Source of the DNA: Escherichia coli
GTDB lineage: Bacteria; Pseudomonadota; Gammaproteobacteria; Enterobacterales; Enterobacteriaceae
Assembly: GCF_003790525.1 (NCBI RefSeq)
Contig: NZ_CP033635.1
Reading direction: 5' to 3' (one strand)
DNA: 64,000 nucleotides
Program-made: the position numbers and the translations under genes
Shown: piece after piece, positions 1 to 64,000 of the stretch
How positions within the stretch are numbered: position 1 is the stretch's first letter
Layout of the letters: every line of letters starts with the position of its first letter
The notes under the pieces: model-generated
Told to the model about the DNA's origin: nothing
Seen by the model: the letters and a program-made list of their open reading frames with translations, nothing else
Databases searched by the model: none

Positions 1-542
1 TTGTTGATGACGCGACTGTCCTGCCGAACTTTCAGGACGATACAGTCAAGATAAACAATGGGGTAAACAGCATCCAGTGGTCTGTTTTGCCATTCTACAA
101 CCTGCTCCATCACGGCATCGGTGACCTTTGATATCAGTGCCGGTGAAACATCTGCGTCATACAGTTCTTTGAACGCAGTAGCTATCTCACGGGTGGTCAT
201 CCCTTTGGCATACAACGAGAGGATCTGGTTATCCATCCCGGTAATACGGGTCTGATTTTTCTTTACCAGTTGTGGTTCGAAGGTACCGTCACGATCGCGC
301 GGAGTACGCAGTTCCAGTGGACCGTCGCCTGTGATAACGGTCTTTGTGTAATAACCGTTGCGGGAGTTAGCTCCTGGTCTGGACTGATTTTTCTCATACC
401 CAAGATGGTGTGTCATCTCTGCATTGAGAGCGGCTTCAACGCTGAGCTTTTTCAGCAGCCGATCAAACTGACTGAGGTCTTCAGGGGTTTTGAGGTTTTT
501 GGCCAGTTCGTTAGCCAGAGCCTGTAACTGTTTTTCGTCCAT
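1..542 (-). CDS. tnpA: IS256-family transposase, N-terminal ~180 codons (3' part beyond window start)
   Basis: Same sequence as the N-terminal part of the 401-aa transposase at 47230..48435 (MDEKQLQALANELAKNL...). Confidence 0.85.
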   Translation of the reverse strand, partial: MDEKQLQALANELAKNLKTPEDLSQFDRLLKKLSVEAALNAEMTHHLGYEKNQSRPGANSRNGYYTKTVITGDGPLELRTPRDRDGTFEPQLVKKNQTRITGMDNQILSLYAKGMTTREIATAFKELYDADVSPALISKVTDAVMEQVVEWQNRPLDAVYPIVYLDCIVLKVRQDSRVIN

Positions 543-614
543 AAATTAACCTTCATTTGATGCTGGATTGAACATATCAAAATCAGGCAATTACACAAAT
601 CTATGTACAGGCTC
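1..614 (-). mobile_element. IS256-family insertion sequence (IS1414-like), partial copy running off the window start
   Basis: 1..614 matches 47894..48507 (right end of the complete copy) with about one mismatch; identity stops exactly at 614. Confidence 0.85.
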
Positions 615-3600
615 GTCGGGTGACAGGAGTCCATTGTGGACGGCTGGCATTCGTCTTCAGCAAACGCACCTCCAGTTCCCCTTCGCCAAATACCGACTGA
701 ACCAAATCAGCTGTCAAGGCGTCCCGATTGGGCGCTCGGGGTATCTGTCCCCTGGCTATCCACTGCTGCAAGCGGCTGCTGGCAAAACCCCTGAGATCAG
801 CGGCAACATCATTCAACCGGTCGGTCATTTTAATAATGGGCCGACCAGGCAGTACGGGGCAATCCTCAGGAATTTTGACCGACATCGCGCGCCTGAGAAG
901 CTTAATCGCCCCTTCCAGATGAGCAGTCAGATGGGTGACAGTCAGATCAATCGAACGTTGGAATTGCTCGAGGCTGTCCTGCACAGCTTCGAATACCTGC
1001 GAGATCCCTGTACCGACCCTCTCCAAATCGCCCAGCACTTCATGATAAGTTGCGATTGAGTCCAACTGCCGTAAGTATTCCTGACTGGCTCGGGCGTCTG
1101 GATCCTTGGCCAACTCTTCTTCGATGCGTTTGCGGAATTTTCCCCAGACCGTAGAGACGCGCATATTTTGCTGTTTTAGCGTTTCATTTAAACCGGCATA
1201 CACTTGGCATTGTGCAGCCAGATCGTCAGCATATTCTGTGATGCTCAGGATCCTACCAGGTAGACCTGCGGCAGAGCTCGGCGTAATGGGCTGGATCATC
1301 GCTTGAGCTGTTTTGGCGTTCTGTAGCCGCTCTTTCACATTTTCAATCTTTCTCAACAGCAGTGTCTTTTGTTCCAGTAGGAACTTGATCTGGTGTTCAA
1401 TCGCATAAAGGTTATTGACGATTTCAGCCAGAGACGTTTGGATTGCCTCTATCTCAATGGGCTTCTCTTCCCAGACAAAATCCTCGTCAAGTGCTTTACT
1501 AGCCTCCTCACAGCTTTGGGAAAATTTTTGCAGAGTTACCTGAGAGCTAATTAGATTTTGCGTGAATTGCTTTTGCTGTTCTTTGAGGCGTACGATGCTG
1601 TTATTAATTACCGTTAGCTCATTGATGGCCGCAGCTTTTACCTCATCCGGATATGTATTGTAGGTGGGTTGAGCGGTCAAACGATCAGAGGCGTAACGTT
1701 GTACCTGTTCAGCATCTTTCAGTTGTTGCTTGAGAACGGTCACTTGATCACCGTTGGCTGCTTCGAGCAATTTTTTGTGCGCCTGAGCAGCCATCTCATG
1801 GGCATATTCAGGGCTTCGTCCTTCCATACCTTCAGTCGCCGTAATCTCTGAATAGAACGGTTCGTTACACAGATTACTCCAGCTACCTATCTGGATAATT
1901 AAAAGGGTTTTCTCGGAGCGTTTGTTCTTCTCGAGCTCGCTCAGCCGTTCCAGCCTCTCTCTCTGGGTGTAAAGAGTGTTCTTGCTTCGCTGAATCTGTG
2001 CAGCTAACTGCTCCAGTTTCATTATCGCCGTTTCACGCTTCGCCCATTCTTTTTCTACAAAAAGACTCACTTTATCATGTGCTTTTTCTGCCTGAATTTT
2101 CTGCTGTTGGGCGTTGTTTAAACGCACCTGGACATCTCTCTTCTCGTCACGCAGTGTTTGCTCATCATGCTCAGCTTGCTTAAGTGCTGCATCAGCATTT
2201 TCCAGTATTAATAGAGCCAGCTCCCGTTGGTCAAGCAGTCCCGCCCAATGCTTACCATACTGTTCGTAATGCCGACTCCAGTCATTCCTGAAAGATTCCA
2301 GTACTTTAAGGGCGCTCTCCGTAGCCTTCACACTGACTTCCTGCGACGCTACAGTATTCTCCAGGTCTTGCAGCCGGGTTTCGTAAGCGGCCTGGCTATA
2401 TCCGTGCTTATCGGGGTTTGAGAGGACAACCTGTACTAATTCAGACGTTTCTCGGCGGAGATCTTGTGCTTCATCCAGCAAGTAAATAGCAATAGGTGCC
2501 TTCTTCCAGGGTAGGATCTCACTAATTTTATGGACCTGTTCAAACGTTACATTGTCGAGTGCGACCAGACTCAGGTAGCGGCCAGGGTTCTGATCGATCA
2601 CCGCTGCAATCTTTTGTGCATCATCGTTGTAAGCAGAGGCCAAATAGTGTGGAAATGTCCATAGCTTATCCCGTGCAATGCCCGCAGCATAAAACGCTTC
2701 AAGTGCCTCATTGACCTGCTTAGCAACCAGTTCATGTCCCGTCACCCTCAACTCGTCCAGTTCGTGCCGGGCTTGCAGTAAACGCTCTTTCATTCCATTC
2801 AGCGTTTGAGCGTTCGCATTCAATACTTTGTCGAGCTGCAATCCACACAGCTCGCTGTGCCAACTCGTGTCTTCAATATCCAGATCATGTCGCGTTGACG
2901 TTGGCAGTTTTTGATAGTTTTTTGCTAAAACTAAAGCACTATCCACAGCCGACTGGTGTTTTTGTTCAGCCAGAATGAGTTTTTGCTGGGCCTCACTTTT
3001 CTCAATTGATGCCTCCCGCACAACATTCAGCTGTGCTTCCAGCGCCTGCTCTTTCTGATGAAGAATTGTATTAGCCAGTTCTTCACTCTGCTTTGCATCG
3101 CGTAAGGTTAATTCCAGTCGGTATTGGGCTGCTACTGGTGTTTCATCCTTCTGGATCAACCCAGCTTCACATAATTCATTCCGTTGCGATTCGCCCTGAA
3201 ATTTGTCTCTTTTATATCCGTCACGCTCCGTTTCCAGACCACCCAACGTCTTTTGTATTTTATCGTATGACTGTCTGAGGACATGGCTTTCCCTGTCCAT
3301 CTGCCCTAATTCTTCCTCAAGCGTAGCCTCCTGCTGGCGATGTCTGTCGATTGCCCACTCTAATGTGCCCAAGGCTTCGCCAGCAGTACGCTCGAAAATC
3401 ACCTGTAGCGGCCTTTCCGTTTCACTTTGGAATACCTTCAGATCTTCATCTGCCTGGCGGTACTCATTCAGGGCCTTAGCATAGGCTTTGTAGTCTATAG
3501 CAGCGTGAGTAATCTCAATCTGGCGCTGATTGGTATCGGCCTCGTCTTGAAGCGCATCGACTATCGCTTTTTGTTTGTTGAACCGATGCTGCACGAGATC

Positions 3601-4686
3601 ATATTCAAGCAGTGCTCTGCGCTTACCTAACTGCTCACGCAGAGACATCGCCTGGCCAATATGCGTTTGCAAACTATCCATGTTATCTTCAAGCTGTGTC
3701 TGTTCAACCTGAGCATCCCCGACAAAGGCTGCGAGATCGCGCATTGCTTCTCGGAAGCCATCATCCAGCAGTTGCTGCTGTGCCTGGATGCTTTCCAGCT
3801 GTTTAGCCGGATCAAGAAACGCCAGCCAGTTAGCCAGCACATCCTTCAGGAAGGACTCGTTACGACGAATCCCCTCTAACTCTCCCTGACGTTCAACTTC
3901 ATGCGCTACCAGTTCCCGCAGCCGCTCAGCCGCATCTTTAGACATGGTGCAGGCGAAGAACGCGCCAAGGAAATCATGTTCAGTTTTGTATTCGATAAAA
4001 CGGGTCAGGCCACCTTCTTCGGAGTTGAAGGTCACCATTGTTTTGATAAGATCAACGTTAATTTGTTGTTCCAGTAAAAATGCGCGCCACTCGTTCTGTC
4101 TGGTGGTTTTACGCCAATGCATACCGCCTTCACTACCGGCCTTGAGATTAAGCCAGCTATCAAAACTGCGCAGGCTATTGGCATAGGGGCGCAGCTCAGA
4201 ATTGCGTTCCGCGCGGGAATAAGAAGGGACTTCATCAAACGGCGCGCCCATCAGGGAGTCGGGCGCATCACAAATAAACAGTGTGCGGTCAACATCATCT
4301 CCATTACGCTGATGAGCATGTCCTAGTAATAACGTTTGTCCTGATTCATTGACCATCTCAACCAAAACAACAGAGAGTTCTTTATAGAAGTAATTGCGGT
4401 AGTGGTATTCACTCTGGCGATGATTTGCCAGATATTGGGTGAAGTCACTAACGGACGGCTCAAAAATCGATAACAGCAGCGCGATGTAGGTCGACTTACC
4501 ACCCCCATTCACAAGCTGCTGATAAGTACTGGTCACCACCTTCGCATTCCTGACGGGCGAGCGCAGGCCTTCAACAACAGGGCTACTGACCGCTTGAGAC
4601 AGGCCAATATAGTCCAGTGTGAGGTCCTTGTAGAAAGCTTCTTCATGGCCTGCACCATCCATATAAACCCGTTTAATCAGCCACAT
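601..4686 (-). CDS. SMC-like P-loop ATPase with long coiled-coil arms (JetC/MksB/MukB-like); 3' end runs into the IS, probably C-terminally truncated
   Basis: 1361-aa ORF; N-terminal P-loop LVNGGGKSTY; >1000 aa of E/Q/K/L/R-rich heptad-like sequence; no C-terminal signature/Walker B head visible; last 4 codons and the stop (601..614) are IS-derived. Confidence 0.5.
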   Translation of the reverse strand: MWLIKRVYMDGAGHEEAFYKDLTLDYIGLSQAVSSPVVEGLRSPVRNAKVVTSTYQQLVNGGGKSTYIALLLSIFEPSVSDFTQYLANHRQSEYHYRNYFYKELSVVLVEMVNESGQTLLLGHAHQRNGDDVDRTLFICDAPDSLMGAPFDEVPSYSRAERNSELRPYANSLRSFDSWLNLKAGSEGGMHWRKTTRQNEWRAFLLEQQINVDLIKTMVTFNSEEGGLTRFIEYKTEHDFLGAFFACTMSKDAAERLRELVAHEVERQGELEGIRRNESFLKDVLANWLAFLDPAKQLESIQAQQQLLDDGFREAMRDLAAFVGDAQVEQTQLEDNMDSLQTHIGQAMSLREQLGKRRALLEYDLVQHRFNKQKAIVDALQDEADTNQRQIEITHAAIDYKAYAKALNEYRQADEDLKVFQSETERPLQVIFERTAGEALGTLEWAIDRHRQQEATLEEELGQMDRESHVLRQSYDKIQKTLGGLETERDGYKRDKFQGESQRNELCEAGLIQKDETPVAAQYRLELTLRDAKQSEELANTILHQKEQALEAQLNVVREASIEKSEAQQKLILAEQKHQSAVDSALVLAKNYQKLPTSTRHDLDIEDTSWHSELCGLQLDKVLNANAQTLNGMKERLLQARHELDELRVTGHELVAKQVNEALEAFYAAGIARDKLWTFPHYLASAYNDDAQKIAAVIDQNPGRYLSLVALDNVTFEQVHKISEILPWKKAPIAIYLLDEAQDLRRETSELVQVVLSNPDKHGYSQAAYETRLQDLENTVASQEVSVKATESALKVLESFRNDWSRHYEQYGKHWAGLLDQRELALLILENADAALKQAEHDEQTLRDEKRDVQVRLNNAQQQKIQAEKAHDKVSLFVEKEWAKRETAIMKLEQLAAQIQRSKNTLYTQRERLERLSELEKNKRSEKTLLIIQIGSWSNLCNEPFYSEITATEGMEGRSPEYAHEMAAQAHKKLLEAANGDQVTVLKQQLKDAEQVQRYASDRLTAQPTYNTYPDEVKAAAINELTVINNSIVRLKEQQKQFTQNLISSQVTLQKFSQSCEEASKALDEDFVWEEKPIEIEAIQTSLAEIVNNLYAIEHQIKFLLEQKTLLLRKIENVKERLQNAKTAQAMIQPITPSSAAGLPGRILSITEYADDLAAQCQVYAGLNETLKQQNMRVSTVWGKFRKRIEEELAKDPDARASQEYLRQLDSIATYHEVLGDLERVGTGISQVFEAVQDSLEQFQRSIDLTVTHLTAHLEGAIKLLRRAMSVKIPEDCPVLPGRPIIKMTDRLNDVAADLRGFASSRLQQWIARGQIPRAPNRDALTADLVQSVFGEGELEVRLLKTNASRPQWTPVTRRACT

Positions 4687-4688
4687 AC

Positions 4689-5585
4689 TTAAATCTCCGT
4701 CAAGCGTTGCGTTTCTGTGGTTCCAGTTGTAACTGGACGTTCATTGAGCGAAGGAAACTCCAGGGTATCTGCTAATGCTGCAAGATCGCTTTCAGCTAAA
4801 TCGGGCGACCGTTCTTCTACGGCTGGACTGATGCTCATGACAAAGCGCACCGTCTCTTCGATGCCAGTATGGCGCAGATAATGTTTGAGTTTTTGGGTCG
4901 GATACCAGTCGGACTCTCCCGACAGACTGCTGTCTTCGGCCAGAAAGCCTTCCTCCTGCAGCAGTTGTATCCAGCGCGTTGCCATTTCTGTTTGCGAGCG
5001 AATACTTGAGACACGCCCTACCTTTTCGTCGTGTATACGGGGAATACGTTCTTCCTGCACAAACCTGGCCGCCATAAGTAGGCCATCTACGGTATCGTCA
5101 CCCTCGGCCTTGCGCTGGGCAATCACCTGGTCGGCAACATTATTGAGCCTGGCTACCACCGAGGCGGCATTAATGGCGTTACTCTGACCGAACTCGACAC
5201 GAACGGTGTCTGGAGTTGGAAACAAATCAGCCAGCAACGCAATCAGAGTTAAGCCTGCAAACAGGCGCTGTTCTTTCCGTTCCTTACCCTGTTGCTCAGC
5301 CATTGTTTCAGGTAGCAAGCGTTTGTTCAGCCAACCCAAAGATGGGGAAAACGGACCTCGGCCATCTGCAGCCAGTAATACCCCGTAGGTCTCATGAATC
5401 CCAAGATACCGCAATTTCATACCTGTCGCGACGCCACGGATAATCTCTGTGAACAGGGCATCACCTTGCAGATCAAGAGCACGTTGAATCAGCTCATCCC
5501 CCATTTTATATCCCAGTGAATTCATAATTGCCTGCGTGGCAATCTCGGCGTAGCGTTTAGTTTGTTGATGCGCGTTGTCGTACAT
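4689..5585 (-). CDS. Middle subunit of the SMC-like operon (KITE/JetB/MksE-like by position and size)
   Basis: 298-aa ORF tightly packed (2-3 bp spacing) between the kleisin-like and SMC-like genes; no motif confirmed. Confidence 0.4.
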   Translation of the reverse strand: MYDNAHQQTKRYAEIATQAIMNSLGYKMGDELIQRALDLQGDALFTEIIRGVATGMKLRYLGIHETYGVLLAADGRGPFSPSLGWLNKRLLPETMAEQQGKERKEQRLFAGLTLIALLADLFPTPDTVRVEFGQSNAINAASVVARLNNVADQVIAQRKAEGDDTVDGLLMAARFVQEERIPRIHDEKVGRVSSIRSQTEMATRWIQLLQEEGFLAEDSSLSGESDWYPTQKLKHYLRHTGIEETVRFVMSISPAVEERSPDLAESDLAALADTLEFPSLNERPVTTGTTETQRLTEI

Positions 5586-5587
5586 AA

Positions 5588-7054
5588 CTACTCCTCAAAG
5601 GGGTATAAGGGAGCAACCGTTAACAGTTTGATATTGTTAGCCCGCCAGAGCGTTGTTTCGATAGCGCCGTCTATCTCCACTTCTATTGCGGGATCGCTGT
5701 TAGCTGCCAGGCTGCCAATATGGAGTAAACAAACCTGTTGCTCTTGTTCGGATAATTCTTCGCCCTCATAGGCGTCAAAAACATCTCTAAAGCTCACATG
5801 CCCCCAATTCTTCAATCGGTCACTAACCCAATCGCTGCATTTTTTAATGACAGATTCAGGGATACCTCGCAGGTTGGTTTCAATAGCTACAGGCTGATCG
5901 GTGAGGTCCTGTATCTCATGTGGAAGCGCCTGTTCAAATCTATCGAGATAAAGGTTCAGCAGCGCCTCAAGGTCAAACAGAATGTGCCGATCATCATCCT
6001 GTCTTCGGGGAGCCAACAGGCGTGCGGTGAGATCATCGATTTCCTTTTCGACAGTGTCGGGGGAATGAGACAGCAAGGGCTTGAGTGCACCTTTTTCCAG
6101 TGTTTCCCGAAAGAGGGTATTATCTCTGGGAATAATGAGTTTCAGACGAGCTCGCTCAAAATCTTTGTTAACATCAAGTAAGCAGTCTTGATAGCGCTGC
6201 GTAAAAGCGCAGACCTCAGCAAAAATCTCCTGTGCCCTACGTAGCTTATTTAATTTGTCGGGATTTATTTTCGAACTTCCTTCAACCAGCATTTCGGTAA
6301 TGGCCGACATTGAGTTCTGGATATGTTCCAAAACCTCTCGGGTTTTATCAAAGGAATCATTGAGTACGGGACGGATATCGTGTGCATAAGATGCACTCAA
6401 ATCACCAGACTGGGCGGCACGCACTTTCATCCGCATTCCAATCAGATATTGCTCCAGTTGCCGCTGTGTTGATTGGATCTGGTGTACTGCCTTGTCGATC
6501 TCTCCGCGACGGATGGTTTTAAGCGTGCGCCAGGCCAGAATCGCAGCGCGTTCTATCGGCGTTTCATCCAAGCGCAGGGTATAGAACAACATTCCTTCAT
6601 CAGTCAGCGACCAGAGAATATCATCTGAGCCGGATAGCTGGTCATAGCGTACCAGACGGACTATCTGCTCTTCGGAATGCGTTCGTTGCGAGAAATCATA
6701 ATAACGGAGGCGGAAAGGATCTTTGATCGCCGCAAAAATCTTGCTGGCCACTTGTGCGTAGTCGGGTTCTTCTTGTCCCGGATAGGCTTCATTGAGGTGC
6801 CCAACCAGACATAACTCCGCTTCCTTACGCGTCATTCCAGGCTGGCGCTCGCGGTCAGCATAATAAAGCATGGCGTCAAAGAGATACATGATTGCCGCCA
6901 GCGCATCAAGCTCAACACCATCGAACGGATTTCGCTGAAGGGCGCTATATATTGAATCCAGCGTCCGCACGACCAGTAAGGCGTGAGACTGAATAGACAG
7001 CTCACGACGTGCCATTGATTCATTACGAGCCTGCTCCAAAAACCCTAGCGACAT
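5588..7054 (-). CDS. First gene of the SMC-like operon (kleisin/JetA/MksF-like by position and size)
   Basis: 488-aa ORF; RBS GGGAG upstream of the ATG; operon order kleisin-KITE-SMC as in mukFEB/jetABC. Confidence 0.4.
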   Translation of the reverse strand: MSLGFLEQARNESMARRELSIQSHALLVVRTLDSIYSALQRNPFDGVELDALAAIMYLFDAMLYYADRERQPGMTRKEAELCLVGHLNEAYPGQEEPDYAQVASKIFAAIKDPFRLRYYDFSQRTHSEEQIVRLVRYDQLSGSDDILWSLTDEGMLFYTLRLDETPIERAAILAWRTLKTIRRGEIDKAVHQIQSTQRQLEQYLIGMRMKVRAAQSGDLSASYAHDIRPVLNDSFDKTREVLEHIQNSMSAITEMLVEGSSKINPDKLNKLRRAQEIFAEVCAFTQRYQDCLLDVNKDFERARLKLIIPRDNTLFRETLEKGALKPLLSHSPDTVEKEIDDLTARLLAPRRQDDDRHILFDLEALLNLYLDRFEQALPHEIQDLTDQPVAIETNLRGIPESVIKKCSDWVSDRLKNWGHVSFRDVFDAYEGEELSEQEQQVCLLHIGSLAANSDPAIEVEIDGAIETTLWRANNIKLLTVAPLYPFEE

Positions 7055-7099
7055 AACATTCTCCCTCTGAGACGGAAGCCACTATAGTACTCGCCCGCC

Positions 7100-7126
7100 A
7101 ATTAAGCAAAGAAACTTTGCTTAATT
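7100..7126. promoter_or_regulatory. Perfect 12-3-12 palindrome (AATTAAGCAAAG aaa CTTTGCTTAATT) in the divergent promoter region; candidate operator
   Basis: Read directly in the 175-bp AT-rich intergenic region between the divergently transcribed genes at 7054 and 7230. Confidence 0.5.
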
Positions 7127-7229
7127 TTTATTTATAGCAATGTTATTTGTTTTGATGTCATTCGCCTTCTATACTCAGTCGGTATATCAAACCGCAATTG
7201 ATTAACCTGCAAATAAGAATAAAACTGAT

Positions 7230-8123
7230 ATGTACTACTCAAAGTTTCTTGAGAAACACAAATCCCCCCTCAGCCACGCACAATGGTTGCGCTTGCGCTA
7301 TATTGAGCGCCAGCTACTGTGGGAACGAAAGGTCACTTCGCGCATGATTGCTGAAGAGTTTGGCGTCTCGGCGCAACAAGCTCGTACTGATGTAAGAACC
7401 TATATGGAGGTCGCTCCAGGCAATGCTATTGAGAAGGGGGCCGGCCGAAAAGGGTATTTCCCCAGTACGACGTTTACGCCTGTTTTGCTGGGAGACAACG
7501 ATCTGGTCTGGCGTACGACGGTAGAATTTCAACCGCCGCAAGCGGCCCACGCGCAGGAAATCCCGCTCATCCATCGCGCAGTGCATAGCCGCACGCTGGC
7601 AATTTTTTTGTCAGCAATCGAACAGAAAGGACAAGTAAAAGTGACTTATGCGTCAATGGAAAACCCGGAAGGCATATCTCGTACACTAAGCCCTACGGTA
7701 ATTATCACCGTTAACGGGCGTCAGCATGTGCGAGCCTATGACTGGGGAAGTTCGGCGTTTAAGGACTTTGTTTTGGCGCGATTTCTGGACTTGCCGGAAC
7801 TGATTGTTCCTGCACCCGCCCCGCCACGCAAAGATACCGCGTGGGAGGTCATAATCCCCGTGCGTTTTATAGCCAATCCAACACTAAACAAAGCGCAACA
7901 AGAGGTAATTAAGCGGGACTATTTACTTGAACCCTCTGAATTCAACATTCGTGCACCAATGATTTTTTATTTATGCCCTGAAAACAATCTGCCTAAAACA
8001 GATGATGAATATGCACAAGCTACTGACGCCAGCAGCCACGGCCCCTTTATCTACCCTGTTCTAGCTGTGCACGCCCAAACAGGGGAGCCTATTCATAAGT
8101 ACCGCCATGCAGGTGAGAGATAG
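7230..8123 (+). CDS. Putative HTH-WYL-type transcriptional regulator (BrxR/CapW-like architecture)
   Basis: 297 aa; N-terminal HTH-like segment (SRMIAEEFGVSAQQARTDVRTYME); central region resembling a WYL domain; divergent from the SMC-like operon. Confidence 0.45.
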   Translation: MYYSKFLEKHKSPLSHAQWLRLRYIERQLLWERKVTSRMIAEEFGVSAQQARTDVRTYMEVAPGNAIEKGAGRKGYFPSTTFTPVLLGDNDLVWRTTVEFQPPQAAHAQEIPLIHRAVHSRTLAIFLSAIEQKGQVKVTYASMENPEGISRTLSPTVIITVNGRQHVRAYDWGSSAFKDFVLARFLDLPELIVPAPAPPRKDTAWEVIIPVRFIANPTLNKAQQEVIKRDYLLEPSEFNIRAPMIFYLCPENNLPKTDDEYAQATDASSHGPFIYPVLAVHAQTGEPIHKYRHAGER

Positions 8124-8319
8124 ACATTCTGTTTACTAATAATTTATAGCCATTCACTGTTCCTGCATCATAGATATGGTGCAGCAACATTAAACACCAG
8201 CCATCTAAAAATTATGATTTATTAATTTCTGATTCAGTTAAATTCCTCTGAAAATAGATCCGTTATAGTTCCATGCATCTTTTGAAATCCCGACCAAATA
8301 ATGGGGTCGGCAAACATCT

Positions 8320-8520
8320 ATTTGAGACGTTGGTTCTCATCCTCAAGATCTTTGATTATTTTAATATCAGAAGATTCCATACCACCGTATCTGGACTTCC
8401 AGTTGTAGTAAGTGGCTCAGAGAAGCCTGCCTCCCGGCAGACATCTTTAACAGTTCGCCCGTATTCAAGCGATTTAATCACGGCGATAATCTGATGCTCA
8501 GTAAAAGGGGCTTTACGCAT
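8320..8520 (-). pseudogene. IS3-family orfA remnant (HTH transposase N-terminus), frameshifted
   Basis: Minus-strand translation MRKAPFTEHQIIAVIKSLEYGRTVKDVCREAGFSEP then, after a 1-nt frameshift, TYYNWKSRYGGMESSDIKIIKDLEDENQRLK; no orfB follows. Confidence 0.6.
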
Positions 8521-8594
8521 AGCGATCTCCTTCATTGGCAGATTGATTATGCCGGAGGATCTCTAAATGTTAATGGCACGATTATGCGGGATAT

Positions 8595-9500
8595 TTACAA
8601 TACCAGTCCAACCCTCAGCTTACTGCAATGCCCATCAAGAGGGATGGTCCACATTGACGTATCAAAATCGCTCTCTGACCAGCGAGCAAAACGCAGCTCA
8701 CTGGATCGAATAAAGATAAGCAGAGTGAGTTCTGTCGCCCAGCGGGTTAGCGGCCTGCCGGTATAGCTGTCTATTTTCTCAAGTAACTCAGGGATGCGCT
8801 TTAACTCCAGCGCCGGACGATGCTGTCGATTACTGGAAGCAACCGCCCCCGCCATCTCCTGCGCCGGATTGTAATGAATTAACCCGCTTTGCACTGCATA
8901 ACGCATGATGGCCGTGGTGCGCTGTTGAAGGCGGGAAGCCACTTCAAAACGTCCAGATTTCTCCACGGCTTTAATGGGAATTAACAGATCGCGGGTGCCC
9001 AGTTCAGCAATATTGCGAGCACCAATTGTTGGGAAGATATTGTCCTCCAGGCTCTTTTTTCCACGATTAGCATGATCTTCCGACCATTTTTGGTTTGTCA
9101 CGAGCCACTCTCTGGCAACCTTCTCGAAAGTAATAATCTCTTTCGCCTGCTCTTCTTTCACAGCACGTTTATGCTCACGAGGATCGATACCAGCAGCGAC
9201 CAGCTTTCTGGCCTCTTCCCTTTTCTTCCGCGCATCCGCCAGCGAAACATCCGGGTAAACGCCGAACGCCATCAAATGTTGTTTACCACCAAAACGGAAA
9301 CGAAATCACCAATACTTTGAACCGCCAGGTTTTACAAGTAAAGACATGCCGTCGCCGTCAACAAGTGAATACTCTTTCTCCTCTGACTTCACAGAACGAA
9401 CTTTAGTATCCGTTAGGGCAATAATGGTCTTCCTTCCATTGGTATCTCGTGAGTATACAAGCAATATCGAATCGGCAAATATACTCATAAGTATACTCAC
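8595..9500 (-). pseudogene. P4-type tyrosine integrase, frameshifted and lacking the catalytic C-terminal domain
   Basis: ORFs 9306..9500 and 8595..9275 together align with the N-terminal ~260 aa of the intact integrase at 19562..20827 (LTDTKVRSVK, FGVYPDVSLADAR, IMRYAVQ, SSELRFARW); ends just after WTIP. Confidence 0.85.
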
Positions 9501-9592
9501 AAGCCTGTTGATGTGGGTTGAGTCAGGTTGACTTCAGTTGAGAAGAAAAGCTGGAAAAGCCTTGCGTGGCGCGGATTTCAGGCATAAAAAAA

Positions 9593-9608
9593 GACCTCAG
9601 TTGAGGTC
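9593..9608 (-). terminator. Rho-independent terminator-like hairpin
   Basis: GACCTCAGTTGAGGTC palindrome preceded by an A-run on the plus strand (T-run on the minus strand). Confidence 0.45.
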
Positions 9609-9622
9609 TATTTACATACTTT

Positions 9623-9641
9623 TGGTGCGAAGGCCGGACTC
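9623..9641 (-). other. tRNA 3'-end-like remnant; probable att direct repeat at the junction of the two islands
   Basis: TGGTGCGAAGGCCGGACTC resembles the leuX 3' end TGGTGCCGAAGGCCGGACTCGAACC (one indel, one mismatch). Confidence 0.5.
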
Positions 9642-9819
9642 AAACATCAAAATAAGTTAATGATAAAAAACAAATAATAAAACACAACAATGAAATATGC
9701 CCCCTTTTGTGCCCCCACTGTTTTTCTGACCAATCTATTTTCAGCCCATCAATAAATCGGAAAGTTAAATCATTTTTAATCAGTAAGTTTGGATCCGTAG
9801 CTCGGCTCCAAACCAGTGC

Positions 9820-10140
9820 ATCTTTTATCCACATAAAAAATTTTTTTTCGAAAGAACTGTTCACACTGTTCACCTTTCTGTTTTCTCCTTTTATTTCATA
9901 GTGATAGGTGGTGAATAATGGGTGAAGGGTGAACATTCGATTCTTCACCTCCGGCATTCTGCCGGTGTGACTTGTGCAGGGGATTAATTTCCCGTGCTGA
10001 AATCACACCGGAAGAAAAAAGTTTTTTTTGATTTGATTGTTCACACTGTTCACCTTTCGTTTTTCTCTTTTAATTTCAGTGTGATAACGGGTGAATATAC
10101 GGTGAAGGGTGAACAGTGGATTGTTCACCTTCGGGGAATT
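9820..10140. repeat. P4 crr-like region: two tandem ~120-bp direct repeats carrying TGTTCACC/GGTGAACA octamers
   Basis: TGTTCACACTGTTCACC at 9858..9874 and 10037..10054; GGTGAAGGGTGAACA in both units; lies just past the 3' end of the alpha gene. Confidence 0.7.
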
Positions 10141-10179
10141 CAGGGATAAAAAAAGACCGGCAGATGCCGGTCAGGTGGG

Positions 10180-12513
10180 TCAGGCTGTTGCAGGGTCGTC
10201 ACATTTTGGCAGCCAGTCGCCGTAGCTTTCCTCTTTCAGCGTCAGGTTGGTCTGTATCCCCTGTTTGGTATGGCGCTTCTCGTAATTCAGTCCGTATTCC
10301 TTCAGCATCACCGGCAGCCCCAGCCCGAACATTTTCAGACTGAGTACATTCCGGTAGCCGTTTGCCTCCATGTAGGCCAGATAGGCGTGATAGAGGTATT
10401 TACGGTAATTGCGCGGGATGATACTGGCGTTCCCCATATACATGCCGCTGGTCTGCGGCAGGGTTTCCAGATAGCCGATAAAATCAAACGTCGGGTCGGC
10501 ATCCCGTTTGATGTTCAGTGCCTCGTCTGAGTTCTGCTGGGACTGAAGCAGTGACCGGGCGAGCATCGGGTCGCTGAACTTCTGCATCAGGTGACGCACG
10601 ATGACCGCCAGCTCGCGGGTGATTTTGTCCTTAAGCTGCGGGTCGCGCTCCTGCGGGGCTATCTGTTCCGGGAAGTGAATAATCACCCGCCGGCGTGACA
10701 CGCCGCCGCTGCGGTCGGTGAAGCGCATCGGGTTATTGTTCACGGCCAGAATTACCGCCGGGATATGCGTGGAGTATGCATCCCGGTATTTCGGGTCAAC
10801 GGACACCGCATCGCCGCCGGTGATGGCCTTGAGTCCGGCACCGTCGCCGCTCCATTTTTCCTGGTCCGGCAGGCGTATCAGTGAGAAGCCAGTTAACGCG
10901 GCACGTTCACGCGGGGATTCCAGCGTCTCGATGGTGGCCGACGTGGCGTTATCCTCCCCGGCCAGCAGGGTGGCTATTTCGGCCATGATACTTTTGCCGC
11001 TGCCGCCGGGACCGGTCACCTCCAGAAAGAGCTGCCAGTCGTAGCGGTTTGCCAGCACCATAAACAGTGCGGCCAGAATCACGTCGCGTTTTTCCGCACG
11101 GCCACCGGCGGCACGGTCAAGCCAGCACCAGAACGCGGGGGCGTGGGTCTCCAGCGTTTCACCGTCCACCGGCGGGGTGAAATCCACATCGCACAGGGTG
11201 CGCATCCAGTGTGACGGACTGTGCGGGTGGAACGTGCCGTTCTGCGTGTCGAGCACGCCGTTACGAAAGCCAATCAGGCGGCGGGAGGGGGCTTCCTGCT
11301 GCGGAATAATCAGCTTCAGGGTGTCCACCACGGAGGCCACCTTCCCGGAGGAGAACGGCGCGCGCAGACGCTGAAACAGCCCGGCCACATCCCGGGCAAA
11401 GTCCTGTGGTGGCAGCACCTTCCAGACACCATTTTCATAACGGGACAGAAGCTGGCCGTTGGCATCGACCGCGAGCGCCTCGCCGTAATGCTCATAGATA
11501 CGCATGGCCTTTTCGCTGGTACTCATGGCGGAAAACTCCGCTTCACTCATGGTGTCGAACGGGCTTTCAGCCGGTGGCCGGATGGCATCGTAAATGGCCT
11601 TACGGGTGGCCTCCCCGCCGTACTGCGTGAAGGCATCATTCCAGTCACCGAAGACCGGTGGCAGGGCAACAACACCTTCACACGCATCTGCGGCTGCGGC
11701 GGCTTTTTTCTGGCCATCACCGCTGAGGTCACGGTCAGCGGCAAGGACAATCTGACAGGCGGGGTGCTTCTGCCGGGCAAGGCTGGCCAGAGAAAGGAGG
11801 TTCACGGAAGAAAGCGCCACCATCACCGTTTCACCGGTCAGGTGATGCACGGTAAGTGCGGTCGCGTATCCCTCCGCTATCCACAGACGTTTTCCGGCCT
11901 GATTCTGTCCTTCAAGGATGTGACAGGTGCCCCTGACCTGTCCGCCTTTCAGGGTGCGCTTACGGCCGTCAGCACTGATTAACTGAAGGTTAACCAGTTC
12001 GCCGCTGTCGTCATACAGTGGCACCACAAGGTCACCGGCGCGCCAGCTCACGCCACCGGCTCTGTGTGTGCCGGTCAGCATCCGGCATTCCCGGCCGGGA
12101 AAGCCCTTGCGGGTCAGGTAGGCGTTACCGGTTCCGGGACGGGTTTTCGCCATCAGGGTTTGTGCCAGTGCGGCGGCGTTCTTCCGGGCAGCGTCTGTTT
12201 CAGCACCGGCGGCAGCCGTCACTGCCGGGTCAGCCGGGGGCAGGCTGCCGGTCACGGCAGCCACCTTTGTGGCCGCGTCGGACGGGGAGACACCAAACAC
12301 CTTTTCAACCAGTTTCAGGCCGTCACCGGCACCACACTGATTGCAGTACCAGGTGCCGCGCCCCTCCCTGTCATCAAAACGGAAGCGGTCACTCCCGCCA
12401 CAGACCGGACAGGGCTGATGACGGTTCTTCAGCACCTGAATCCCCAGCGCCGGGAGAATACGCGGCCAGTGGCCGAGCGCATGGCTGACGGTGGCGGTTA
12501 CGTTCATTTTCAT
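10180..12513 (-). CDS. P4 alpha-type primase-helicase
   Basis: 777 aa (the length I recall for P4 alpha); N-terminal zinc-binding CPVCGG...CNQCG; P-loop GPGGSGKS. Confidence 0.9.
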   Translation of the reverse strand: MKMNVTATVSHALGHWPRILPALGIQVLKNRHQPCPVCGGSDRFRFDDREGRGTWYCNQCGAGDGLKLVEKVFGVSPSDAATKVAAVTGSLPPADPAVTAAAGAETDAARKNAAALAQTLMAKTRPGTGNAYLTRKGFPGRECRMLTGTHRAGGVSWRAGDLVVPLYDDSGELVNLQLISADGRKRTLKGGQVRGTCHILEGQNQAGKRLWIAEGYATALTVHHLTGETVMVALSSVNLLSLASLARQKHPACQIVLAADRDLSGDGQKKAAAAADACEGVVALPPVFGDWNDAFTQYGGEATRKAIYDAIRPPAESPFDTMSEAEFSAMSTSEKAMRIYEHYGEALAVDANGQLLSRYENGVWKVLPPQDFARDVAGLFQRLRAPFSSGKVASVVDTLKLIIPQQEAPSRRLIGFRNGVLDTQNGTFHPHSPSHWMRTLCDVDFTPPVDGETLETHAPAFWCWLDRAAGGRAEKRDVILAALFMVLANRYDWQLFLEVTGPGGSGKSIMAEIATLLAGEDNATSATIETLESPRERAALTGFSLIRLPDQEKWSGDGAGLKAITGGDAVSVDPKYRDAYSTHIPAVILAVNNNPMRFTDRSGGVSRRRVIIHFPEQIAPQERDPQLKDKITRELAVIVRHLMQKFSDPMLARSLLQSQQNSDEALNIKRDADPTFDFIGYLETLPQTSGMYMGNASIIPRNYRKYLYHAYLAYMEANGYRNVLSLKMFGLGLPVMLKEYGLNYEKRHTKQGIQTNLTLKEESYGDWLPKCDDPATA

Positions 12514-12527
12514 GGTGTTGTTCTCCT

Positions 12528-12848
12528 TCAGTGCAGTACCGGCGCTTTTATGTGACGGGCACAGAGTTCATCCATCACAACCAGCCCGAGAAAGGACAGC
12601 GACGGCGCGGCCTTCAGGGGGCCGGATTCCATTAAATCTTCCAGCAGGGCACAGGCTATCTGACGCCCTTTTTCCTCACCGTGCTGGCGCAGATAAAAGC
12701 CTTCCAGCTCAGCGGCGATGGCCGCCTCCAGTGACTCAAGGGTGAGATGCGGGTAGCGGTGCTGACGTTCGCACACGGTCAGCCAGGCACAGGCGACAGC
12801 GCGACGGTAAAGGGCAGCGCGTAAGACGGGCGGTAAGGGTGTTTTCAT
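12528..12848 (-). CDS. Hypothetical protein, P4-like accessory ORF
   Basis: 106-aa ORF immediately upstream of alpha on the same strand. Confidence 0.55.
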
Positions 12849-12983
12849 TTGTTTTCCTCCCTGTGACAGATGACTGCATTCCGTGCCGGTTGCATTAACT
12901 GATAAGGCATATCTGCGTCTCCTGAAGACGTGCGTATCCCTGCGCGAATACGCACATTTAATTTTTCGGGTGTCGTTTTTTAA

Positions 12984-13439
12984 TTACAGATAATTGCGGT
13001 AACTGTTATCCGGGGTGATTTCCGGGTCAGGCTCCGTGCGGGGAATTTCCCGCCATTCCCGCGCCACCGGTGCCGCCCGGCTGACCGGAACAGTGTCCTG
13101 CGGGTAAATATCCAGATATTTCTCCCGCCATTTCTGTAATTCCGGGTCTCCGGCCATTTCTTTCAGTACCGCATGCCGGTTTACGGGGCTGCGTTTGAAC
13201 AGGTCAGGACGGTCACAGGTAAATTCCCGCAGAAAACGCCCCAGCGGGATGTCTGTGGTGCGCCCGTCGGCGAGGATACGCACAAGGATACTGAATTTAC
13301 GGCGGTACGGGTTCCAGACAATGTCCGGGCAGCGGTACGGCATTTCCCACGGAATACCGTCTTCCAGAATGCCGACCACGGCCACATCGGGAAAACCGGC
13401 AGAACGGTAAATCTCACCGGGCTGGGGAAAATCAAACAT
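12984..13439 (-). CDS. Hypothetical protein, P4-like accessory ORF
   Basis: 151-aa ORF in the same operon orientation. Confidence 0.55.
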   Translation of the reverse strand: MFDFPQPGEIYRSAGFPDVAVVGILEDGIPWEMPYRCPDIVWNPYRRKFSILVRILADGRTTDIPLGRFLREFTCDRPDLFKRSPVNRHAVLKEMAGDPELQKWREKYLDIYPQDTVPVSRAAPVAREWREIPRTEPDPEITPDNSYRNYL

Positions 13440-13800
13440 GCGTCCTGTCTCCCCGGTCTTTCTGCTGGGCGAGAAAATCGCGGCACAGGCCTTTGGCTTT
13501 CAGCTCATTCAGCACAAAATCAATATCTTCATTCAGGTAGCTGAAAATATGCGGAATGTAGAGCTGATGCAGGCCGGAGAGTTCACGGTGAATCAAATCA
13601 CCCCCAACAAACTGGGATACGGCGCTGGCGCGGTTGAGCTTATGGTAAGCCTCAATGCTGAGGTGTTCACGGGCGTCATGACGCGCTGAGACGGTCTGAG
13701 GGGCTTTTTTATTACGCACGGGACACCTCCACCACCGGCAGACGGGCAGCAAGGGAGAGCACATAGTCACGGACAAGGGAACGGCGGGCGCTGCGTTCAT
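13432..13800 (-). CDS. Hypothetical small protein in the position of P4 epsilon; start uncertain
   Basis: ORF 13432..13959 with internal ATG candidates at 13800 and 13764; overlaps another frame (13712..14302). Confidence 0.3.
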
Positions 13801-14298
13801 CACCGGCGACGGTGCGAAGCATGCAGATACGGGGATGACGGTCTGCGCGACGGACAGCCGCAAACACAAAGACAAATTCAGGGTGTGAGGGGGTAAGGGT
13901 TGTAGCCATAAGGCAGCCTCCTTCGAGTAGCAAATAACTGCTATCGCCGGAGTTCTCACGCTCGATGGCGATAGCCCAGACGGGGGTGAGAATACCGGCC
14001 TCGAAGAATACCGGCCAGCCCGGAGGCTGCCCCGCCTGAGCTACCATTGACTCAGTGGCATAACATGCGATTGCGAACAGGATAATACCTGCACGGCAAA
14101 CCACACGCCACACCATAATCTGGCGCTCTGTGGCGTTGATTGCGACACAAAAAAAGACGCATGGCGCGTCATATGTCGCCTTCGAGTTACACGGGTTCTC
14201 ACGCCCGGCTGCCGATTTTGCGGCAACGGAAAGACTATATCCGCAAATGCCGGAAAAAGGCAAGCCAGAAAAAGGGAGTTTTTGCAGAGCGGGCATCA

Positions 14299-14565
14299 TC
14301 ATGCGTCATACCCCCGTTTGCGTCCGGCAATGCGGCCGGCCATCCATGCGGTGACTTCAGAGTGCAGCCAGGCCACATTTTTACCGCCAAGACTCACCTG
14401 CGGCGGAAATTCCCCCTTACGGATGAGTTCGTAGATGGTCGAGCGTGACAGGCCGCACAGGTGCATCACTTCCGGAAGACGCAAAAAACGCTCCTGTGTG
14501 ATGTCCGGCTGCGGCATCAGTGGCGTCACAGGGGCGGGAGACGGGGAAGAAAAAACAGCTTGCAT
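14299..14565 (-). CDS. AlpA-family phage transcriptional regulator / excisionase-like protein
   Basis: 88 aa; HTH segment [27 protein letters not shown] typical of the AlpA family. Confidence 0.75.
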
Positions 14566-14844
14566 CGGGCTACCTCGTTAATGTCCATACAGCACCGGAT
14601 AAGTCTGTCCGGCTTCGGGTAGCGCTTTATTTTGTGAATATTTTCAGCAGACGCAACAGGGGGGATTTGTTCCGGCAGCCTTACAATGCTTGTGTGTTTT
14701 TTGTTCATCTCCACTTAAAGTCATTTAAAGCCACTTAAAGCAATTCGTAATTTTTATAGTGAAATACAAATCGTTTTTTCTTATTCATTCCCGGCGAATT
14801 AATAAAAACAAACAGTAGTAAACAGCACAAAAAGCCCATCAACG

Positions 14845-14950
14845 GGTGAACAGTGGTGAACAGACGGTGAACAGTCATTACTGCGATTGTTCACCCTTTA
14901 ACTTACTGTATTACTTATCTTTTTTCTTATGGCGAACAGAGGTGAACAGT
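14845..14950. repeat. P4 ori-like iteron cluster (at least 5 GGTGAACA/TGTTCACC octamers)
   Basis: GGTGAACAGTGGTGAACAGACGGTGAACAG, then TGTTCACCC, then GCGAACAGAGGTGAACAG; about 4.7 kb from the crr-like repeats. Confidence 0.65.
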
Positions 14951-15117
14951 AAAATATAAAAAAACAAACAGTAAGACGGTTTTTCCTGCGACCTTTTCCT
15001 GGCTTGCCGGTGTGAGGATGAGTCTCCTGTGTCAGGGCTGGCACATCTGCAATGCGTCGTGTTGTTGTCCGGTGTACGTCACAATTTTCTTAACCTGAAG
15101 TGACGAGGAGCCGGAAA

Positions 15118-15852
15118 ATGTCTGACAACACCATCCCTGAATATCTGCAACCCGCGCTGGCACAACTGGAAAAGGCCAGAGCCGCCCATCTTGAGAACGC
15201 CCGCCTGATGGATGAGACCGTCACGGCCATTGAACGGGCAGAGCAGGAAAAAAATGCGCTGGCGCAGGCCGACGGAAACGACGCTGACGACTGGCGCACG
15301 GCCTTTCGTGCAGCCGGTGGTGTCCTGAGCGACGAGCTGAAACAGCGCCACATTGAGCGCGTGGCACGCCGGGAGCTGGTACAGGAATATGACAATCTGG
15401 CCGTGGTGCTGAATTTTGAACGCGAACGCCTGAAAGGGGCGTGTGACAGCACGGCCACCGCCTACCGGAAGGCACATCATCACCTGCTGAGTCTGTATGC
15501 AGAGCATGAGCTGGAACACGCCCTGAATGAAACCTGTGAGGCGCTTGTCCGGGCAATGCATCTGAGCATTCTGGTACAGGAAAATCCGCTCGCCAACACC
15601 ACCGGGCATCAGGGCTACGTCGCACCCGATAAAGCTGTCATGCAGCAGGTGAAATCATCGCTGGAACAGAAAATAAAACAGATGCAAATCAGCCTCACCG
15701 GCGAGCCGGTTCTCCGGCTGACCGGACTGTCAGCGGCAACACTCCCGCACATGGATTATGAGGTGGCAGGCACACCGGCACAGCGCAAGGTGTGGCAGGA
15801 CAAAATAGACCAGCAGGGAGCAGTGCTTAAGGCCAGAGGACTGCTGTCATGA
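15118..15852 (+). CDS. sid: P4 Sid-like capsid size-determination protein
   Basis: 244 aa from the ATG at 15118 (RBS GAGGAG); followed by delta and psu in P4 order. Confidence 0.7.
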   Translation: MSDNTIPEYLQPALAQLEKARAAHLENARLMDETVTAIERAEQEKNALAQADGNDADDWRTAFRAAGGVLSDELKQRHIERVARRELVQEYDNLAVVLNFERERLKGACDSTATAYRKAHHHLLSLYAEHELEHALNETCEALVRAMHLSILVQENPLANTTGHQGYVAPDKAVMQQVKSSLEQKIKQMQISLTGEPVLRLTGLSAATLPHMDYEVAGTPAQRKVWQDKIDQQGAVLKARGLLS

Positions 15853-16349
15853 TTTACTGCCCGTCGTGTGGACATGTTGCTCACACCCGTCGCGCACATT
15901 TCATGGACGATGGCACCAAGATAATGATTGCACAGTGCCGGAATATTTATTGCTCTGCGACATTTGAAGCGAGTGAAAGCTTTTTCTCTGACAGTAAAGA
16001 TTCAGGAATGGAATACATTTCAGGCAAACAGAGATACCGCGATTCACTGACGTCAGCCTCCGGCAGTATGAAACGCCCGAAAAGAATGCTTGTTACCGGA
16101 TATTGTTGTCGGAGATGTAAAGGCCTTGCACTGTCAAGAACATCGCGGCGTCTGTCTCAGGAAGTCACCGAGCGTTTTTATGTGTGCACGGATCCGGGCT
16201 GTGGTCTGGTGTTTAAAACGCTTCAGACCATCAACCGCTTCATTGTCCGCCCGGTCACACCGGACGAACTGGCAGAAAGCCTGCATGAAAAACAGGAACT
16301 GCCGCCAGTACGGTTAAAAACACAATCATATTCGCTGCGTCTGGAATGA
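15849..16349 (+). CDS. Ogr/Delta-family zinc-finger late-gene activator (tandem Ogr-like repeats)
   Basis: 166 aa; two CxxC...C..C units (YCPSCGH...CRNIYC and CCRRCKG...CTDPGC); ATGA overlap with the sid stop. Confidence 0.8.
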   Translation: MIYCPSCGHVAHTRRAHFMDDGTKIMIAQCRNIYCSATFEASESFFSDSKDSGMEYISGKQRYRDSLTSASGSMKRPKRMLVTGYCCRRCKGLALSRTSRRLSQEVTERFYVCTDPGCGLVFKTLQTINRFIVRPVTPDELAESLHEKQELPPVRLKTQSYSLRLE

Positions 16350-16422
16350 GGGCTGCCGGTTAACACCGGCCGTCGCCGCACACCGTATTTTTATTCTTCA
16401 GCATGATGAGAAAGAGATAACG

Positions 16423-16995
16423 ATGGAAAGCACAGCCTTACAGCAGGCCTTTGACACCTGCCAGAATAACAAAGCAGCATGGCTGCAACGCAAAAATGAG
16501 CTGGCTGCGGCCGAACAGGAATATCTGCGGCTTCAGTCCGGGGAAGGCAGAAACGTCAGTCGCCTTGACGAATTACGCAATATTATCGAAGTCAGAAAAT
16601 GGCAGGTGAATCAGGCCGCCGGTCGTTATATTCGTTCGCATGAAGCCGTTCAGCACATCAGCATCCGCGACCGGCTGAATGATTTTATGCAGCAGCACGG
16701 CACAGCACTGGCGGCGGCACTGGCACCGGAGCTGATGGGCTACAGTGAGCTGACGGCCATTGCCCGAAACTGTGCCATACAGCGTGCCACAGATGCCCTG
16801 CGTGAAGCCCTTCTGTCCTGGCTTGCGAAGGGTGAAAAAATTAATTATTCCGCACAGGATAGCGACATTTTAACGACCATCGGATTCAGGCCTGACGTGG
16901 CTTCGGTGGATGACAGCCGTGAAAAATTCACCCCTGCGCAGAACATGATTTTTTCGCGTAAAAGTGCGCAACTGGCATCACGTCAGTCTGTGTAA
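16423..16995 (+). CDS. psu: P4 Psu-like polarity suppression protein
   Basis: 190 aa, position after delta; length matches P4 Psu as I recall. Confidence 0.7.
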   Translation: MESTALQQAFDTCQNNKAAWLQRKNELAAAEQEYLRLQSGEGRNVSRLDELRNIIEVRKWQVNQAAGRYIRSHEAVQHISIRDRLNDFMQQHGTALAAALAPELMGYSELTAIARNCAIQRATDALREALLSWLAKGEKINYSAQDSDILTTIGFRPDVASVDDSREKFTPAQNMIFSRKSAQLASRQSV

Positions 16996-17159
16996 AATTC
17001 CCCGAAAATCCGCCCGTTTTTACTGAAAAAAGCCATGCATCGATAAGGTGCATGGCTTTGCATGCGTTTCCCTGCCTCATTTTCTGCAAACCGCGCCATT
17101 CCCGGCGCGGTCTGAGCGTGTCAGTGAAACTGCATTAAAACCGCCCCGCAAAGCGGGCG

Positions 17160-17178
17160 GGCGAGGCGGGGAAAGCAC
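17160..17178. other. P2/P4-type cos cohesive-end site
   Basis: GGCGAGGCGGGGAAAGCAC read directly; matches the P2/P4 cos sequence as I recall; sits after psu as in P4. Confidence 0.6.
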
Positions 17179-17368
17179 TGCGCGCATGATATAAAAGAGT
17201 ATTAAGAATTTTACAGAAACAGCTAATACAGACGCTGAAGTAAAATCATTGAGACCATTCGTGATTTGATGCAAAAAATTGCACAACATAAGCTCCTATG
17301 GTTCATAGTAATACTATTAAACCTATCTTTTCGTTGGTATATTACCCATTTTGTAATGGAGAATTGAA

Positions 17369-19501
17369 ATGCTTTCTACTCAGGATATAAACGGTTTTTT
17401 TAATGCTGTTGACTCTCTCAAAAGGTTTAAACGAGCAGAAATAAGGGACAACAAAGATAAACCACTTATTGATTCACTTTACACAGATCTATTGCCAAAC
17501 AATCACGTCTTCAAAATGTGCTACGGGGAAAACACTACATTTTTAATTGGAAGAAAAGGCACAGGAAAATCCACAATAATTCTTAAACTTGAAAGTGAGT
17601 ACAGAAAAGAATCTTCATACCTCCCATGCTATATAGATACAAAAACAGTATTCGAAAGTGTTAGAGGTGAGTATCAAAAAATAGACTACCTAAAAGGGAA
17701 GATACCTGAAGAGCATCTAGAAAAATATTTAGTCGAGCGTGCATTCATTAAAAACATCTTGAAATCAATCGGTGACGAATTGAATATTCGAGCAGAAAGC
17801 ATATTCTCAAAACTAGCAGGGATTGTTAATGCAAGCAAAAAACAAGCGGTAAAAGCAAAAATAACAAAACTACTTTTAATGGTGGACAATAACCAAATAA
17901 TAAAAGAAATTGAAATACCCGTAATAACAGAAGTAAATACTAAACTTACTAAGGCGAACGAATCAGAAAATGGAACTACCCAAAACTATAACTCTGAGCT
18001 AACTGTAAAAATCGGAACATCACAACATGAAGGTGGTGGAAAAATAGGAGCGGTAAAAGGAATCACCTCAAGACAGAAAAACAATGACGCTTGGGAAAAG
18101 AGTTTCTCTACAGCCCTTCTAAAGGTTTTTCAAATCACATCAGTAATTGAAGAAATTAAAATCATATTAAGAGAGCTAGGAGTAAAAAAGCTTGTAATAT
18201 TTTTAGACGATTTCTCTGAAGTTGAAGAGAAGACGCTAAAAAACTTCGTCGATGTTGTACTTGCTCCGCTAAATAACTGGGCTAATGATTTCATTTGTTT
18301 TAAAGTCGCTGCCTACCCAAGTCGCATATATTATGGCGACATTGATGTTGGCAAAATAGATGTGGTAAATTTAGATTTTTATAATTTATATTCTAATTAT
18401 GATAAATCTACGATGGAATCCTTATCAGCTGACTTCACCAAGAGACTTTTAAATCAAAGGCTTAATCAGTTTTGCACATTGAAGTTTGAAGATTATTTTG
18501 ATACATCTTCAGCTACTCCAGAAGAGTACTATGATCTTATATTTAAAGTATCCATGAATGTCCCTAGAATTATAGGATACATTCTTTATTACTGCCATCA
18601 AACCAATGTATCTCTTGGCAGAAAAATAAATAAAGGCTCAATCGAGAAAGCAGCTCAGACTTATTATGAGCAAGTTGTATCTAAGTTTTTCGATATTGCC
18701 ACGCATAGTCTGATGTCTTTCAGTGAAAAAGTTTCTGAACTTCAGCAAAAAGAGATTCTAAATCTCTTCGTTCAGAAATTAAAAACGATTAAGCGACAAA
18801 TAATAACAAATGAACTAACTGGCACAATTTACAATAGAGACAGAACAAATCCTTATTGTAGTCATTTTTATTTTCAACCTAATCTTGAACATTTTCTGCG
18901 TACATTGGAGCTTAATTTCTTCATTACCAAATATAATGAATTAGTAAATAAAGACGGAAACAAGGTCTCGATATATGGAATAAATTATGGATTAGCTCGA
19001 AGTGAAAACCTCAAATGGGGAAAACCTGAAGGTAATCAGTTCCGTAGTTATTTCGTAGAAAGACCATTTGATTTCAACAAAGATATCGAAGATTTCTTAA
19101 GAGAATCGAAAAAAATCGTATGTCTTAATAGCTCTTGTGATAAAACCTATCCATATGAAGAACTTGCATTTCTTGAATATAATAAAATGAGATGTATTGA
19201 ATGCCAGTCGCCTGTTGAAGTAAGATCGTTTTCTGAAAGTATCAGTTCTGAAATATCTAAAATTGACAACGCTAAACTTTTACCAAAATTAGAATTAATG
19301 ATATTACATGAACTGAATAAGGCAGACGATCATCTCCTAGCTCGAGACATTGCTGAGGAACTAGACGCTTCATCACAATTAATTGCCAAACGGGCTGAAA
19401 AATTAGACAGAAAAGGTCTTGTTTTTAGAGATAAAAGTGATGCATTAATTAAGTATTCAATAACAAATAAAGCAGTAGAAGGTTATTTCTATGATGACTA
19501 A
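17369..19501 (+). CDS. Uncharacterised P-loop NTPase with C-terminal zinc ribbon and wHTH-like tail; sole cargo gene of the P4 cos-int slot; candidate anti-phage protein
   Basis: 710-aa ORF; RBS GGAGA 7 nt upstream; Walker A GRKGTGKST (res 61-69); Walker B-like LVIFLDDFSE (res 275-284); C-x4-C-x18-C-x2-C near res 585-610; terminal wHTH-like segment; visibly AT-rich versus flanking genes. Confidence 0.85.
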   Translation: MLSTQDINGFFNAVDSLKRFKRAEIRDNKDKPLIDSLYTDLLPNNHVFKMCYGENTTFLIGRKGTGKSTIILKLESEYRKESSYLPCYIDTKTVFESVRGEYQKIDYLKGKIPEEHLEKYLVERAFIKNILKSIGDELNIRAESIFSKLAGIVNASKKQAVKAKITKLLLMVDNNQIIKEIEIPVITEVNTKLTKANESENGTTQNYNSELTVKIGTSQHEGGGKIGAVKGITSRQKNNDAWEKSFSTALLKVFQITSVIEEIKIILRELGVKKLVIFLDDFSEVEEKTLKNFVDVVLAPLNNWANDFICFKVAAYPSRIYYGDIDVGKIDVVNLDFYNLYSNYDKSTMESLSADFTKRLLNQRLNQFCTLKFEDYFDTSSATPEEYYDLIFKVSMNVPRIIGYILYYCHQTNVSLGRKINKGSIEKAAQTYYEQVVSKFFDIATHSLMSFSEKVSELQQKEILNLFVQKLKTIKRQIITNELTGTIYNRDRTNPYCSHFYFQPNLEHFLRTLELNFFITKYNELVNKDGNKVSIYGINYGLARSENLKWGKPEGNQFRSYFVERPFDFNKDIEDFLRESKKIVCLNSSCDKTYPYEELAFLEYNKMRCIECQSPVEVRSFSESISSEISKIDNAKLLPKLELMILHELNKADDHLLARDIAEELDASSQLIAKRAEKLDRKGLVFRDKSDALIKYSITNKAVEGYFYDD

Positions 19502-19523
19502 ATAGAAACTAACAATGAAAAGC

Positions 19524-19553
19524 TCAACGCTGATTCTAGGGCGTTGAGCTACT
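19524..19553. terminator. Bidirectional terminator hairpin between convergent genes
   Basis: AGCTCAACGC ... GCGTTGAGCT perfect 10-bp inverted repeat between the NTPase stop (19501) and the integrase stop (19562). Confidence 0.6.
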
Positions 19554-19561
19554 TAATAATT

Positions 19562-20827
19562 TTAGATCCTAGCAAAATCATAGGCCGTAATATTTTGATA
19601 TCGATTAATATCTAGATAGTCAGCCCACCATTGCATCATCAAACGACGCTCTTCTAAATGCTCTGAAGTATGAATATAAGCTGCGCGTACATTGTTACGT
19701 TCTGAATGGCTCAATTGACGTTCTATCGCATCATCACTCCATAGTCCCGATTCCCCCAACGCCCCGCGTGCCATAGTCCTAAAACCATGGCCACATACTT
19801 CTGTTTTTGTGTCATATCCCATTACACGCAATGCATTGTTTACCGTATTTTCACTCATAACCTTAGTTGCGTCATGATCGCCCGGGAAAAGAAAGTCTCT
19901 ATCACCACTAATCTGCTTAAGCTGTTCTAACAATATAATCGCCTGTCGGCTAAGCGGAACTATATGCTCCTCTTTCATTTTCATGCCACGATACGAGTAA
20001 CGTACGCCTTTAATTTCTTCTCGTTTAGCAGGAATACGCCAAGTAGCGTTATCAAAATCAAATTCTTTCCAACGAGCAAAACGTAATTCACTTGAACGAA
20101 CAAAAGTTAGTAAAGAAAGCTCAACCGCAATTTTCGTCATCATACGCCCACGATATACATCAAGACGTGCCAAGAACTCATGGAAACGATGTGATGGTAG
20201 CGCCGGGTAGTGCCGCGTTTTCGCCGTAGATAACGCACCGGCCATATCAATTGCAGGATTTGAGTCTACATAATCGTTCTGAACAGCATAGCGCATAATA
20301 GCAGTGACACGTTGCTGAAGACGCTGCGCTACATCATGCTTACCACTGGCATCAACTTTTTTTATCGGTGCCAAAAGGTGACTAGTTTTAAGCTGTCGAA
20401 TATCAGACGAGCCAATATAGGGAAAGATATAAAGCTCTAGATAGCGAAGAACCCGTGCCCGATGTTCCTCACTCCAACGCTTATTGCTGGCATGCCATTC
20501 ACGAGCAATAGTTTCAAAATTATAAGCACCAGCATTAACTGCTTGGGCCTCTTTCTGTACTGCTTTTGGATCTATACCTTGCACCAGCAACTTTTTGGCT
20601 TCATCCCTTCTAGCTCTAGCTTCAGCAAGCGTCACAGTCGGCCAAACACCAAAAGCAAGACGATCCTCTTTTTTGTCGGAAGGTCGTCTATATTTCATAC
20701 GCCAATATTTAGAGCCTTTGACAGAAACCTCGAGGTACAAACCGCCACCATCGGCCATTTTATAGGTTTTATCTTTTGGCTTTGCGGTCTCGACCTGTCT
20801 GGCGTTGAGCTTCATTTGGGGGCACAT
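19562..20827 (-). CDS. int: P4-type tyrosine integrase, intact
   Basis: 421 aa; adjacent to the tRNA-Leu 3' end; conserved HGFRT motif and C-terminal catalytic region. Confidence 0.9.
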   Translation of the reverse strand: MCPQMKLNARQVETAKPKDKTYKMADGGGLYLEVSVKGSKYWRMKYRRPSDKKEDRLAFGVWPTVTLAEARARRDEAKKLLVQGIDPKAVQKEAQAVNAGAYNFETIAREWHASNKRWSEEHRARVLRYLELYIFPYIGSSDIRQLKTSHLLAPIKKVDASGKHDVAQRLQQRVTAIMRYAVQNDYVDSNPAIDMAGALSTAKTRHYPALPSHRFHEFLARLDVYRGRMMTKIAVELSLLTFVRSSELRFARWKEFDFDNATWRIPAKREEIKGVRYSYRGMKMKEEHIVPLSRQAIILLEQLKQISGDRDFLFPGDHDATKVMSENTVNNALRVMGYDTKTEVCGHGFRTMARGALGESGLWSDDAIERQLSHSERNNVRAAYIHTSEHLEERRLMMQWWADYLDINRYQNITAYDFARI

Positions 20828-20978
20828 CCCTAATCGAAGTTAAGATGCCCCCAATTATGCCCCCAATGACATCCGGATTTCAACGTACAACCTCGGACGA
20901 CTCGGGACGTTAAAATCACTGCAAGCATTGATTTTTAAGGAATTATTGGACTTTCTCGGATGGTCTAGGAAGTGCTTA

Positions 20979-21063
20979 TGGTGCCGAAGGCCGGACTCGA
21001 ACCGGCACGTATTTCTACGGTTGATTTTGAATCAACTGCGTCTACCGATTTCGCCACTTCGGC
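20979..21063 (-). tRNA. leuX: tRNA-Leu (anticodon CAA)
   Basis: 85-nt cloverleaf on the minus strand (GCCGAAGTGGCGAAATCGGTAGACGCAGTTGATTCAAAATCAACCGTAGAAATACGTGCCGGTTCGAGTCCGGCCTTCGGCACCA). Confidence 0.95.
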
Positions 21064-21258
21064 ACTGAAGAGGTATGCGGAAAACGTTGTGGATTATACC
21101 TGTCGCACGCCACCATGCAAGCGCCAGCTTGCTCGCATCTCGCTAAGTGCTGAAATTTTCAGCATTACACTCAGCGATGTGTAACCTTTGTCACACTCCA
21201 GGCACCCCGCCCTGCCATGCTCTACACTTCCCAGACAACACCAGAGAAGGACCAAAAA

Positions 21259-22278
21259 ATGTCGATGATAAAAAGCTATGCCGCAAAAGAAGCGGGCGGC
21301 GAACTGGAACTTTATGAGTACGATCCCGGTGAATTGAAGCCACAAGATGTTGAAGTGCAGGTGGATTACTGCGGGATCTGCCATTCCGATCTGTCGATGA
21401 TCGACAACGAATGGGGATTTTCACAGTATCCGCTGGTTGCCGGGCATGAGGTGATTGGTCGCGTGGTGGCGCTCGGGAGTGCCGCACAGGATAAAGGTTT
21501 GCAGGTCGGTCAGCGTGTCGGGATTGGCTGGACGGCACGCAGCTGCGGGCATTGCGATGCCTGTATTAGCGGTAATCAGATCAACTGCGAGCAAGGTGCG
21601 GTGCCAACAATTATGAATCGCGGCGGTTTTGCCGAGAAGTTGCGTGCGGACTGGCAATGGGTGATTCCGCTGCCAGAAAATATCGATATCGAGTCCGCCG
21701 GGCCGCTGCTGTGTGGTGGTATCACGGTCTTTAAACCACTGTTGATGCACCATATCACTGCTACCAGCCGCGTTGGGGTAATTGGTATTGGCGGGCTGGG
21801 GCATATCGCTATAAAACTTCTGCACGCAATGGGATGCGAGGTGACAGCCTTTAGTTCTAATCCGGCGAAAGAGCAGGAAGTACTGGCGATGGGTGCCGAT
21901 AAAGTGGTGAATAGCCGCGATCCGCAGGCACTGAAAACTCTGGCGGGGCAGTTTGATCTCATTATCAATACTGTGAACGTCAGCCTCGACTGGCAGCCTT
22001 ATTTTGAGGCGCTGACGTATGGCGGTAATTTCCATACGGTCGGTGCGGTTCTCACGCCGCTGTCTGTTCCGGCCTTTACGTTAATTGCGGGCGACCGCAG
22101 CGTCTCTGGCTCTGCTACCGGCACGCCTTATGAGCTGCGTAAGCTGATGCGCTTTGCCGCCCGCAGCAAGGTTGCGCCAACTACCGAACTGTTCCCGATG
22201 TCGAAAATTAACGACGCCATCCAGCATGTGCGCGACGGTAAGGCGCGTTACCGCGTGGTTCTGAAAGCCGATTTTTGA
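21259..22278 (+). CDS. ahr: NADPH-dependent aldehyde reductase, Zn-dependent ADH family
   Basis: 339 aa from [18 protein letters not shown] and GHEVIG zinc-ADH motifs; matches my recollection of E. coli Ahr/YjgB. Confidence 0.85.
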
Positions 22279-22281
22279 AAA

Positions 22282-22845
22282 TCATTCGCAGCGCTGATCT
22301 GAGGCGCTGCCCCCTTTCGCACATATTCTGTCTTGTCGTATCGCCAGCACGGCCTGCCGACATTGTTCGGTGACATTGGCAATATCATGGTTGATATCAA
22401 TGCGCACAATATCCTGTTCATCTGCTTGTGGACGCTCCAGCGCCTCAAACTGACTTTTTAGTAACGCTACCGGCATAAAATGCCCAGCCCGCCGCTGCAT
22501 TCGCGCGAGAATAGTTTCATAGTCGCCATCTAACCAGAGGAAATGAACATGGGGGCTACCCTTGCGTAAAATATCACGATACTGTTTTTTTAATGATGAA
22601 CAGACAATAAATCCTGTTTCATTCTTTTTATAAAGACTGTATGAAGCATCATTTAAGCGTTCCAGCCAGGGAAGTCGATCTTCATCAGATAATGGAATAC
22701 CCTGCGACATTTTATCTATATTTTTGGCTGGATGAAGATCGTCACCATCAATAAATTTAGCAGATAATAACGTGGCAACCTTGCTACCAATTAATGTTTT
22801 ACCACTCCCTGAAACGCCCATCAAAATAAAGCTTTCACCCGCCAT
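22282..22845 (-). CDS. idnK: Gluconokinase (thermosensitive, Gnt-II system)
   Basis: 187 aa; P-loop GVSGSGKT; context with idnDOTR. Confidence 0.85.
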   Translation of the reverse strand: MAGESFILMGVSGSGKTLIGSKVATLLSAKFIDGDDLHPAKNIDKMSQGIPLSDEDRLPWLERLNDASYSLYKKNETGFIVCSSLKKQYRDILRKGSPHVHFLWLDGDYETILARMQRRAGHFMPVALLKSQFEALERPQADEQDIVRIDINHDIANVTEQCRQAVLAIRQDRICAKGGSASDQRCE

Positions 22846-23061
22846 TTAAAATCTCCTGAGTCATCTTACCTGCTGCGATACTACGCCTGGTGGCATAATA
22901 ATTTCACGTTTTTTTATTTCTGCTGATAAGAATTACAAGGCACATCACGTTATGCGTAACATAGTAATGTAACAATTTTCTGACGTGATCTTCATCACAA
23001 ATAATGACAATTAAAACCGCTTAAATGCTTCCGAGGTGTCTACCTGACCAGTGAGGAATTT

Positions 23062-24093
23062 ATGCAAGTGAAAACACAGTCCTGCGTTGTTGCGGGCAAG
23101 AAAACTGTTGCCGTTACCGAGCAGACGATAGATTGGAATAATAATGGAACATTAGTACAAATAACCCGAGGTGGAATTTGCGGTTCCGATTTACATTATT
23201 ATCAGGAAGGAAAAGTAGGTAATTTCATGATAAAGGCACCGATGGTGTTAGGTCATGAAGTTATCGGTAAAGTTATTCATAGCGACTCATCAGAATTACA
23301 TGAAGGGCAAACGGTAGCCATTAATCCGTCTAAACCGTGCGGTCACTGCAAATACTGCATTGAACATAACGAGAATCAGTGTACAGATATGCGTTTTTTT
23401 GGCAGTGCCATGTATTTCCCTCATGTTGATGGTGGTTTTACCCGTTATAAAATGGTCGAAACGTCGCAATGTGTCCCTTATCCGGCCAAAGCTGACGAAA
23501 AGGTTATGGCTTTTGCCGAACCTTTAGCCGTCGCGATTCATGCCGCACATCAGGCCGGCGAGTTACAGGGCAAGCGAGTATTTATTTCTGGTGTTGGGCC
23601 CATTGGCTGCCTGATTGTCAGTGCTGTGAAAACACTGGGGGCCGCGGAAATTGTCTGTGCCGATGTGAGTCCCCGTTCCCTTTCGCTGGGCAAAGAGATG
23701 GGGGCGGAGGTGCTCGTAAACCCACAAAACGACGACATGGATCACTGGAAAGCGGAAAAAGGCTATTTCGATGTCAGCTTTGAAGTGTCCGGTCATCCTT
23801 CATCAGTGAATACCTGCCTGGAGGTCACTCGTGCACGCGGCGTAATGGTGCAGGTAGGGATGGGAGGCGCGATGGCAGAATTCCCAATGATGACGTTGAT
23901 TGGTAAGGAGATTTCACTCAAAGGCTCTTTCCGTTTTACCAGCGAATTTAATACCGCAGTGTCATGGCTGGCGAATGGCGTTATCAATCCACTGCCTTTA
24001 CTGAGTGCTGAATATCCCTTCACTGACCTGGAAGAGGCGCTACGTTTCGCCGGTGATAAAACCCAGGCAGCAAAAGTCCAGCTTGTTTTCTAA
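23062..24093 (+). CDS. idnD: L-idonate 5-dehydrogenase (Zn-ADH family)
   Basis: 343 aa; GICGSDLHYY and GHEVIG motifs. Confidence 0.8.
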   Translation: MQVKTQSCVVAGKKTVAVTEQTIDWNNNGTLVQITRGGICGSDLHYYQEGKVGNFMIKAPMVLGHEVIGKVIHSDSSELHEGQTVAINPSKPCGHCKYCIEHNENQCTDMRFFGSAMYFPHVDGGFTRYKMVETSQCVPYPAKADEKVMAFAEPLAVAIHAAHQAGELQGKRVFISGVGPIGCLIVSAVKTLGAAEIVCADVSPRSLSLGKEMGAEVLVNPQNDDMDHWKAEKGYFDVSFEVSGHPSSVNTCLEVTRARGVMVQVGMGGAMAEFPMMTLIGKEISLKGSFRFTSEFNTAVSWLANGVINPLPLLSAEYPFTDLEEALRFAGDKTQAAKVQLVF

Positions 24094-24116
24094 GAGATAA
24101 ATAAAGGAATAATACA

Positions 24117-24881
24117 ATGAACGATCTATTTTCACTGGCAGGAAAAAATATCTTGATTACCGGTTCAGCACAGGGCATTGGCTATTTACTGGCAACCGGC
24201 CTGGGTAAATATGGCGCACAAATAATTATTAATGATATTACTGCCGAACGCGCAGAACTTGCTGTAGAAAAACTCCACCAGGAGGGTATTCAGGCCGTTG
24301 CCGCACCTTTTAATGTTACTCATAAACATGAAATTGATGCCGCCGTTGAACATATCGAAAAGGACATCGGCCCCATTGATGTGCTGGTGAATAACGCCGG
24401 TATCCAGCGCCGTCATCCTTTTACTGAGTTCCCTGAACAAGAGTGGAATGATGTGATCGCAGTAAACCAGACCGCCGTGTTCCTGGTATCGCAAGCGGTA
24501 ACTCGTCACATGGTTGAACGCAAGGCAGGTAAAGTTATTAATATTTGCTCGATGCAAAGCGAACTGGGACGTGACACCATCACCCCTTATGCCGCATCGA
24601 AAGGGGCGGTAAAAATGCTCACCCGCGGCATGTGCGTCGAGCTGGCGCGCCACAATATTCAGGTCAACGGTATTGCGCCGGGCTATTTCAAAACAGAAAT
24701 GACTAAAGCACTGGTTGAGGACGAAGCCTTCACCGCCTGGTTGTGCAAACGGACCCCCGCCGCACGCTGGGGAGATCCGCAGGAACTGATTGGTGCTGCG
24801 GTGTTCCTTTCTTCAAAAGCCTCTGATTTCGTAAACGGCCACCTGTTGTTTGTTGATGGCGGCATGTTAGTGGCTGTTTAA
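24117..24881 (+). CDS. idnO: 5-keto-D-gluconate 5-reductase (SDR family)
   Basis: 254 aa; TGSAQGIG Rossmann motif; SDR fold. Confidence 0.8.
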   Translation: MNDLFSLAGKNILITGSAQGIGYLLATGLGKYGAQIIINDITAERAELAVEKLHQEGIQAVAAPFNVTHKHEIDAAVEHIEKDIGPIDVLVNNAGIQRRHPFTEFPEQEWNDVIAVNQTAVFLVSQAVTRHMVERKAGKVINICSMQSELGRDTITPYAASKGAVKMLTRGMCVELARHNIQVNGIAPGYFKTEMTKALVEDEAFTAWLCKRTPAARWGDPQELIGAAVFLSSKASDFVNGHLLFVDGGMLVAV

Positions 24882-24945
24882 CACCTACTACCCTACGTGC
24901 AGCGCGAAAGCGCTGCTTTTCTGGCACTAATAAGAGATAAAGACT

Positions 24946-26265
24946 ATGCCATTAATCATTATTGCGGCAGGCGTCGCGCTGCTTCTTATCCTGATGATCG
25001 GCTTTAAAGTTAACGGCTTTATTGCCCTCGTTCTGGTCGCTGCCGTCGTCGGATTTGCCGAAGGGATGGATGCACAGGCCGTCCTGCACTCTATACAAAA
25101 TGGTATCGGCAGCACGCTCGGCGGGCTGGCAATGATCCTCGGTTTCGGGGCCATGTTAGGCAAGCTGATTTCTGATACGGGCGCGGCACAACGTATCGCC
25201 ACTACGCTGATTGCTACTTTTGGTAAAAAACGCGTGCAATGGGCGCTAGTGATCACCGGTCTGGTTGTCGGCCTCGCCATGTTTTTTGAAGTGGGTTTTG
25301 TCCTGCTGCTGCCGTTGGTATTTACCATCGTGGCATCATCTGGATTACCCCTGTTGTATGTTGGCGTACCGATGGTAGCAGCGCTCTCTGTAACCCACTG
25401 TTTTCTGCCGCCACATCCAGGGCCTACTGCCATCGCGACTATCTTTGAGGCTAATCTCGGAACGACTCTACTGTATGGATTTATCATTGCCATTCCGACA
25501 GTTATTGTCGCAGGACCGCTGTTTTCTAAACTGCTAACTCGCTTTGAGAAAGCACCACCGGAAGGCTTATTTAATCCTCATCTGTTTAGCGAAGAGGAGA
25601 TGCCCTCCTTCTGGAACAGTATTTTCGCTGCAGTGATCCCGGTCATCCTGATGGCTATCGCCGCCGTTTGTGAAATTACGTTACCGAAAACTAACACCGT
25701 GCGCCTCTTCTTTGAATTTGTCGGTAACCCTGCCGTTGCGCTGTTTATTGCCATTGTTATTGCGATTTTCACACTGGGCCGACGTAATGGACGCACCATC
25801 GAGCAAATCATGGATATCATTGGGGATTCTATAGGCGCTATCGCGATGATTGTGTTTATTATCGCTGGCGGCGGCGCGTTTAAGCAGGTATTAGTAGATA
25901 GCGGTGTCGGGCAGTATATTTCACACTTAATGACCGGAACTACACTTTCGCCGTTATTGATGTGCTGGACTGTTGCGGCGCTGTTGCGTATCGCTCTGGG
26001 CTCTGCCACCGTCGCGGCCATTACCACCGCGGGTGTGGTGTTGCCGATTATCAACGTTACCCATGCCGATCCCGCTTTAATGGTACTGGCAACTGGTGCG
26101 GGCAGCGTGATCGCGTCACACGTAAACGACCCTGGCTTCTGGCTATTTAAAGGGTATTTTAATCTGACGGTTGGTGAAACGTTGCGTACCTGGACGGTGA
26201 TGGAAACCCTTATTTCTATTATGGGTTTGCTGGGCGTGTTAGCCATTAACGCCGTATTGCACTGA
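24946..26265 (+). CDS. idnT: GntP-family L-idonate/gluconate transporter
   Basis: 439 aa, highly hydrophobic; operon position. Confidence 0.8.
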   Translation: MPLIIIAAGVALLLILMIGFKVNGFIALVLVAAVVGFAEGMDAQAVLHSIQNGIGSTLGGLAMILGFGAMLGKLISDTGAAQRIATTLIATFGKKRVQWALVITGLVVGLAMFFEVGFVLLLPLVFTIVASSGLPLLYVGVPMVAALSVTHCFLPPHPGPTAIATIFEANLGTTLLYGFIIAIPTVIVAGPLFSKLLTRFEKAPPEGLFNPHLFSEEEMPSFWNSIFAAVIPVILMAIAAVCEITLPKTNTVRLFFEFVGNPAVALFIAIVIAIFTLGRRNGRTIEQIMDIIGDSIGAIAMIVFIIAGGGAFKQVLVDSGVGQYISHLMTGTTLSPLLMCWTVAALLRIALGSATVAAITTAGVVLPIINVTHADPALMVLATGAGSVIASHVNDPGFWLFKGYFNLTVGETLRTWTVMETLISIMGLLGVLAINAVLH

Positions 26266-26331
26266 AAGAATAAAATATTGTGATGTAGTTTCGGGGGAAG
26301 ATTGAAGATTCCCCCGACGTTGGGAGAAGTT

Positions 26332-27330
26332 ATGCGCAATCACAGAATTTCTTTACAGGATATCGCTACGCTGGCTGGCGTAACAAAAATGACCGTGAGT
26401 CGTTATATCCGCTCGCCGAAAAAGGTGGCAAAGGAAACAGGCGAGCGCATCGCCAAAATTATGGAAGAGATCAATTATATCCCTAATCGCGCTCCCGGCA
26501 TGTTGTTGAATGCACAAAGTTATACCCTCGGTATCTTGATTCCGTCATTTCAAAATCAACTCTTCGCTGACATTCTCGCGGGAATAGAATCCGTCACCTC
26601 TGTGCATAATTATCAGACCCTTATTGCTAATTACAATTACGATCGCGATTCCGAAGAAGAGTCGGTGATTAACCTGCTCTCTTATAACATTGACGGGATT
26701 ATTCTTTCGGAAAAATATCACACCATCAGGACGGTGAAATTTCTGCGTTCAGCCACCATTCCGGTCGTGGAATTGATGGATGTACAGGGAGAACGGCTGG
26801 ATATGGAGGTCGGTTTTGATAATCGGCAGGCTGCTTTTGACATGGTGTGTACCATGCTGGATAAGCGAGTCAGGCGCAAAATTCTGTATCTCGGTTCCAA
26901 AGATGACACCCGCGATGAACAGCGTTATCAGGGGTATTGCGATGCGATGATGCTGCATAATCTTTCCCCATTACGCATGAATCCACGCGCCATCTCATCC
27001 ATTCATTTAGGAATGCAGTTAATGCGTGATGCCCTTAGCGCAAACCCGGATTTAGACGGTGTATTTTGCACCAATGACGATATTGCGATGGGTGCGCTTC
27101 TGCTGTGCCGCGAGCGAAACCTCGCCGTGCCAGAACAAATTTCCATTGCGGGTTTTCATGGGCTGGAGATTGGCAGGCAAATGATCCCAAGCCTCGCCAG
27201 CGTAATTACTCCCCGTTTTGATATTGGTCGGATGGCCGCCCAAATGTTGCTGAGCAAAATTAAGAATAACGATCACAACCACAACACTGTTGACCTCGGG
27301 TATCAGATTTATCACGGTAACACGCTTTAG
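26332..27330 (+). CDS. idnR: LacI-family transcriptional regulator of the idn operon
   Basis: 332 aa from [17 protein letters not shown] (HTH) with periplasmic-binding-like C-terminus. Confidence 0.8.
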
Positions 27331-27407
27331 GTTATTTTCTCTTCATTACACATATTCTCTTTGCCGGACGTTGCCTATACTCCAGGCAGGAAACTGGAGG
27401 AAATCTC

Positions 27408-28910
27408 ATGAGCGAACCCCTGTTAATTGCCCGCACGCCGGACACAGAACTGTTTTTACTGCCGGGAATGGCTAACCGTCACGGGCTGATTACTGGCGCA
27501 ACGGGGACGGGTAAAACTGTCACGTTGCAAAAACTGGCAGAGTCATTGTCGGAAATCGGTGTTCCGGTGTTTATGGCCGATGTGAAAGGCGATCTGACCG
27601 GCGTCGAGCAGGCAGGAACGGCGTCGGAAAAACTGCTCGCAAGGCTTAAAAATATCGGCGTCAATGACTGGCAACCGCATGCCAATCCGGTGGTGGTGTG
27701 GGATATCTTTGGCGAGAAAGGCCATCCGGTGCGGGCGACGGTTTCGGATCTGGGGCCGCTGTTGCTGGCACGACTGTTGAATCTCAACGATGTGCAATCT
27801 GGCGTGCTGAATATCATTTTCCGCATTGCTGACGATCAGGGATTGTTGCTGCTCGACTTTAAAGATCTGCGGGCAATTACCCAGTACATCGGCGATAACG
27901 CCAAATCCTTCCAGAATCAGTACGGAAATATCAGTAGCGCATCGGTTGGTGCCATCCAGCGCGGATTACTGTCGCTGGAACAGCAAGGCGCAGCACACTT
28001 CTTTGGTGAGCCGATGCTGGATATCAAAGACTGGATGCGCACCGATGCCAACGGTAAAGGCGTTATCAATATCCTCAGCGCCGAGAAACTTTATCAGATG
28101 CCGAAACTGTACGCCGCCAGCCTGCTGTGGATGCTTTCAGAATTGTATGAACAATTGCCTGAAGCGGGCGATCTGGAGAAACCAAAACTGGTGTTTTTCT
28201 TCGACGAGGCACATCTGCTGTTTAACGATGCACCGCAGGTACTGCTGGATAAGATTGAGCAGGTGATAAGGCTTATTCGCTCAAAAGGCGTGGGCGTCTG
28301 GTTCGTTTCGCAAAACCCGTCTGATATTCCGGATAATGTGCTCGGGCAGCTAGGTAATCGCGTTCAGCACGCTTTGCGGGCTTTTACGCCAAAAGATCAG
28401 AAAGCAGTGAAGGCAGCGGCGCAAACCATGCGGGCCAATCCGGCATTTGATACCGAAAAGGCAATCCAGGAACTGGGGACCGGCGAGGCGTTAATCTCGT
28501 TTCTCGATGCAAAAGGAAGTCCTTCTGTGGTGGAACGGGCGATGGTGATCGCACCTTGTTCGCGAATGGGGCCGGTGACGGAAGATGAGCGTAATGGCCT
28601 GATTAATCACTCTCCGGTGTATGGCAAATATGAAGATGAGGTGGACCGCGAGTCCGCCTATGAGATGCTGCAAAAAGGCTTTCAGGCCAGTACCGAGCAG
28701 CAAAATAATCCCCCCGTGAAAGGTAAAGAGGTGGCGGTGGATGACGGTATTCTTGGTGGATTGAAGGATATTTTGTTTGGCACTACCGGACCACGCGGCG
28801 GGAAGAAAGATGGTGTGGTGCAAACAATGGCGAAAAGCGCCGCTCGCCAGGTGACGAATCAGATTGTACGCGGGATGTTGGGGAGTTTGCTGGGGGGGAG
28901 AAAAAGGTAA
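27408..28910 (+). CDS. yjgR: DUF853-type P-loop NTPase
   Basis: 500 aa; Walker A GATGTGKT; follows idnR as in E. coli. Confidence 0.8.
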
Positions 28911-29164
28911 GTCAGACGTGATCTGTGCCCCTCACCCTAACCCTCTCCCCAGAGGGGAATAGTGAGATTTTTTCATTTGGTTGATTTGATTGATCTATAT
29001 CCGTTTTCTTTGAAAATATAGCCCCCAATGTAGCCCCCATCGTATTGTTGCTGTACATGGAGGTAGATTGAACTCAGTTGAGGCATTATCTGTAATGACT
29101 CAGCGAATGCAGTATACCTGTCGGCCTTGTTCAGGACGAGACACAATACCCGTGATGTGTAAGT

Positions 29165-30013
29165 TTATACAGAAGAGCGAAATTTTACCGAATAATGTTT
29201 CGCCAGAACAGCATTCAGCTTCTCCACCAGTTCCGGGTGTTTAAACGTGATATGCGCAGAGCCCTTCCTGAAGTATCTGATGCTGAACATCTCATCTTCA
29301 TAGTACGCTTCACACTGAACGGACCGGATGTGCTCATCCAGACGAATGAGGATATTGTCCCTGTAATCGGGTATGGGTTTACCGCTGAACAGATACAGTA
29401 TCCTTTCCAGGTCGGCAAGCCGCCCTGCCTGCGGACCATGGTTCAGACCAAATCCCCACCAGTCCCATTTCACCAGGTTGTTGAGGATAATCTTGCTGCC
29501 GAATTTACAGGGTGACCTGTTGTTGTGCATCCGGCTCAGTCCTCTGAAGAGGTTGATGACGCCCCGTTCAGCCATTTCACCCCGGTTACGGTGCAGTTGT
29601 TCAGACGTGCTCAGGATATTGGCCTCGCTGATTTCCGGGAAATTATCCTCCTCCAGTGACCGGCACCATTCATCACGCGCCTGTGCATCCATCAGACTCA
29701 GCATTCCGGAGCGTTGCATCAGGTCACGCCAGATTTCGCGGTCGAGGTTGCGGGTGATGGCTTTCATTGCGGTTTCCGGTTTTTCCATCAGCCAGCAGCC
29801 ACAGCGAAAATCCTGTTTCACGGCCCAGTCCCGGGCCGTTTTACCTCCGATGCTTTCTGTCATTACTGAGATTTCTGCCAGTTGCCGGATAAGCCTTTCG
29901 GTTTGTTGCAGTGCTTCATTCCGTACCGTCACAACGTGCCGGATACTGGTTGAGCAGATAACGTCCGTATGTCCGTTAAGCGTTTCCGGACGGGAGACTG
30001 TGATATCAGACAT
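29165..30013 (-). CDS. Hypothetical protein, terminal gene of the CP4-type module
   Basis: 282-aa ORF downstream of the yeeW-like region; family not recognised. Confidence 0.5.
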   Translation of the reverse strand: MSDITVSRPETLNGHTDVICSTSIRHVVTVRNEALQQTERLIRQLAEISVMTESIGGKTARDWAVKQDFRCGCWLMEKPETAMKAITRNLDREIWRDLMQRSGMLSLMDAQARDEWCRSLEEDNFPEISEANILSTSEQLHRNRGEMAERGVINLFRGLSRMHNNRSPCKFGSKIILNNLVKWDWWGFGLNHGPQAGRLADLERILYLFSGKPIPDYRDNILIRLDEHIRSVQCEAYYEDEMFSIRYFRKGSAHITFKHPELVEKLNAVLAKHYSVKFRSSV

Positions 30014-30109
30014 AACCGATATTCCTTTTTGCAGATAAATGAAAACGCCAGCCGTATTCGGACTGGCGTCAGTGGAATGAATCGTGGTGAGTGAGATGAT
30101 GAGTGAGAC

Positions 30110-30814
30110 TCACAGGTTCTGGTGCTGAAGCTGCAGCTGGCGCAGGGTGCGGATATCCTCCCTGGCCTGTTCGATACAGGGCAACAGTGCTGCCGAATCC
30201 GTTTTATCCTCATCGTTGTCGAAGATAATGCAGGAGCCGCAGTCGATATTGTCCTGCAGCCACGCAATCAGAATATCCGGTGCTGTTTCTGTGGTTAATG
30301 ATTTCATACGGTGTCTTTTGTCCCGGTTACCAGTCGAAAGTGGGTAAACCCGGCAGACATTCAGCGCCGGCATCCAGATGAATGAGACTGACGCCATAAC
30401 GCCGGATGAGAGTGACAACCAGACGACGAAACGTTTTTGACAGACCCAGGCGTTTAAGCCGCAGAGCCGGGTACGACCACGCATCAGTACGTAACAGATA
30501 TCCGCTGCCTGTAAAATGAATCCATTCTGATTCGCGTTGTCATTCGTCTGATGCGACAGCGAGTACAGCCAGGCATTGTCCTGCTCCGTGATATGTGCGG
30601 TACTGCAGCGTATGCCGGTAAGGGCCGCAAATGGTGGCATGCAGTCTGCTGAGGTCCGGTCAGATTCATCAGCAACACGAAGGGAACAGCCATTATCGCA
30701 GACCACGTTAATCAGTTCAGCGAGATTAACACCATCGACGTCAGCGACAATGCGCCCCATGTTCAGTGCCTGTACGTTAACGCTGTCGGCTTCCAGTGTC
30801 AGGGACAGTTTCAT
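30110..30814 (-). CDS. Hypothetical protein (yeeW-like position downstream of toxin)
   Basis: 234-aa ORF, 4-bp overlap with the cbtA-like stop. Confidence 0.4.
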   Translation of the reverse strand: MKLSLTLEADSVNVQALNMGRIVADVDGVNLAELINVVCDNGCSLRVADESDRTSADCMPPFAALTGIRCSTAHITEQDNAWLYSLSHQTNDNANQNGFILQAADICYVLMRGRTRLCGLNAWVCQKRFVVWLSLSSGVMASVSFIWMPALNVCRVYPLSTGNRDKRHRMKSLTTETAPDILIAWLQDNIDCGSCIIFDNDEDKTDSAALLPCIEQAREDIRTLRQLQLQHQNL

Positions 30815-31188
30815 GGTTTCACCTCACAGTGTTTACCCAGGGTGATGTTGTTCACCATTCTGTAGTGGCTGCGGGTCATCAGGCCGGTCGCCCGGCGGGC
30901 CCGGAGAATATCAATGCTGCTGATTAACTGCGATGAAGCTCCTGCGCTGAATCCCGGCTGGTCGGTACGCACCAGCGCGTATTTTTCCACAAGAAAGTTC
31001 ACCGCATCACACAGTGAAATTCCTGCCTCAATATGCTGCTCAATCACACGTTCATCGGCAAACGGCGTGTCATTCAGCGTGAGGCCGTAATGCTGGTCCA
31101 GCAGTCTGGTAAGCAGTGTCTGCCAGATTTCAACCGGAGACGGGCGTGAACCGGCCGCCTGCCCGGGTAATACAGGTAATGTTTTCAT
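30811..31188 (-). CDS. cbtA: CbtA/YeeV-family toxin (type IV TA, cytoskeleton-binding)
   Basis: 125 aa from MKTLPVLPGQAAGSRPSPVEIWQ; immediately downstream of the CbeA-like gene. Confidence 0.75.
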   Translation of the reverse strand: MKTLPVLPGQAAGSRPSPVEIWQTLLTRLLDQHYGLTLNDTPFADERVIEQHIEAGISLCDAVNFLVEKYALVRTDQPGFSAGASSQLISSIDILRARRATGLMTRSHYRMVNNITLGKHCEVKP

Positions 31189-31277
31189 ACTGAAGATTTT
31201 CCTGATATGCAGAGATGAGAAATGGGAAAGTGGCGTGGTGAAAACACCAGGCCGTAGCAGAAGGCTATTCTGGAGAG

Positions 31278-31646
31278 TTAATTTTTCATTTTGGGCGTCG
31301 GATAAACAGCCAGATAAACGTAACCACAACTGCTGAGGGTATCGGCTTTGCAGGTCAGCCCTTTTGCATACAGTGTCACGGTATGCTGATGGCGGGGATT
31401 CAGTTCACCGCTGGTGAGCATGAGCTCCAGTTGTTTCATCAGCAGCGGAAAGGCCTGGTCCAGATGGTACGCATCCGCGTCGCTGAACCGGCCTCTGATA
31501 CCGGCGCGGTCGGCAAGGTAATGCAACCGGTTACCCTCCTGCACCAGACGTGCCCCAAAACAGGGCGTCACGGTGCAGGGTAGCCCCCACCAGGGGCGGT
31601 CGTTGTTATCGTCGGGATGCGTTGTCCCGGGGAGTGTGTCTGACAC
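31278..31646 (-). CDS. cbeA: CbeA/YeeU-family antitoxin
   Basis: 122 aa, MSDTLPGTTHPDDNNDRPWWGLP...; paired with the toxin. Confidence 0.75.
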   Translation of the reverse strand: MSDTLPGTTHPDDNNDRPWWGLPCTVTPCFGARLVQEGNRLHYLADRAGIRGRFSDADAYHLDQAFPLLMKQLELMLTSGELNPRHQHTVTLYAKGLTCKADTLSSCGYVYLAVYPTPKMKN

Positions 31647-31725
31647 GATAAAATCCTCACAGAAAATTGGTTAAGAATGGTCCGGTGGTGGCGATAATTC
31701 TGCTCTTCTGAATGCCCTTCCAGAC

Positions 31726-31947
31726 TCAGTTCAGGGTGACGCTCATCAGCCGGACATACGGACCAAAACTGTCCTTACGGCGTTCTGCAAATACAGCCAG
31801 CACACCGGGAATATCCTGTACTTCACGGCCGGTATATGTATCCGTGCTACCGTGCCAGCGGTATTTACCGGTACAGAACGGAAAAAGACGGGATGCAGGA
31901 TGCTGACGGTGAATATGCATGGCTTCACCACGGGTGATGATTTTCAT
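31726..31947 (-). CDS. YeeT-like DUF987 protein
   Basis: 73 aa, MKIITRGEAMHIHRQHPASRLFPFCTGKYRWHG; canonical position between the RadC-like and CbeA genes. Confidence 0.7.
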   Translation of the reverse strand: MKIITRGEAMHIHRQHPASRLFPFCTGKYRWHGSTDTYTGREVQDIPGVLAVFAERRKDSFGPYVRLMSVTLN

Positions 31948-32033
31948 GAGAATAGTCCTCCTGAATGTGAAAGTAAGAAACAGCTGAGAAAGAGAAACTG
32001 AAGTGATATGAAGGTGATTGTGACGGTGACGGG

Positions 32034-32525
32034 TTAAAGCAGACCGTGTTCCGCAAAGGAGAAAACCTGGCTGCCACCGATTATCAGATGGTCCGGTACC
32101 CGGATATCCACCAGGGCCAGTGCCTGTACCAGACGTTCCGTAATAAGGCGGTCAGCCTTACTGGGTGTGACTTCACCTGACGGGTGATTGTGTGCCAGTA
32201 CCACGGCGGCGGCATTGTGGTACAGGGCGCGTTTAATCACCTCCCGGGGATGGACTTCCGTGCGGTTGATGGTGCCTGTGAAGAGGGTTTCACCGGCAAT
32301 CAGCTGATTCTGGTTGTTCAGGTACAGCACCCGGAATTCTTCACGCTCCAGTCCCGCCATGTTCAGAATCAGCCATTCCCGTGCCGCACGGGTGGAGGTG
32401 AAGGCCACGCCGGGTTCATGAAGATGGCGGTCCAGGGTTTTCAGGGCCCGCTGAATGAGGCTGCGCTCACCGGGCGTCATCGCTCCGGGCAGAAAGGAAA
32501 GCTGTTGCATTGTGCTTCTCTCCAT
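32034..32525 (-). CDS. RadC-like JAB-domain protein (YeeS/YfjY/YkfG family)
   Basis: 163 aa; JAMM motif HNHPSGEVTPSKAD. Confidence 0.85.
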   Translation of the reverse strand: MERSTMQQLSFLPGAMTPGERSLIQRALKTLDRHLHEPGVAFTSTRAAREWLILNMAGLEREEFRVLYLNNQNQLIAGETLFTGTINRTEVHPREVIKRALYHNAAAVVLAHNHPSGEVTPSKADRLITERLVQALALVDIRVPDHLIIGGSQVFSFAEHGLL

Positions 32526-33005
32526 TCAGTCGATGATGCGCATAATGGCGCTGCATTCCGGATGCTGCAGGGCGTAATCCCGCAGACGGTAATAATGAAC
32601 CGTCATGGCATAACACTCCGTACGACAGGCATGATGACTGTACGTCATCAGACAGGCAGCAATGCCGGCGGCTTCCGGGCTCATTTCAGCGCGGTTACCG
32701 TTCATGGCATTGAACAGTACCCATGTTTCGTCATCATCATCATCCGGTTCGGGTGCCATAAATGCCCCGCCGTTGTTCAGGGTGTACAGATTCCAGATAC
32801 CACCGCAGTAGTCTTCACACAGACGGTCCATCCAGCCGAAGACACGGGGCTCCAGGGTCACCCACTGTGGAATGAGGCCAAAGTGCTGCGGCCAGAAGCT
32901 GATACGTTGTTCATCAGGGACGAGGCTGGCAACCAACTGAGGCGGATTATTCTCTGGTGTTGTAGCTGAATAAATTGTGGGGGTATTCTGAGAAACGGTT
33001 TTCAT
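32526..33005 (-). CDS. Antirestriction protein, KlcA/ArdB family (YfjX-like)
   Basis: 159 aa; acidic DDDDDE patch; position upstream of the RadC-like gene. Confidence 0.65.
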   Translation of the reverse strand: MKTVSQNTPTIYSATTPENNPPQLVASLVPDEQRISFWPQHFGLIPQWVTLEPRVFGWMDRLCEDYCGGIWNLYTLNNGGAFMAPEPDDDDDETWVLFNAMNGNRAEMSPEAAGIAACLMTYSHHACRTECYAMTVHYYRLRDYALQHPECSAIMRIID

Positions 33006-33086
33006 GAGATAACGCCTTAAATAACAAATAAATGTGTGTTTTTCAGGAACGAAAGCTGAATGATTCCCTCACTCAGGGAAACGGCA

Positions 33087-33908
33087 TCAGCGCAGGCTCT
33101 CCAGCATCGTTTCTGCTATCACCCACAATGCGCGATTGAGCTTAATGTCGGTATCAATGCTGTGAATGGCCCGGGTGTGGATACGTTTTCCTTTTGCACT
33201 GCGTCCCTGAAGACCGCCCTTGAGCATATTCTCCTGGATGGTCTGATAAGCACTCCACAGGTCCTTACCGTAATCCTCCCGGCGTCGTGGTGTCAGAATG
33301 TCGGCGGTGGTGACGGGCTGATGTTCATCACCATAACGGTAAGTCAGTGCCGCCTGTGCCAGCGCCTGGCGTGCCGGTGGCGGCAGGACCAGCGACTGCA
33401 TGGCATCACGCTTCTCCTCTATCCGGTCAAACACGCCCACCACCTCGTAAGCCCCTTCAATGACTCTGTCCACCACATTTCCCCTGTGCGGAACACGCAC
33501 CTCTCCCAGAGACTGACCACAGACGCACCCGTTCTGGCAGACGAATCTGAAGTAACCCGGCAGCATCTGGTAGCTGGAGGTACCGTCATGGGAGTTGAGC
33601 AGGATGATCTCCGGGACATGCTGTCCGTTTATTTCCCCGTCACGACGTAGACGCAGCATGTGTTTTGTGTATCCCCGGTGGCCCGGGTCCCGTACGCGGG
33701 TCTGGCAGGCGAAAAAGGGCTGGAAGCCTTCCCGCTGCAGGCTTTCCAGCACGGTGATGGTGGGGATATACGTATAGTTCTGGCTTCGGGACGTGTGTTT
33801 CTCTTCCCCGAAAATACTCGGTACATGGTGCATCAGCTCTTCATGTGTCAGTGGGCGGTCACGGCGTATCTGGTTTGCAGCATAACCAAAACGACTGGCT
33901 AATCGCAT
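33087..33908 (-). CDS. YfjQ/YafZ-family (DUF932) protein
   Basis: 273 aa; position after the YeeP-like GTPase as in CP4-type islands. Confidence 0.6.
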   Translation of the reverse strand: MRLASRFGYAANQIRRDRPLTHEELMHHVPSIFGEEKHTSRSQNYTYIPTITVLESLQREGFQPFFACQTRVRDPGHRGYTKHMLRLRRDGEINGQHVPEIILLNSHDGTSSYQMLPGYFRFVCQNGCVCGQSLGEVRVPHRGNVVDRVIEGAYEVVGVFDRIEEKRDAMQSLVLPPPARQALAQAALTYRYGDEHQPVTTADILTPRRREDYGKDLWSAYQTIQENMLKGGLQGRSAKGKRIHTRAIHSIDTDIKLNRALWVIAETMLESLR

Positions 33909-34008
33909 ACTTTGCTCCTTATCGGTGGTTAAGATTTACTGGTGTAATAAATGAAAAAAACCACGTCTCCCGGAGAAGACGCGGCCTGACAGATGAAATG
34001 AATGACGT

Positions 34009-34242
34009 TTATTGTCTGAGAAGCCCTTCACTGGCGAGATACGGATTTAGCTGTTTTCCGGCATCAGGTTCAAAATTCCAGCACCGCCAGCGTAGCTGCC
34101 CTTCAGCATTGCGAATAACCAACCGGAAATGCGTTCCCTGGTCATCTTCAGTAAACACATTGCGGTAAGCTGTTGTGACAGCCATCGCCTGTTCGCGTGA
34201 GAAAGGGCCTTCGGGCAATAAAACAGGGTGACAGTCCGACAT
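34009..34242 (-). CDS. Small hypothetical protein (DUF905-like)
   Basis: 77-aa ORF in operon orientation. Confidence 0.45.
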
Positions 34243-34247
34243 ACCGG

Positions 34248-34925
34248 CTATTTTCCGATAAATTCAACGCTGGCACCGGTGGCATTACCGTCAGCACCAA
34301 CCGTGACGGTCACTTTGTCGTACGCACGGTCTTCAGGATTGAACACTTCAAACTCAACCTTATTGCCTTTTACTTCGTAAGAGCCAAAATCAGCGGTTTC
34401 TGTTGTTTCCTCGTCATATTCCCGGGCGTATGCCTGCCGGGCAGCCTGCAGGACGGAATCTTTATTAATAGTGGTCGTCTGTTTCGGGGAAAAACCGGCA
34501 AGTGATGTGACAAATTTCGGACAGACCTTCAGCATATCACCGCGGGTGAATTCCATTCGTACACCAAATGCCTGTAAAACGGACACATCACGCTCTGCTA
34601 TGGAGTGAACGGCTTTTTTGACCATTTCCGGCGCCTGTCCGACTTCCACCTCAACAGCCCTGAATCCCGTCTGCTGATTACACATTTGTGATGTGGGGAT
34701 CAGGTTACCGTTAATACTGATACGGCTGCCCAGGAGCGTCTGTACGCCATTCGGGCATTCCTGCATCAGGCCGGTAATACCAATCGTGCCATTTTTCAGC
34801 ATTACCAGTGCCTGACCATCTTCCGTCATGGTCTGACACCAGCCGTTTTTGACAGCCCAGTTGCCGGCGGAGGCGGAGAAGGATGCCACAGTGAACAGCA
34901 GGGGAAAAAGAATTCTGGTATTCAT
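34248..34925 (-). CDS. Secreted hypothetical protein
   Basis: 225 aa; N-terminal signal peptide [20 protein letters not shown]. Confidence 0.55.
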
Positions 34926-35043
34926 GACTGACCTCTGAAATTAAAGAGCGTGTTATTGATAATGACAGACGGTATACGGCAGTGGTTACCGTAATCCGTT
35001 GTCGTGTAAAGGTATACGGTTGCCACGGGGGACTCCGGGGCGC

Positions 35044-35928
35044 TCAGAACAGGTGATCCCACAGTGTGACCAGCAGGTGGATAATGCGGGCCCGGGCTTT
35101 ACGCAGAAGCTGTAACATCCAGGCCGGAAAACTGAACCGGGCAGCGGCGTCGTCAAAACTTTTCCCGATGGCGTCACCAAAAGTCTGTTGTGCGTGTTTC
35201 TGGGCCTGTTCAGAGCGGTTTTCTCCCCGGATATGTGAATAAACCGCGCTGGTTGCCTGTGGTGGCAGTGCGTGGATCATCAGTGACACCAGTGCCTGAA
35301 GATTCCAGCCGACAGGCGCTGCAACGGAGAGTACCGGAAATGATGACGGGAACAGGGTGGCCACCCGGGCTGTTACTGTCGCCAGTGAGAGTTCCTGCTG
35401 ACGGGACGGGCATTTTTCTGTGTCGTTCCATTCTTCAGCAGGAAACACGCGATCGGCATGGCTGAGAACAAACAGAAAACGCGAGGGATCGGCATCTTCA
35501 TTCAGTAAAAACTGATGCATGGCGATGTCGGCAGCATACGCACGTTCATCAGCCCGCAGGATCCAGATAATCAGATCCAGTTCCGGTAGCAACTGATGAT
35601 AAAGTGCCCGGTATTCCTGATCATGCTGCGGTGTCTCACCAATGCCGGGCAGATCGACCAGCGTCATTCTGCGTTCACCGATCTGCAGGGTGAGGTGATG
35701 AGCCTGGCGGGTGCAGCCGTTCAGGGGATGCGTGGCGCAGATATGGGACTGAAAAATGGCATTACACAGGCTGCTTTTGCCTGTGCCGGATTTACCCATA
35801 ATGCCAATCACGGGCTCGTAATGAATAACACCGTGGAGATGTTCAAGGATTTTCTGGCGAATTTCTTCAGGAAGAAACGTCAGATATGATTTCACTTGTG
35901 CAGAGAGGGAAGAATGGCTGAATGACAT
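35044..35928 (-). CDS. YeeP/YkfA/YfjP-family 50S ribosome-binding GTPase
   Basis: 294 aa; G1 GKSGTGKSS; G3 DLPG. Confidence 0.8.
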   Translation of the reverse strand: MSFSHSSLSAQVKSYLTFLPEEIRQKILEHLHGVIHYEPVIGIMGKSGTGKSSLCNAIFQSHICATHPLNGCTRQAHHLTLQIGERRMTLVDLPGIGETPQHDQEYRALYHQLLPELDLIIWILRADERAYAADIAMHQFLLNEDADPSRFLFVLSHADRVFPAEEWNDTEKCPSRQQELSLATVTARVATLFPSSFPVLSVAAPVGWNLQALVSLMIHALPPQATSAVYSHIRGENRSEQAQKHAQQTFGDAIGKSFDDAAARFSFPAWMLQLLRKARARIIHLLVTLWDHLF

Positions 35929-36019
35929 ACCGGTATCCTGTTGATTTCGCTGAACCGGATCACACTAATCCGGTTTATCATTCAGGTAATATGGACGTGA
36001 AAAAATCTGGAGTGACAAA

Positions 36020-37009
36020 GTGTGGAGGGAAGAGATGACGGCACAACAAAGTGATGCGCTGCGTGAGATTGCTAATAAAGCCAGAGTTACCACCATTCTT
36101 CAGAGTAAGGCCTGGAAAGATACCCAGCGAATACTGAAGCGCAGCGGACTTGTGTGCAGAGAACGATCAGAGCCGTTTGATCCGGAGAAACATTTTGACT
36201 GTTATACGGTGCGTTATCTGTACCTGCTTAACATAATAGCACTTGAGCTAAGGCCAGATACAAGGCCAGATACACGGATTAAGGTTGAGGTGGGCCACTG
36301 GTATCGTATGACGGGTAAACGTTTATCACTTAATGTCCCGCCTTTTATGCTGATTCCGCGTAATATCCGGAGAAAAGTGGATGGATTCAGGCAATCAGAA
36401 GGTAAAACAACAAAAAAACCGACTCAACCGTTCACGGGCAGTTTGTATGAGGTTTTGAGCGGGGATATTGATTCGGCTAAGCTGGACGCATGGATTGCTG
36501 GACTACCTCTGAGTGCGCTGGAGGGAGCGAAGGAAATCCCAATCATGGGATTTAGTCCATGGGTTGTAGCCAAATCTGTTCGTCAGTCTGCATCCCCGAC
36601 GTTTGAACTTTTTTATCAGGAGTATCAGTCCCTGGTATTAAAATCTGTTTTTAAACTGGAACCGGGATTTGAACAACTTTTAACAAGACTAAGCTTTATA
36701 AAACAATCAATCCTCAGCAAACAACAATACAGGGTTAAATCGCAGTTACTGGAGAGACTGGGGAATGTGTTGTTTTTCACGTTGCTTTATAACCAGGGAT
36801 GTCCGGGAGAGTTTATAAATACACTTGTGGAAAAGGAGGACATTTATCTGAAAGCGTCCCCCGGGGAAGAAAAGGTGAAAGCACACCAGAAGCTGATTAA
36901 CTACATTGAAGAGTTCTGCAACGAAATGACGGAAAAGTACCTGATGCCTGCAGCCGGGAGACACTACAAAAAGAGGAAAACTGCCAGGAGTGGAAGTAGT
37001 GAAAGTTAA
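36020..37009 (+). CDS. Hypothetical protein, unrecognised family
   Basis: 329-aa ORF; convergent with and overlapping (4 bp) the next ORF. Confidence 0.5.
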   Translation: MWREEMTAQQSDALREIANKARVTTILQSKAWKDTQRILKRSGLVCRERSEPFDPEKHFDCYTVRYLYLLNIIALELRPDTRPDTRIKVEVGHWYRMTGKRLSLNVPPFMLIPRNIRRKVDGFRQSEGKTTKKPTQPFTGSLYEVLSGDIDSAKLDAWIAGLPLSALEGAKEIPIMGFSPWVVAKSVRQSASPTFELFYQEYQSLVLKSVFKLEPGFEQLLTRLSFIKQSILSKQQYRVKSQLLERLGNVLFFTLLYNQGCPGEFINTLVEKEDIYLKASPGEEKVKAHQKLINYIEEFCNEMTEKYLMPAAGRHYKKRKTARSGSSES

Positions 37010-37845
37010 TCCAGTCTACCGTTCAGAATCAGTTGTTCCAGAATAGCCTGCTGTGTTGTTTTCCTCGCTCTGGTCAGTCTGTCCAGAGCGCTTTTTGCGG
37101 ACGGTGATATCTTTACGTTAATTTGTACCCGTTTATCTTTTTTCCCGTCGATAAACTGTTTTCTGAAAGCGTCGTGCATTCTTCTGTAAAAATGTTCTTC
37201 AGCGCAGATCCCGACATGAAACTCTTTGTCGTTGTACTGGCATGGTATATCTCCGGGATACAGTATTTTAAGCAATGCTAAGATGGCAATGCGTTTCTCT
37301 TCGTTATTGACGGGGCAAAACCAGGTTAAATGTGACTCGGGAATACGAATGTTAATATATTTCCATGCCCACTCGAGTTGTTCCGGATTTTTTTTAAGCC
37401 ATGTAGCCTGGTTTTTGTTCCCGATTTCCTTCCAGTTTTTATAGATGGCATCAACGAGATTTTTAGTAAAAGCTTCCGTTTCTATCTGTGCTACACTATC
37501 AATCCATCGCCTGATGATCTCCAGCCGAATCTCATGGGTTGAGGATGACAGCTTACTGATGCAAACAGATTCTTCAGAAGTGGGAAGTTGCATGGTAAGT
37601 TCATAGTAACTGCTCCCTGACACTTTCATATCCTTTATCACCAGACAAAACCAGAATGCTGCAACTTTATCCTTAAGCCATTCAGGTAAATGCCTATCCT
37701 GCACATGACGCGATTTTAACGAATTCAGATTTTCTCCATTTTTCGATAAAAATTGATTCTGTTTATCTCGCCCCTGATCGTTAATCCGTAATGTCATCTG
37801 TTTTCTCCTTCTTTCCGGGTTATCTGTTATTAAACCCCATATCAA
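37006..37845 (-). CDS. Hypothetical protein, unrecognised family
   Basis: 279-aa AT-rich ORF; likely start at the internal MTLRINDQ. Confidence 0.5.
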   Translation of the reverse strand: MIWGLITDNPERRRKQMTLRINDQGRDKQNQFLSKNGENLNSLKSRHVQDRHLPEWLKDKVAAFWFCLVIKDMKVSGSSYYELTMQLPTSEESVCISKLSSSTHEIRLEIIRRWIDSVAQIETEAFTKNLVDAIYKNWKEIGNKNQATWLKKNPEQLEWAWKYINIRIPESHLTWFCPVNNEEKRIAILALLKILYPGDIPCQYNDKEFHVGICAEEHFYRRMHDAFRKQFIDGKKDKRVQINVKISPSAKSALDRLTRARKTTQQAILEQLILNGRLD

Positions 37846-38439
37846 TAAAACGAGTGCAATGCAATAAAATTTACAAATAAAAGCATTTTGTGTTCACAGA
37901 ACGATTATTCACCAGTTATTAATGCAATAAAATATTCCTGAACTATTCCTTGATTAGGAAAAACATGCTATCAACTATGGTTCATGTGCCCCTTGTGGAG
38001 GGCGTTTTGCCGTTCGGCTGTTCTTGTGGTCAGATTAACAATCTGAAGAGTAAAGACGACAGTAATCTGTCTGTTATAGTGGCGATAAAAACACTGAATG
38101 TGCATCCTGTATGTGAAATCCGGTCATGTGGAGCAGTAAGCAATGACAGACATGCATGTTATATGTGAAGGGGGCCGGGAGACGACATAATCAGTATGGC
38201 TGTCATTCTGGTTGTAAAACGCGATCACTTTCCGGGGGTAAAAGATGATATGGAGGCTGACAAACGGTTTGCTTCGGATTGTCTTTTCTGGGGCCTGAAA
38301 TACGGGGGCAGAAAAATAATTCCAGAGTAAATCTGCTCTGTTTTTAGGACAGAAAACTCCATGCTGGCTGTAAAAGTGAGAAATCAACACCCAGTATGTA
38401 TGGAAGTCTGAAGATGTTGAGAATGTCGGTATGATACTA

Positions 38440-38640
38440 TATACACATGTTTTTATTAAGTGTTATATACATATCTTTTTAAATAGATAATTCTACACAT
38501 ATTTTACTAAGTATTTTTACTAAGCATTTCAGTAAGTGTTATACACGTATTTTCTACTAAGTGTTTTACCAGACATACACGTGTTTTCATAAACAGCCCT
38601 ATAAGTGTTTTCATTAAGCATTGCTGTACACATTGCTTTG
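38440..38640. repeat. Iteron-like cluster of short direct repeats (TAAGTGTT and TACACRTRTTTT)
   Basis: At least 4 copies of TAAGTGTT and 5 of TACAC(A/G)T(A/G)TTTT within 200 bp of noncoding DNA. Confidence 0.6.
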
Positions 38641-39522
38641 TCTGAAACTCATCCAGTTTAGTAAATCTTTACGTTAGCTAAAATCAGTTTAAAGCTGCTG
38701 TAAAACCTTTCTGTTTAAGCAATCAATCTGCTATTCGATTTTACTGATGTTGCGTTTAACCTTTTCTGAGATTTCGAGTTTCGACGTTAGCATGAGAAAA
38801 GTATCTTTACGCTAAATCAACCCGAACTTTCCTGAAGTAATCTGACGTTTTTTTCGATGTGCTTTCGACGATTCTGTTAAACGACTTTCTGGATGTTTTG
38901 ATAACAATCAGATTGAGGCATTAACGATTCCTGACGTTTTGCTTTTTCATGTAAGGTCATTGTTTTCGTCATGATGTGATTTTTCTTCTTGCATTGCGAA
39001 AGTGTGATGATTGGTTTTGGTTTTTTGATTCAGATGAGATTTACGTTATCGATGGTTAATCGTTTTTATGGTGCGTAGTGAAATGTAACATTTTCGGGAT
39101 GAGAAAATCGATTCTGATGGTGATGGGGATGATCGTGTTACGGCGTTATCTGTAAACAGGTTTTAAACGTGTCATTCGCATTCGTGATTGAGTAATGTGG
39201 TTAAGCTGTAGGTTTTGGTGTTGTTGTTGATTCACAGCGCCAGAAAGTGCTCTGATTGCGTTTCTGGTGTTTTGTTCGAATGTTCTGTGGATCCTTTTCC
39301 CTTCTGACTTTTCTCGTTGTCCATGTCGTTTTTAAATCCATTCGCTGTTCTTGAGTGTTTTTACCCTGCGTGTAGAATTATCTTTTCGTTCCGGGATGGT
39401 TTGTTCCGTTTCAATCACTCTTAATCAGAGAGTTGTAGCATTGCTCAATGCCGGATGCCGTAAAGTTTTACCGCAGTGATTAATGATGTGAAGTCAATCC
39501 AAATCAACGGAGATCTCTCATC

Positions 39523-40254
39523 ATGAATCAACCAATACACAATGCTTACTGGTTATCCCGTTTTGACAGCCTTCTCAACAGTGCCCTGGCGCAACACCGT
39601 GCCGTTTCGTTAATCCGGGTGGATTTACGTTTTCCTGAGTATATGCCTGCCACCATTATGGATACCGATTTAGATTCAGCGGTGATTTCTCGTTTTTTCG
39701 AATCCCTGAAAGCCAAAATCCAGGCTTACCAGCGGAAAAAACGACGTGCCAACAAGCGTGTGCGTGCAACCACCCTGCATTATTTCTGGTGTCGGGAGTT
39801 TGGCAAGGAAAAAGGCAGGAAACATTATCACGTGATATTACTGCTCAACAAAGATACCTGGTGCTCGCCAGGGGATTTCACCGTTCCTTCTTCGCTGGCG
39901 ACACTGATCAAGCTGGCATGGTGTAGTGCTCTGCATCTTGAGCCCTGGCAGGGTAATGGACTGGTTCATTTTTCCAGGCGGACGCCTTTCCGTAAACCGA
40001 CATCATCTGATGCTCGCCCTTCTTCCGATGATACGCCTTTGTCGGGTGGATGTTCTGATACCAGGAAGGCTTCAGACAAAAAGCCGGGTGAAGCCGCTGT
40101 TCTCTGGATCAAGCGTGGTGATGTGGAAGCGCTGCAGAAAGCCCGGAACAGAGCCAGTTATCTCGTGAAATATGAGACGAAGCAGCATGACGGTTCCGGG
40201 CAACGTAATTATGGTTGCAGTCGTGGGCCGGGGCGTCTGCTGGATGGCAGGTGA
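39523..40254 (+). CDS. Inovirus Gp2-like / YfjJ-YagK family protein
   Basis: 243 aa; motif VSLIRVDLRFPEY shared with two downstream paralogues. Confidence 0.65.
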   Translation: MNQPIHNAYWLSRFDSLLNSALAQHRAVSLIRVDLRFPEYMPATIMDTDLDSAVISRFFESLKAKIQAYQRKKRRANKRVRATTLHYFWCREFGKEKGRKHYHVILLLNKDTWCSPGDFTVPSSLATLIKLAWCSALHLEPWQGNGLVHFSRRTPFRKPTSSDARPSSDDTPLSGGCSDTRKASDKKPGEAAVLWIKRGDVEALQKARNRASYLVKYETKQHDGSGQRNYGCSRGPGRLLDGR

Positions 40255-40610
40255 GCCCTGTAAAACGACATCCGGTGCCTGAGCTTATGCTACAGGACGT
40301 TGGCTGACGCCCTTAGCTCGTTTTCTGAAAAAGTCGTCCTGAAGTCATGCAACGGTATTTTTCTCTGCTTTCGCTCCTGGAAACACTCCGTCGGTAAAAC
40401 CTTACTGTCCTGCTTAATGATGTGAACCGAAGTCAACGGAGAGCATTCATTCTGAACCTGCATCCGGTGTTCTGTCCCTTGTCGGTTACCTGATCTTCCC
40501 GTTCTGCCGCGGTTTTTCACTTATTCCATCAACCCCATACGCAAGCCATAACACGTCAGCGCATCCACGGGCAGGACGCGTTGTGGGCTGCGTATAACGG
40601 AACATATCTT

Positions 40611-41183
40611 ATGAATGCTATCCCTTATTTCGACTATAGCCTTGCCCCCTTCTGGCCATCTTATCAGAACAAAATCATCGGCGTTCTCAACCGTGTGTTG
40701 CGCGAGCAGTCCTGCTCCCGAATACGGCGGATCCTGCTTCGTCTGCCGGGGGAACATGGCAACATCTTCAGCGACAGAAAAACCTGGTTCGGTATGGCCT
40801 TTATCGAAACCGTCAGTGCGCTGATGAATGCAACCCCCGGACGCGACCTCTGCTGGCTCCTGACACGTCATCCTGAAAAACCGGAATACCACGTGGTGCT
40901 GTGCGTCAGACAGGAATATTTCGACGGCCCTGAGCTGGACCGGTTGATTCTGGATGCCTGGAGCAACGTACTGGGCTTCGCGTCACCGGGTGAAGCAGCA
41001 CCGTACCAGAAACAGATAACCCGGGATGTGGTGCTGGACAGTTGTTCACCGGACTGCGAAGAGAGACTCAAAGAGCTGATATGGGCGTTCAGTGATTTCG
41101 CCCGCGATCGTCGTGGTGTGCGCGATCCGGAAGCCCGTTACCTCGCCGGTAATCCCTGGTATCCCGTAGCAGGCCAGCTCTGA
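40611..41183 (+). CDS. Inovirus Gp2-like / YfjJ family paralogue
   Basis: From the ATG at 40611 (MNAIPYFDY...); motif RIRRILLRLPGEHG. Confidence 0.6.
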   Translation: MNAIPYFDYSLAPFWPSYQNKIIGVLNRVLREQSCSRIRRILLRLPGEHGNIFSDRKTWFGMAFIETVSALMNATPGRDLCWLLTRHPEKPEYHVVLCVRQEYFDGPELDRLILDAWSNVLGFASPGEAAPYQKQITRDVVLDSCSPDCEERLKELIWAFSDFARDRRGVRDPEARYLAGNPWYPVAGQL

Positions 41184-41251
41184 AAGCTCAGCTCAGCAGA
41201 TTCACCCGCATTTGCCCAACATTCATAAATCTCACAGAGGACATTCTGACC

Positions 41252-41488
41252 ATGTTGACCTCAATGACAGGTCACGACAGCGTATTGCTGCGTGCCGACG
41301 ATCCCCTGATCGACATGAACTACATCACCAGCTTCACTGGTATGACCGACAAATGGTTTTACAAGCTGATCAGTGAAGGCCATTTCCCTAAACCCATCAA
41401 ACTGGGGCGCAGCAGCCGCTGGTACAAAAGTGAAGTGGAGCAGTGGATGCAGCAACGAATCGAGGCATCACGAGGGGCAGCAGCATGA
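41252..41488 (+). CDS. AlpA-family regulator
   Basis: 78 aa; HTH FTGMTDKWFYKLISEGHFPKPIKLG; RBS AGAGG. Confidence 0.7.
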   Translation: MLTSMTGHDSVLLRADDPLIDMNYITSFTGMTDKWFYKLISEGHFPKPIKLGRSSRWYKSEVEQWMQQRIEASRGAAA

Positions 41489-51804: not shown

Positions 51805-52629
51805 ATGTCAGAAAATGAAAACCTGCTGCTGAGATTGCGCCAGAGCGTTGATGGATATAGCCGAACACAACAGAAGCTGGGAGAGTTTGTACTTAGCGAT
51901 CCGGCAAAAGTTGTCTACCTGACGATTACCGAACTTGCGCGTGAAAGCGGCACCAGCGAGGCTAGCGTCACACGTCTGTGCCGAACGCTTGGGTGTAAGG
52001 GCTATAACGAATTCAAAATGGCGCTGGCACTCGATCTCCGACAAGTACAGTTTGTAGAGCACGGCGGTGATGAGATTGACAATGTGGTCAATGAATCCGT
52101 GCAAGCAATACAGGACACAGCAAAATTACTCGACAGAACCTTGCTGGAAGCAGCCGCGCTTGCACTGCATCAGGCTCAGTCAGTGCAGATTTATGGCGTA
52201 GCAGCCAGTGCCATTCTGGGGGAGTATTTACATTATAAACTCCTGCGTCTGGGGAAACCCGCACAATTGTTCAGCGATATGCATCGTGCTGCCATGAACG
52301 CCACAACACTTAGTAAAAACACGTTCGTGGTGGCGATTTCCAGTTCTGGATCCACGCGCGATCTGCTGCATGTCGTAAAACTAGCGCGTAAGCAAGGTGT
52401 GCGTGTACTGGCGCTGAGTAATACACCGCGCAGTCCGTTAGCTTCGCTGAGTGATATTCAACTGGTCGCGGCCAAACCGGAAGGACCCTTGAGTGCCGGC
52501 GCGCTGACTGCCAAAGTGGGAGTGATGCTGTTGGTAGAGCTACTCACCACATCGCTGATTGCGCTGGATGACCAGTACAGCGAGGTGAGCCAGAAAACAG
52601 CCAGCGCGACCCTACCGCTACTGCTTTAA
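51805..52629 (+). CDS. MurR/RpiR-family transcriptional regulator (HTH + SIS)
   Basis: 274 aa; N-terminal HTH, C-terminal SIS-like domain; divergent from the PTS-nanE operon. Confidence 0.75.
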   Translation: MSENENLLLRLRQSVDGYSRTQQKLGEFVLSDPAKVVYLTITELARESGTSEASVTRLCRTLGCKGYNEFKMALALDLRQVQFVEHGGDEIDNVVNESVQAIQDTAKLLDRTLLEAAALALHQAQSVQIYGVAASAILGEYLHYKLLRLGKPAQLFSDMHRAAMNATTLSKNTFVVAISSSGSTRDLLHVVKLARKQGVRVLALSNTPRSPLASLSDIQLVAAKPEGPLSAGALTAKVGVMLLVELLTTSLIALDDQYSEVSQKTASATLPLLL

Positions 52630-52785
52630 AGACATAAAAAACCGCCGAAGCGCTGGGTGCTCCCCATGAATCAGTGATAATAAACCAACATCATATTCTG
52701 GTAGGTTCTGGCGAGGTGATTAAAAACGGTGCTCAGCACCGTTCGTTTTAAAATTAGCGAGGAGTATCGTAAGATGCTCTTCCCC

Positions 52786-54129
52786 CTACTTCAGAAAATC
52801 CTTCACATCCAGTAGAATAAACTCGTTGTCATCCGCCATATTAGGCCAGCGGCTGGAGGAAAACGGGAAGTTATTATCGTTGCCTACGATGATGTGGTTA
52901 GTGTCAACCACATCCACGTTCTCGATGGTGAAGAACGGGAAGGTCAGCACACCGTCGTTCAGCGGCTTGCGTGCCAGCTTGTTCGGATCCTGAATCTTCA
53001 TCAGGTCAATATAGCCCAGTTTTTCGACAGGTTTTCCGACGTTAGTGTCCGAGAAAGCAATTTTATACACCCGTTTGAACCTGGCTACTTGACTGAAGCA
53101 GTTGTTGGTCGGCGCGCCGGCGACGCAGGCTTTATCCGCCGTGCCTTCGCCGTTATCACGCTCGATCACCAGTCCGTGGGTATCATCTATCATATTGAAG
53201 TCGCCGATGGCGTTCTGGTTGTCTTCCAGCACGTACTGCCAGCTGCGACCAGTCCAGGCCTGCTGTTTGGCATCGAACTCCAGCACACGCAGGTAGCGTT
53301 TTCCGCCAACGTTCTCGAACTGCTCACCGTCCCACAATGCCCCTTCCAGCAGCGGATACAGCTTACTGCCGTCCGGCGAGATGGCCATGCCTTCAAAGCC
53401 TTTGGAACGCGCCACCTGGAAGTTCAGCTTACCGTCCGGAGCGCTAGGTAGAGTCAGCGTCGGGTTGTCCGGCGATTTAACCACCTTACCGTCCACTTCT
53501 GTGTCGAACACCGCCAGCACCTTGCCGTTCAGGTCGGTCTTGATCAGGTAAGGACCGAACTCATCACCGATCCATAAGGCATCGTCGGAAAACTGGAAGC
53601 TTTCCGGATCAAAATCGCTGCCGGTCAGATAGCGTAGTTCGGTGCTCTCGTTGATGATGTGGAACGGCACCTTTTTATCCGGATCATGCAGGAACAGCGT
53701 CTTCAGCGGTACTACCGAGCCGTCTTTGAAATCTATCTTGTATTGGTTGAGGTACAGCATGGCGTCCGGGGAGTTGGCTTTGCTGCCGAAGCCATTGTCA
53801 GTCAGCACCCAATAGGTACCGTCGGGCATGTGTTTGATACCTGAGTGGCCCTGCAACGGCTGACCATTGATCGGCAGGCTGAGTCCTGTCAGGCGTTCTG
53901 CGGATTTGCCCGCTACGCTGCCCAGCTCGGTGACGCGTTTGCCGCTGGTGTATTTGCCGCTCTGTTGCAAATCGCCCGGCGCATCCTTCGGTGTTGAAAC
54001 AGCGGATTTTGCCGGCAGAATTGCATGCCCGGCCAGCGTTGCCTGCACCGGCTGCGCTTTGGCCCACAGGTTGGCGCTCAGAGCCATGCAGCCAACCAGT
54101 ATAGCCAGCCGGATTTTGGAGGTGTGCAT
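52786..54129 (-). CDS. Secreted hypothetical protein (possibly phytase-like esterase family)
   Basis: 447 aa; signal peptide MHTSKIRLAILVGCMALSANLWA. Confidence 0.4.
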   Translation of the reverse strand: MHTSKIRLAILVGCMALSANLWAKAQPVQATLAGHAILPAKSAVSTPKDAPGDLQQSGKYTSGKRVTELGSVAGKSAERLTGLSLPINGQPLQGHSGIKHMPDGTYWVLTDNGFGSKANSPDAMLYLNQYKIDFKDGSVVPLKTLFLHDPDKKVPFHIINESTELRYLTGSDFDPESFQFSDDALWIGDEFGPYLIKTDLNGKVLAVFDTEVDGKVVKSPDNPTLTLPSAPDGKLNFQVARSKGFEGMAISPDGSKLYPLLEGALWDGEQFENVGGKRYLRVLEFDAKQQAWTGRSWQYVLEDNQNAIGDFNMIDDTHGLVIERDNGEGTADKACVAGAPTNNCFSQVARFKRVYKIAFSDTNVGKPVEKLGYIDLMKIQDPNKLARKPLNDGVLTFPFFTIENVDVVDTNHIIVGNDNNFPFSSSRWPNMADDNEFILLDVKDFLK

Positions 54130-54549
54130 GTCATACTCTCCTTTCGTTGTTATCGCCCAGAAGTAAAACTAACGTCATTGTAGGGAGCAGAAATGACAGA
54201 AATATTATGATTACGGTAGGGATAGCCGTTGCCGGCTTCCCCGCCATGTCAACGCCGGTATTTATGGTTTCTGTTTGCTTTTCTGTAAAAATAAAGGGGA
54301 GAGACGACGGTACTATAAACAACCATGATGAATCTCATCTATTCGGCCCAGATGAAAGACGCGAGTGAGGCTCTTGTTCGTTAAGCGGATACGTATATCC
54401 TGTACAATAATCAGATATACCTCACGGGGTCTAACACTTTATCATCAACGAGTTGCAGATCAGATAGTCATACGGTTGCTGCGTGCTTTAGCTGGCTGAA
54501 TACAGCCTGAAATCATCACCGTAATGACATGATGCCCAGCACAGCCTTA

Positions 54550-55200
54550 CCTTTCTGGCGGCGATGGCCACAACAGCGCGTCAGTATTCTCTGCGTTCAA
54601 CCAGTGAACAGACCCAACGACTGAATGAGTCAGTCCTTTTCTCAGCACCAATCAGTACTGAACGAGCCCCCTGAACCAGAAGCATTCGCAGATACGAATC
54701 ACCGGCTTTTGTTATCCTGCCCAGCTTCGACATTCAGCCGCTGCTGTATTGTGATAGCGTCAGCCCAGCCAGGCTGCCAGTTGCCGTCCCTTTTTAAAAT
54801 CATGTGCATTACCGATACAGGCAACCAGCGCACAGGCTGTTGTGGGACCAACTCCTTTTAGCTCCATCAGCTGTTTAATACGGATATCATCCCTTGCAGC
54901 CTCATGAAGACGGTGGTCATGAGACGATATGAGTTCATTTTACTCTGACAGTTCGCACAACAAACGGATGAAGGGTCATTCCACTGCCCCTGGACAGTAT
55001 TCCCTGCTGGATTTTACGCACGTGCCTTATCCCCACAGGCAGCAGCAGACCAAATTCACTCAACAGCCCCCGGATTTCATTACGCAACGCCGTTCGCTCG
55101 CGGATGATTCTGGCCCGGACCCGGTATTCTTCCTGTAACGTCTGCTGGGATTCCGATATGAAAACAACAAATCGCATGCCGGGCCTGCTGACGGCCTCAC
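54550..55200. mobile_element. IS110-family transposase remnant
   Basis: Fragmentary frames (e.g. RNEIRGLLSEFGLLLPVG) typical of IS110-family C-termini; no intact ORF. Confidence 0.4.
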
Positions 55201-55623
55201 AGATGGCAGCTGCATTATTAGCGTCGTTTTTGTTACCTTTGAGATAAGATTTGACAAGTTTCTACGGAATAATGCGCACGGTAGGCCCCATACGGAATGA
55301 GTTCCCGTGCCCAGAATGGGAAGAGCCACAGACTTCGATGCTGATGAGGCAGGGAGAAAGCCCGGAGAAAAACGTCATCATGTGGGGAGGGCTCAGCGTT
55401 TTTCTCCGTACCACTATTCATTGTGATCAACGCCGTGGATTTGAAAAACATTTTTCGGCAAGATCGAAACCAATACGATTAATATTCATGACTGACTTCT
55501 CCACCAGGGAACTGGGTACATCTCAGTCTGGAACGTTGATGCCGTAAGGAGGAAGATGTCAATCACATCGGCCTACACGCGATGTTAGCTCAGATAGGCG
55601 AAACGTATCCGACATTACACTGG

Positions 55624-56940
55624 TTAAGACTTCGTCGATTTCTCAAAGCGGCGTAGTAACTGATTCCCACGCTCAACGGCGGTATCCAGCGCCTGCTGTG
55701 GCGTCTTCTTACCGGTCCACACGCTCTCAAGCTCTTCATCCACAATCGCTCTGATCTGCGGCATGTTGCCCAGACGTAGTCCTTTGGTGAACGGTAACGA
55801 CGGTTTGTTCAGCATCTGACGTGTCGCGATATCCGCCCCTGGGTTTTTCTCATAAAAGCCCTGCTCACGGGTCAGGTCATACGCCGCTTTGGTGATTGGC
55901 AGATAACCGGTTTTCTGATGCCACTCGGCAGCATTTTCTGGCTTCGCGAGGAAGTCGAGGAACTTCGCCACGCCGGTATACGTTTCTTTATCTTTGCCCT
56001 GCATCACCCACAGGCTGGCTCCGCCGATAATGGCGTTTTGTGGTGCATCTTTCGCGTCAGCGTCGTAAGGCATCATGCCTACGCCGTAGTTGAATTTGGC
56101 GTACTCGCGAATGCTGGCAAGAGAACCAGAAGAGGCAGTCGTCATTGCGCAATCACCGTTATAGAACTTCTCGGTGGATTCATCCTTACGCCCGACGTAG
56201 CTGAAATCGCCTTTCTTGTTCATCTCTTCGAGCATGGCGATGTGTTTCACCTGCTCCGGCTTGTTGAACTCCAGCACCGCATCTGTGCCGTCAAAGCCGT
56301 TGTTTTTGCTGGCAAACGGCAGACCGTTCCAGGCGCTAAAGTTTTCCAGTTGGATCCAGCCCTGCCAGCCGCTGGAGTAGCCGCACTTCATACCGGAGGC
56401 TTTCAGTTTCGCGGCATAGTCCGCCAGATCCTGCCAGGTTTTCGGCGGCTGTTCCGGGTCTAATCCTGCTTTCTTGAAAGCATCTTTGTTGTAATAGAGA
56501 ACAGGAGTCGAGCTGTTGAACGGCTGGGAGAGTAAGTGTCCCGTTTTGCTGTCGGAGTAGTAGCCTGAAACCGTCGGCACAAACTGCGACTCATCAAAGT
56601 TAATCCCCGCCTCTTTAAACACGTCATACACCGGTTTAATGGCTTTCGACGCCATCATGGTGGCGGTGCCAACTTCATAAACCTGCAAAATAGCCGGAGC
56701 GTTACCGGTACGAAATGCTGCGATCCCCGCACTTAAACTCTCTTCGTAGTTGCCTTTATAAGTCGGTATAATTTTGTAATCCGGGTTTTCGGCGTTAAAA
56801 CGTTGGACCAGAGAATTCACCTCTTTACCCAGTTCCCCTTCCATAGAGTGCCAGAACGGAATGGTCGTCACTGCCTGTGCATTCCCCATTAACGTCAGTC
56901 CGAGCACCAGTGCTGAAGCTGTATAATGTAACGGTTTCAT
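55624..56940 (-). CDS. ugpB: sn-glycerol-3-phosphate ABC transporter periplasmic binding protein
   Basis: 438 aa, [23 protein letters not shown]...; near-identical to E. coli UgpB as I recall; no ugpAEC downstream. Confidence 0.85.
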
Positions 56941-57073
56941 CGTTTATCTCTCTTGCTTGTTGTACCTGATGAGCGAATTCACACGTTTCATGCTCGTGGG
57001 ATTAAATATCATGCCCGAATTGCAGAAAAATAACTTTTTTATTACATGTGTTAGACAGTAAAGTGTTAGAAAG

Positions 57074-57412
57074 ATGACAGAGCAGTGACGGCACAGGTGA
57101 GACGTGGTGGATTGAATTTGATCCTGCTGTTGACAGTGAAATCCGCAAGACATGTCCGGCAGTGATCGTGAGCAATGACGCAGCAAACAGGAACCTCGCT
57201 CGAGTAGTCGTCGTTCCTCTGACCAGTAACACAGAGCGAGTGTATCCAAGTGAGGCTGTTGTGACCGTAGGTGTCAGAGCAGCAAAGCGATTGTAGAGCA
57301 GATTATGGCGGCGGATAAGTCCTGTCTCAAAACACATATTGGCTCGTTGTCCAAAGCAGATATGTTGTCTGTTGAGGACGCAATCAAGATCCATCTTGGT
57401 TTACTGCGGTAA
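57074..57412 (+). pseudogene. MazF/PemK-family toxin, frameshifted
   Basis: Frames WWIEFDPAVDSEIRKTCPAVIVSNDAANRNLARVVVVPLTSN and SKAIVEQIMAADKSCLKTHIGSLSKADMLSVEDAIKIHLGLLR are offset by 1 nt; no in-frame start. Confidence 0.65.
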
Positions 57413-58129
57413 CGCCATGTGAATCTGTCGGCTACCGCCATTAGTGACGGAATTTTCTGTGGGGCAGCGTACCAATGGCATTCGGTTAAGTTCTTGCTGG
57501 AGCATCAAAAGAGTTCCAGCGCGTTCTGGGCCGTACATATTTTCGTGGGTAACACCTCCCTGGCCTTACTCGCTGAGTCATACAACTGCGATCGATTCAG
57601 ATGCCATTTTGCAATCAGCCTCTCAGAAAGAGCGCAACAGAATGATTTTAAATGTTTTCCTGTTACCCGAATCAGTAAAGACAAGTACCTCACTACGAGA
57701 AACAAGCAGTTTTTGAAATTAAAATTTTGTTTATTTCTACTACTACCGATGAAAACGTTATTATCTTAATAATTAATGTCATTTCAGGATATCCATGTAA
57801 GGTTAAGTAATAATATATGAGCCTGTATTTTTATTTTACATCTTTCTCACTCTGTGAATGAAAATATTCAATAGAAAATTTGATTTGAATAATTTATATA
57901 ACTCTTCTATATTACATCAATGCCGATAGAAATCGTAAAAAGCTTCGTTTTCATAAAAATTTCTTTCAATAATATTTGTAGCTGGACCAGCCCCTTGAAA
58001 CGCCAGATAGTGGATGTATCTTAAAATAAGAGACAGGCTTGGATATATGTCTGACACTGGTTCTAATTTTGAGATGACTGGAACTTTGCCGGGGCTGTAG
58101 CTTCGTAAACGTAAAACTCCTCAGGAAAA

Positions 58130-58580
58130 AATTGGCATTATTCAGCAGACAATGGAGCCTGGCATGGCGGTGTCACATGTGGCGCGTTTGCGTTGTATTC
58201 AGCCCTGCCTGTTGTTTAAGTGGAAAAACAATCTCTGGAAGGAAGTCTCACTGCTGTTGCTTCAGGAGAGGGTGTCGTTCCTGCCTCAGAACTGCCTGCC
58301 GCTATAAAACAAATAAAAGAGTTACAGCTCTTGCTGGGTAAAAAACCATGGAAGTTTAGATCCTCAAAGAAGTGGTGGAGTATGCGCAATCGCGAAAATG
58401 GATAGCGCATGTGCCCTTGTTACCTTCGGACAAGGAATAGCCCCGGTAAGCCGTGTTCTGGGCGATACTCAGGCGGCAGTCCCTAAATGAAGGACTACCG
58501 TTAGTGAATGCAAAGCGCGTTTACCGTAAGCGTAAACTGACCGCCGTATGTAGCCATCAGACGAGAATTGGTAACTTAGA
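58130..58580 (+). mobile_element. IS2-like (IS3 family) orfA remnant with start of orfB, degraded
   Basis: Frames [34 protein letters not shown] and [12 protein letters not shown] resemble IS2 InsC; multiple frameshifts. Confidence 0.55.
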
Positions 58581-58695
58581 CGCCCATCTGATATAGACGG
58601 ACATCTAAGTATGGAATTACAGGACTGGCGAAAAGAACCTCGTAAAAACTATTTGAACCGCCCCGGGTTTCCTGGAGAGTGTTTTATCTGTGAAC

Positions 58696-59586
58696 TCAGG
58701 CTGCCAGATCATCGTTTCCGATGGAAGCATAATAAGCTTTTTCTGCTTCTGCCGGTGGGATATGGCCCAGCCTTTCCAGCAATCGTCGATTGTTATACCA
58801 GTCCACCCACGTGAGTGTGGCCAGCTCCACTTCTGTCCGGTTTTTCCAGCTCTTACGGTGTATTACCTCCGCTTTGTAAAGGCCATTGATGCTCTCCGCC
58901 ATCGCGTTGTCATACGAGTCACCAGTACTTCCTGTTGATGCCAGTAATCCGGCTTCCTTAAGCCGCTGTGTGTAGGCCAGCGATACATACTGAGAACCTT
59001 TATCACTGTGATGGACTGTGCCGGACGGTCGACGGGCCCATAACGCCTGCTCCAGAGCATCCAGCACGAATGTCGTTTCCATAGACGATGAGACCCGCCA
59101 CCCCACGATGTATCCGGCAAACACATCAATGATGAACGCCACATAGACGACCCCCTCCCATGTGCTGACGTAAGTAAAATCAGCCACCCACAACTGGTCA
59201 GGACGTTCTGCCACAAACTGACGGTTTACGCGGTCGCCTGCGGCAACGGCTTTCCGGCTGACGGTAGTGCGGACCTTTTTACCCCGGAGAACACCGGCAA
59301 GTCCCATAACCGCCATGAGGCGCGCCACTGTACATCTGGCTACCCTGATTCCTTCCCGTAACAACTGACGCCAGACTTTACGCACACCGTATACCTGATG
59401 ATTCCCATCGTATACGCGCAGTATCTCTTTCTTCAGCCAGTCATCGCGCTGCGCACGGGCACTGCGTTTATAAGGATGATGTCGCTGTTGCTGACAGTGG
59501 TAATACGTTGACGGGGCAATATGTAGTTCACTGCATACCGGTCCGACCCCGTACAGCTTACGCAGCTTATCCAGCAGTGGCATCAC
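58696..59586 (-). CDS. IS3-family transposase OrfB (DDE integrase domain)
   Basis: 296 aa; DDE catalytic core (WVADFTY...HHSDKGSQY...). Confidence 0.85.
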
Positions 59587-59909
59587 TTTTTCCAGAGGCG
59601 GTCGAACTCCGCCTTCGCAAAATAAGCGGAAGCCTGGCGAAGGATATCGTTACTGCGGCGCAGTTCACGATTTTCACGTTCCAGCTCTTTCAGACGCTGA
59701 CGTTCAGCGGTGGTGAGCCCGCCATCACCGCCTCCGGTATCCCGCTCATGCTGGCGTACCCAGACACGCAGAGTCTCCGGTGTACAGCCAATCTTTGGGG
59801 CAATGGAACAAATTGCCGCCCACTGTGAGTCATATTCGCCCTGACTTTCCAGAACCATACGAATCGCCCTCTGACGGACTTCGGGGGAAAAACGAGTATT
59901 TTTAGTCAT
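59583..59909 (-). CDS. IS3-family transposase OrfA
   Basis: 108 aa; HTH and leucine zipper ([16 protein letters not shown]). Confidence 0.85.
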
Positions 59910-59914
59910 TCTGT

Positions 59915-61003
59915 TTACCTCTTTCTCAGGGAGTTTAGTCTCCAGGATTCCCGGGGCGGTTCAACTTGTGATTTTTTCCCTTTTGCTGTCAGAGTTCGGT
60001 AACGAGAACACAATCGTTGTTGAGCTTTCCATGCAATATCTTTGGAATATTGTGTTACAGAGTCCGGTCGGTAATATATAAGCCATGCACCAACTTTTGC
60101 AGGTGTACGATAAGACCAGGCGGCTTCGTAAAGCAGACGTCTCAGTTCGCTGTTTCCAACTTTTGTTATTCCTCTGGGACGAATACTGTTTCCACTGGAA
60201 TATTCACCTGGCACCAGTCCCAGAAAAGCCATGAGCTGTTTGGGATTGGAAAATCGCGAAAAATCACCCAGTTCAGCAACCAGGGTTATTGCAATTAGCT
60301 GACCAACACCTTTTAGAGCCTGCAACTGGCAGACCAGATTGCACAGAGACCACTCAGGTAACAGGCGAGATATTTCCTGGTCGAGTTGAAGTATGCGATC
60401 TTCAATCTGCTCCAGACTTTGACAATAGTGTTGAAAAGCAATCTGCTGAGATGGCTGACTAAATGATTGATTAGCTAACCAGGTTCGATGTTTGCCGGTC
60501 CAGTGCTTCCCTGCATAACGTTTGTCTGTTCGCAATAGCATGCTCAGAATTCGCTGTCGGGCAACTCTGCTGTCTCGTTTAGCTGCTGCACGGGCTCTGA
60601 TTAGATCCCGCATAGCTTCATGAGTCAGGTCAGGGATCCAGACAGGGGTAAGTTCACCAGCCCGCAGTAACCTGGCAAGAGAAATTGCGTCCCGATGATC
60701 ATTTTTGATTCTGTCTGTCGGTGATTTTGGTATCCGGGAAGGGGCAATAACCTGGCATTTTATATTCATCGCTGTGAGTTGATGATATAGCCCAAAACCA
60801 CAGGGGCCAGCCTCATAGCAGGAAAGAATGTTTCCGTAAAGTCCCTGCAATTTTTGAAATAATCGACGTACAGCCTGGGCTTCGTTGTTAATCGTACCAT
60901 AATAACGAACTTCGCCAAGCCGTTCAGGTGCAGCAATAGCAACCGCCAACGTTTCTTTATGTACATCCAGCCCGATGTAAGCTGCAATATTTTCCGAATG
61001 CAT
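59915..61003 (-). CDS. IS110-family transposase, 3' end replaced by IS629 sequence
   Basis: 362-aa ORF; last ~16 codons lie inside the IS629 terminal repeat (<=59963). Confidence 0.7.
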
Positions 61004-61039
61004 AATGACCTCCTCTGGAATATCCCACCAATGCTATAG

Positions 61040-61252
61040 TGAGTATATAAAGGTCATACCATCTTTATGTTCTTTGGCAGCGATCACGGCGGCGAGCGTG
61101 GAGCACTGTTGTACGGGCTGATCGGCACCTGCCGTCTGAACGGTATCGATCCGGAAGCGTATCTGCGCCATATCCTGAGCGTACTGCCGGAATGGCCTTC
61201 CAACCGAGTTGATGAACTCCTGCCATGGAACGTAGTACTCACCAATAAATAA
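61040..61252 (+). pseudogene. IS66-family transposase C-terminal fragment
   Basis: ALLYGLIGTCRLNGIDPEAYLRHILSVLPEWPSNRVDELLPWN resembles the conserved IS66 TnpC C-terminus. Confidence 0.5.
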
Positions 61253-61269
61253 GCGTCAATACGGTGCTC

Positions 61270-61900
61270 CGTTGACGCTTACCGTTTACCGGATAATGAG
61301 CGAAAATATCCTGTTGTTACATGACAAACCATCACGACCGCAGCGGGAACATAAAGGCCGAATATCGGTAAGGAAAGCGACCAGCGTTGATGTTCTGATG
61401 GCTTTGAGTTCGGTTGCGATGATGGCGAAAAAGTCCGGGTTACGTTCGCTCTGGACTGTTGCGATCGTGAAGCTATCGACTGGGCATCCAATACGGGAGG
61501 TTACAATAAAGCGACAGTGCAGGATGTGATGTTAGGAGCGATAGAAAAACTCTTTGGCGATAAAGTACCGGAACAGTCCATCCGGTGGTTGACAGATAAC
61601 GGTTCAGCGTATAGAGCGCATGAAACACGGCAGTTCGCCAGAGAGTTGGATCTGGAGCCCTGCACAACGGCAATCAGCAGCTCTCAGAGTAATGGAATGG
61701 CAGAAAGGTTAGTGAAAACGATGAAGGAAGACTACATTGCGTTCATACCGAAACCGAATGTAATAACGGCATTGCATAACCTTGCATAGGCGTTCGAGAA
61801 TTACAATGAGAACCACCCGCATAGTGCGAGAATTCATCGTTCGTGTCCATCAATAGATGGACGCGATTGTTGCCAGACAGGACAACCACCACAAGACGGC
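61270..61900 (+). pseudogene. IS2-like orfB remnant (DDE transposase), frameshifted
   Basis: Frames [52 protein letters not shown] and AFENYNENHPHS match IS2 InsD segments across different frames. Confidence 0.6.
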
Positions 61901-61961
61901 ACAGAAGGAGCGCTTACGATGAATTTTACCGGACAATAAAAATTGTCCGGCTATTAATTAT

Positions 61962-63263
61962 TTACATCAGCCCTAGAAATTGTGGGATAAATAAAGAGAT
62001 TTGTGGAATGTAAGTGATCATCATCAATGCGACTAGCAATGCTGTATAAAAGGGTAGCAATGGTCTAAGCAAATGTTGAATCTTCACACCTGAAATAGAA
62101 CAACCAACAAATAGCGCACTACCCACCGGCGGTGTTAACAGCCCAATACAAAGGTTGGCCACCATCATAATACCGAAATGTACCGGATCCATTCCCAGCT
62201 CTTGTGCAATCGGCAAGAAGATTGGTGTGAAGATTAGTACAGCCGGTGTCATGTCCATAAAGATGCCGACAATTAATAAGACGATATTAATCAGCAGCAA
62301 TATGACCAGTGGGTTATCAGAAATCCCCATCAACGCGTCGCTGATCATATAAGGAATATCAGCATTGGTCATTGCCCAGGACATGCCCACGGAAAAACCG
62401 ATCAACAGTAATACAATCGAAGTGGTAACAACCGACTCCAGAATCAGTTTGGGTAAATCGCGCCATTTTACTTCCCGGTAAATCAGCACCGAGAGAATAA
62501 ATGTGTAGACCACGGCAATTGCTGACGCTTCAGTTGCGGTAAAAATGCCGCCCAGAATGCCGCCCATTACAATGAACACCAGAAGCAAACTTGGTAAGGC
62601 ATCCAGAAACGCTTTACATGCCTGAGCAAAGGTTGCTCTTTCTGAAAGTGGGTAGCCACGGCGTTTAGCAATAATGCCGCAGACTATCATTACCGCGAGA
62701 CCCATTAAGATCCCTGGCAAATATCCCGCCATAAATAGCGATGCTACAGAAACGCCGCCAGCTGTCAGGGAAAATACAATTAACACGTTTGAGGGCGGTA
62801 TCAGTAATCCAGTAATACAAGATGAGACGTTTACAGCGGTAGAAAATGCCGGATCATAACCTTCTTTGGTCTGAATGGGATTCAGTGTGCCACCAACGGC
62901 AGCAGCTGCCGCAACGGCTGAACCAGAAATGGAACCAAACATCATATTCGCCAGGACGTTCACATGACCAAGCGAACCAGGAACGCGGCCAACCATTACC
63001 TGGGCGAGGTTAATCAAACGTATCGCAATACCGCCGCTGTTCATCAGTGTTCCGGCAAAGATGAAAAAGGGGATTGCCAACAGGGCAAAGTTATCCAGTC
63101 CATTAGCCAATCGTTGCGAAACAGTGATTGCCGCGATATCCCAGGGAAACATCAACAGCATTGAAGCTACAGTCGCAATACCGATTGAGAACGAAATGGG
63201 CACACCAATAAAGACCAGCACAAAAAAACAGCCAAATAGTGTAAGCGCGATATAACTATCCAT
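61962..63263 (-). CDS. TRAP transporter large permease (DctM family)
   Basis: 433 aa, polytopic membrane protein. Confidence 0.85.
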   Translation of the reverse strand: MDSYIALTLFGCFFVLVFIGVPISFSIGIATVASMLLMFPWDIAAITVSQRLANGLDNFALLAIPFFIFAGTLMNSGGIAIRLINLAQVMVGRVPGSLGHVNVLANMMFGSISGSAVAAAAAVGGTLNPIQTKEGYDPAFSTAVNVSSCITGLLIPPSNVLIVFSLTAGGVSVASLFMAGYLPGILMGLAVMIVCGIIAKRRGYPLSERATFAQACKAFLDALPSLLLVFIVMGGILGGIFTATEASAIAVVYTFILSVLIYREVKWRDLPKLILESVVTTSIVLLLIGFSVGMSWAMTNADIPYMISDALMGISDNPLVILLLINIVLLIVGIFMDMTPAVLIFTPIFLPIAQELGMDPVHFGIMMVANLCIGLLTPPVGSALFVGCSISGVKIQHLLRPLLPFYTALLVALMMITYIPQISLFIPQFLGLM

Positions 63264-63775
63264 TAACTGGCCTCCTGCGCAGGTTGTTTCAGTTGTTGAA
63301 TGCTTTGATTAATAAAACACAAGGCATAAAACATCATCACCAATCCACTTAATGGCAGAATGATATATACGTATCCCATCGGTATTTGCATCGCGGCAGA
63401 TACCTGTGATGTTGCCAGTGTTTTATCAATTAATTTCAGGCCACCAGTCACAATGACCGAACCGGCAAAACCTAAAATGAGAATGTTAATGACTATACTA
63501 AGAAGTAATTGCTTGCGCTTATTCAGGGCGAGAGCAAATAAATCGATAGAGAGATGTCTCTGCGCGCCGACGGTATATGCAGCACCTAATAATCCTACCC
63601 AGATCATCAAAAAGCGTGCCAGCTCATCGGTTAATGTACTTGGCTGGTTAAGTACGTAGCGGCTAAATACTTGCCAGACTACGCATACAACCAGAGCAAG
63701 CATGACGGCGACAGAAAACGCGGCAATGACGCGGTCTACCGCAAGTTTCAGGCGGTTAAATATCATTGTAAGCAT
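63263..63775 (-). CDS. TRAP transporter small permease (DctQ family)
   Basis: 170 aa with 4 hydrophobic segments; stop overlaps the dctM start. Confidence 0.75.
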   Translation of the reverse strand: MLTMIFNRLKLAVDRVIAAFSVAVMLALVVCVVWQVFSRYVLNQPSTLTDELARFLMIWVGLLGAAYTVGAQRHLSIDLFALALNKRKQLLLSIVINILILGFAGSVIVTGGLKLIDKTLATSQVSAAMQIPMGYVYIILPLSGLVMMFYALCFINQSIQQLKQPAQEAS

Positions 63776-63810
63776 CCTGGAAAATCAGGGCCAGAGACTG
63801 GCCCGAAATA

Positions 63811-64000: not shown

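What the first reader, a model, noticed from the sequence alone, without database searches (positions are those of the whole stretch)
601..7054. Kleisin/KITE/SMC-like three-gene operon (Wadjet/MksBEF-like layout) inside a decayed island, with the SMC gene interrupted by an IS
Gene order and sizes (488 aa, 298 aa, >=1361 aa with N-terminal P-loop and very long coiled coils) mirror mukFEB/jetABC. The SMC-like ORF has no visible C-terminal ATPase head and its last codons and stop come from the IS1414-like end at 614, so the 3' end is probably disrupted and no JetD-like nuclease gene is in the window. The sizes exceed typical JetA/B/C, so this could be a divergent or undescribed SMC-family system now inactivated.
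Basis: partly seen in the sequence, partly recalled or inferred. Interest (0 to 1): 0.7.

Follow-up and report, generated by a model that had tools for sequence, protein, structure and literature searches.

The report
IS1414-truncated type III Wadjet operon
This is a known anti-plasmid defence system (type III Wadjet, jetABCD) of an E. coli genomic island that an insertion sequence has cut off inside its motor gene, so it is almost certainly dead and is an ordinary finding.

Summary
Window 601-7054 (minus strand) holds three tightly packed ORFs of 488, 298 and 1361 aa, and window 1-614 is the end of IS1414.

The 488-aa and 1361-aa proteins match PADLOC's JetA3 and JetC3 models over their full lengths. 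The 298-aa protein is a divergent JetB, linked through remote relatives and a MukE-like tandem winged-helix model.

The IS-free allele is present in about 1-2% of complete E. coli genomes, for example SMS-3-5. There JetC is 1478 aa and is followed by a JetD3 Toprim nuclease gene.

In the window IS1414 sits after codon 1357, one residue before the ABC signature motif. The signature, Walker B and the rest of the head are lost, and the last four codons and the stop come from the IS. jetD is not in the window.

The rest of the module is base-for-base identical to the intact allele, so the event is recent.

Two side observations are worth noting. This operon is repeatedly broken by different IS elements in E. 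coli. All type III JetC proteins examined carry D-N-P instead of the catalytic D-E in Walker B.

The parts
1..614 (-). Partial IS1414 (IS256 family). The transposase reading frame runs from 543 leftwards off the window, and the terminal inverted repeat is at 585-614.
   Evidence: 100% identity over 1-614 to annotated IS1414 copies. Inverted repeats of 30 nt were defined on a full copy in L009, and the end of the element equals window 614.
601..4686 (-). jetC', a truncated type III Wadjet SMC-like ATPase. Native codons 1-1357 occupy 615-4686, followed by 4 IS-derived codons and an IS-derived stop (601-614). Walker A is present. The signature motif, Walker B and the remaining head are missing.
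   Evidence: PADLOC JetC3 PDLC00587 at 3077 bits, covering profile positions 1-1358 of 1478. The intact allele is 1478 aa and continues LEGSGGQ...FLLADNPLG.... The junction was mapped.
4689..5585 (-). jetB, a divergent type III KITE-like subunit of 298 aa.
5588..7054 (-). jetA, the type III kleisin-like subunit of 488 aa, apparently intact.
   Evidence: PADLOC JetA3 PDLC00564 at 1136 bits, covering 1-488 of 488. It is identical to the SMS-3-5 allele.
7100..7126 (.). Perfect 12-3-12 palindrome AATTAAGCAAAG-AAA-CTTTGCTTAATT in the jetA-brxR intergenic region. It is a candidate BrxR operator next to a conserved TATAGT box.
   Evidence: The core is identical in Photorhabdus and the half-sites are kept in Oceanimonas. 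Operator function is inferred, not shown.
7230..8123 (+). Divergently transcribed BrxR-family (WYL) regulator of 297 aa.
   Evidence: RefSeq names it a BrxR family HTH regulator or WYL domain protein. Precomputed Pfam gives WHD_BrxR, WYL and BrxR_CTD, and PADLOC gives WYL. The same divergent arrangement occurs in Photorhabdus and Oceanimonas.
8595..9275 (-). Integrase remnant that, with a transposase fragment beside it, marks the decayed right end of the Wadjet-carrying module. Identity to SMS-3-5 ends at 9647.
   Evidence: Annotated as pseudogenes in SMS-3-5. Pfam gives Arm-DNA-bind_3 and Phage_int_M on the 225-aa fragment. Window 615-9647 matches SMS-3-5 with a single mismatch.

Best explanation
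The locus is a type III Wadjet (JetABCD) anti-plasmid system with a divergent BrxR-family regulator. It is carried on an island stacked next to a P4-like satellite at tRNA-leuX of an E. coli-like chromosome.

By analogy with the characterised type I and type II systems, the intact system would work as follows. JetA (kleisin), JetB (KITE dimer) and JetC (a long-armed SMC-like ABC ATPase) form a loop-extruding sensor. The sensor recognises small circular DNA and licenses the Toprim nuclease JetD to cut it.

In this window IS1414 has inserted after jetC codon 1357 of 1478, one residue before the ABC signature motif. The encoded protein keeps Walker A and the coiled-coil arms. It lacks the signature motif, Walker B and the C-terminal head surface that a kleisin normally binds. 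jetD is separated from the operon by at least the IS and may be lost. The system is therefore non-functional, a recent pseudogenisation.

Shown here: gene identities, the exact junction, the intact allele, and the sequence identity of everything else. Inferred: the loop-extrusion and cleavage mechanism, BrxR control through the palindrome, and loss of function.
For: - JetA3 and JetC3 full-length PADLOC hits.
- JetC3 (1478 aa) and JetD3 in the IS-free allele of SMS-3-5.
- JetD has the Toprim motifs E...DxD and Pfam JetD_C.
- IS1414 identity and its exact end.
- The junction falls before LEGSGGQ.
- No jetC 3' end or jetD in the window.
- Only one mismatch to SMS-3-5 over 9033 nt, and it lies outside the jet genes.
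- The same junction occurs in three draft contigs.
- The four-gene architecture of about 490/270/1470/350 aa is conserved in divergent relatives from several phyla.
- JetB is linked to KITE proteins by transitive HMM hits and by fold.
- The literature states that Wadjet I and II use extrusion-cleavage and that type III is expected to but is uncharacterised (10.1101/2025.03.10.642339). It also states that Wadjet-III has long coiled coils (10.1101/2025.03.17.643644).
Against: - No function was tested.
- Type III Wadjet has not been reconstituted according to the papers read here, so the mechanism is by analogy.
- JetB gives no direct hit to any profile library, and its fold matches are weak (Foldseek E about 1e-2, TM 0.27-0.38).
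- Pfam and NCBIfam do not recognise JetA, JetB or JetC at all.
- The window starts inside the IS. Whether the jetC 3' end and jetD survive on the other side cannot be seen. In other strains IS hits in this operon are simple insertions.
- Type III JetC has D-N rather than D-E in Walker B, so its ATPase cycle may differ from type I.
Confidence: 0.92

Rival explanations
1. The three genes are a divergent or undescribed SMC-family system, not Wadjet.
For: Pfam, NCBIfam and PDB sequence searches find nothing for any of the three proteins. JetB has only 14 relatives among 1.84 billion cluster representatives.
Against: JetA3 and JetC3 hit PADLOC models end to end, and several different JetC3 models are hit. 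The intact allele ends with JetD3 / PF09983. RefSeq already labels the downstream gene as a Wadjet JetD-domain protein. The sizes equal those of other type III operons.
Confidence: 0.03
2. The truncated operon is still active as a nuclease-free MksBEF/MukBEF-like condensin.
For: jetA, jetB and the first 1357 codons of jetC are identical to the intact allele, and the promoter region is untouched. Nuclease-free MksBEF systems exist (background knowledge; mentioned in the introduction of 10.1101/2025.03.10.642339).
Against: The signature motif and Walker B, both invariant in the family, are deleted. ABC-type heads cannot sandwich or hydrolyse ATP without them (established knowledge of ABC/SMC ATPases). 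No relative ends there naturally.
Confidence: 0.03
3. The IS insertion is an adaptive, possibly reversible, loss: selection to switch off plasmid restriction so that plasmids can be acquired. On this reading it is not neutral decay. It is compatible with the best explanation and concerns the cause of the event.
For: At least eight different disruptions of this one 7.9-kb operon were seen. They are IS3 in jetC and in jetD, IS66/ISCro1, IS100 in jetA, IS21, IS1414, frameshift-like splits, and 5' deletions. About 19 of the 60 best E. coli records look disrupted. Spontaneous Wadjet mutations raised conjugation efficiency in Clostridium cellulovorans (PMC12287153, abstract). The rest of the operon is mutation-free, so the event is recent.
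Against: IS hits in accessory islands are common. The records are not phylogenetically independent. No plasmid-load comparison was made. Excision of IS1414 was not examined.
Confidence: 0.25
4. The junction is an assembly chimera between an IS copy and the jet operon.
For: IS elements are typical sites of misassembly, and no complete RefSeq E. coli genome has this junction.
Against: The exact truncated protein and the same junction base occur in independent assemblies, an NCBI draft and a Logan run. Their contigs read 92 and 29 nt into the IS1414 end.
Confidence: 0.01

Closest known systems
Type III Wadjet (JetABCD type 3 of Doron et al. 2018; PADLOC JetA3/B3/C3/D3). This classification is cited from background knowledge and from 10.1101/2025.03.10.642339.
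   Same: Gene order jetA-jetB-jetC-jetD in the intact allele. Sizes of about 490/270-300/1470/350 aa. Full-length JetA3, JetC3 and JetD3 HMM hits. JetD_C Toprim nuclease. Long-arm SMC-like ATPase.
   Different: The window copy lacks the last 121 codons of jetC and lacks jetD. Its JetB belongs to a rare gammaproteobacterial branch that PADLOC's JetB3 models do not detect directly.
Type I Wadjet / JET nuclease of E. coli GF4-3 (JetABCD), the structurally and biochemically characterised system
   Same: The same four roles (kleisin, KITE, SMC, Toprim nuclease) and a presumed extrusion-cleavage logic. JetD3 gives weak hits to JetD1 models.
   Different: No detectable sequence similarity between JetA, JetB or JetC and solved type I chains. 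JetC is about 340 aa longer. Walker B is D-N-P instead of D-E. No type III structure was found by sequence search of the PDB.
MukBEF / MksBEF(G) condensins
   Same: Operon logic of kleisin-KITE-SMC. The JetB model's best structural matches are MukE chains.
   Different: No MukF, MukE or MukB profile hits. This is a defence-island gene set with a dedicated nuclease and a BrxR regulator, not a chromosome-segregation locus.
BrxR/WYL-regulated defence islands (BrxR of BREX; cited from background knowledge)
   Same: A divergently transcribed BrxR-family regulator with an inverted repeat in the shared promoter region.
   Different: Here the regulated cargo is Wadjet III. Binding and regulation were not tested.

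Membership tests
Wadjet type III (JetABCD) | JetA of type III (profile match) | tested here: met
   PDLC00564 JetA3, E = 0, 1136 bits, 1-488 of 488. The kleisin fold itself was not modelled.
Wadjet type III (JetABCD) | JetB: direct profile match to JetB3 | tested here: not met
   No PADLOC hit even at E <= 10, and no Pfam hit.
Wadjet type III (JetABCD) | JetB: a KITE-like tandem winged-helix protein encoded between jetA and jetC | tested here: met
Wadjet type III (JetABCD) | JetC: a complete SMC-like ABC ATPase (Walker A, long arms, signature, Walker B) | tested here: not met
   The window ORF stops at native residue 1357. The signature GSGGQ (1360-1364) and Walker B FLLADNP (1391-1397) of the intact 1478-aa allele are absent. 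The feature is met in the IS-free allele.
Wadjet type III (JetABCD) | JetD Toprim nuclease gene directly downstream of jetC | tested here: not met
   Absent from the whole window. It is present in the intact allele: PDLC00593 at 807 bits, PF09983, with conserved E...DxD. What lies beyond the IS in this genome is unknown.
Wadjet type III (JetABCD) | Restriction of circular plasmid DNA | not testable with these tools
   Needs transformation or conjugation assays.
Canonical SMC/ABC ATPase head | Walker B hhhhD-E with a catalytic glutamate | tested here: not met
   D-N-P is invariant in all 21 type III JetC tails examined. Type-I-like JetC proteins from the same scan have MDEAF.
MukBEF | MukF/MukE/MukB profile or sequence similarity | tested here: not met
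   No Pfam, NCBIfam or PDB sequence hits. Only a weak fold resemblance of JetB to MukE.
IS1414 (IS256 family) | Sequence identity including the terminal inverted repeat | tested here: met
   614 of 614 nt identical to annotated IS1414 copies. The inverted repeat ends at window 614.

The most novel reading that the evidence does not exclude
Type III Wadjet motors may run on a non-canonical ATPase site. Every type III JetC examined has Asn in place of the Walker B catalytic Glu (hhhhD-N-P-x-G) and no H-loop His. These were 21 sequences from Gammaproteobacteria, Desulfobacterota, Verrucomicrobiota and Actinomycetota. In canonical SMCs this change resembles a hydrolysis-dead 'EQ' mutant.

If that is real and functionally meaningful, type III would sense or extrude DNA with a different ATP cycle from types I and II. 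Separately, the repeated IS hits in this operon could mark selection in E. coli to shed plasmid immunity.
Probability: 0.3. Interest if true: 0.55.

Novelty: already known. Interest (0 to 1): 0.15.

Why it matters
For annotation, the three 'hypothetical' or 'coiled-coil' genes should be labelled jetA, jetB and a jetC pseudogene. The strain should not be scored as Wadjet-positive, because a defence-finder that counts JetA and JetC hits could over-call it.

Biologically it is one more example of IS-mediated loss of a plasmid-restriction system. It would matter mainly if the recurrent disruptions prove to be selected, for example in lineages that acquire resistance plasmids.

The family-wide D-N Walker B is a concrete, testable handle on the uncharacterised type III Wadjet mechanism.

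Tried and rejected
- Pfam on JetA, JetB, both halves of JetC and the JetB alignment gave no significant family. NCBIfam gave nothing.
- PDB sequence and profile searches for JetA, JetB, JetC and the JetB alignment gave only chance hits.
- The first AF2 run on JetB, with a shallow alignment of close homologues, failed (pLDDT 39.8). It was repeated with remote homologues added.
- A word-indexed homologue search with the JetC C-terminal fragment returned only fragments.
- I tried to see the far side of the IS in four ways.
  - No complete RefSeq E. coli genome carries the junction.
  - Draft contigs with the junction stop inside the IS.
  - A look-up of JetD returned only other alleles.
  - A look-up of the predicted 105-aa jetC 3' ORF found other truncations, with breakpoints at operon nt 6036 and 6052 and not adjacent to IS1414.
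- Whether this is a simple insertion or an IS-bounded deletion therefore stays open.
- The sigma-70 consensus scan found no promoter in the jetA-brxR spacer. The conserved TATAGT was seen only in the alignment.
- A literature search for Wadjet together with leuX found nothing.
Full report
**Observation.** The minus strand of window 601-7054 carries three ORFs of 488 aa (5588-7054), 298 aa (4689-5585) and 1361 aa (601-4686), separated by 2-nt gaps (translations). The large ORF has a Walker A motif (NGGGKST, residues 60-66). Window 1-614 is 100% identical to annotated copies of IS1414, an IS256-family element. On a full copy the 30-nt terminal inverted repeats place the element's end exactly at window 614. 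The ORF reads native residues 1-1357 and then R-A-C-T-stop, from one native base plus the IS end GAGCCTGTACATAG.

**Identity of the genes.**

- Against PADLOC, the 488-aa protein is JetA3 (PDLC00564, 1136 bits, end to end).
- The 1361-aa protein is JetC3 (PDLC00587, 3077 bits). It covers profile positions 1-1358 of 1478 and gives weaker hits to five other JetC3 models.
- Pfam, NCBIfam and PDB sequence searches see nothing in any of the three proteins.
- The 298-aa protein hits no library directly. It has only 14 relatives among 1.84 billion cluster representatives and 63 close homologues in Gammaproteobacteria.
- Its 29-44% identical relatives hit PADLOC JetB3 models (best E = 1.5e-5). They lie between JetA3 and JetC3 genes in operons that end with JetD.
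- With those relatives in the alignment, AlphaFold gives a usable model (pLDDT 72, pTM 0.60) with two helix-plus-beta-hairpin modules.
- The four best Foldseek matches in the PDB are all MukE chains (probability 0.66-0.95, E about 1e-2 to 7e-2).
- I accept the 298-aa protein as a divergent KITE-type JetB, with moderate support.

**The intact allele.** Megablast against 5,426 complete E. coli genomes finds the operon in 94 genomes, and 64 of them hold at least 80% of it.

- In SMS-3-5, JetC is 1478 aa. It is followed by a 347-aa protein that RefSeq names a Wadjet JetD-domain protein, which scores 807 bits on JetD3.
- Alignment of five JetD relatives shows the Toprim signature (VENSD ... GDxD) conserved.
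- The intact JetC continues after residue 1357 with LEGSGGQ (ABC signature), FLLADNPLG (Walker B position) and IQLIYLTG. These stretches are the invariant blocks of the family.
- IS1414 therefore removes the whole second half of the nucleotide-binding site.
- A BLAST of the SMS-3-5 locus against the window finds no jetC 3' end or jetD anywhere in the 64 kb.
- Over 615-9647 the window differs from SMS-3-5 at a single base (9642), which lies outside the jet genes. The insertion is therefore recent, and nothing else in the operon has decayed.

**Is the junction real, and what lies beyond it?** The exact 1361-aa product is encoded on contigs of GCA_003686615.1 and of run SRR25608274. Those contigs read 92 and 29 nt into the IS1414 end and then stop. 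The junction is reproducible, but short-read assemblies break in the IS.

- No complete RefSeq E. coli genome has the junction.
- Look-ups of JetD and of a predicted 3' jetC ORF returned only other alleles.
- Whether jetC-3' and jetD sit just beyond the IS or were deleted is unresolved.
- In other strains, IS hits in this operon are simple insertions with both flanks kept.

**Context.** A BrxR-family WYL regulator (7230-8123, plus strand) is divergently transcribed from jetA.

- The 175-nt spacer contains a perfect 12-3-12 palindrome at 7100-7126.
- Its core is identical in Photorhabdus and its half-sites persist in Oceanimonas, next to a conserved TATAGT.
- I infer that it is the BrxR operator. 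This is not shown.
- To the right lie a transposase fragment and an integrase remnant (8595-9275) that are pseudogenes in SMS-3-5.
- A P4-like satellite follows at about 9.6-20.8 kb, ending at tRNA-Leu(CAA) leuX at 20979-21063.
- In SMS-3-5 the other side of the operon holds further defence genes: an HNH/ScoMcrA-type phosphorothioate-dependent endonuclease and type II Zorya. 'Decayed defence island' is a fair description.

**Mechanism.** According to 10.1101/2025.03.10.642339, type I and type II Wadjet restrict plasmids by an extrusion-cleavage reaction. JetABC senses the size and circularity of DNA and activates the Toprim nuclease JetD. The same paper says type III is expected to do the same but is uncharacterised. 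10.1101/2025.03.17.643644 notes that Wadjet-III has long coiled coils and lacks a hinge channel.

- By analogy, the intact E. coli system would work in this way.
- The window's copy cannot. It has no signature motif or Walker B, lacks the C-terminal head that kleisins bind (established knowledge of SMC-kleisin complexes), and has no adjacent nuclease gene.
- I put 0.92 on 'IS1414-inactivated type III Wadjet'.

**How typical is it?** Divergent operons recovered through JetB relatives have the following JetA/JetB/JetC/JetD sizes:

| Locus | JetA (aa) | JetB (aa) | JetC (aa) | JetD (aa) |
|---|---|---|---|---|
| L023 | 497 | 291 | 1469 | 352 |
| L025 | 497 | 274 | 1464 | 345 |
| L026 | 484 | 264 | 1476 | 346 |
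| L027 | 497 | 264 | 1474 | 357 |

A JetD-anchored scan of GTDB species representatives returned 41 loci. Where the upstream genes could be chained, 11 loci carry a JetC of 1459-1512 aa, usually with a JetB of about 240-300 aa and a JetA of about 480-560 aa, in Gamma- and Betaproteobacteria, Desulfobacterota and Verrucomicrobiota. Two more loci have longer upstream ORFs of 1623 and 1665 aa, the latter in Actinomycetota. The E. coli sizes of 488/298/1478/347 are thus standard for type III, not oversized.

**Side observations.**

- *Walker B.* All 21 type III JetC C-termini examined have hhhhD-N-P-x-G at the Walker B position and no histidine at the H-loop position. The roughly 1130-1157-aa JetC proteins of type-I-like operons caught by the same scan have the canonical LSGGE...VVMDEAF. 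I found no mention of this in the papers read. I did not search the literature exhaustively, and the catalytic base may be supplied from elsewhere.
- *Repeated disruption.* This operon is broken repeatedly in E. coli.
  - IS3 in jetC (tandem copies) and in jetD, IS66 in jetC, and IS100 in jetA.
  - IS3 and IS21 at further sites, and a split jetC.
  - 5' deletions that leave jetC-3' plus jetD, and odd C-terminal fragments.
  - In the 60 best records, 11 carry an IS inside the operon and about 8 more show frameshift-like splits.
  - These records are not phylogenetically independent, and I made no comparison with neighbouring genes or with plasmid load. Adaptive loss is a hypothesis only. PMC12287153 reports that spontaneous Wadjet mutations raise conjugation efficiency in a Clostridium, which makes the idea plausible.

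**Verdict.** It is, however, a known system that PADLOC detects and RefSeq partly annotates, in a known state of IS disruption. Novelty: already known. Interest: low (0.15).

Noticed in passing
Intact allele L001:5636-6000 (JetC residues ~1358-1478); also L023, L025, L026, L027 and L036-L075: All type III JetC tails examined (21 sequences, several phyla) have D-N-P-x-G at the Walker B position instead of D-E, and no H-loop histidine. Type-I-like JetC proteins from the same JetD-anchored scan have the canonical MDEAF. The catalytic chemistry of type III Wadjet may therefore differ.
   Followed up: partly
E. coli loci L005-L008, L012, L014, L015, L017, L028-L035: The same jetABCD operon is independently broken in other strains by IS3, IS66/ISCro1, IS100 and IS21, by frameshifts, and by 5' deletions that leave only the jetC 3' end plus jetD. 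About 19 of the 60 best complete-genome records look disrupted.
   Followed up: partly
window 7100-7126: A perfect 12-3-12 palindrome (AATTAAGCAAAG aaa CTTTGCTTAATT) lies between jetA and the BrxR-family gene. It is conserved in Photorhabdus and partly in Oceanimonas, next to a conserved TATAGT. It is a likely BrxR operator overlapping the jet promoter.
   Followed up: partly
window ~9650-20830, with tRNA-Leu(CAA) at 20979-21063: A P4-like satellite prophage (primase-helicase 10180-12513, Icd-like, ogr/delta-like, psu-like 16423-16995, integrase 19562-20827) is integrated at leuX. It carries a 710-aa cargo ORF (17369-19501) between psu and int. RefSeq calls that ORF 'MarR family', and it gives only weak CARF-like PADLOC hits (E about 2e-4). 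It may be a hotspot defence gene.
   Followed up: no
window ~29000-53000: Beyond yjgR (27408-28910) the window does not continue with lptG as strain Ec42 does. Instead it enters another island with CP4-like genes (YeeU/CbtA-type toxin-antitoxin, antirestriction, a YadA-like adhesin, GTPase, PTS genes). That island matches other E. coli only at about 90-95% identity.
   Followed up: no
window 543-603: The IS1414 transposase gene has the same orientation as the jet operon and starts 58 nt after the IS-derived stop of jetC'. Read-through from the jet promoter would transcribe the transposase.
   Followed up: no

What the first reader, a model, noticed from the sequence alone, without database searches (positions are those of the whole stretch)
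7055..8123. Divergent HTH-WYL-like regulator with a perfect 27-bp palindrome in the shared promoter region
The 297-aa protein has an HTH and a WYL-like middle region, the architecture of BrxR/CapW-type defence regulators. The intergenic region contains AATTAAGCAAAG-aaa-CTTTGCTTAATT (7100..7126), a textbook operator candidate, suggesting the SMC-like operon was under dedicated repression.
Basis: partly seen in the sequence, partly recalled or inferred. Interest (0 to 1): 0.5.

Follow-up and report, generated by a model that had tools for sequence, protein, structure and literature searches.

The report
Wadjet defence regulator and its operator
This is a BrxR/CapW-type DNA-binding regulator gene facing an anti-plasmid "Wadjet" operon, with a conserved 27-bp palindrome between them that most likely is the regulator's binding site; it is a well-defined new example of a known kind of defence-gene switch.

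Summary
A perfect 12+3+12 palindrome lies at 7100-7126, in the 175-bp gap between a 297-aa gene (7230-8123, +) and a divergent operon.

The protein belongs to the BrxR/CapW wHTH-WYL-WCX family. Sequence gives BrxR 7T8K at E 3e-28, or 8e-50 with a profile. All 15 best Foldseek matches are BrxR or CapW. The four ssDNA-pocket residues of CapW are conserved.

The divergent operon is a type III Wadjet (JetA3, JetB by position, JetC3). In this window an IS256-family element truncates jetC.

In 15 orthologous cassettes from Enterobacterales, Aeromonadales and Oceanospirillales, a dyad sits at the same position. Its core is GCAAAG-WWA-CTTTGC, and its outer arms change in a compensating way. A sister Wadjet III locus without the regulator also lacks the palindrome.

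The best sigma-70-like jetA promoter puts its -35 inside the jetA-proximal arm in 14 of 15 loci. That is the geometry reported for Acinetobacter BrxR.

The most likely mechanism is a dimeric repressor occluding the Wadjet promoter, released by a nucleic-acid ligand. This is inferred, not shown.

RefSeq already labels the gene as WYL or BrxR family, and surveys have reported BrxR relatives next to Wadjet. I rate it a new member of a known kind, of modest interest.

The parts
7230..8123 (+). Gene for a 297-aa BrxR/CapW-family regulator. Approximate domains: wHTH residues 16-78, WYL 118-199, WCX 200-297. It is 100% identical in DNA to E. coli SMS-3-5 WP_000291809.1.
   Evidence: ORF. Pfam WYL 1.4e-6. 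PADLOC WYL 2.7e-16. PDB sequence hits BrxR 7t8k 3e-28 and CapW 7tb5 2.5e-23. Profile hits 8e-50 to 4e-39. Foldseek top 15 are all BrxR or CapW. RefSeq names it 'WYL domain-containing protein' or 'BrxR family HTH transcriptional regulator'.
7368..7397 (+). Predicted recognition helix of the wHTH, S47-A-Q-Q-A-R-T-D-V-R56. It aligns with the SRQQ base-contacting motif of Acinetobacter BrxR and with S42/Q45 of S. maltophilia CapW.
   Evidence: HMMER alignments. Contact residues are taken from PMC9122589 and PMC9122588. The helix is nearly invariant in alignment A1.
7653..7781 (+). WYL ligand pocket: S142, R164, R168 and R184. The motif is RQHVR (164-168) instead of RWHVR.
   Evidence: These residues align with S144/R164/R168/R184 of R. 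leguminosarum CapW, which contact ssDNA (alignment; PMC11662680). They are invariant in A1.
7100..7126 (.). Perfect 12+3+12 palindrome, the predicted operator. The half-site consensus across orthologues is TTAAGCAAAG. The dyad centre is at 7113.
   Evidence: Conserved at the homologous position in 15 loci, with 6-12 of 12 positions complementary (mean 9.4 over the 14 loci scored) against 3.1 +/- 1.5 at control centres.
7104..7109 (-). Predicted -35 hexamer (TTGCTT) of the Wadjet (jetA) promoter. It lies inside the jetA-proximal arm of the palindrome.
   Evidence: It is the best-scoring sigma-70-like promoter on the jetA strand at the same aligned position in 14 of 15 loci. The tool's own stricter scan did not list it, because the -35 matches only 3 of 6.
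7081..7086 (-). Predicted -10 hexamer (TATAGT) of the jetA promoter, with a 17-nt spacer. The predicted start of transcription is near 7074.
   Evidence: ACTATA on the + strand is conserved in 12 of 14 aligned loci. Promoter scoring.
7147..7175 (+). Predicted promoter of the regulator gene: -35 TTGTTT at 7147-7152, a 17-nt spacer, and -10 TATACT at 7170-7175.
   Evidence: It is the best + strand promoter at the same aligned position in 11 of 15 loci, and second-best in one more. TATACT is conserved.
7137..7149 (+). Conserved box GCAATGTTATTTG, function unresolved. It may hold the -10 (T[A/G]TTAT, 7141-7146) of a second regulator promoter whose -35 (TTGCTT, 7117-7122) lies in the other palindrome arm.
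   Evidence: Conserved in the alignment. It is not a match to the half-site matrix. The weak alternative promoter appears.
5588..7054 (-). jetA, type III Wadjet (488 aa). It is the first gene of the divergent operon.
   Evidence: PADLOC JetA3, E = 0, full length.
4689..5585 (-). Gene in the jetB position (298 aa). No profile recognises it.
   Evidence: Its position between jetA and jetC is conserved in all cassettes. No PADLOC, Pfam or NCBIfam hit.
615..4686 (-). jetC (SMC-like ATPase), truncated at its 3' end. It encodes 1361 aa against 1478 aa in intact relatives.
   Evidence: PADLOC JetC3, E = 0, covering profile positions 1-1358 of 1478. Identity to SMS-3-5 stops at window position 615. 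The intact gene in SMS-3-5 is 4437 nt.
1..614 (-). End of an IS256-family insertion sequence that interrupts jetC. jetD is not in the window.
   Evidence: Sequence. NCBIfam IS256 family transposase, 1.1e-46.

Best explanation
The 297-aa protein is a BrxR/CapW-family (wHTH-WYL-WCX) transcription factor. It travels as a fixed five-gene cassette with a type III Wadjet anti-plasmid system: jetD-jetC-jetB-jetA on one strand, the regulator on the other.

**Proposed mechanism**
- A dimer of the regulator binds the 27-bp palindrome at 7100-7126.
- The jetA-proximal arm of the palindrome contains the -35 hexamer of the jetA promoter. The bound dimer therefore blocks RNA polymerase and keeps Wadjet expression low.
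- It may also damp the regulator's own divergent promoter.
- A ligand, most likely single-stranded DNA or a related product of DNA damage or degradation, binds the conserved basic pocket of the WYL domain. This spreads the two wHTH domains and releases the operator, raising Wadjet expression.

**Status of each step**
- Shown here: family membership, the conserved cassette, the conserved operator-like dyad, its co-occurrence with the regulator, and conservation of the pocket residues.
- Inferred: binding of the protein to this site, the promoter positions, the direction of the effect (repression), and the identity of the ligand.

In this strain the regulated operon is already broken by an IS256-family insertion in jetC, so the regulator and operator are intact but control a defective system.
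For: **Family**
- PDB sequence hits: BrxR 7t8k 3e-28, CapW 7tb5 2.5e-23, 7tb6, 9c5g and BrxR 7qfz.
- Profile hits of 8e-50 to 4e-39 cover positions 5-252 of 290.
- The AlphaFold model has pLDDT 77, and its 15 best Foldseek PDB matches are all BrxR or CapW, at E 1e-18 to 2e-14.
- Homologues carry PF26109, PF13280 and PF26107.

**Target operon**
- JetA3 and JetC3 match at E = 0. JetD3 in SMS-3-5 matches at 4e-244.
- The same cassette occurs in all 13 regulator-anchored loci, with unrelated flanks. It also occurs in Pectobacterium, which was found through JetA.

**Operator**
- The perfect palindrome is far beyond chance.
- A dyad at the same position is conserved in all 15 loci, with a near-invariant CTTTGC core.
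- The arms change in a compensating way:
  - The two E. coli alleles differ at 5 of 175 positions, and two of those are the mirror pair T/A to C/G. By my own arithmetic this has a probability of about 0.003.
  - Carnimonas has CATCAG.CAAA / TTTG.CTGATG.
  - Aeromonas has ATGCAAAG / CTTTGCAT.
  - Pectobacterium has TTATACAAAG / CTTTGTATAA.
- A sister Wadjet III locus with intact jetABC but no regulator (L023), and a decayed one (L022), both lack the palindrome.
- There is one site per genome.

**Promoter overlap**
- The best jetA-strand promoter has its -35 inside the arm in 14 of 15 loci.

**Precedent**
- Acinetobacter BrxR binds a 10-5-10 site at -51 to -27 that overlaps the -35 (PMC9122589).
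- E. fergusonii BrxR binds an 11-5-11 site (PMC9122601).
- capW is divergent from its operon and represses in both directions (PMC9122588).
- CapW is released by ssDNA through S144/R164/R168/R184 (PMC11662680). These equal S142/R164/R168/R184 here, which are invariant.
Against: - No binding or expression data exist for this protein.
- Both predicted -35 hexamers are weak (3 of 6), and the tool's own promoter scan did not report them.
- A site centred near -39 on a weak -35 is also where class II activators sit, so position alone does not prove repression.
- The eponymous Trp of the RWHVR motif is Gln here (RQHVR). Allosteric coupling or the ligand may therefore differ from CapW.
- In several orthologues the dyad is degenerate, with 6-8 of 12 positions complementary. 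The right arm is better conserved than the left.
- The same 18 specified bases occur in 37 unrelated metagenome stretches with no BrxR-like gene. The sequence alone is therefore not diagnostic.
Confidence: 0.75

Rival explanations
1. The regulator binds the palindrome but acts as an activator of the Wadjet promoter, in a class II-like way from about -39, or as a dual regulator. It would then resemble the WYL activators DriD and PafBC rather than a repressor.
For: The predicted jetA -35 is poor (TTGCTT, 3 of 6) and lies under the site, which is typical of activator-dependent promoters. DriD and PafBC are the next-best structural relatives, at E about 1e-6. The Acinetobacter BrxR study itself described separable effects of the gene and of the protein (PMC9122589).
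Against: The close relatives, at E 1e-28 to 1e-14, are BrxR and CapW. BrxR(Efer) and CapW are shown to be repressors. DriD and PafBC are about 12 orders of magnitude weaker matches. The site geometry equals that of the BrxR(Acin) site that overlaps a -35.
Confidence: 0.1
2. The palindrome is not the regulator's site. It is a hairpin-forming element (a terminator, a cruciform or a recombination site) or the site of a host factor, and its conservation comes from promoter function.
For: It scores as terminator-like, with a 12-bp stem and a T-run, and folds at -9.7 kcal/mol with z = -4.5. Compensating changes would also preserve a hairpin. The arm contains the predicted -35, so part of the conservation could be promoter sequence. 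The same palindrome occurs in unrelated metagenome contigs.
Against: Both flanking genes point away from it, so nothing needs terminating there. The core is conserved in sequence, while several loci carry mismatches that would break a stem. The arm that is not the jetA -35 is the better conserved one. The cassette moves between three orders of bacteria, which argues against a host-specific factor. The palindrome is absent wherever the regulator is absent. No Rfam family matches.
Confidence: 0.06
3. The regulator's real target is not Wadjet. Its target is itself alone, or whatever lies downstream of it, such as BREX in Brenneria, and Wadjet is merely a neighbour.
For: BrxR genes classically sit upstream of, and co-oriented with, the operon they control. 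In Brenneria goodwinii a type I BREX operon starts 130 nt downstream of the regulator on the same strand.
Against: The downstream neighbours differ in every other locus: integrase remnants, a DNA ligase, a type I restriction system, IS66 and others. Wadjet III upstream is constant. There is only one operator copy per locus, and it lies on the Wadjet side.
Confidence: 0.06

Closest known systems
BrxR of Acinetobacter sp. NEB394 (PDB 7T8K, 7T8L; Luyten et al. 2022, PMC9122589)
   Same: This is the best sequence and fold match (E 3e-28; profile 8e-50; Foldseek 1.4e-18). It has the same wHTH-WYL-WCX layout. It binds a dyad-symmetric, A/T-centred site of 25-27 bp. Its site lies at -51 to -27 and overlaps the -35; here the predicted span is about -52 to -26.
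   Different: Identity is only about 28-33%. The base-contacting motif SRQQ is SAQQ here, and the half-site sequence differs (ACCGTAAAAA there, TTAAGCAAAG here). BrxR is co-oriented upstream of BREX, whereas this gene is divergent from a Wadjet operon. The Trp of RWHVR is Gln here.
CapW of CBASS systems (PDB 7TB5, 7TB6, 9C5G; PMC9122588, PMC11662680)
   Same: The gene is divergently transcribed from the defence operon it controls, with a palindrome in the shared promoter region. The four ssDNA-contacting residues are conserved (S142/R164/R168/R184 here). A dimeric repressor model applies.
   Different: The partner system is Wadjet, not CBASS. CapW sites are 19-24 bp and overlap the -10, not the -35. 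Arg32 of CapW, a DNA contact, is not conserved here.
BrxR of Escherichia fergusonii pEFER (PDB 7QFZ; Picton et al. 2022, PMC9122601)
   Same: It belongs to the same family (profile E 1.2e-49). Its R-BOX1 is an 11-5-11 inverted repeat with the same 27-bp span as 12-3-12. That paper's survey already lists Wadjet among the systems found next to BrxR homologues.
   Different: R-BOX1 lies downstream of the brxR promoter. A second R-BOX controls the next promoter there, whereas only one site is found here.
WYL activators DriD and PafBC
   Same: They share the WYL domain and sense ssDNA or DNA damage.
   Different: The matches are far weaker (Foldseek about 1e-6; PafBC profile 2.8e-5). They have a different overall architecture and act as activators.

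Membership tests
BrxR/CapW wHTH-WYL-WCX regulators | N-terminal winged helix-turn-helix | tested here: met
   HMMER alignments to 7t8k, 7tb5, 7tb6, 9c5g and 7qfz start at residues 5-20 and cover the wHTH. PF26109 WHD_BrxR hits the 97%-identical homologue. The model has helices 16-32, 37-44 and 48-61 plus a beta wing at 66-78. Generic Pfam HTH models match only weakly.
BrxR/CapW wHTH-WYL-WCX regulators | Central WYL domain with the conserved basic ligand pocket (Ser plus three Arg) | tested here: met
   Pfam WYL 1.4e-6. PADLOC WYL 2.7e-16. S142, R164, R168 and R184 align with the ssDNA contacts of Rl CapW and are invariant in 20 homologues.
BrxR/CapW wHTH-WYL-WCX regulators | Trp of the RWHVR signature | tested here: not met
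   The motif is RQHVR (Q165) in all Wadjet-linked homologues and RLHVR in the sister clade. The Trp packs against the linker helix in CapW (PMC9122588). It is a signature rather than a requirement, because the Pfam and PDB matches stand without it.
BrxR/CapW wHTH-WYL-WCX regulators | C-terminal WCX extension | tested here: met
   PF26107 BrxR_CTD hits the homologues. Alignments run to residue 250-262. Foldseek aligns 260-306 columns.
BrxR/CapW wHTH-WYL-WCX regulators | Domain-swapped homodimer | not testable with these tools
   Only a monomer could be modelled. The TM-score of 0.4-0.5 with high rmsd is what a monomer model gives when compared with swapped chains.
BrxR/CapW wHTH-WYL-WCX regulators | Binds a 19-27 bp dyad-symmetric site in the promoter of the adjacent defence operon | tested here: inconclusive
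   A conserved 27-bp dyad that overlaps the predicted jetA -35 co-occurs with the regulator. Binding itself cannot be tested here.
BrxR/CapW wHTH-WYL-WCX regulators | Encoded next to a defence system | tested here: met
   The gene is divergent from type III Wadjet in all 15 cassettes.
Type III Wadjet (JetABCD) | JetA3, JetC3 and JetD3 homologues in one operon | tested here: met
   JetA3 and JetC3 match at E = 0. JetD3 matches at 4e-244 in the SMS-3-5 copy. In this window jetC is cut at 615 and jetD is missing.
Type III Wadjet (JetABCD) | Recognisable JetB | tested here: not met
   The 298-aa protein in the JetB position has no PADLOC, Pfam or NCBIfam match. It is assigned by position only.
CapW in the strict sense (CBASS-associated) | Adjacent CBASS operon | tested here: not met
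   The neighbour is Wadjet III, and no CBASS genes occur in the cassette.

The most novel reading that the evidence does not exclude
Wadjet III would be an inducible defence rather than a constitutive one. Its BrxR-like repressor would be released by single-stranded DNA. One source of that signal would be the degradation of plasmids that Wadjet itself has just cut, which would give a self-amplifying anti-plasmid response. The Trp-to-Gln change in the WYL signature would mark a clade with altered coupling or ligand preference.
Probability: 0.15. Interest if true: 0.55.

Novelty: new member of a known kind. Interest (0 to 1): 0.3.

Why it matters
Wadjet is usually discussed as a constitutively expressed anti-plasmid system. 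The CapW authors themselves remarked that Wadjet 'should be constitutively expressed', while also noting that CapW/BrxR relatives are found next to it (PMC11662680).

This locus offers a compact, testable case:
- one regulator;
- one operator, with a defined consensus of TTAAGCAAAG-N3-CTTTGCTTAA;
- two predicted divergent promoters;
- natural operator alleles in E. coli.

It could show whether, and by what signal, Wadjet expression is switched. For genome annotation, the fixed five-gene cassette suggests that the regulator should be counted as part of this Wadjet III subtype. None of this overturns current understanding.

Tried and rejected
1. **A hairpin in the jetA leader that hides the ribosome-binding site.** Dyads showed up near the jetA start in some loci. 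RNAalifold found no consensus structure (three of the 13 slices were misregistered). The distal arm would also lie upstream of the predicted transcription start. Dropped.

2. **The conserved box GCAATGTTATTTG as a third half-site.** A position matrix built from 30 half-sites gives no consistent extra hit in the intergenic region.

3. **Reverse association through plasmids.** JetA3 relatives on 141 Salmonella megaplasmids are remnants with IS26 inserted 25 nt upstream of jetA. They say nothing about the regulator.

4. **A metagenome scan for the exact palindrome.** 12 of 49 stretches are the cassette. The other 37 are unrelated and hold no BrxR-like ORF. The bare sequence is therefore not specific in a very large database.

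5. **Other reads of the palindrome and the protein.**
   - NCBIfam gives no family for the regulator, although newer RefSeq records name it BrxR family.
   - No Rfam family matches.
   - A PurR/LacI-type site was considered because of GCAAA..TTTGC. I rejected it because the 3-nt spacer and the missing central CG do not fit (my own knowledge).

6. **Finding the exact source genome.** No complete E. coli genome in the collection carries the IS256-jetC junction.

Full report
**Observation**

The window carries an ORF at 7230..8123 (+) that encodes 297 aa. Upstream, a minus-strand ORF starts at 7054, which leaves a 175-bp divergent intergenic region. Within that region lies the perfect inverted repeat AATTAAGCAAAG-AAA-CTTTGCTTAATT, at 7100-7111 / 7115-7126.

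The repeat is not a chance feature:
- Perfect arms of 12 nt or more with a loop of 8 nt or less occur twice in the 64-kb window, against 0.025 expected.
- None of 3000 shuffles of the intergenic region produced one.
- The core GCAAAG-N3-CTTTGC is unique in the window.

**Where it comes from**

Positions 5500-8400 are 100% identical to the chromosome of E. coli SMS-3-5 and several other strains. The region is a defence island at the leuX tRNA-Leu locus. In SMS-3-5 the island also holds a type II Zorya, an HNH endonuclease and a phosphorothioate-dependent restriction enzyme. RefSeq annotates the gene as 'WYL domain-containing protein'. Newer records call it 'BrxR family helix-turn-helix transcriptional regulator'.

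Only 65 of 5426 complete E. coli genomes carry the intergenic region. Each has one copy, always on the chromosome.

**The protein**

- Pfam finds a WYL domain at residues 122-188, at 1.4e-6. Generic HTH models match only weakly.
- A sequence search of the PDB returns only BrxR and CapW: 7t8k 3e-28, 7tb5 2.5e-23, 7tb6, 9c5g and 7qfz. The matches cover residues 10-260.
- A profile of 20 homologues raises these to 8e-50 to 4e-39. PafBC follows far behind at 2.8e-5.
- Homologues carry the precomputed Pfam families WHD_BrxR (PF26109), WYL (PF13280) and BrxR_CTD (PF26107).
- An AlphaFold2 model has mean pLDDT 77, with the inter-domain linker at 93-116 disordered. Its 15 best Foldseek matches in the PDB are all BrxR or CapW, at 1e-18 to 2e-14. 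DriD and PafBC come next, near 1e-6.

Two sets of functional residues can be read from the alignments.
- **DNA contacts.** These are partly kept. The motif is S47-A-Q-Q, against SRQQ in Acinetobacter BrxR. S47 and Q50 correspond to S42 and Q45 of S. maltophilia CapW.
- **Ligand pocket.** The four residues that contact single-stranded DNA in the R. leguminosarum CapW complex are S144, R164, R168 and R184 (PMC11662680). They align with S142, R164, R168 and R184 here, and all four are invariant among the homologues.

One departure stands out. The Trp of the RWHVR signature is Gln in every Wadjet-linked homologue.

**The neighbour**

The divergent operon is a type III Wadjet:
- JetA3 and JetC3 match at E = 0 in PADLOC.
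- JetD3 matches at 4e-244 in the SMS-3-5 copy.
- The 298-aa protein in the JetB position is recognised by no profile.

In this window jetC stops matching intact copies at position 615, where an IS256-family element begins. JetC is therefore 1361 aa instead of 1478 aa, and jetD is missing. The regulator and operator are intact, but the operon they face is broken. No complete E. coli genome in the collection has this junction.

**Comparative test of the palindrome**

I collected 13 loci through the regulator:
- a second E. coli allele;
- Photorhabdus, Brenneria, Serratia and Pseudescherichia;
- Aeromonas, Zobellella and Oceanimonas;
- Halomonas, Carnimonas and Endozoicomonas;
- two metagenome contigs.

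The regulators in these loci are 76-99% identical to the one in the window. One further locus, Pectobacterium, was found through JetA. All carry the same five-gene cassette, while the flanks on both sides differ.

The intergenic regions can be aligned. At the homologous position every locus has a dyad with a 3-nt A/T spacer:
- 6-12 of the 12 arm positions are complementary (mean 9.4 over the 14 loci scored). Other centres in the same regions give 3.1 +/- 1.5, and 0.5% of them reach 8.
- The half-site consensus is TTAAGCAAAG.
- The arm distal to jetA (CTTTGC) is nearly invariant.

The outer arm positions change in a compensating way:
- The two E. coli alleles differ at 5 of 175 positions. Two of the five are the mirror pair T to C and A to G. 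By simple arithmetic this is a roughly 0.003 event.
- Carnimonas, Aeromonas, Zobellella and Pectobacterium have different but symmetric arms.

Two JetA-anchored loci lack the regulator. L023 has intact jetABC, and Cobetia L022 is decayed. Both lack the palindrome, although the jetA-proximal leader can still be recognised. So the dyad is present wherever the regulator is present and absent where it is absent.

**Promoter anatomy (inferred)**

I applied a simple sigma-70 scoring to all 15 loci.

*jetA strand.* The best promoter falls at the same aligned place in 14 of 15 loci:
- The -35 lies at dyad positions -3/-4 to -8/-9, inside the jetA-proximal arm. In the window this is TTGCTT, 7109 to 7104.
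- The spacer is 17 nt.
- The -10 is TATAGT, 7086 to 7081.
- The palindrome would then span about -52 to -26 relative to a start near 7074.

*Regulator strand.* The best promoter is TTGTTT (7147-7152), 17 nt, TATACT (7170-7175). It is the top hit at this position in 11 of 15 loci and second-best in one more. This puts the dyad centre near -69.

Both -35 hexamers are weak, and the tool's stricter scan missed them.

A conserved box, GCAATGTTATTTG (7137-7149), is unexplained. It does not match the half-site matrix. It could hold the -10 of a second regulator promoter whose -35 is in the other arm.

**Comparison with known systems**

- **Acinetobacter BrxR** binds a 10-5-10 pseudo-palindrome with an A/T centre, at -51 to -27, overlapping a -35 (PMC9122589).
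- **E. fergusonii BrxR** binds an 11-5-11 R-BOX, the same 27-bp span as 12-3-12, and represses (PMC9122601).
- **capW** is always divergent from CBASS. CapW binds 19-24 bp palindromes in the shared promoter region and represses in both directions (PMC9122588). Single-stranded DNA releases it (PMC11662680).

The present locus combines the gene arrangement of CapW with the site placement and best sequence match of BrxR.

The family's co-localisation with Wadjet has already been noted at survey level. I found no paper that studies a Wadjet-linked member or its operator.

**Rivals**

- **An activator reading cannot be excluded from position alone.** The -35 is weak and the site is centred near -39. 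The close relatives are repressors, however.
- **A hairpin or terminator reading is unlikely.** The element folds well as a single strand and scores as terminator-like. Against this, both genes diverge from it, the core is conserved in sequence while several loci carry stem-breaking mismatches, and no Rfam family matches.
- **A different target operon is unlikely.** It is suggested only by Brenneria, where BREX follows the regulator. Elsewhere the downstream neighbours vary, and the single operator lies on the Wadjet side.

**Verdict**

This is a new, well-delimited member of a known kind, already named as such in RefSeq. The operator, the promoter layout, the fixed cassette and the Trp-to-Gln change are details I did not find described. 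Interest is modest, at 0.3. Its main value is as a clean system for asking whether Wadjet is inducible.

Noticed in passing
window 1-614 (IS) and 615-4686 (jetC): An IS256-family element (transposase N-terminus, NCBIfam 1.1e-46) interrupts jetC about 117 codons before its end, so the Wadjet system is disabled in this strain. None of the 5426 complete E. coli genomes in the collection has this junction.
   Followed up: partly
window 49339-49366: A second perfect palindrome, 14+0+14 (GGAATAAGCGATAATTATCGCTTATTCC). It lies about 30 nt beyond the stop-codon end of the minus-strand ORF 49395..50084. It is the only other palindrome with perfect arms of 12 nt or more in the window.
   Followed up: no
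window 4689-5585 (-): The 298-aa protein in the JetB position of this type III Wadjet has no match in PADLOC, Pfam or NCBIfam. JetA3, JetC3 and JetD3 all match their PADLOC models at full length.
   Followed up: partly
window 7137-7149: The box GCAAT(G/A)TTATTTG is as well conserved across the 15 cassettes as the operator core. It is neither a half-site match nor clearly part of the main predicted promoter. It may be the -10 of a second regulator promoter mirrored on the other palindrome arm.
   Followed up: partly
L020 (Salmonella Infantis plasmid pN55391, NZ_CP016411.1) 7900-9550: 141 Salmonella megaplasmids, mostly conjugative, carry a remnant of jetA3 (78.5% aa identity). IS26 is inserted 25 nt upstream of the jetA start codon, next to a sul1 resistance region. 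The regulator, the operator and the rest of Wadjet are gone.
   Followed up: partly
L023 (Logan SRR7538462 contig) 2468-9536: A sister lineage of this Wadjet III (JetA 84% identical, jetABC apparently intact) has neither the regulator gene nor the palindrome upstream of jetA. It is a natural regulator-less variant.
   Followed up: partly
L012 (Brenneria goodwinii) 9001-18894: Here the regulator sits between Wadjet III (divergent) and a type I BREX operon (brxA starts 130 nt downstream, same strand). One BrxR-like protein may therefore serve two systems. No second operator copy was found near brxA.
   Followed up: partly
L024 (E. coli Z226-7) 201-233; window 7115-7120 equivalent: One E. coli strain carries a substitution in the near-invariant operator core (CTTTGC to CTTTTC). 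It may be a natural operator-down allele.
   Followed up: no
L008 and L011 (Oceanospirillaceae, Marinobacterium) around 9001-9830: The nearest outgroup of the regulator is a 284-aa clade, 36-40% identical, with RLHVR instead of RQHVR. It lies among housekeeping genes (purT, an MsbA-like ABC exporter, a LacI-type regulator) and not next to a recognisable defence system.
   Followed up: partly
window 8273-9300: Downstream of the regulator lie only fragments of a transposase and a tyrosine integrase, as annotated in SMS-3-5. This marks the edge of the integrated island, and in this strain another island with cbtA/yeeU-type toxin-antitoxin genes follows.
   Followed up: no

Follow-up and report, generated by a model that had tools for sequence, protein, structure and literature searches.

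The leuX locus of this Escherichia coli genome is best read as two mobile elements accreted in tandem: an older defence-gene island whose P4-type integrase has decayed, and a P4-like satellite that now lies between this integrase relic and the tRNA gene. We give the whole two-layer account, including a satellite crossover within the terminal GCACCA of the tRNA, a probability of roughly 0.8. All positions refer to the 64,000-nucleotide stretch of contig NZ_CP033635.1 (assembly GCF_003790525.1) that was analyzed, here called the window. The features on which the account turns are the following.

8249..8599, minus strand: IS3-family element, internally deleted, both ends kept (90% identity to the strain 779 element; terminal repeat alignment)
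8356..8535, minus strand: orfA ORF remnant, 59 aa, part of the IS3-family element
8600..8634: 35-nt spacer that separates the end of the IS from the point where the integrase is cut off
8635..9422, minus strand: pseudogene of the older P4-type integrase (homology searches, Pfam, ortholog alignment, PGAP note)
9573..9622, minus strand: stranded native leuX downstream flank with terminator hairpin AAAAAAAGACCTCAGTTGAGGTCT, found directly after leuX in K-12 and CFT073
9623..9645: satellite attR, TGGTGC-GAAGGCCGGACTCAAAC, the leuX 3'-end core with a 1-nt deletion and G>A at 9643
9646..20978: P4-like satellite prophage, ~11.3 kb (P4 identity, Rfam, profiles, PGAP names in strain 2D)
20979..21063, minus strand: leuX, intact tRNA-Leu(CAA) (ARAGORN; Rfam tRNA, 59.4 bits)

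The proposed history runs as follows. The older island would have entered the leuX 3' end with its own P4-type integrase, which would have lost its catalytic half by a rearrangement beside an IS3-family element, probably a single old event now found in many lineages. In the present lineage the start codon of this integrase would also have been lost and a nonsense codon gained. The older island, presumably no longer able to excise itself, would have become a fixed hotspot of defence genes. The attP of a P4-like satellite would then have recombined with the same leuX 3' end, so that the satellite came to separate leuX from the old integrase; this would have stranded the old leuX terminator and flank at 9573..9622 and made the hybrid site 9623..9645.

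The integrase relic and the adjoining IS element

Two ORF fragments, at 9306..9500 and 8595..9275 (both minus strand), align with the intact integrase at 19562..20827 with 39% identity over residues 5-42 and 53% over residues 57-266 (E = 3e-74). This confirms the homology to P4-type integrases proposed in the initial annotation, and its estimate that only some 260 N-terminal residues survive was also accurate. There are 262 codons left, with 50-53% identity to P4 Int. Pfam recognizes the arm-binding domain (Arm-DNA-bind_3, E = 3.3e-28, residues 3-87) and the central core-binding domain (Phage_int_M, E = 1.1e-26, residues 99-193) and returns no Phage_integrase match, i.e., the catalytic domain with its tyrosine nucleophile is gone. 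The alignment to the full-length ortholog of CFT073 ends at window position 8635, and the end of homology is equivalent to residue 266 of the 439 in P4 Int.

The same annotation described one frameshift in this gene. A frameshift is ruled out by single-frame translation, which gives an in-frame TGA only: both fragments share one frame and are separated by the TGA at 9306..9308, where orthologs have CGA. The other lesions are the 3' truncation and a lost start codon (ATT at 9420..9422, ATG in orthologs). PGAP describes the relic in sister genomes as 'internal stop; incomplete; missing C-terminus'. By its sequence, then, it is a pseudogene of a P4-type integrase and not a functional member.

The IS element beside the relic had been taken for an IS3-family orfA remnant. 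The family relation stands, and the remnant comprises more than orfA, both IS ends being present. Its left end and the 5' part of orfA occupy 8305..8599 (about 296 bp, with a 1-nt frameshift in orfA), its right end occupies 8260..8304 (45 bp), and the interior has lost ~854 bp; the remnant is 90% identical to two separate parts of an IS3-family element with a programmed frameshift (PGAP, strain 779). On the left the element clearly ends at 8599; its putative outer limit, 8249, is set by the start of a probable right terminal inverted repeat. No target-site duplication is visible, the flanking bases being different. An NCBIfam profile search with the 59-aa orfA remnant gave no match, and the PGAP name stops at 'IS3 family'. 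The remnant is a deletion derivative related to the IS3 family, predicted to be devoid of a functional orfA-orfB transposase.

Nor does the element directly abut the truncation point, as had been stated: 35 nt lie between the IS terminus at 8599 and the end of integrase homology at 8635. This spacer is homologous to neither the full IS copy nor the full-length integrase ortholog, and a search of E. coli genomes found no independent source for it. A weak match in strain A19 was rejected as the opposite strand of an unrelated gene.

Sister genomes and the order of the two layers

The same relic (99.9% identical) lies directly at leuX, with no satellite, in strains CM2, TUM1586 and e1-39, where the att core is wild-type as judged from alignment length. 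In strain 702/18, whose island differs from the window by 1 mismatch in 6.6 kb, the relic adjoins an 84-nt leuX that carries the one-base deletion. In other genomes the tRNA-proximal position is taken by something else: strain 2D has a P4-like satellite that carries TIR genes, O157:H7 FRIK944 one that carries restriction-modification genes, and O157:H7 JEONG-1266 a non-P4 element whose integrase has 639 aa. Over the 6.5 kb up to the relic, these two O157:H7 genomes are distinguished by 4 mismatches and 1 gap. Relic and satellite thus do not always co-occur at related leuX loci, and the comparison supports the tandem accretion that was first proposed, with an older island followed by a P4-like satellite. 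The order of integration is read from position and strain polymorphism and is relative, not dated. Because 374 of 5426 complete E. coli genomes have an identical truncation junction, in two alleles ~94% identical, the decay of the integrase appears to be older than the satellite. In the O157 allele of the relic, neither the stop nor the start lesion is present.

Cargo of the older island and its presumed immobility

The window holds the following genes of the older island (cargo 601..8123) and the element that interrupts them.

1..~614: IS256-family element, cuts JetC3 (IS256-like transposase reading frame)
601..4686, minus strand: JetC3 (PADLOC, E = 0; cut at 1358 of 1478 profile positions)
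4689..5585, minus strand: gene in the JetB position (no PADLOC match)
5588..7054, minus strand: JetA3 (PADLOC, E = 0)
7230..8123, plus strand: WYL regulator

Homology to strain 2D begins at window position 615, and in that strain JetD is annotated just beyond the window's edge. Further out, the island of relatives carries Zorya II, Druantia-like and phosphorothioate-dependent nuclease genes.

It was initially claimed that the integrase lesions explain why this SMC-like island is immobilized. We can only infer that they may do so. The loss of the catalytic domain agrees with the claim, as does the outcome of a search for a distal leuX repeat of the older island (up to 4 errors allowed), which found none in the window or within 45 kb in strain 2D. 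The Wadjet genes, in contrast, form a separate indel, and the cargo in CFT073 is different. One possibility, which we regard as rather unlikely, is that the integrase relic comes from a small earlier element (an older satellite or a short island) unrelated to the Wadjet genes, which would have arrived later, and by a separate route, in a recombination hotspot; decay of the integrase would therefore not explain why the Wadjet genes are immobile. Indeed, the WYL regulator and the putative Wadjet type III module constitute a ~10.2-kb indel starting at window position 8112, 137 bp from the probable outer IS end at 8249, and O157:H7 islands with the same relic do not have it. Separate arrival would also agree with CFT073, where type III restriction-modification genes lie beside this integrase allele (95-97% identical), and with the missing distal att repeat that would bound one coherent island. 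However, the relic, the IS remnant and the phosphorothioate-nuclease, Zorya and Druantia-like genes are syntenic across divergent lineages, which fits one old island since remodelled, and no other mobility gene for the Wadjet block is seen between 7054 and 8249.

The P4-like satellite

The initial annotation also placed a P4-like satellite in the tRNA-proximal position, which is borne out by the integrase, by arm repeats and crr that match P4, and by a C4 RNA. Its components are listed below.

~9835..10134: P arm and crr/ori repeats (P4 identity)
10180..12513, minus strand: alpha primase-helicase (TIGR01613; length equal to P4 alpha)
13964..14051, minus strand: C4 immunity RNA (Rfam C4, 74.3 bits)
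14150..14227, minus strand: isrK (Rfam)
15100..16995, plus strand: sid/delta/psu block (Psu and Delta-like named by PGAP on the strain 2D locus)
17369..19501, plus strand: hotspot cargo, a 710-aa P-loop ATPase in the slot between psu and int
19562..20827, minus strand: satellite tyrosine integrase, P4-type, intact, 421 aa (90% identity to P4 Int over 414 aa)

Window positions 9646..10180 are 96.4% identical to positions 4102..4636 of P4 (X51522), where crr, ori repeats and attP arm repeats are annotated, and the P' arm-type repeats at ~20830..20870 match, without a difference, P4 repeats that the same entry annotates. Profile matches were found below the curated cut-offs for both the integrase (NF007246, E = 5e-82, 275.7 bits, cut-off 434) and, narrowly, alpha (TIGR01613, P4 primase C-terminal domain, 108.3 bits, cut-off 108.7). 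In the strain 2D locus, 99.2% identical to the satellite, PGAP names Icd-like, HTH, Delta-like and Psu proteins. By P4 identity, profiles and PGAP names the core components int, psu, delta, an alpA-like regulator, alpha and a putative sid stand in P4 order. The flanking att sites share the leuX core and are accompanied by arm-type Int repeats; core comparison shows that the attL core (20979..20998) is the 3' 20 nt of leuX itself, and attR is the site at 9623..9645. The satellite is possibly still mobile. Its 710-aa ATPase has weak PADLOC matches to two CARF-type models (E about 2e-4 to 9e-4), with no defence-system assignment.

The displaced leuX end and the origin of its one-base deletion

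Repeat mapping places the sole second copy of the leuX 3' end within the window at attR, so that the tRNA-like repeat is not scattered. This copy had been described as 19 nt long and imperfect (9623..9641). It is real and unique in the window; its length is 23 nt (9623..9645), and it lies inside a 73-nt block (9573..9645) that equals the K-12 leuX end plus its downstream terminator, the two attR changes aside. The same 73 nt are matched at 97.3% under tRNA-Leu in more than 2000 genomes.

The differences between attR and leuX are probably not decay and would instead have been carried in by the satellite. The A at position 9643 belongs to the P arm of P4 attP in the comparison with X51522, and the corresponding part of the attR core is probably satellite-derived because the deletion and the A closely accompany the arm of the incoming satellite. 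The native flank followed by the deleted core and AAAC is found in ~300 genomes, the perfect core followed by AAAC in no more than 7, and the deleted core is joined to the tRNA body in 12 of 5426 genomes, with the wild-type arrangement in ~2710; these counts are not phylogenetically independent, many of the genomes being O157:H7 clones. The deleted core with AAAC also stands beside at least five unrelated left flanks, including leuX terminators of other species, and at the junction of two tandem satellites on an IMG/VR contig. If the satellite attP brought both the 1-nt deletion and the A to the hybrid site, strand exchange would therefore have taken place within the 6 bp TGGTGC, equal to the tRNA terminal GCACCA, and leuX would have remained host-derived and intact. 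P4-type integrases use an asymmetric 3'-end sublocation. A literature search for P4 Int cleavage positions yielded nothing usable.

The deleted attP is read from integrated copies only. All nine IMG/VR contigs with the deleted core look like integrated junctions (from their flanks and, for three, gene content), and neither IMG/VR nor a one-genome-per-species scan contained a free circular or packaged attP with the deletion. The latter scan gave 3 matches, one of them probably a real tRNA variant in Pantoea, and a pattern search of IMG/VR with the perfect core gave no match. The attP of laboratory P4 (X51522) has a perfect 20-bp core with no deletion.

This last observation would agree with a different scenario, in which the host leuX already carried the deletion before the satellite came (as in 702/18), attP was perfect, and a crossover within the 13 bp GAAGGCCGGACTC repaired leuX and displaced the damaged end to 9623..9641. 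In strain 702/18 the same island does adjoin an 84-nt leuX from which precisely this base is missing. Moreover, deleted relics are also found beside non-P4 elements whose identity block extends further into the tRNA, and therefore deleted leuX alleles do sometimes precede the arrival of a new element and serve as its integration target. Textbook logic, by which an incoming element rebuilds the tRNA 3' end and pushes the original fragment aside, points the same way (Islander, PMC4383910). Nevertheless, we consider a prior host deletion improbable. Deleted leuX is rare (the 12 genomes above) and deleted attR is ~40 times commoner than perfect attR, whereas wild-type leuX targets should give perfect relics, of which almost none are seen. 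In O157:H7 the deletion comes with the satellite: the relic of JEONG-1266 is perfect and that of a near-identical relative with a satellite has the deletion. The flanks from several other species and the satellite-satellite junction also argue against it. The idea that the relic deletion marks an old host leuX end repaired by the satellite was downgraded after these population counts and cross-species flanks.

Taking the deletion as satellite-borne, we see an even chance that the following holds more generally. Natural P4-like satellites would have an attP core with the 1-nt deletion, unlike laboratory P4; Int would cross over in the six terminal bp GCACCA, so that the rest of the 20-bp core need not match; and aberrant loss of a satellite would scar the leuX acceptor stem, probably leaving a crippled leuX in a few strains. 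The scarred leuX 3' end occurs in 12 of the 5426 genomes, in at least three of them as annotated leuX.

Finally, the notion that the 23-mer and the integrase-like ORFs are chance likenesses in intergenic or decayed sequence of an ordinary kind that holds no island boundary draws on the shortness of the repeat and nothing further, and can be dismissed in view of the zero shuffle matches for the 24-mer, the 0.06 expected for the 13-mer, the integrase match at E = 3e-74, and a homology break at exactly 9645/9646 both in sister genomes and in P4.

Significance

Layered islands at leuX with a dead integrase are common and ordinary. The junction is annotated as pseudogenes in hundreds of RefSeq genomes and carries little weight as a discovery; the locus is a textbook case of tRNA genes gathering layers of mobile DNA while old integrases decay. 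For annotation, the value lies in the boundary between a possibly mobile satellite (9646..20978) and a fixed defence island, and in the corrected integrase lesions. A deleted att core travelling with satellites, if true, would locate the crossover by P4 Int at the extreme end of leuX and would explain the rare leuX alleles with a one-base deletion in the acceptor stem.

Comparison with known systems

The closest known system is P4 at the leuX gene of K-12 (intB, cryptic prophage PR-Y / KpLE2), which uses the same target, the leuX 3' end, with the same core TGGTGCCGAAGGCCGGACTC. The present satellite shares with P4 an Int of 90% identity, the arm repeats, crr and alpha. It differs in the 1-nt deletion of its attR, which the published P4 attP does not have, and in its 710-aa ATPase, the hotspot cargo of P4 being another. 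Directly after leuX, K-12 likewise has a degenerate P4-type integrase (an annotated pseudogene) and an IS, and its terminator flank is the same. Its intB and the relic described here are different alleles (~72% DNA identity), and beyond intB it has IS2, whereas the IS at our relic is an IS3-family element.

The leuX islands of pathogenic E. coli, such as PAI II of strain 536 and the O157:H7 leuX island, combine a P4-type integrase with large accessory cargo. The O157:H7 genomes examined have the same truncated integrase and IS junction as the window. The cargo here consists of defence systems, that of the pathogenic leuX islands of virulence genes.

In the tandem arrays described by Islander, island ends are marked by a regenerated tRNA and a displaced fragment, as they are here, and by the Islander definition every array member must have an integrase and a tRNA fragment of its own (PMC4383910). 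At the present locus a single tRNA gene is accompanied by two integrase genes that point the same way. The proximal member has both an integrase and a fragment of its own; in the distal one the integrase is dead, and a search over 45 kb in strain 2D found no second fragment.

P4-like satellites with defence hotspots share the order int ... psu-delta-sid ... alpha with a variable psu-int slot (PMC8628076; Rousset et al., 2022, PMC9122126), and the same order is found here, the slot holding the 710-aa P-loop ATPase where relatives have TIR or restriction-modification genes. Such satellites are reported to lie beside other mobile elements with their own integrase, and also as tandem elements (Moura de Sousa and Rocha, 2022, PMC8628076). 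In nothing essential does the present satellite differ from this group, of which it is one more member.

The leuX locus and its two integrases

An intact P4-type integrase lies beside leuX, the sole tRNA gene of the window, and a decayed one lies beyond the far end of the P4-like satellite.

Features at the leuX locus (window coordinates)
8635..9422, minus strand: relic integrase, a truncated P4-type pseudogene
9646..20978: P4-like satellite
13964..14051, minus strand: C4 antisense (P4 immunity) RNA and a1/b1 target (Rfam), expected in a P4-like element
14150..14227, minus strand: isrK (Rfam), also expected in a P4-like element
19562..20827, minus strand: intact integrase, 421 aa, immediately downstream of leuX in the tRNA direction
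20979..21063, minus strand: tRNA-Leu(CAA) gene leuX

The intact integrase and P4 Int share 90% identity over 414 residues. According to the initial annotation, the second integrase is homologous to it and retains only the N-terminal ~260 aa. Both points hold, because ORF 8595..9275(-) matches residues 57-266 of the intact integrase (53% identity, E = 3e-74), ORF 9306..9500(-) matches residues 5-42 (39% identity), and a Pfam search of the relic found arm-binding and central domains but no catalytic domain. Taken together, the two ORFs align with P4 Int residues 5-266 at 50% identity.

The single frameshift that had also been proposed does not survive. When 8300..9500(-) is translated in a single frame, both ORFs share that frame and are split only by a TGA at 9306..9308, which aligns with CGA in the O157:H7 and CFT073 orthologs. 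The start codon is ATT, compared to ATG in the same orthologs, and the match to the full-length CFT073 integrase ends at 8635. By these alignments the relic carries three lesions (stop, start and truncation) with no frameshift among them, in agreement with the NCBI annotation of the identical sequence (“internal stop; incomplete; missing C-terminus”). The truncation and the IS remnant also occur in the O157 allele, which lacks the stop and start lesions; the latter two appear to be later, lineage-specific decay.

Satellite positions 9646..10180 are 96.4% identical to P4 4102..4636 (arm repeats, crr and ori repeats), starting exactly past the annotated P4 attP core, and the arm-type repeats on both satellite sides are identical to P4. 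The element carries alpha, C4 immunity RNA, isrK, a Delta-like gene and Psu, and nothing suggests that it is dead. Its psu-int hotspot (17369..19501, plus strand) encodes a 710-aa P-loop ATPase with a weak match to the NCBIfam Sll1717 family and a weak CARF-like C-terminus. In sister satellites this slot is occupied by either a TIR-domain protein or a restriction-modification system of type II. Separately, an IMG/VR metagenome contig (L010 2430..14259) holds a tandem pair of P4-like satellites at leuX, with a leuX 3'-end core lacking 1 nt where the integrase arm of the distal satellite meets the alpha arm of the proximal one.

Occupancy of leuX across genomes

The region with the exact truncation junction is present in 374 of 5426 complete genomes, as two alleles ~94% identical.

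Arrangement between leuX and the relic integrase
CM2, TUM1586, e1-39: relic adjoins leuX without a satellite; alignment length indicates a wild-type core
702/18: relic directly adjoins an 84-nt leuX carrying the same 1-nt deletion
2D: P4-like satellite with TIR-domain cargo
O157:H7 FRIK944: P4-like satellite whose cargo is restriction-modification
O157:H7 JEONG-1266: unrelated element encoding a 639-aa integrase

The relic is thus seen without a satellite, with satellites of differing cargo and with an unrelated element, as predicted by the tandem accretion originally proposed for this locus. It appears to be old and fixed, with the tRNA-proximal slot re-used repeatedly.

The displaced leuX end and the crossover

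An imperfect 19-nt copy of the leuX 3' end had been described beside the relic. The copy exists, but with a different extent. No second match to the leuX-end 24-mer occurs in the window at up to three substitutions; once an indel is permitted, the copy spans 9623..9645 (TGGTGC-GAAGGCCGGACTCAAAC) and differs from leuX by one deletion and a single G>A change. It closes a 73-nt block (9573..9645) that is the leuX 3' end and terminator in more than 2000 E. coli genomes, K-12 included. Such repeats are not scattered over many unrelated positions, the 13-mer GAAGGCCGGACTC occurring exactly twice in the window against 0.06 expected.

One candidate explanation for the imperfect copy was prior damage to the host leuX, which the satellite would then have repaired. 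Population counts argue against it.

Core and flank combinations (genomes not phylogenetically independent)
Native flank, deleted core, AAAC (satellite arm): ~300 genomes
Native flank, perfect core, AAAC (satellite arm): at most 7 genomes
Any flank, deleted core, tRNA body: 12 genomes (of 5426)
Native flank, perfect core, tRNA body: ~2710 genomes

P4 attP reads TGGTGCCGAAGGCCGGACTC and then AAAC, and therefore the A at 9643 belongs to the satellite arm; the laboratory P4 core is without the 1-nt deletion. The deleted core with AAAC stands beside at least five differing left flanks, other species' leuX terminators among them, and also at a two-satellite tandem junction in a metagenomic contig. 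In an O157:H7 pair with 4 mismatches and 1 gap between them over 6.5 kb, the deletion is present in the strain that has a satellite, and the relic is perfect in the strain that bears another element. By the counts, the varied flanks and this pair, the deletion and the A are therefore linked and fall on one side of the crossover. Since, in addition, the base left of TGGTGC is A in the satellite arm versus T in the host flank, we infer that strand exchange would have occurred within TGGTGC, the GCACCA end of the tRNA. A free attP with the deletion was not seen, the deletion being known from integrated copies only. This att-core deletion of the satellite is one small detail, possibly new.

Annotated leuX is 84 nt in strains 702/18 (L001 10494..10577) and O111:H21 15A (L020 2501..2584), the acceptor stem lacking one G in its 3' strand. 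One acceptor-stem pair is lost, the Rfam score is 45.5 bits vs 59.4 for intact leuX, and the predicted folding energy changes from -31 to -23.9 kcal/mol. These alleles may be scars of satellite loss via crossover in the 13-bp identity, and deleted relics beside non-P4 elements could have the same origin. Displaced leuX 3' fragments with the same 1-nt deletion are also present in LD22-1 (L021 ~2501..2530) and 582 (L022 ~2480..2531), where they adjoin non-P4 elements and the identity block extends further into the tRNA; the 582 fragment ends in a tandem triplication of GGTGCGAA.

The IS remnant and the Wadjet cargo

Positions 8305..8599 correspond, at 90% identity, to the left end plus 5' orfA of a strain 779 element annotated “IS3 family transposase, programmed frameshift”, with orfA broken by a 1-nt gap in this interval. 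Positions 8260..8304 match the opposite end of the same element, and with both ends matched ~854 bp of IS interior must have been deleted. The left terminus is sharp, at 8599, and the right terminal repeat probably begins at 8249. The remnant is adjacent to the integrase truncation but does not directly abut it, as had been stated: 35 nt (8600..8634) intervene, for which no source was identified in E. coli genomes, the IS copy or the integrase ortholog. On the integrase strand this spacer reads TGGGCATTGCAGTAAGCTGAGGGTTGGACTGGTAT, which gives the impression of loosely resembling an IS3-type terminal repeat. No target-site duplication surrounds the remnant, which, together with the spacer, fits deletion or rearrangement rather than simple insertion.

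Next to the relic lie genes for a WYL regulator and for Wadjet type III (matches to JetA3 and JetC3, E = 0), with JetD annotated just outside the window in strain 2D. There the island extends as far as nanS/nanM and along the way holds a phosphorothioate-dependent nuclease, Zorya II, and large genes for helicase and methylase functions; it has no distal leuX repeat. Integrase decay had been offered as the reason why this SMC-like island is immobile. Self-excision is indeed implausible, since a catalytic integrase and a second att site are both absent, but the tie between integrase and Wadjet genes is unproven. The WYL-JetABCD block (~1..8111) is a ~10.2-kb indel relative to O157:H7 islands bearing the same integrase/IS relic, and in CFT073 the genes beside this integrase allele are those of type III restriction-modification. 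The indel boundary, 8112, and the inferred outer limit of the IS remnant are 137 bp apart. In this strain jetC (601..4686) is split by an IS256-family transposase gene (1..~614, minus strand) that continues past the window start. Because JetC3 is thereby cut short, its match ending at 1358 of 1478 profile positions, Wadjet type III of this strain is probably inactive.

Comparison with known systems

With three factual corrections the initial reading is correct, and the leuX architecture described here is ordinary and already annotated. P4-like satellites are abundant, adjoin other integrase-bearing elements, occur in tandem and carry variable defence hotspots (PMC8628076; PMC9122126), and Islander provides a catalogue of tandem arrays at tRNA genes (PMC4383910). 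In K-12, intB is an annotated pseudogene inside “cryptic prophage PR-Y”, followed by an IS. P4 integration beside a degenerate P4-type integrase at K-12 leuX is the classical situation.

What the first reader, a model, noticed from the sequence alone, without database searches (positions are those of the whole stretch)
9650..20978. Apparently intact P4-like satellite with ori/crr iterons and cos
Backbone genes show P4-like lengths (alpha 777 aa, Sid 244, Delta 166, Psu 190), a GGCGAGGCGGGGAAAGCAC cos site, and two TGTTCACC octamer clusters ~4.7 kb apart (crr-like tandem 120-bp repeats at 9820..10140; ori-like cluster at 14845..14950). The element may still be mobilisable by a P2-like helper, which would spread its cargo gene.
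Basis: partly seen in the sequence, partly recalled or inferred. Interest (0 to 1): 0.5.

Follow-up and report, generated by a model that had tools for sequence, protein, structure and literature searches.

The report
Intact P4-type phage satellite at leuX
This stretch is a complete-looking copy of the well-known phage satellite P4, inserted next to a leucine tRNA gene of E. coli and carrying one uncharacterised passenger gene; it is an ordinary, already catalogued kind of element.

Summary
Window 9623-20998 is an 11,356-bp P4-family satellite prophage at tRNA-Leu(CAA) (leuX).

- **Backbone:** 97.9% identical to phage P4, in P4 gene order. All seven family-defining genes are full-length (pN/pS 0.09 against P4).
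- **cis sites:** the 19-nt cos end is exact, 15 of 16 P4 replication octamers are unchanged, and both 120-bp crr copies are kept (separated by 60 bp, not tandem).
- **Immunity:** the CI RNA is present. Its recognition loop and both target sites have changed together, so the element is probably heteroimmune to P4.
- **Differences from P4:** the int allele (83% nt) and the cos-proximal hotspot, where gop/beta/cII are replaced by one 710-aa gene.
- **attL:** its core lacks one C. This is the population norm, not decay (149 exact matches against 4 in E. coli genomes; 43 against 1 in metagenome contigs).
- **Recent transfer:** copies differing by 2-7 SNPs sit beside different left flanks in other strains, while the adjoining chromosome differs by 1.9%. 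Precise empty sites exist.
- **Cargo:** an Orc1/Cdc6-like AAA+ ATPase with a zinc ribbon and a winged helix. It matches no known defence family and is listed as "hypothetical" in a published hotspot catalogue.

Mobilisation is inferred, not shown. Low novelty.

The parts
9623..9641 (.). attL core, 19 bp: TGGTGCGAAGGCCGGACTC. It is the P4/leuX 20-bp core minus one C.
   Evidence: The same 19-bp form is found in 149 exact matches against 4 for the 20-bp form in E. coli genomes and 43 against 1 in metagenome contigs.
9695..9718 (-). Two arm-type Int-binding repeats of the P' arm (AAGGGGGCATAT, GTGGGGGCACAA)
   Evidence: Identical to P4 4151-4174
9835..10134 (+). crr, the cis replication region: two 120-bp direct repeats (9835-9954 and 10015-10134), each with 5 type-1 octamers, separated by a 60-bp spacer
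   Evidence: 119/120 and 120/120 identical to P4; the spacer differs at 13 of 60 positions. Repeat family confirmed.
10155..10172 (-). t-alpha-like intrinsic terminator downstream of alpha
   Evidence: it lies at the position that P4 annotates as talpha
10180..12513 (-). alpha, the primase-helicase and origin-binding protein, 777 aa
   Evidence: 99.0% aa identity to P4 with 8 substitutions; EGYATA at 214 and Walker A at 501; pN/pS 0.12; TIGR01613 match
12528..12848 (-). orf106 / cnr, 106 aa
   Evidence: 100% identical to P4
12984..13439 (-). orf151, 151 aa
   Evidence: 99.3% identical to P4
13432..13719 (-). epsilon, the helper-derepression protein, 95 aa
   Evidence: 98.9% identical to P4
13712..13909 (-). 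Icd-like small reading frame just downstream of seqC. It is the C-terminal part of the mechanical 196-aa ORF 13712-14302.
   Evidence: NCBIfam phage_ICD_like, 72 bits against a cutoff of 25, on residues 143-190; start ATG located
13920..13927 (-). seqC, a target of the immunity RNA that overlaps the Shine-Dalgarno sequence of the Icd-like frame. CTCGAAGG here, TTCACAGG in P4.
13964..14051 (-). CI immunity RNA (Rfam C4 family). The seqB loop at 13999-14010 reads UAUUCUUCGAGG.
   Evidence: RF01695, 74.3 bits against a gathering score of 45. P4's own CI RNA scores 74.9.
14179..14186 (-). seqA, a target of the immunity RNA in the PLE leader. CTCGAAGG here, TTCACAGG in P4. It lies within the isrK-like and c4-a1b1 Rfam matches at 14150-14240.
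14234..14263 (-). PLE-like promoter (TTGCCT, 18-nt spacer, TATAGT)
   Evidence: sequence identical to P4 in alignment A1
14299..14565 (-). orf88 / vis (AlpA-type excisionase and regulator), 88 aa
   Evidence: 97.7% identical to P4
14668..14685 (+). TGT-N12-ACA dyad upstream of the leftward late promoter (PLL region). This is the Ogr/Delta-type activator site pattern.
   Evidence: The differences from P4 fall only inside the N12. The role of the site comes from prior knowledge and was not tested.
14711..14740 (+). Three ori type-2 decamers (CCACTTAAAG, TCATTTAAAG, CCACTTAAAG)
   Evidence: Identical to P4 9176-9205
14845..14948 (.). ori cluster of six type-1 octamers. Five are exact TGTTCACC; 14931-14938 is TGTTCGCC.
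15028..15083 (+). Two TGT-N12-ACA dyads upstream of sid (Psid region)
   Evidence: no difference from P4 in this interval
15118..15852 (+). sid, the capsid size-determining external scaffold, 244 aa
   Evidence: 98.8% identical to P4
15849..16349 (+). delta, an Ogr-like double zinc-finger late activator, 166 aa
   Evidence: 98.2% identical to P4. All eight zinc-finger Cys are kept; the C72G/G73S change lies in the linker.
16423..16995 (+). psu, the polarity suppression and capsid decoration protein, 190 aa
   Evidence: 99.5% identical to P4
17118..17186 (+). cos region. The 19-nt cohesive end lies at 17160-17178; the flanks are shared with P2-type helpers.
   Evidence: Exact 19-mer. 88-94% identity to the cos regions of P2-like phages over query 7819-7886. 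P4 positions 1-27 align to 17160-17186.
17369..19501 (+). Hotspot cargo, a 710-aa protein: Orc1/Cdc6-like AAA+ ATPase (Walker A GRKGTGKST, Walker B LDDFSE), a four-Cys zinc ribbon (C585/590/609/612) and a MarR-like winged helix (about 640-700)
   Evidence: Listed as a 'hypothetical' hotspot occupant, WP_042346724, in Rousset et al. 2022 Table S1.
19562..20827 (-). int, a P4-type tyrosine integrase, 421 aa
   Evidence: 88.8% aa and 83% nt identity to P4 Int. The catalytic boxes are conserved; only the tail after WADYLD differs. pN/pS 0.08.
20816..20866 (.). Three arm-type Int-binding repeats of the P arm (TTGGGGGCACAT, TTGGGGGCATCT, TTGGGGGCATAA)
   Evidence: Identical to P4 3915-3965. A fourth P4 repeat, inside int, is not conserved.
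20979..21063 (-). tRNA-Leu(CAA) (leuX). Its 3' end, 20979-20998, is the intact 20-bp attR core TGGTGCCGAAGGCCGGACTC.

Best explanation
Window 9623-20998 is a complete P4-family phage satellite. In the classification of de Sousa and Rocha it is 'Type A', with P4 gene order. It lies as a prophage in the 3' end of leuX.

HOW IT SHOULD WORK, from established P4 biology; only the presence of the parts is shown here.
- Quiescence: transcripts from PLE are processed into the CI RNA. Its loop (seqB) pairs with seqA and seqC on the same leader and terminates transcription early.
- Activation by a P2-type helper: Epsilon derepresses the helper. Delta and the helper's Ogr switch on Psid and PLL through TGT-N12-ACA sites. 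Int plus Vis recombine attL with attR to release an 11.36-kb circle.
- Replication: Alpha primes and unwinds at ori with the help of crr, binding the TGTTCACC octamers.
- Packaging: Sid and Psu force helper capsid protein into a small shell. The helper terminase cuts and packages the satellite at cos.

DIFFERENCES FROM P4.
(a) A divergent int allele.
(b) An immunity module with a co-changed seqA/seqB/seqC, predicted to be heteroimmune to P4.
(c) A different hotspot cargo: a single Orc1/Cdc6-like ATPase with a winged helix, which would travel with the satellite.

SHOWN: the anatomy, the conservation, the covariation and the population distribution. INFERRED: activity of each part and mobilisation.
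For: IDENTITY AND SYNTENY WITH P4.

GENES: all nine backbone genes compared with P4 are full-length and 97.7-100% identical in protein (Int 88.8%). Pooled pN/pS is 0.09.

CATALYTIC AND METAL-BINDING RESIDUES are kept in Int, Alpha and Delta.

cis SITES:
- cos is exact, with P2-like flanks.
- 15 of 16 octamers and 3 of 3 decamers are unchanged. The crr repeats are 239/240 identical to P4 while the 60-bp spacer between them has 13 changes, a sign of selection on the repeats.
- Five of six arm-type Int sites are identical to P4.
- The PLE hexamers, the talpha-like terminator and the activator dyads are present.

IMMUNITY: the CI RNA scores 74.3 bits against Rfam C4. Loop and targets changed together: cognate duplexes are -12.5 and -14.4 kcal/mol, close to P4's -13.6 and -16.0, against -5.8 to -9.1 for mixed P4/window pairs.

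SIZE: 11,356 bp against 11,624 bp for P4.

RECENT MOVEMENT:
- 2 SNPs in 11,376 nt against Ec42 (Ghana, human) and 7 against F2_81 (Australia, pig).
- Across five carrier strains the left flanks differ.
- The right chromosomal flank is only 98.1% identical to Ec42.

EMPTY SITE: a simulated excision product (left flank + 20-bp core + leuX) matches three genomes at 100% over 800 nt, and 387 genomes cover at least 80% of it.
Against: - No experiment: excision, replication and packaging are all inferred.
- No P2-like helper was seen in the parts of the window that were examined. The left is a Wadjet island; the right is chromosome and then another island. Positions 53801-64000 were not annotated.
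- The attL core has 19 of 20 bases, and attL and attR share only 14 contiguous identical bases. This form is the norm, but its effect on excision has not been measured.
- One ori octamer carries an A>G change.
- The C-terminal tail of Int differs from P4.
- No free attP form was found in plasmid, viral or metagenome collections.
Confidence: 0.85

Rival explanations
1. Domesticated, immobile P4-like remnant. The element is inherited vertically, kept for its cargo and immunity functions, and can no longer excise or be packaged.
For: - The attL core lacks one base relative to attR.
- No helper was seen in the window.
- Three listed genomes (at most six at 99% identity or better, of 5420) carry the 19-bp core fused directly to leuX. 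An example is strain 702/18, with an 84-nt leuX. This could reflect imprecise loss rather than Int-mediated excision.
- No free attP form was found.
Against: - Every gene and cis site is intact, with pN/pS 0.09.
- The immunity loop and both its targets co-varied.
- The 19-bp attL is the usual form next to at least seven different left flanks.
- The element is about 100 times less diverged from its Ec42 copy than the adjacent chromosome is.
- Precise empty sites exist.
Confidence: 0.1
2. A functional satellite with a different specificity from P4. It may depend on a P2-like helper other than P2 itself, or use a different crossover point in att, so that P4-based expectations (P2 as helper, a 20-bp core) do not transfer directly.
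For: - Int is only 83% nt and 88.8% aa identical to P4 Int.
- The immunity specificity determinants differ from P4.
- The 19-bp core travels with the P' arm in 149 of 153 exact matches in E. coli genomes and in 43 of 44 metagenome contigs, whereas empty sites are almost always 20 bp. This implies strand exchange to the left of the missing C.
Against: - Epsilon, Delta, Sid and Psu, the proteins that contact the helper, are 98-99.5% identical to P4's.
- cos is exact and matches the cos regions of P2-type phages.
- This is a refinement of the main explanation rather than a contradiction of it.
Confidence: 0.25
3. Chance resemblance or an assembly chimera.
For: None found.
Against: - 7.5 kb is collinear with P4 at 97.9% identity.
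- The octamer and cos counts are far above those of shuffled sequence.
- The same element sits at the same locus in several independently assembled complete genomes.
Confidence: 0.01

Closest known systems
Enterobacteria phage P4 (X51522 / NC_001609)
   Same: - Gene order int - [att] - crr - alpha - cnr - orf151 - epsilon - CI RNA - vis - ori - sid - delta - psu - cos.
- 97.9% nt identity over 7.5 kb.
- Identical cos 19-mer, iterons, arm-type Int sites and promoter hexamers.
- The same leuX target.
   Different: - gop/beta/cII (P4 28-2675) are replaced by one 710-aa gene.
- int is 83% identical in nt, with a different C-terminal tail.
- The seqA/seqB/seqC specificity bases differ.
- There is a 9-bp deletion plus two offsetting 1-bp indels upstream and downstream of the CI RNA.
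- The attL core is 19 bp, not 20.
- The element is 268 bp shorter.
P4-like satellites of E. coli with a defence hotspot between psu/cos and int (Rousset et al. 2022, PMC9122126; de Sousa & Rocha 2021, PMC8628076; bioRxiv 10.64898/2026.02.27.708500)
   Same: - All seven core components are present in the majority order (Type A).
- The variable cargo lies exactly at the cos-proximal hotspot.
- This very cargo protein, WP_042346724, is listed as a single 'hypothetical' hotspot occupant in Rousset Table S1.
- Near-identical elements are found in Ec42, F2_81, CFIAFB20120266, C311 and YC21-F17.
   Different: Nothing structural. The cargo has no assigned defence family. I found no test of it in the main texts and held supplements that I searched.
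P1/P7 c4 antisense RNA - icd - ant immunity module (Rfam clan CL00128)
   Same: A processed stem-loop RNA whose loop pairs with two upstream/downstream target sites, one of which covers the ribosome-binding site of an Icd-like frame. Rfam C4, c4-a1b1 and NCBIfam Icd-like all match.
   Different: In P4-type elements the outcome is premature transcription termination of the replication operon. This comes from prior knowledge and was not tested here.
Orc1/Cdc6 and related AAA+ initiator-clade ATPases with a C-terminal winged helix (for the cargo only)
   Different: - No sequence-level membership: the best NCBIfam hit, Sll1717, scores 37 bits against a cutoff of 75.
- There is a long helical insertion with a disordered loop (198-233), an extra small alpha/beta domain and a zinc ribbon.
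- No recognisable nuclease or other effector domain.

Membership tests
P4-like satellite family (Type A sensu de Sousa & Rocha 2021) | [quoted passage not shown] | tested here: met
   All seven are present as full-length ORFs, 88.8-99.5% identical to the P4 proteins. Definition taken from PMC8628076.
P4-like satellite family (Type A sensu de Sousa & Rocha 2021) | P4 gene order, with int and alpha separated only by att in the circular form | tested here: met
   The collinear blocks with P4 join at attL and attR. The annotation tables agree.
P4-like satellite family | A cos site shared with P2-type helpers, next to the variable hotspot | tested here: met
   The exact 19-mer lies at 17160-17178. 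Window 17118-17185 is 88-94% identical to the cos regions of P2-like phages. The cargo starts 191 bp downstream.
P4-like satellite family | alpha-dependent bipartite origin: ori plus crr with TGTTCACC iterons about 4.5 kb apart | tested here: met
   15 of 16 octamers are identical to P4; the crr copies are 119/120 and 120/120 identical. Binding by Alpha was not tested.
P4-like satellite family | RNA-based immunity: a CI RNA with a seqB loop complementary to seqA and seqC | tested here: met
   Rfam C4 at 74.3 bits. Three-way compensatory change, with cognate duplex energies of -12.5 and -14.4 kcal/mol.
P4-like satellite family | Site-specific integration into a tRNA gene with flanking att repeats and regeneration of the tRNA | tested here: met
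   The attR core forms the intact 3' end of an 85-nt tRNA-Leu(CAA). The attL core is 19 of 20 bases. The empty site is found in other genomes.
   11,356 bp between the att cores. The packaging limits come from prior knowledge, not from a test.
P4-like satellite family | Helper-dependent excision, small-capsid assembly and transduction | not testable with these tools
   Needs infection or induction experiments. Only indirect population evidence of recent transfer is available.
Phage P4 itself (same genomic species) | Near-full-length nucleotide identity to the P4 reference | tested here: not met
   Only 75% of the query is covered, at 95.6%. The cargo region has no homology and int is 83% identical.
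Known anti-phage defence families (PADLOC-DB v2) - cargo | A significant profile match over the ATPase or effector part | tested here: not met
   There are only weak hits (E 2e-4 to 9e-3), and they cover the C-terminal winged helix alone.
MarR family transcriptional regulators (the RefSeq name of the cargo) | A protein of roughly 140-160 aa made essentially of the MarR winged-helix dimerisation/DNA-binding fold | tested here: not met
   Only residues 641-688 match MarR_2 (E 1.8e-4). The other 640 or so residues are an AAA+ module, helical domains and a zinc ribbon.
'Reve' single-gene P4-hotspot defence system (bioRxiv 10.64898/2026.02.27.708500) - cargo | Sequence identity or similarity to the tested KAP-type P-loop protein | tested here: not met
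   The synthesised sequence just before UnknownSys8 in Dataset E1, which I take to be Reve (its header was not displayed), begins VDKSAIIS...GEWGVGKT, an inspection-level difference from the cargo's Walker A region. None of seven k-mers from the cargo gene occurs in the datasets. Both proteins do have ORC as their top Foldseek hit.
Orc1/Cdc6-type AAA+ ATPases - cargo | Initiator-clade AAA+ fold with Walker A and B motifs plus a C-terminal winged helix | tested here: inconclusive

The most novel reading that the evidence does not exclude
The 710-aa hotspot gene (17369-19501) may be a new single-gene anti-phage defence protein. It would be an Orc1/Cdc6-like AAA+ switch that uses its zinc ribbon and winged helix to recognise invading phage DNA or a replication intermediate. 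Mobile elements, including this still-mobile satellite, would spread it between Enterobacteria, Vibrio, Shewanella and more distant phyla.

A second, smaller possibility is that most wild P4-type satellites carry a 19-bp attP core. That would place Int strand exchange in the last 6-7 nt of leuX (GCACCA-3').
Probability: 0.4. Interest if true: 0.45.

Novelty: already known. Interest (0 to 1): 0.2.

Why it matters
It matters little as a discovery. P4-like satellites are present in a large share of E. coli genomes, and their cos-proximal hotspot is a published reservoir of defence genes. This element occurs at 99.98% identity in RefSeq genomes, and its cargo is already listed, as 'hypothetical', in a published table.

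Its practical value is threefold:
- It is a clean, apparently functional vehicle carrying an uncharacterised, widely distributed ATPase with a winged helix, which is a reasonable candidate for a defence screen.
- It is a natural example of three-way compensatory change in an RNA immunity system.
- It led to a population-level observation about the att core that bears on where P4-type integrases exchange strands.

Tried and rejected
1. **The 1-bp deletion in attL as an inactivating lesion.** Rejected. The 19-bp form is found in:
   - 149 exact matches against 4 for the 20-bp form, among 171 E. coli genomes that carry this P' arm;
   - 8 of 8 IMG/VR hits;
   - 43 of 44 metagenome contigs.
   It lies next to at least seven different left flanks.
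2. **The short Int (421 aa against 439) as a truncation.** Rejected. The two proteins share the same start, and they diverge only after W400ADYLD, beyond the catalytic Tyr.
3. **Delta C72G as loss of a zinc ligand.** Rejected. The eight finger cysteines (4, 7, 30, 35, 86/87, 90, 113, 118) are invariant, and residue 72 is in the linker.
4. **The 196-aa ORF in place of P4's '137-aa cI' as a frameshifted gene.** Rejected as irrelevant. The region encodes the CI RNA and a small Icd-like frame. The old 'cI protein' annotation is not the immunity factor (prior knowledge).
5. **A free attP sequence, to settle whether the satellite's attP core is 19 or 20 bp.** Nothing was found in plasmids, in metagenome contigs with a P-arm-anchored pattern or in IMG/VR.
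6. **Correlation of att core type with the P-arm or int allele.** Not supported. A P4-reference-type P arm occurs with a 19-bp attL in L034.
7. **The cargo as the 'Reve' or 'Toga' system of the 2026 preprint.** Neither identification is supported. The sequence I took to be Reve differs from the cargo. Toga is described as SMC-like and was rejected on that description alone; its sequence was not compared.
8. **The cargo against PDB sequences, PHROGs and PADLOC.** No informative hit.
9. **Williams 2002 on tRNA sublocations of integrases.** The paper is not held in the library.
10. **A P2-like helper in the window.** None was seen in the annotated matches up to 53,800. Positions 53,801-64,000 were not annotated.

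Full report
**1. What is there.**
- The ORFs are alpha (10180-12513, minus strand, 777 aa), sid (15118-15852, 244 aa), delta (15849-16349, 166 aa) and psu (16423-16995, 190 aa).
- The P4/P2 cohesive-end 19-mer occurs once, exactly, at 17160-17178; none is expected by chance.
- TGTTCACC occurs 12 times in the window against 2.2 expected. Ten of these lie in two clusters, at 9867-10129 and 14845-14948.
- The only tRNA in the window is tRNA-Leu(CAA) at 20979-21063 on the minus strand.

**2. Whole-element alignment to P4.**
BLAST against the P4 reference (X51522) gives four blocks.
- 9623-17159 equals P4 4078-11624 at 97.9%. This runs from the attP core through crr, alpha, the immunity region, ori, sid, delta and psu to the right cos end.
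- 17160-17186 equals P4 1-27, the left cos end.
- 17187-19575 has no P4 counterpart.
- 19576-21002 equals P4 2676-4101 (int and attP) at 83%.

So the prophage is a P4 genome opened at attP, as expected for integration. P4's non-essential gop/beta/cII block is replaced by other DNA. The element is 11,356 bp long, against 11,624 bp for P4.

**3. Are the genes intact?**
- Against P4, protein identities are: alpha 99.0%, cnr 100%, orf151 99.3%, epsilon 98.9%, vis 97.7%, sid 98.8%, delta 98.2%, psu 99.5% and Int 88.8%. None has an internal stop.
- Synonymous changes dominate: pooled pN/pS is 0.09, and 0.08 for the much more diverged int.
- Alpha keeps the primase EGYATA motif at 214 and the Walker A motif GPGGSGKS at 501.
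- Int starts at the same codon as P4 Int. It keeps the RSSELR, HGFRT and AAYIH catalytic boxes. It diverges only in the tail after W400ADYLD, where the hotspot replacement begins.
- Delta's C72G/G73S change lies in the linker; all eight zinc-finger cysteines are invariant.

**4. Are the cis sites intact?**
- Of P4's 16 annotated type-1 octamers, including its own one-mismatch variants, 15 are identical here. One ori copy reads TGTTCGCC (14931-14938).
- The three type-2 decamers are identical.
- The two 120-bp crr copies, at 9835-9954 and 10015-10134, are 119/120 and 120/120 identical to P4. The 60-bp spacer between them has 13 changes, which suggests selection on the repeats themselves.
- Five of six arm-type Int sites are identical to P4.
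- The PLE hexamers and the alpha terminator are present.
- TGT-N12-ACA dyads of the Ogr/Delta type lie upstream of sid and in the PLL region. Their role comes from prior knowledge.
- The cos flanks (17118-17185) match the cos regions of P2-like helper phages at 88-94%.

**5. Immunity.**
- Rfam places a C4-family antisense RNA at 13964-14051 on the minus strand, scoring 74.3 bits. P4's own CI RNA scores 74.9. The associated isrK-like and a1/b1 target elements are at 14150-14240.
- This is the most diverged part of the backbone, with 37 differences in 250 bp.
- The differences are patterned. The CI loop (seqB) changes from AUCCUGUGAA to AUUCUUCGAG. Both targets change from TTCACAGG to CTCGAAGG: seqA at 14179-14186 and seqC at 13920-13927.
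- Cognate duplexes are predicted at -12.5 and -14.4 kcal/mol, like P4's -13.6 and -16.0. Mixed P4/window pairs reach only -5.8 to -9.1.
- The module is therefore internally matched, which indicates that it is functional and under selection. It is probably heteroimmune to P4. The mechanism, RNA-induced premature termination, is established P4 biology recalled from the literature and was not tested here.

**6. The att sites.**
- attR (20979-20998) is the exact 20-bp P4 core and forms the 3' end of leuX. attL (9623-9641) lacks one C: TGGTGC-GAAGGCCGGACTC.
- I first treated this as possible decay. It is not private to this element.
- The same 19-bp core next to the same P' arm appears in every relative I read, beside at least seven different left flanks.
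- Among the 171 E. coli complete genomes that carry this P' arm, 149 match the 19-bp form exactly and 4 match the 20-bp form.
- In metagenome contigs the ratio is 43 to 1. All 8 IMG/VR hits have the 19-bp form.
- By contrast, leuX itself has the 20-bp form in all but at most six of 5420 genomes.
- The simplest reading is that the 19-bp core belongs to the satellite's attP and that strand exchange occurs to the left of the missing C, in the last 6-7 nt of the tRNA gene. This is an inference. I found no free attP sequence to confirm it, and the P4 reference carries the 20-bp form.
- Strain 702/18 has this window's left flank joined to leuX through the 19-bp core, giving an 84-nt leuX. This is the product expected from a crossover to the right of the missing C, so rare alternative resolutions seem to occur.

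**7. Evidence of recent movement.**
- A simulated excision product (left flank + 20-bp core + leuX) matches three complete genomes at 100% over 800 nt. In all, 387 genomes cover at least 80% of it. The site is therefore polymorphic for occupancy with base-pair precision.
- The element differs by 2 SNPs in 11,376 nt from the copy in Ec42 (human, Ghana) and by 7 from the copy in F2_81 (pig, Australia).
- The chromosome immediately to the right is only 98.1% identical to Ec42 over 7.9 kb.
- Five strains carry the element with identical Int (WP_042346729) and cargo (WP_042346724) proteins. Their left flanks differ:
  - Ec42: an integrase and a phosphoethanolamine-transferase pseudogene.
  - F2_81: AbiJ and IS30.
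  - CFIAFB20120266 and YC21-F17: a methyltransferase island with a decayed integrase.
  - This window: a Wadjet island.
- This pattern is what horizontal transfer of a mobile satellite predicts. Turnover of the left-flank islands is an alternative contributor.

**8. The cargo.**
- The 710-aa ORF (17369-19501) is named 'MarR family transcriptional regulator' in RefSeq. Only residues 641-688 match MarR_2, at E 1.8e-4.
- It belongs to a family of about 710 aa, very constant in length, with 849 database hits. These come from Enterobacteria, Vibrio cholerae, Shewanella, Aeromonas, Bacteroidota and cyanobacteria.
- In V. cholerae it stands alone next to a filamentous prophage and an IS element.
- Invariant residues include Walker A (G61-R-x-G-T-G-K-S-T), Walker B (L279-D-D-F-S-E) and four cysteines (585, 590, 609, 612).
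- There is no hit in PADLOC beyond the winged helix, none in PDB sequences, and only a sub-threshold NCBIfam hit (Sll1717, 37 bits against a cutoff of 75).
- It is listed as a single 'hypothetical' occupant of the P4 hotspot in Rousset et al. 2022 Table S1.
- It does not look like the 'Reve' KAP-type protein of the 2026 preprint.
- Given its position, my best guess is an anti-phage function based on ATP-dependent DNA recognition. Six of eight randomly chosen unknown P4-hotspot loci gave protection in that preprint. Neither the function nor the mechanism is shown.

**9. Comparison with the known, and verdict.**
- The element meets every sequence-testable criterion of the P4-like family: Type A, all seven core components in P4 order, as defined in PMC8628076.
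- It is a close relative of P4 itself. It differs in the two places where the family is known to vary, the hotspot and the int allele, and in immunity specificity.
- It is not P4 sensu stricto: coverage is 75% at 95.6% identity.
- Mobilisation by a helper remains an inference. No helper was seen in the parts of the window examined: an IS1414-interrupted Wadjet island on the left, then chromosome, then another island on the right.
- This is an already-known kind of element and an already-catalogued instance. Interest is low, with modest upside from the cargo and from the att-core observation.

Noticed in passing
window 9623-9641, compared with loci L001, L004-L016 and L021-L065: The attL of wild P4-like prophages almost always carries a 19-bp core that lacks one C (149 exact matches against 4 in E. 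coli complete genomes; 43 against 1 in metagenome contigs), whatever the left flank. Unoccupied leuX sites have the 20-bp core. This implies that the 19-bp form travels in the satellite's attP and that strand exchange lies in the last 6-7 nt of leuX. The P4 reference is of the minority 20-bp type.
   Followed up: partly
L016 (E. coli 702/18, NZ_CP074701.1), locus 601-684: An empty site has this window's left flank joined to leuX through the 19-bp core, giving an 84-nt tRNA-Leu with a shortened acceptor stem. It looks like a scar from satellite loss by a crossover to the right of the missing C. BS-04 and O111:H21 strain 15A also match the 19-bp core fused to the tRNA body at 100%, but I did not read their sequences.
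   Followed up: partly
window 13912-14190 (-): Three-way compensatory change relative to P4 in the RNA immunity system: four bases changed in the seqB loop, with matching changes in both seqA and seqC. This predicts a different immunity specificity.
   Followed up: yes
window 9955-10014: The 60-bp spacer between the two crr repeats differs from P4 at 13 positions, whereas the 240 bp of repeats differ at only one. The contrast suggests that the repeats, not the spacer sequence, are under selection.
   Followed up: no
window 1-9600: The left flank is a Wadjet-like island, identified by comparison with strain 2D. It holds ORFs of 1361, 298 and 488 aa on the minus strand, a WYL-domain gene at 7230-8123 and a decayed P4-type integrase at about 8595-9500. 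The largest ORF is cut at about 615 by the end of an IS1414 (IS256-family) element that occupies 1 to about 620. As a result, the JetD-domain gene and the C-terminus of the large protein seen in strain 2D are missing from this position.
   Followed up: partly
window about 28,930-53,800: Collinearity with the Ec42 chromosome ends at about 28,926, after ahr, the idn genes and the start of yjgR. What follows matches a different genomic island found elsewhere in other E. coli genomes, with a PTS transporter, a YadA-like adhesin, a GTPase-family protein and many hypothetical genes. Positions beyond 53,800 were not examined.
   Followed up: no
L065 (E. coli H2, NZ_CP028733.1), locus 6694-24810: In one of the four genomes with a 20-bp attL, a second integrative element with a 636-aa site-specific integrase sits between the AbiJ flank and the P4-like satellite. 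All three att copies there have the 20-bp core.
   Followed up: no
window 9640-9957 (-): A 105-aa ORF spans the attL-proximal arm sites and the first crr repeat. RefSeq annotates a 74-aa version as 'integrase', and P4 RefSeq has a GeneMark-only 'hypothetical protein' there. It is probably not a real gene, because the DNA is occupied by Int arm sites and iterons.
   Followed up: no

Follow-up and report, generated by a model that had tools for sequence, protein, structure and literature searches.

The Cox protein of phage P2 recognizes the consensus TTAAA(G/C)NC(A/C), termed the cox-box, and its sites comprise at least six boxes whose starts lie 10-11 bp apart, with at least 70 nt protected (PMC3936717; PMC5009727). 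[quoted passage not shown] PMC3936717 credits the Cox site at PLL to Saha et al. 1989, and a remark in the GenBank record of P2 (NC_001895) states that cox activates the P4 late promoter. The Cox protein of phage WPhi recognizes other repeats and does not activate P4 (PMC5009727), a failure which shows that the interaction between Cox and its site is sequence-specific. Efficient binding of the related Apl protein needs at least three adjacent operators (PMC7498355).

The DNA analyzed here, a 64-kb stretch from Escherichia coli (the window), carries a P4-like prophage at leuX. Positions 14200-15200 are 97.2% identical to satellite phage P4 (X51522 8665-9665), the alignment runs without gaps at a constant offset of 5535, and the gene order is that of P4: crr, alpha, orf106, orf151, vis/orf88, ori, sid, delta, psu. 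Vis is a protein of 88 amino acids with a match to the Pfam family Phage_AlpA (E=7e-21). No P2-like helper genes were found in the 64-kb window. Between vis and sid lie three tandem decamers (Table 1), the first and third of the same sequence and the second deviating from them at two positions. Tandem Repeats Finder reports a period of 10 and 3.1 copies at 14711-14741. The motif YCAYTTAAAG occurs four times in the window, three of these occurrences forming the tandem array; a triple tandem decamer (up to two pairwise mismatches) is found nowhere else in the window, and in none of 200 first-order Markov resamples. Decamers with up to two mismatches elsewhere in the window display neither enrichment nor clustering near the att sites. 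A sequence-only reading had described three tandem 10-bp repeats about 150 bp upstream of the minus-strand alpA-like start, between that gene and ori-like iterons. The repeats are confirmed by the sequence, Tandem Repeats Finder and the resampling, and the placement is equally accurate: the gene start at 14565 is 146 bp away, and the GGTGAACA iterons begin at 14845.

The array is real but already known. In the P4 records X51522 and NC_001609 an "ori type 2 repeat" is annotated at 9176-9185, 9186-9195 and 9196-9205, inside the rep_origin feature, and P4 9176-9205 corresponds exactly to window 14711-14740 with identical bases. The older P4 record X02534 has the decamers entered as direct repeats 3/3'. 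At an identity of 95% or more, 440 of 5426 complete E. coli genomes contain the P4-type cassette, by which we mean the segment around the array delimited in Table 1.

Table 1. Features of the P4-like prophage and of the region between vis and sid (window coordinates)
Feature	Position	Strand	Basis or remark
attL core	9622-9641		
alpha	10180-12513		
vis (orf88), AlpA-family excisionase/regulator	14299-14565	-	first gene of the PLL transcript
Block GGTAGCNCTNTATTTTGTGAATATTTT, with inferred PLL core promoter	14618-14644	-	alignment
PLL Delta/Ogr activator box TGT-N12-ACA, TGTTCCGGCAGCCTTACA	14669-14686		sequence; -55 spacing from P2 late promoters
Candidate weak flanking cox-box TTCATCTCC	14704-14712	+	7/9; 11 bp before box 1
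Variable cassette	14709-14752		swapped for other 10-11-bp-phased arrays in related satellites; flanks 92-96% identical
Three decamers, P4 "ori type 2 repeats" (X51522 9176-9205)	14711-14740	+	identity
Decamer copy 1, CCACTTAAAG	14711-14720	+	sequence
Decamer copy 2, TCATTTAAAG	14721-14730	+	sequence
Decamer copy 3, CCACTTAAAG	14731-14740	+	sequence
Cox-box 1, TTAAAGTCA	14715-14723	+	9/9 to TTAAA(G/C)NC(A/C)
Cox-box 2, TTAAAGCCA	14725-14733	+	9/9
Cox-box 3, TTAAAGCAA	14735-14743	+	8/9
Candidate weak flanking cox-boxes TTATAGTGA and TGAAATACA (at 14754 and 14760)	14754-14768	+	7/9 each
Six type 1 iterons GGTGAACA of ori1	14845-52, 14855-62, 14866-73, 14888-95, 14931-38, 14941-48		gap-free P4 alignment
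Psid (divergent late promoter) TGT-N12-ACA box	15029-15046		sequence
sid	15118-15852		
Integrase	19562-20827		adjoins attR/leuX
attR core	20979-20998		inside tRNA-Leu(CAA) (leuX)

Several features of the prophage lie apart from the array. In the fifth type 1 iteron of ori1, T has become C at 14933, giving GGCGAACA versus GGTGAACA in P4. P4 ori1 is inactivated when a single iteron is lost, and the change may therefore leave the prophage origin weakened. The accessory hotspot between psu and int holds an ORF of 710 amino acids (17369-19501, plus strand) whose N-terminal part gives weak P-loop hits and whose C-terminal part gives a winged-helix hit (MarR-like, CARF-associated wHTH), all below curated cut-offs; it may be an uncharacterized defense gene. 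Just outside attL, at 8595-9500 on the minus strand, a second P4-family integrase is present in fragments (ORFs of 226 and 64 amino acids), and the attL core is 1 nt shorter than attR by a deletion. Together the integrase fragments and the attL deletion look like the remnant of an earlier leuX island.

Shifting the frame by four bases turns the decamers into TTAAAGTCA, TTAAAGCCA and TTAAAGCAA, which fit the published Cox consensus closely. The box starts are exactly 10 bp apart, in agreement with the published spacing of 10-11 bp. Two points speak against a Cox site: beside three strong boxes there are just three candidates matching at seven of nine positions, all within 14704-14768, whereas six or more boxes per site are given in the literature, and the window has no P2-like helper gene. 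No other cluster of at least three cox-boxes (up to one mismatch) is found in the whole P4 genome. The boxes lie on the plus strand, rightwards of the Delta box of PLL, while PLL and vis run leftwards, so that the published orientation facing away from the promoter is reproduced. Local alignment of the cassette with the P2 Pc operator (GCACTAAAAGGCATTATAAGACATTAAACGCAATTCATGA) gives z=9.6, and 8.2 in a second sampling, with the flank GCAATTC common to both; the P2 attP Cox site reaches z=3.2, and all other sampled helper operator types z of 2.5 or less. The array very probably constitutes the high-affinity core of a P2 Cox binding site on the satellite, through which PLL would be activated, and we infer that the window copy behaves like that of P4. 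The role of the array as a target of helper Cox is not new either: it has been published since 1989, and annotation of the repeats in P4 dates from about 1990.

The sequence-only reading had seen in the repeats a regulator-binding array of the satellite control region, with the AlpA-like protein or Delta as ligand. Its assignment of kind and location stands, whereas the choice of ligand does not. Binding of the array by the satellite's own Vis or by Delta, with autoregulation of PLL or Psid, would accord with the position of the array between these two promoters, both of which Vis reportedly regulates (work of Polo, 1996). Vis moreover belongs to the winged-helix proteins of the excisionase type, which bind direct repeats spaced by one helical turn (PMC7498355). 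Against this, the Vis proteins of the satellites E2865 and Res13 are 99% identical to that of the window, with an identical helix-turn-helix and wing, whereas their cassette is unrelated, at only 48-50% identity between flanks of 92-96%. A cassette that changes wholly while Vis remains unchanged is unlikely to be a Vis-specific site; a conserved Vis would be expected on the conserved leader and not on a hypervariable segment. Nor does the cassette resemble the arm of attP on which Vis acts (z=0.9 against P4 3927-4078). As for Delta, its TGT-N12-ACA boxes are found elsewhere, one of them 25 bp to the left of the array and the other at Psid, and no such dyad lies within the decamers. Either of these ligands is thus most unlikely. 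We also observe, in the attR arm beside int (20872-20910; P4 3970-4010), CGGA units spaced 10-11 bp apart, CCGGATTTCAA CGTACAACCT CGGACGACT CGGGAC, and the conserved PLL leader (14590-14615) likewise has CCGGAC/TCCGG motifs. These motifs are plausible Vis boxes, which would locate the binding of Vis elsewhere than on the decamers.

The GenBank label suggests another function: as type 2 repeats inside the rep_origin of X51522 and NC_001609, separated by about 100 bp from the type 1 iterons, beside an AT-rich stretch, the decamers might serve in P4 replication as a working element of the origin, with the alpha primase-helicase or a host factor as their ligand. Satellites exist that have the same type 1 iterons without these repeats, which speaks against a requirement in replication. 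Alpha is said to bind the type 1 iterons only (Ziegelin, in 1993), and a 123-bp minimal ori1 from which the type 2 repeat segment is excluded reportedly suffices for replication (Tocchetti, in 1999). Searches on P4 Vis and PLL, on the ori iterons and on Apl with P4 returned no direct source on the type 2 repeats. Overall, a role in the origin appears very unlikely. That the array is a functionless tandem repeat, made by chance or slippage, could be argued from its shortness and its mere three copies, but it is almost certainly wrong in view of the resampling result, the agreement with the experimentally defined cox-box consensus and the presence of the P4-type segment at 99% identity or more in 252 E. 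coli genomes.

Binding by helper Cox, the reading we prefer, requires the array to be placed relative to PLL. A sigma-70 consensus scan of 14500-15150 found no promoter, as one would anticipate of late promoters that depend on an activator; PLL was therefore located through its Delta box. In the annotated P2 late promoters the center of the Delta/Ogr box precedes the start by 55-58 bp, and the same spacing would put the PLL start near 14622 and hence the three cox-boxes at about -92 to -120. The 17-nt core of the PLL block, TATTTTGTGAATATTTT, is invariant. In the proposed sequence of events, a P2-type helper would express its early operon, including cox, and Cox monomers would load cooperatively onto the three TTAAAGNCA boxes in head-to-tail order, each turn of the helix taking one monomer. 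Binding probably extends rightwards, away from PLL, over the weaker boxes (candidates at 14754 and 14760). The Cox filament so formed, bent or wrapped as the literature describes, would sit some 90-120 bp upstream of the leftward PLL, facing away from it and leaving the promoter free, and PLL would be switched on without the satellite's own Delta protein, likewise as published. Transcription from PLL would then lead to expression of vis and of the replication/derepression operon. We propose that, with PLL activation dependent on Cox, the satellite stays dormant until a suitable helper becomes active.

When the vis-sid intergenic region of the window is aligned with those of P4 and of five diverged P4-like elements from E. 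coli, the PLL block, Psid and the type 1 iterons are conserved, but 14709-14752 is replaced. The sequence-only reading had named absence from homologous elements as a refutation, and the motif is indeed missing from many homologous satellites, where other arrays are found instead. This absence does not mean that the array is non-functional, because other 10-bp-phased arrays take its place. We surveyed the cassette in 120 P4-like IMG/VR loci, picked by the conserved PLL block, and added at least four Enterobacter/Citrobacter satellites from among the matches listed for TATTTTGTGAATATTTT, most of these matches being chance AT-rich ones. The 64-80 nt at the cassette position form about 31 clusters, nearly all of which are direct-repeat arrays phased at 10-11 bp. 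For comparison, helper operators were taken upstream of Cox/Apl genes (236 loci, 33 clusters), and every cassette cluster was compared with every operator cluster. With z-scores calculated from mononucleotide shuffles, given as the best of 33 comparisons and inflated by the alignment of repeat on repeat, the P4-type cassette has its best match in the P2 Cox operators (z=8.2), and most other cassettes, with TGGCAAAC, TGACAATC or TGGCC units, match 186 Apl operators (z=5-12). The Apl-like units agree with the Apl sites annotated in phage 186, and matches of this type include most of the Enterobacter/Citrobacter satellites and many IMG/VR contigs. Two genomes appear in both the satellite and the helper lists, and both are matched—in one a P2 Cox helper accompanies a P4-type satellite, in the other an Apl helper an Apl-type satellite—although two cases are anecdotal and too few to count.

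Two cassette types that are common in the satellites sampled lack a counterpart among the sampled helpers. The E2865-type cassette occurs in 16 loci and, out of 5426 complete E. coli genomes, in 373; it has no match among the helper operators sampled (z<2.5), and BLAST against phages returned only chance hits. Part of it forms a palindrome, CCAGA-N14-TCTGG, and it contains CTGGAAGG/CTGGAAAA direct repeats (L004 1641-1694). A likeness of this type to the 12-nt repeat of WPhi Cox (CTNRAARGG) was noticed by eye and set aside as weak, post hoc and not significant. The GGACTGGAAGG-type cassette (11 of the 120 IMG/VR loci; L296 about 5065-5110) likewise has no match among the sampled helper operators.

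Taken with the specificity of WPhi Cox, the matches between cassettes and operators suggest that the cassette of about 45 bp might be a swappable sensor of helper type, which would copy the Cox/Apl operators of P2-like helper lineages and decide which helper wakes the satellite. We put this forward tentatively, as a possibility somewhat short of an even chance. A helper-sensing cassette was not described in the searchable literature, older P4 work lying outside that reach, and the main survey of P4-like satellites never mentions Cox. If the cassette does set helper specificity, satellite-helper pairings would be predictable from sequence, the failure of WPhi Cox to activate P4 would be explained, and the cassette would provide a compact swappable part for helper-triggered genetic switches. 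For the window itself the array is of little import beyond confirming that the satellite is of P4 type and tuned to helpers of P2 type; the diversity of the cassette is a lead that deserves a separate look, while the decamer array is ordinary.

The survey yielded three further observations. Among the best 80 of 277 IMG/VR contigs the 186 Apl protein keeps 97-100% identity, yet its upstream operator arrays divide into about 15 clusters by sequence: the operators drift around a conserved protein. One IMG/VR satellite (cassette GCTTTAAATGACTTTAAATGGCTTC) has P2-type cox-boxes reversed relative to PLL, the reverse complement being CCATTTAAAGTCATTTAAAGC, and would be informative on the published view that a Cox filament grows in a direction set by the orientation of its boxes. 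In the satellite of E. coli AR_0151 (L008 1-1500), the IS21-family element ISEc12 replaces everything to the left of the position equivalent to window 14754, and vis, PLL and the cassette are therefore gone from that copy.

Of the known systems, P4 is the closest. Its array and that of the window have no base differences, and the neighbors (vis, Delta box, type 1 iterons, Psid and sid), orientation and distances are equal; the single difference in the cassette flank is at 14746, C here versus T in P4, and the window copy resides in a leuX prophage with a different accessory gene. The P2 Pc operator (NC_001895 about 25954-25981) and the attP Cox site (24399-24472) have the same box consensus, 10-bp phasing and direct repeats as the satellite array, and the Pc operator shares the cassette's flank on its 3' side. 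The P2 boxes overlap Pc and repress it, or sit in attP for excision, whereas the satellite boxes are located upstream of a promoter and, according to the literature for P4, activate it. The satellite boxes fit the consensus better (9/9, 9/9 and 8/9) than P2's own (8/9, 7/9 and 9/9). The Apl operators of phage 186, with seven sites at pR-pL and five at attP, are direct repeats 10-11 bp apart as in the array, and Apl is a dual excisionase and regulator that binds cooperatively to at least three adjacent sites. Its architecture is thus the same as that of the Cox array, but the TGGCAAAC-like recognition sequence is missing from the window cassette and takes the same position in other P4-like satellites. 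The X1-X1.5-X2 sites of lambda Xis are likewise three head-to-tail sites one helical turn apart, bound by a winged-helix recombination directionality factor (PMC7498355); these serve recombination at attR, in contrast to promoter activation on a foreign element.
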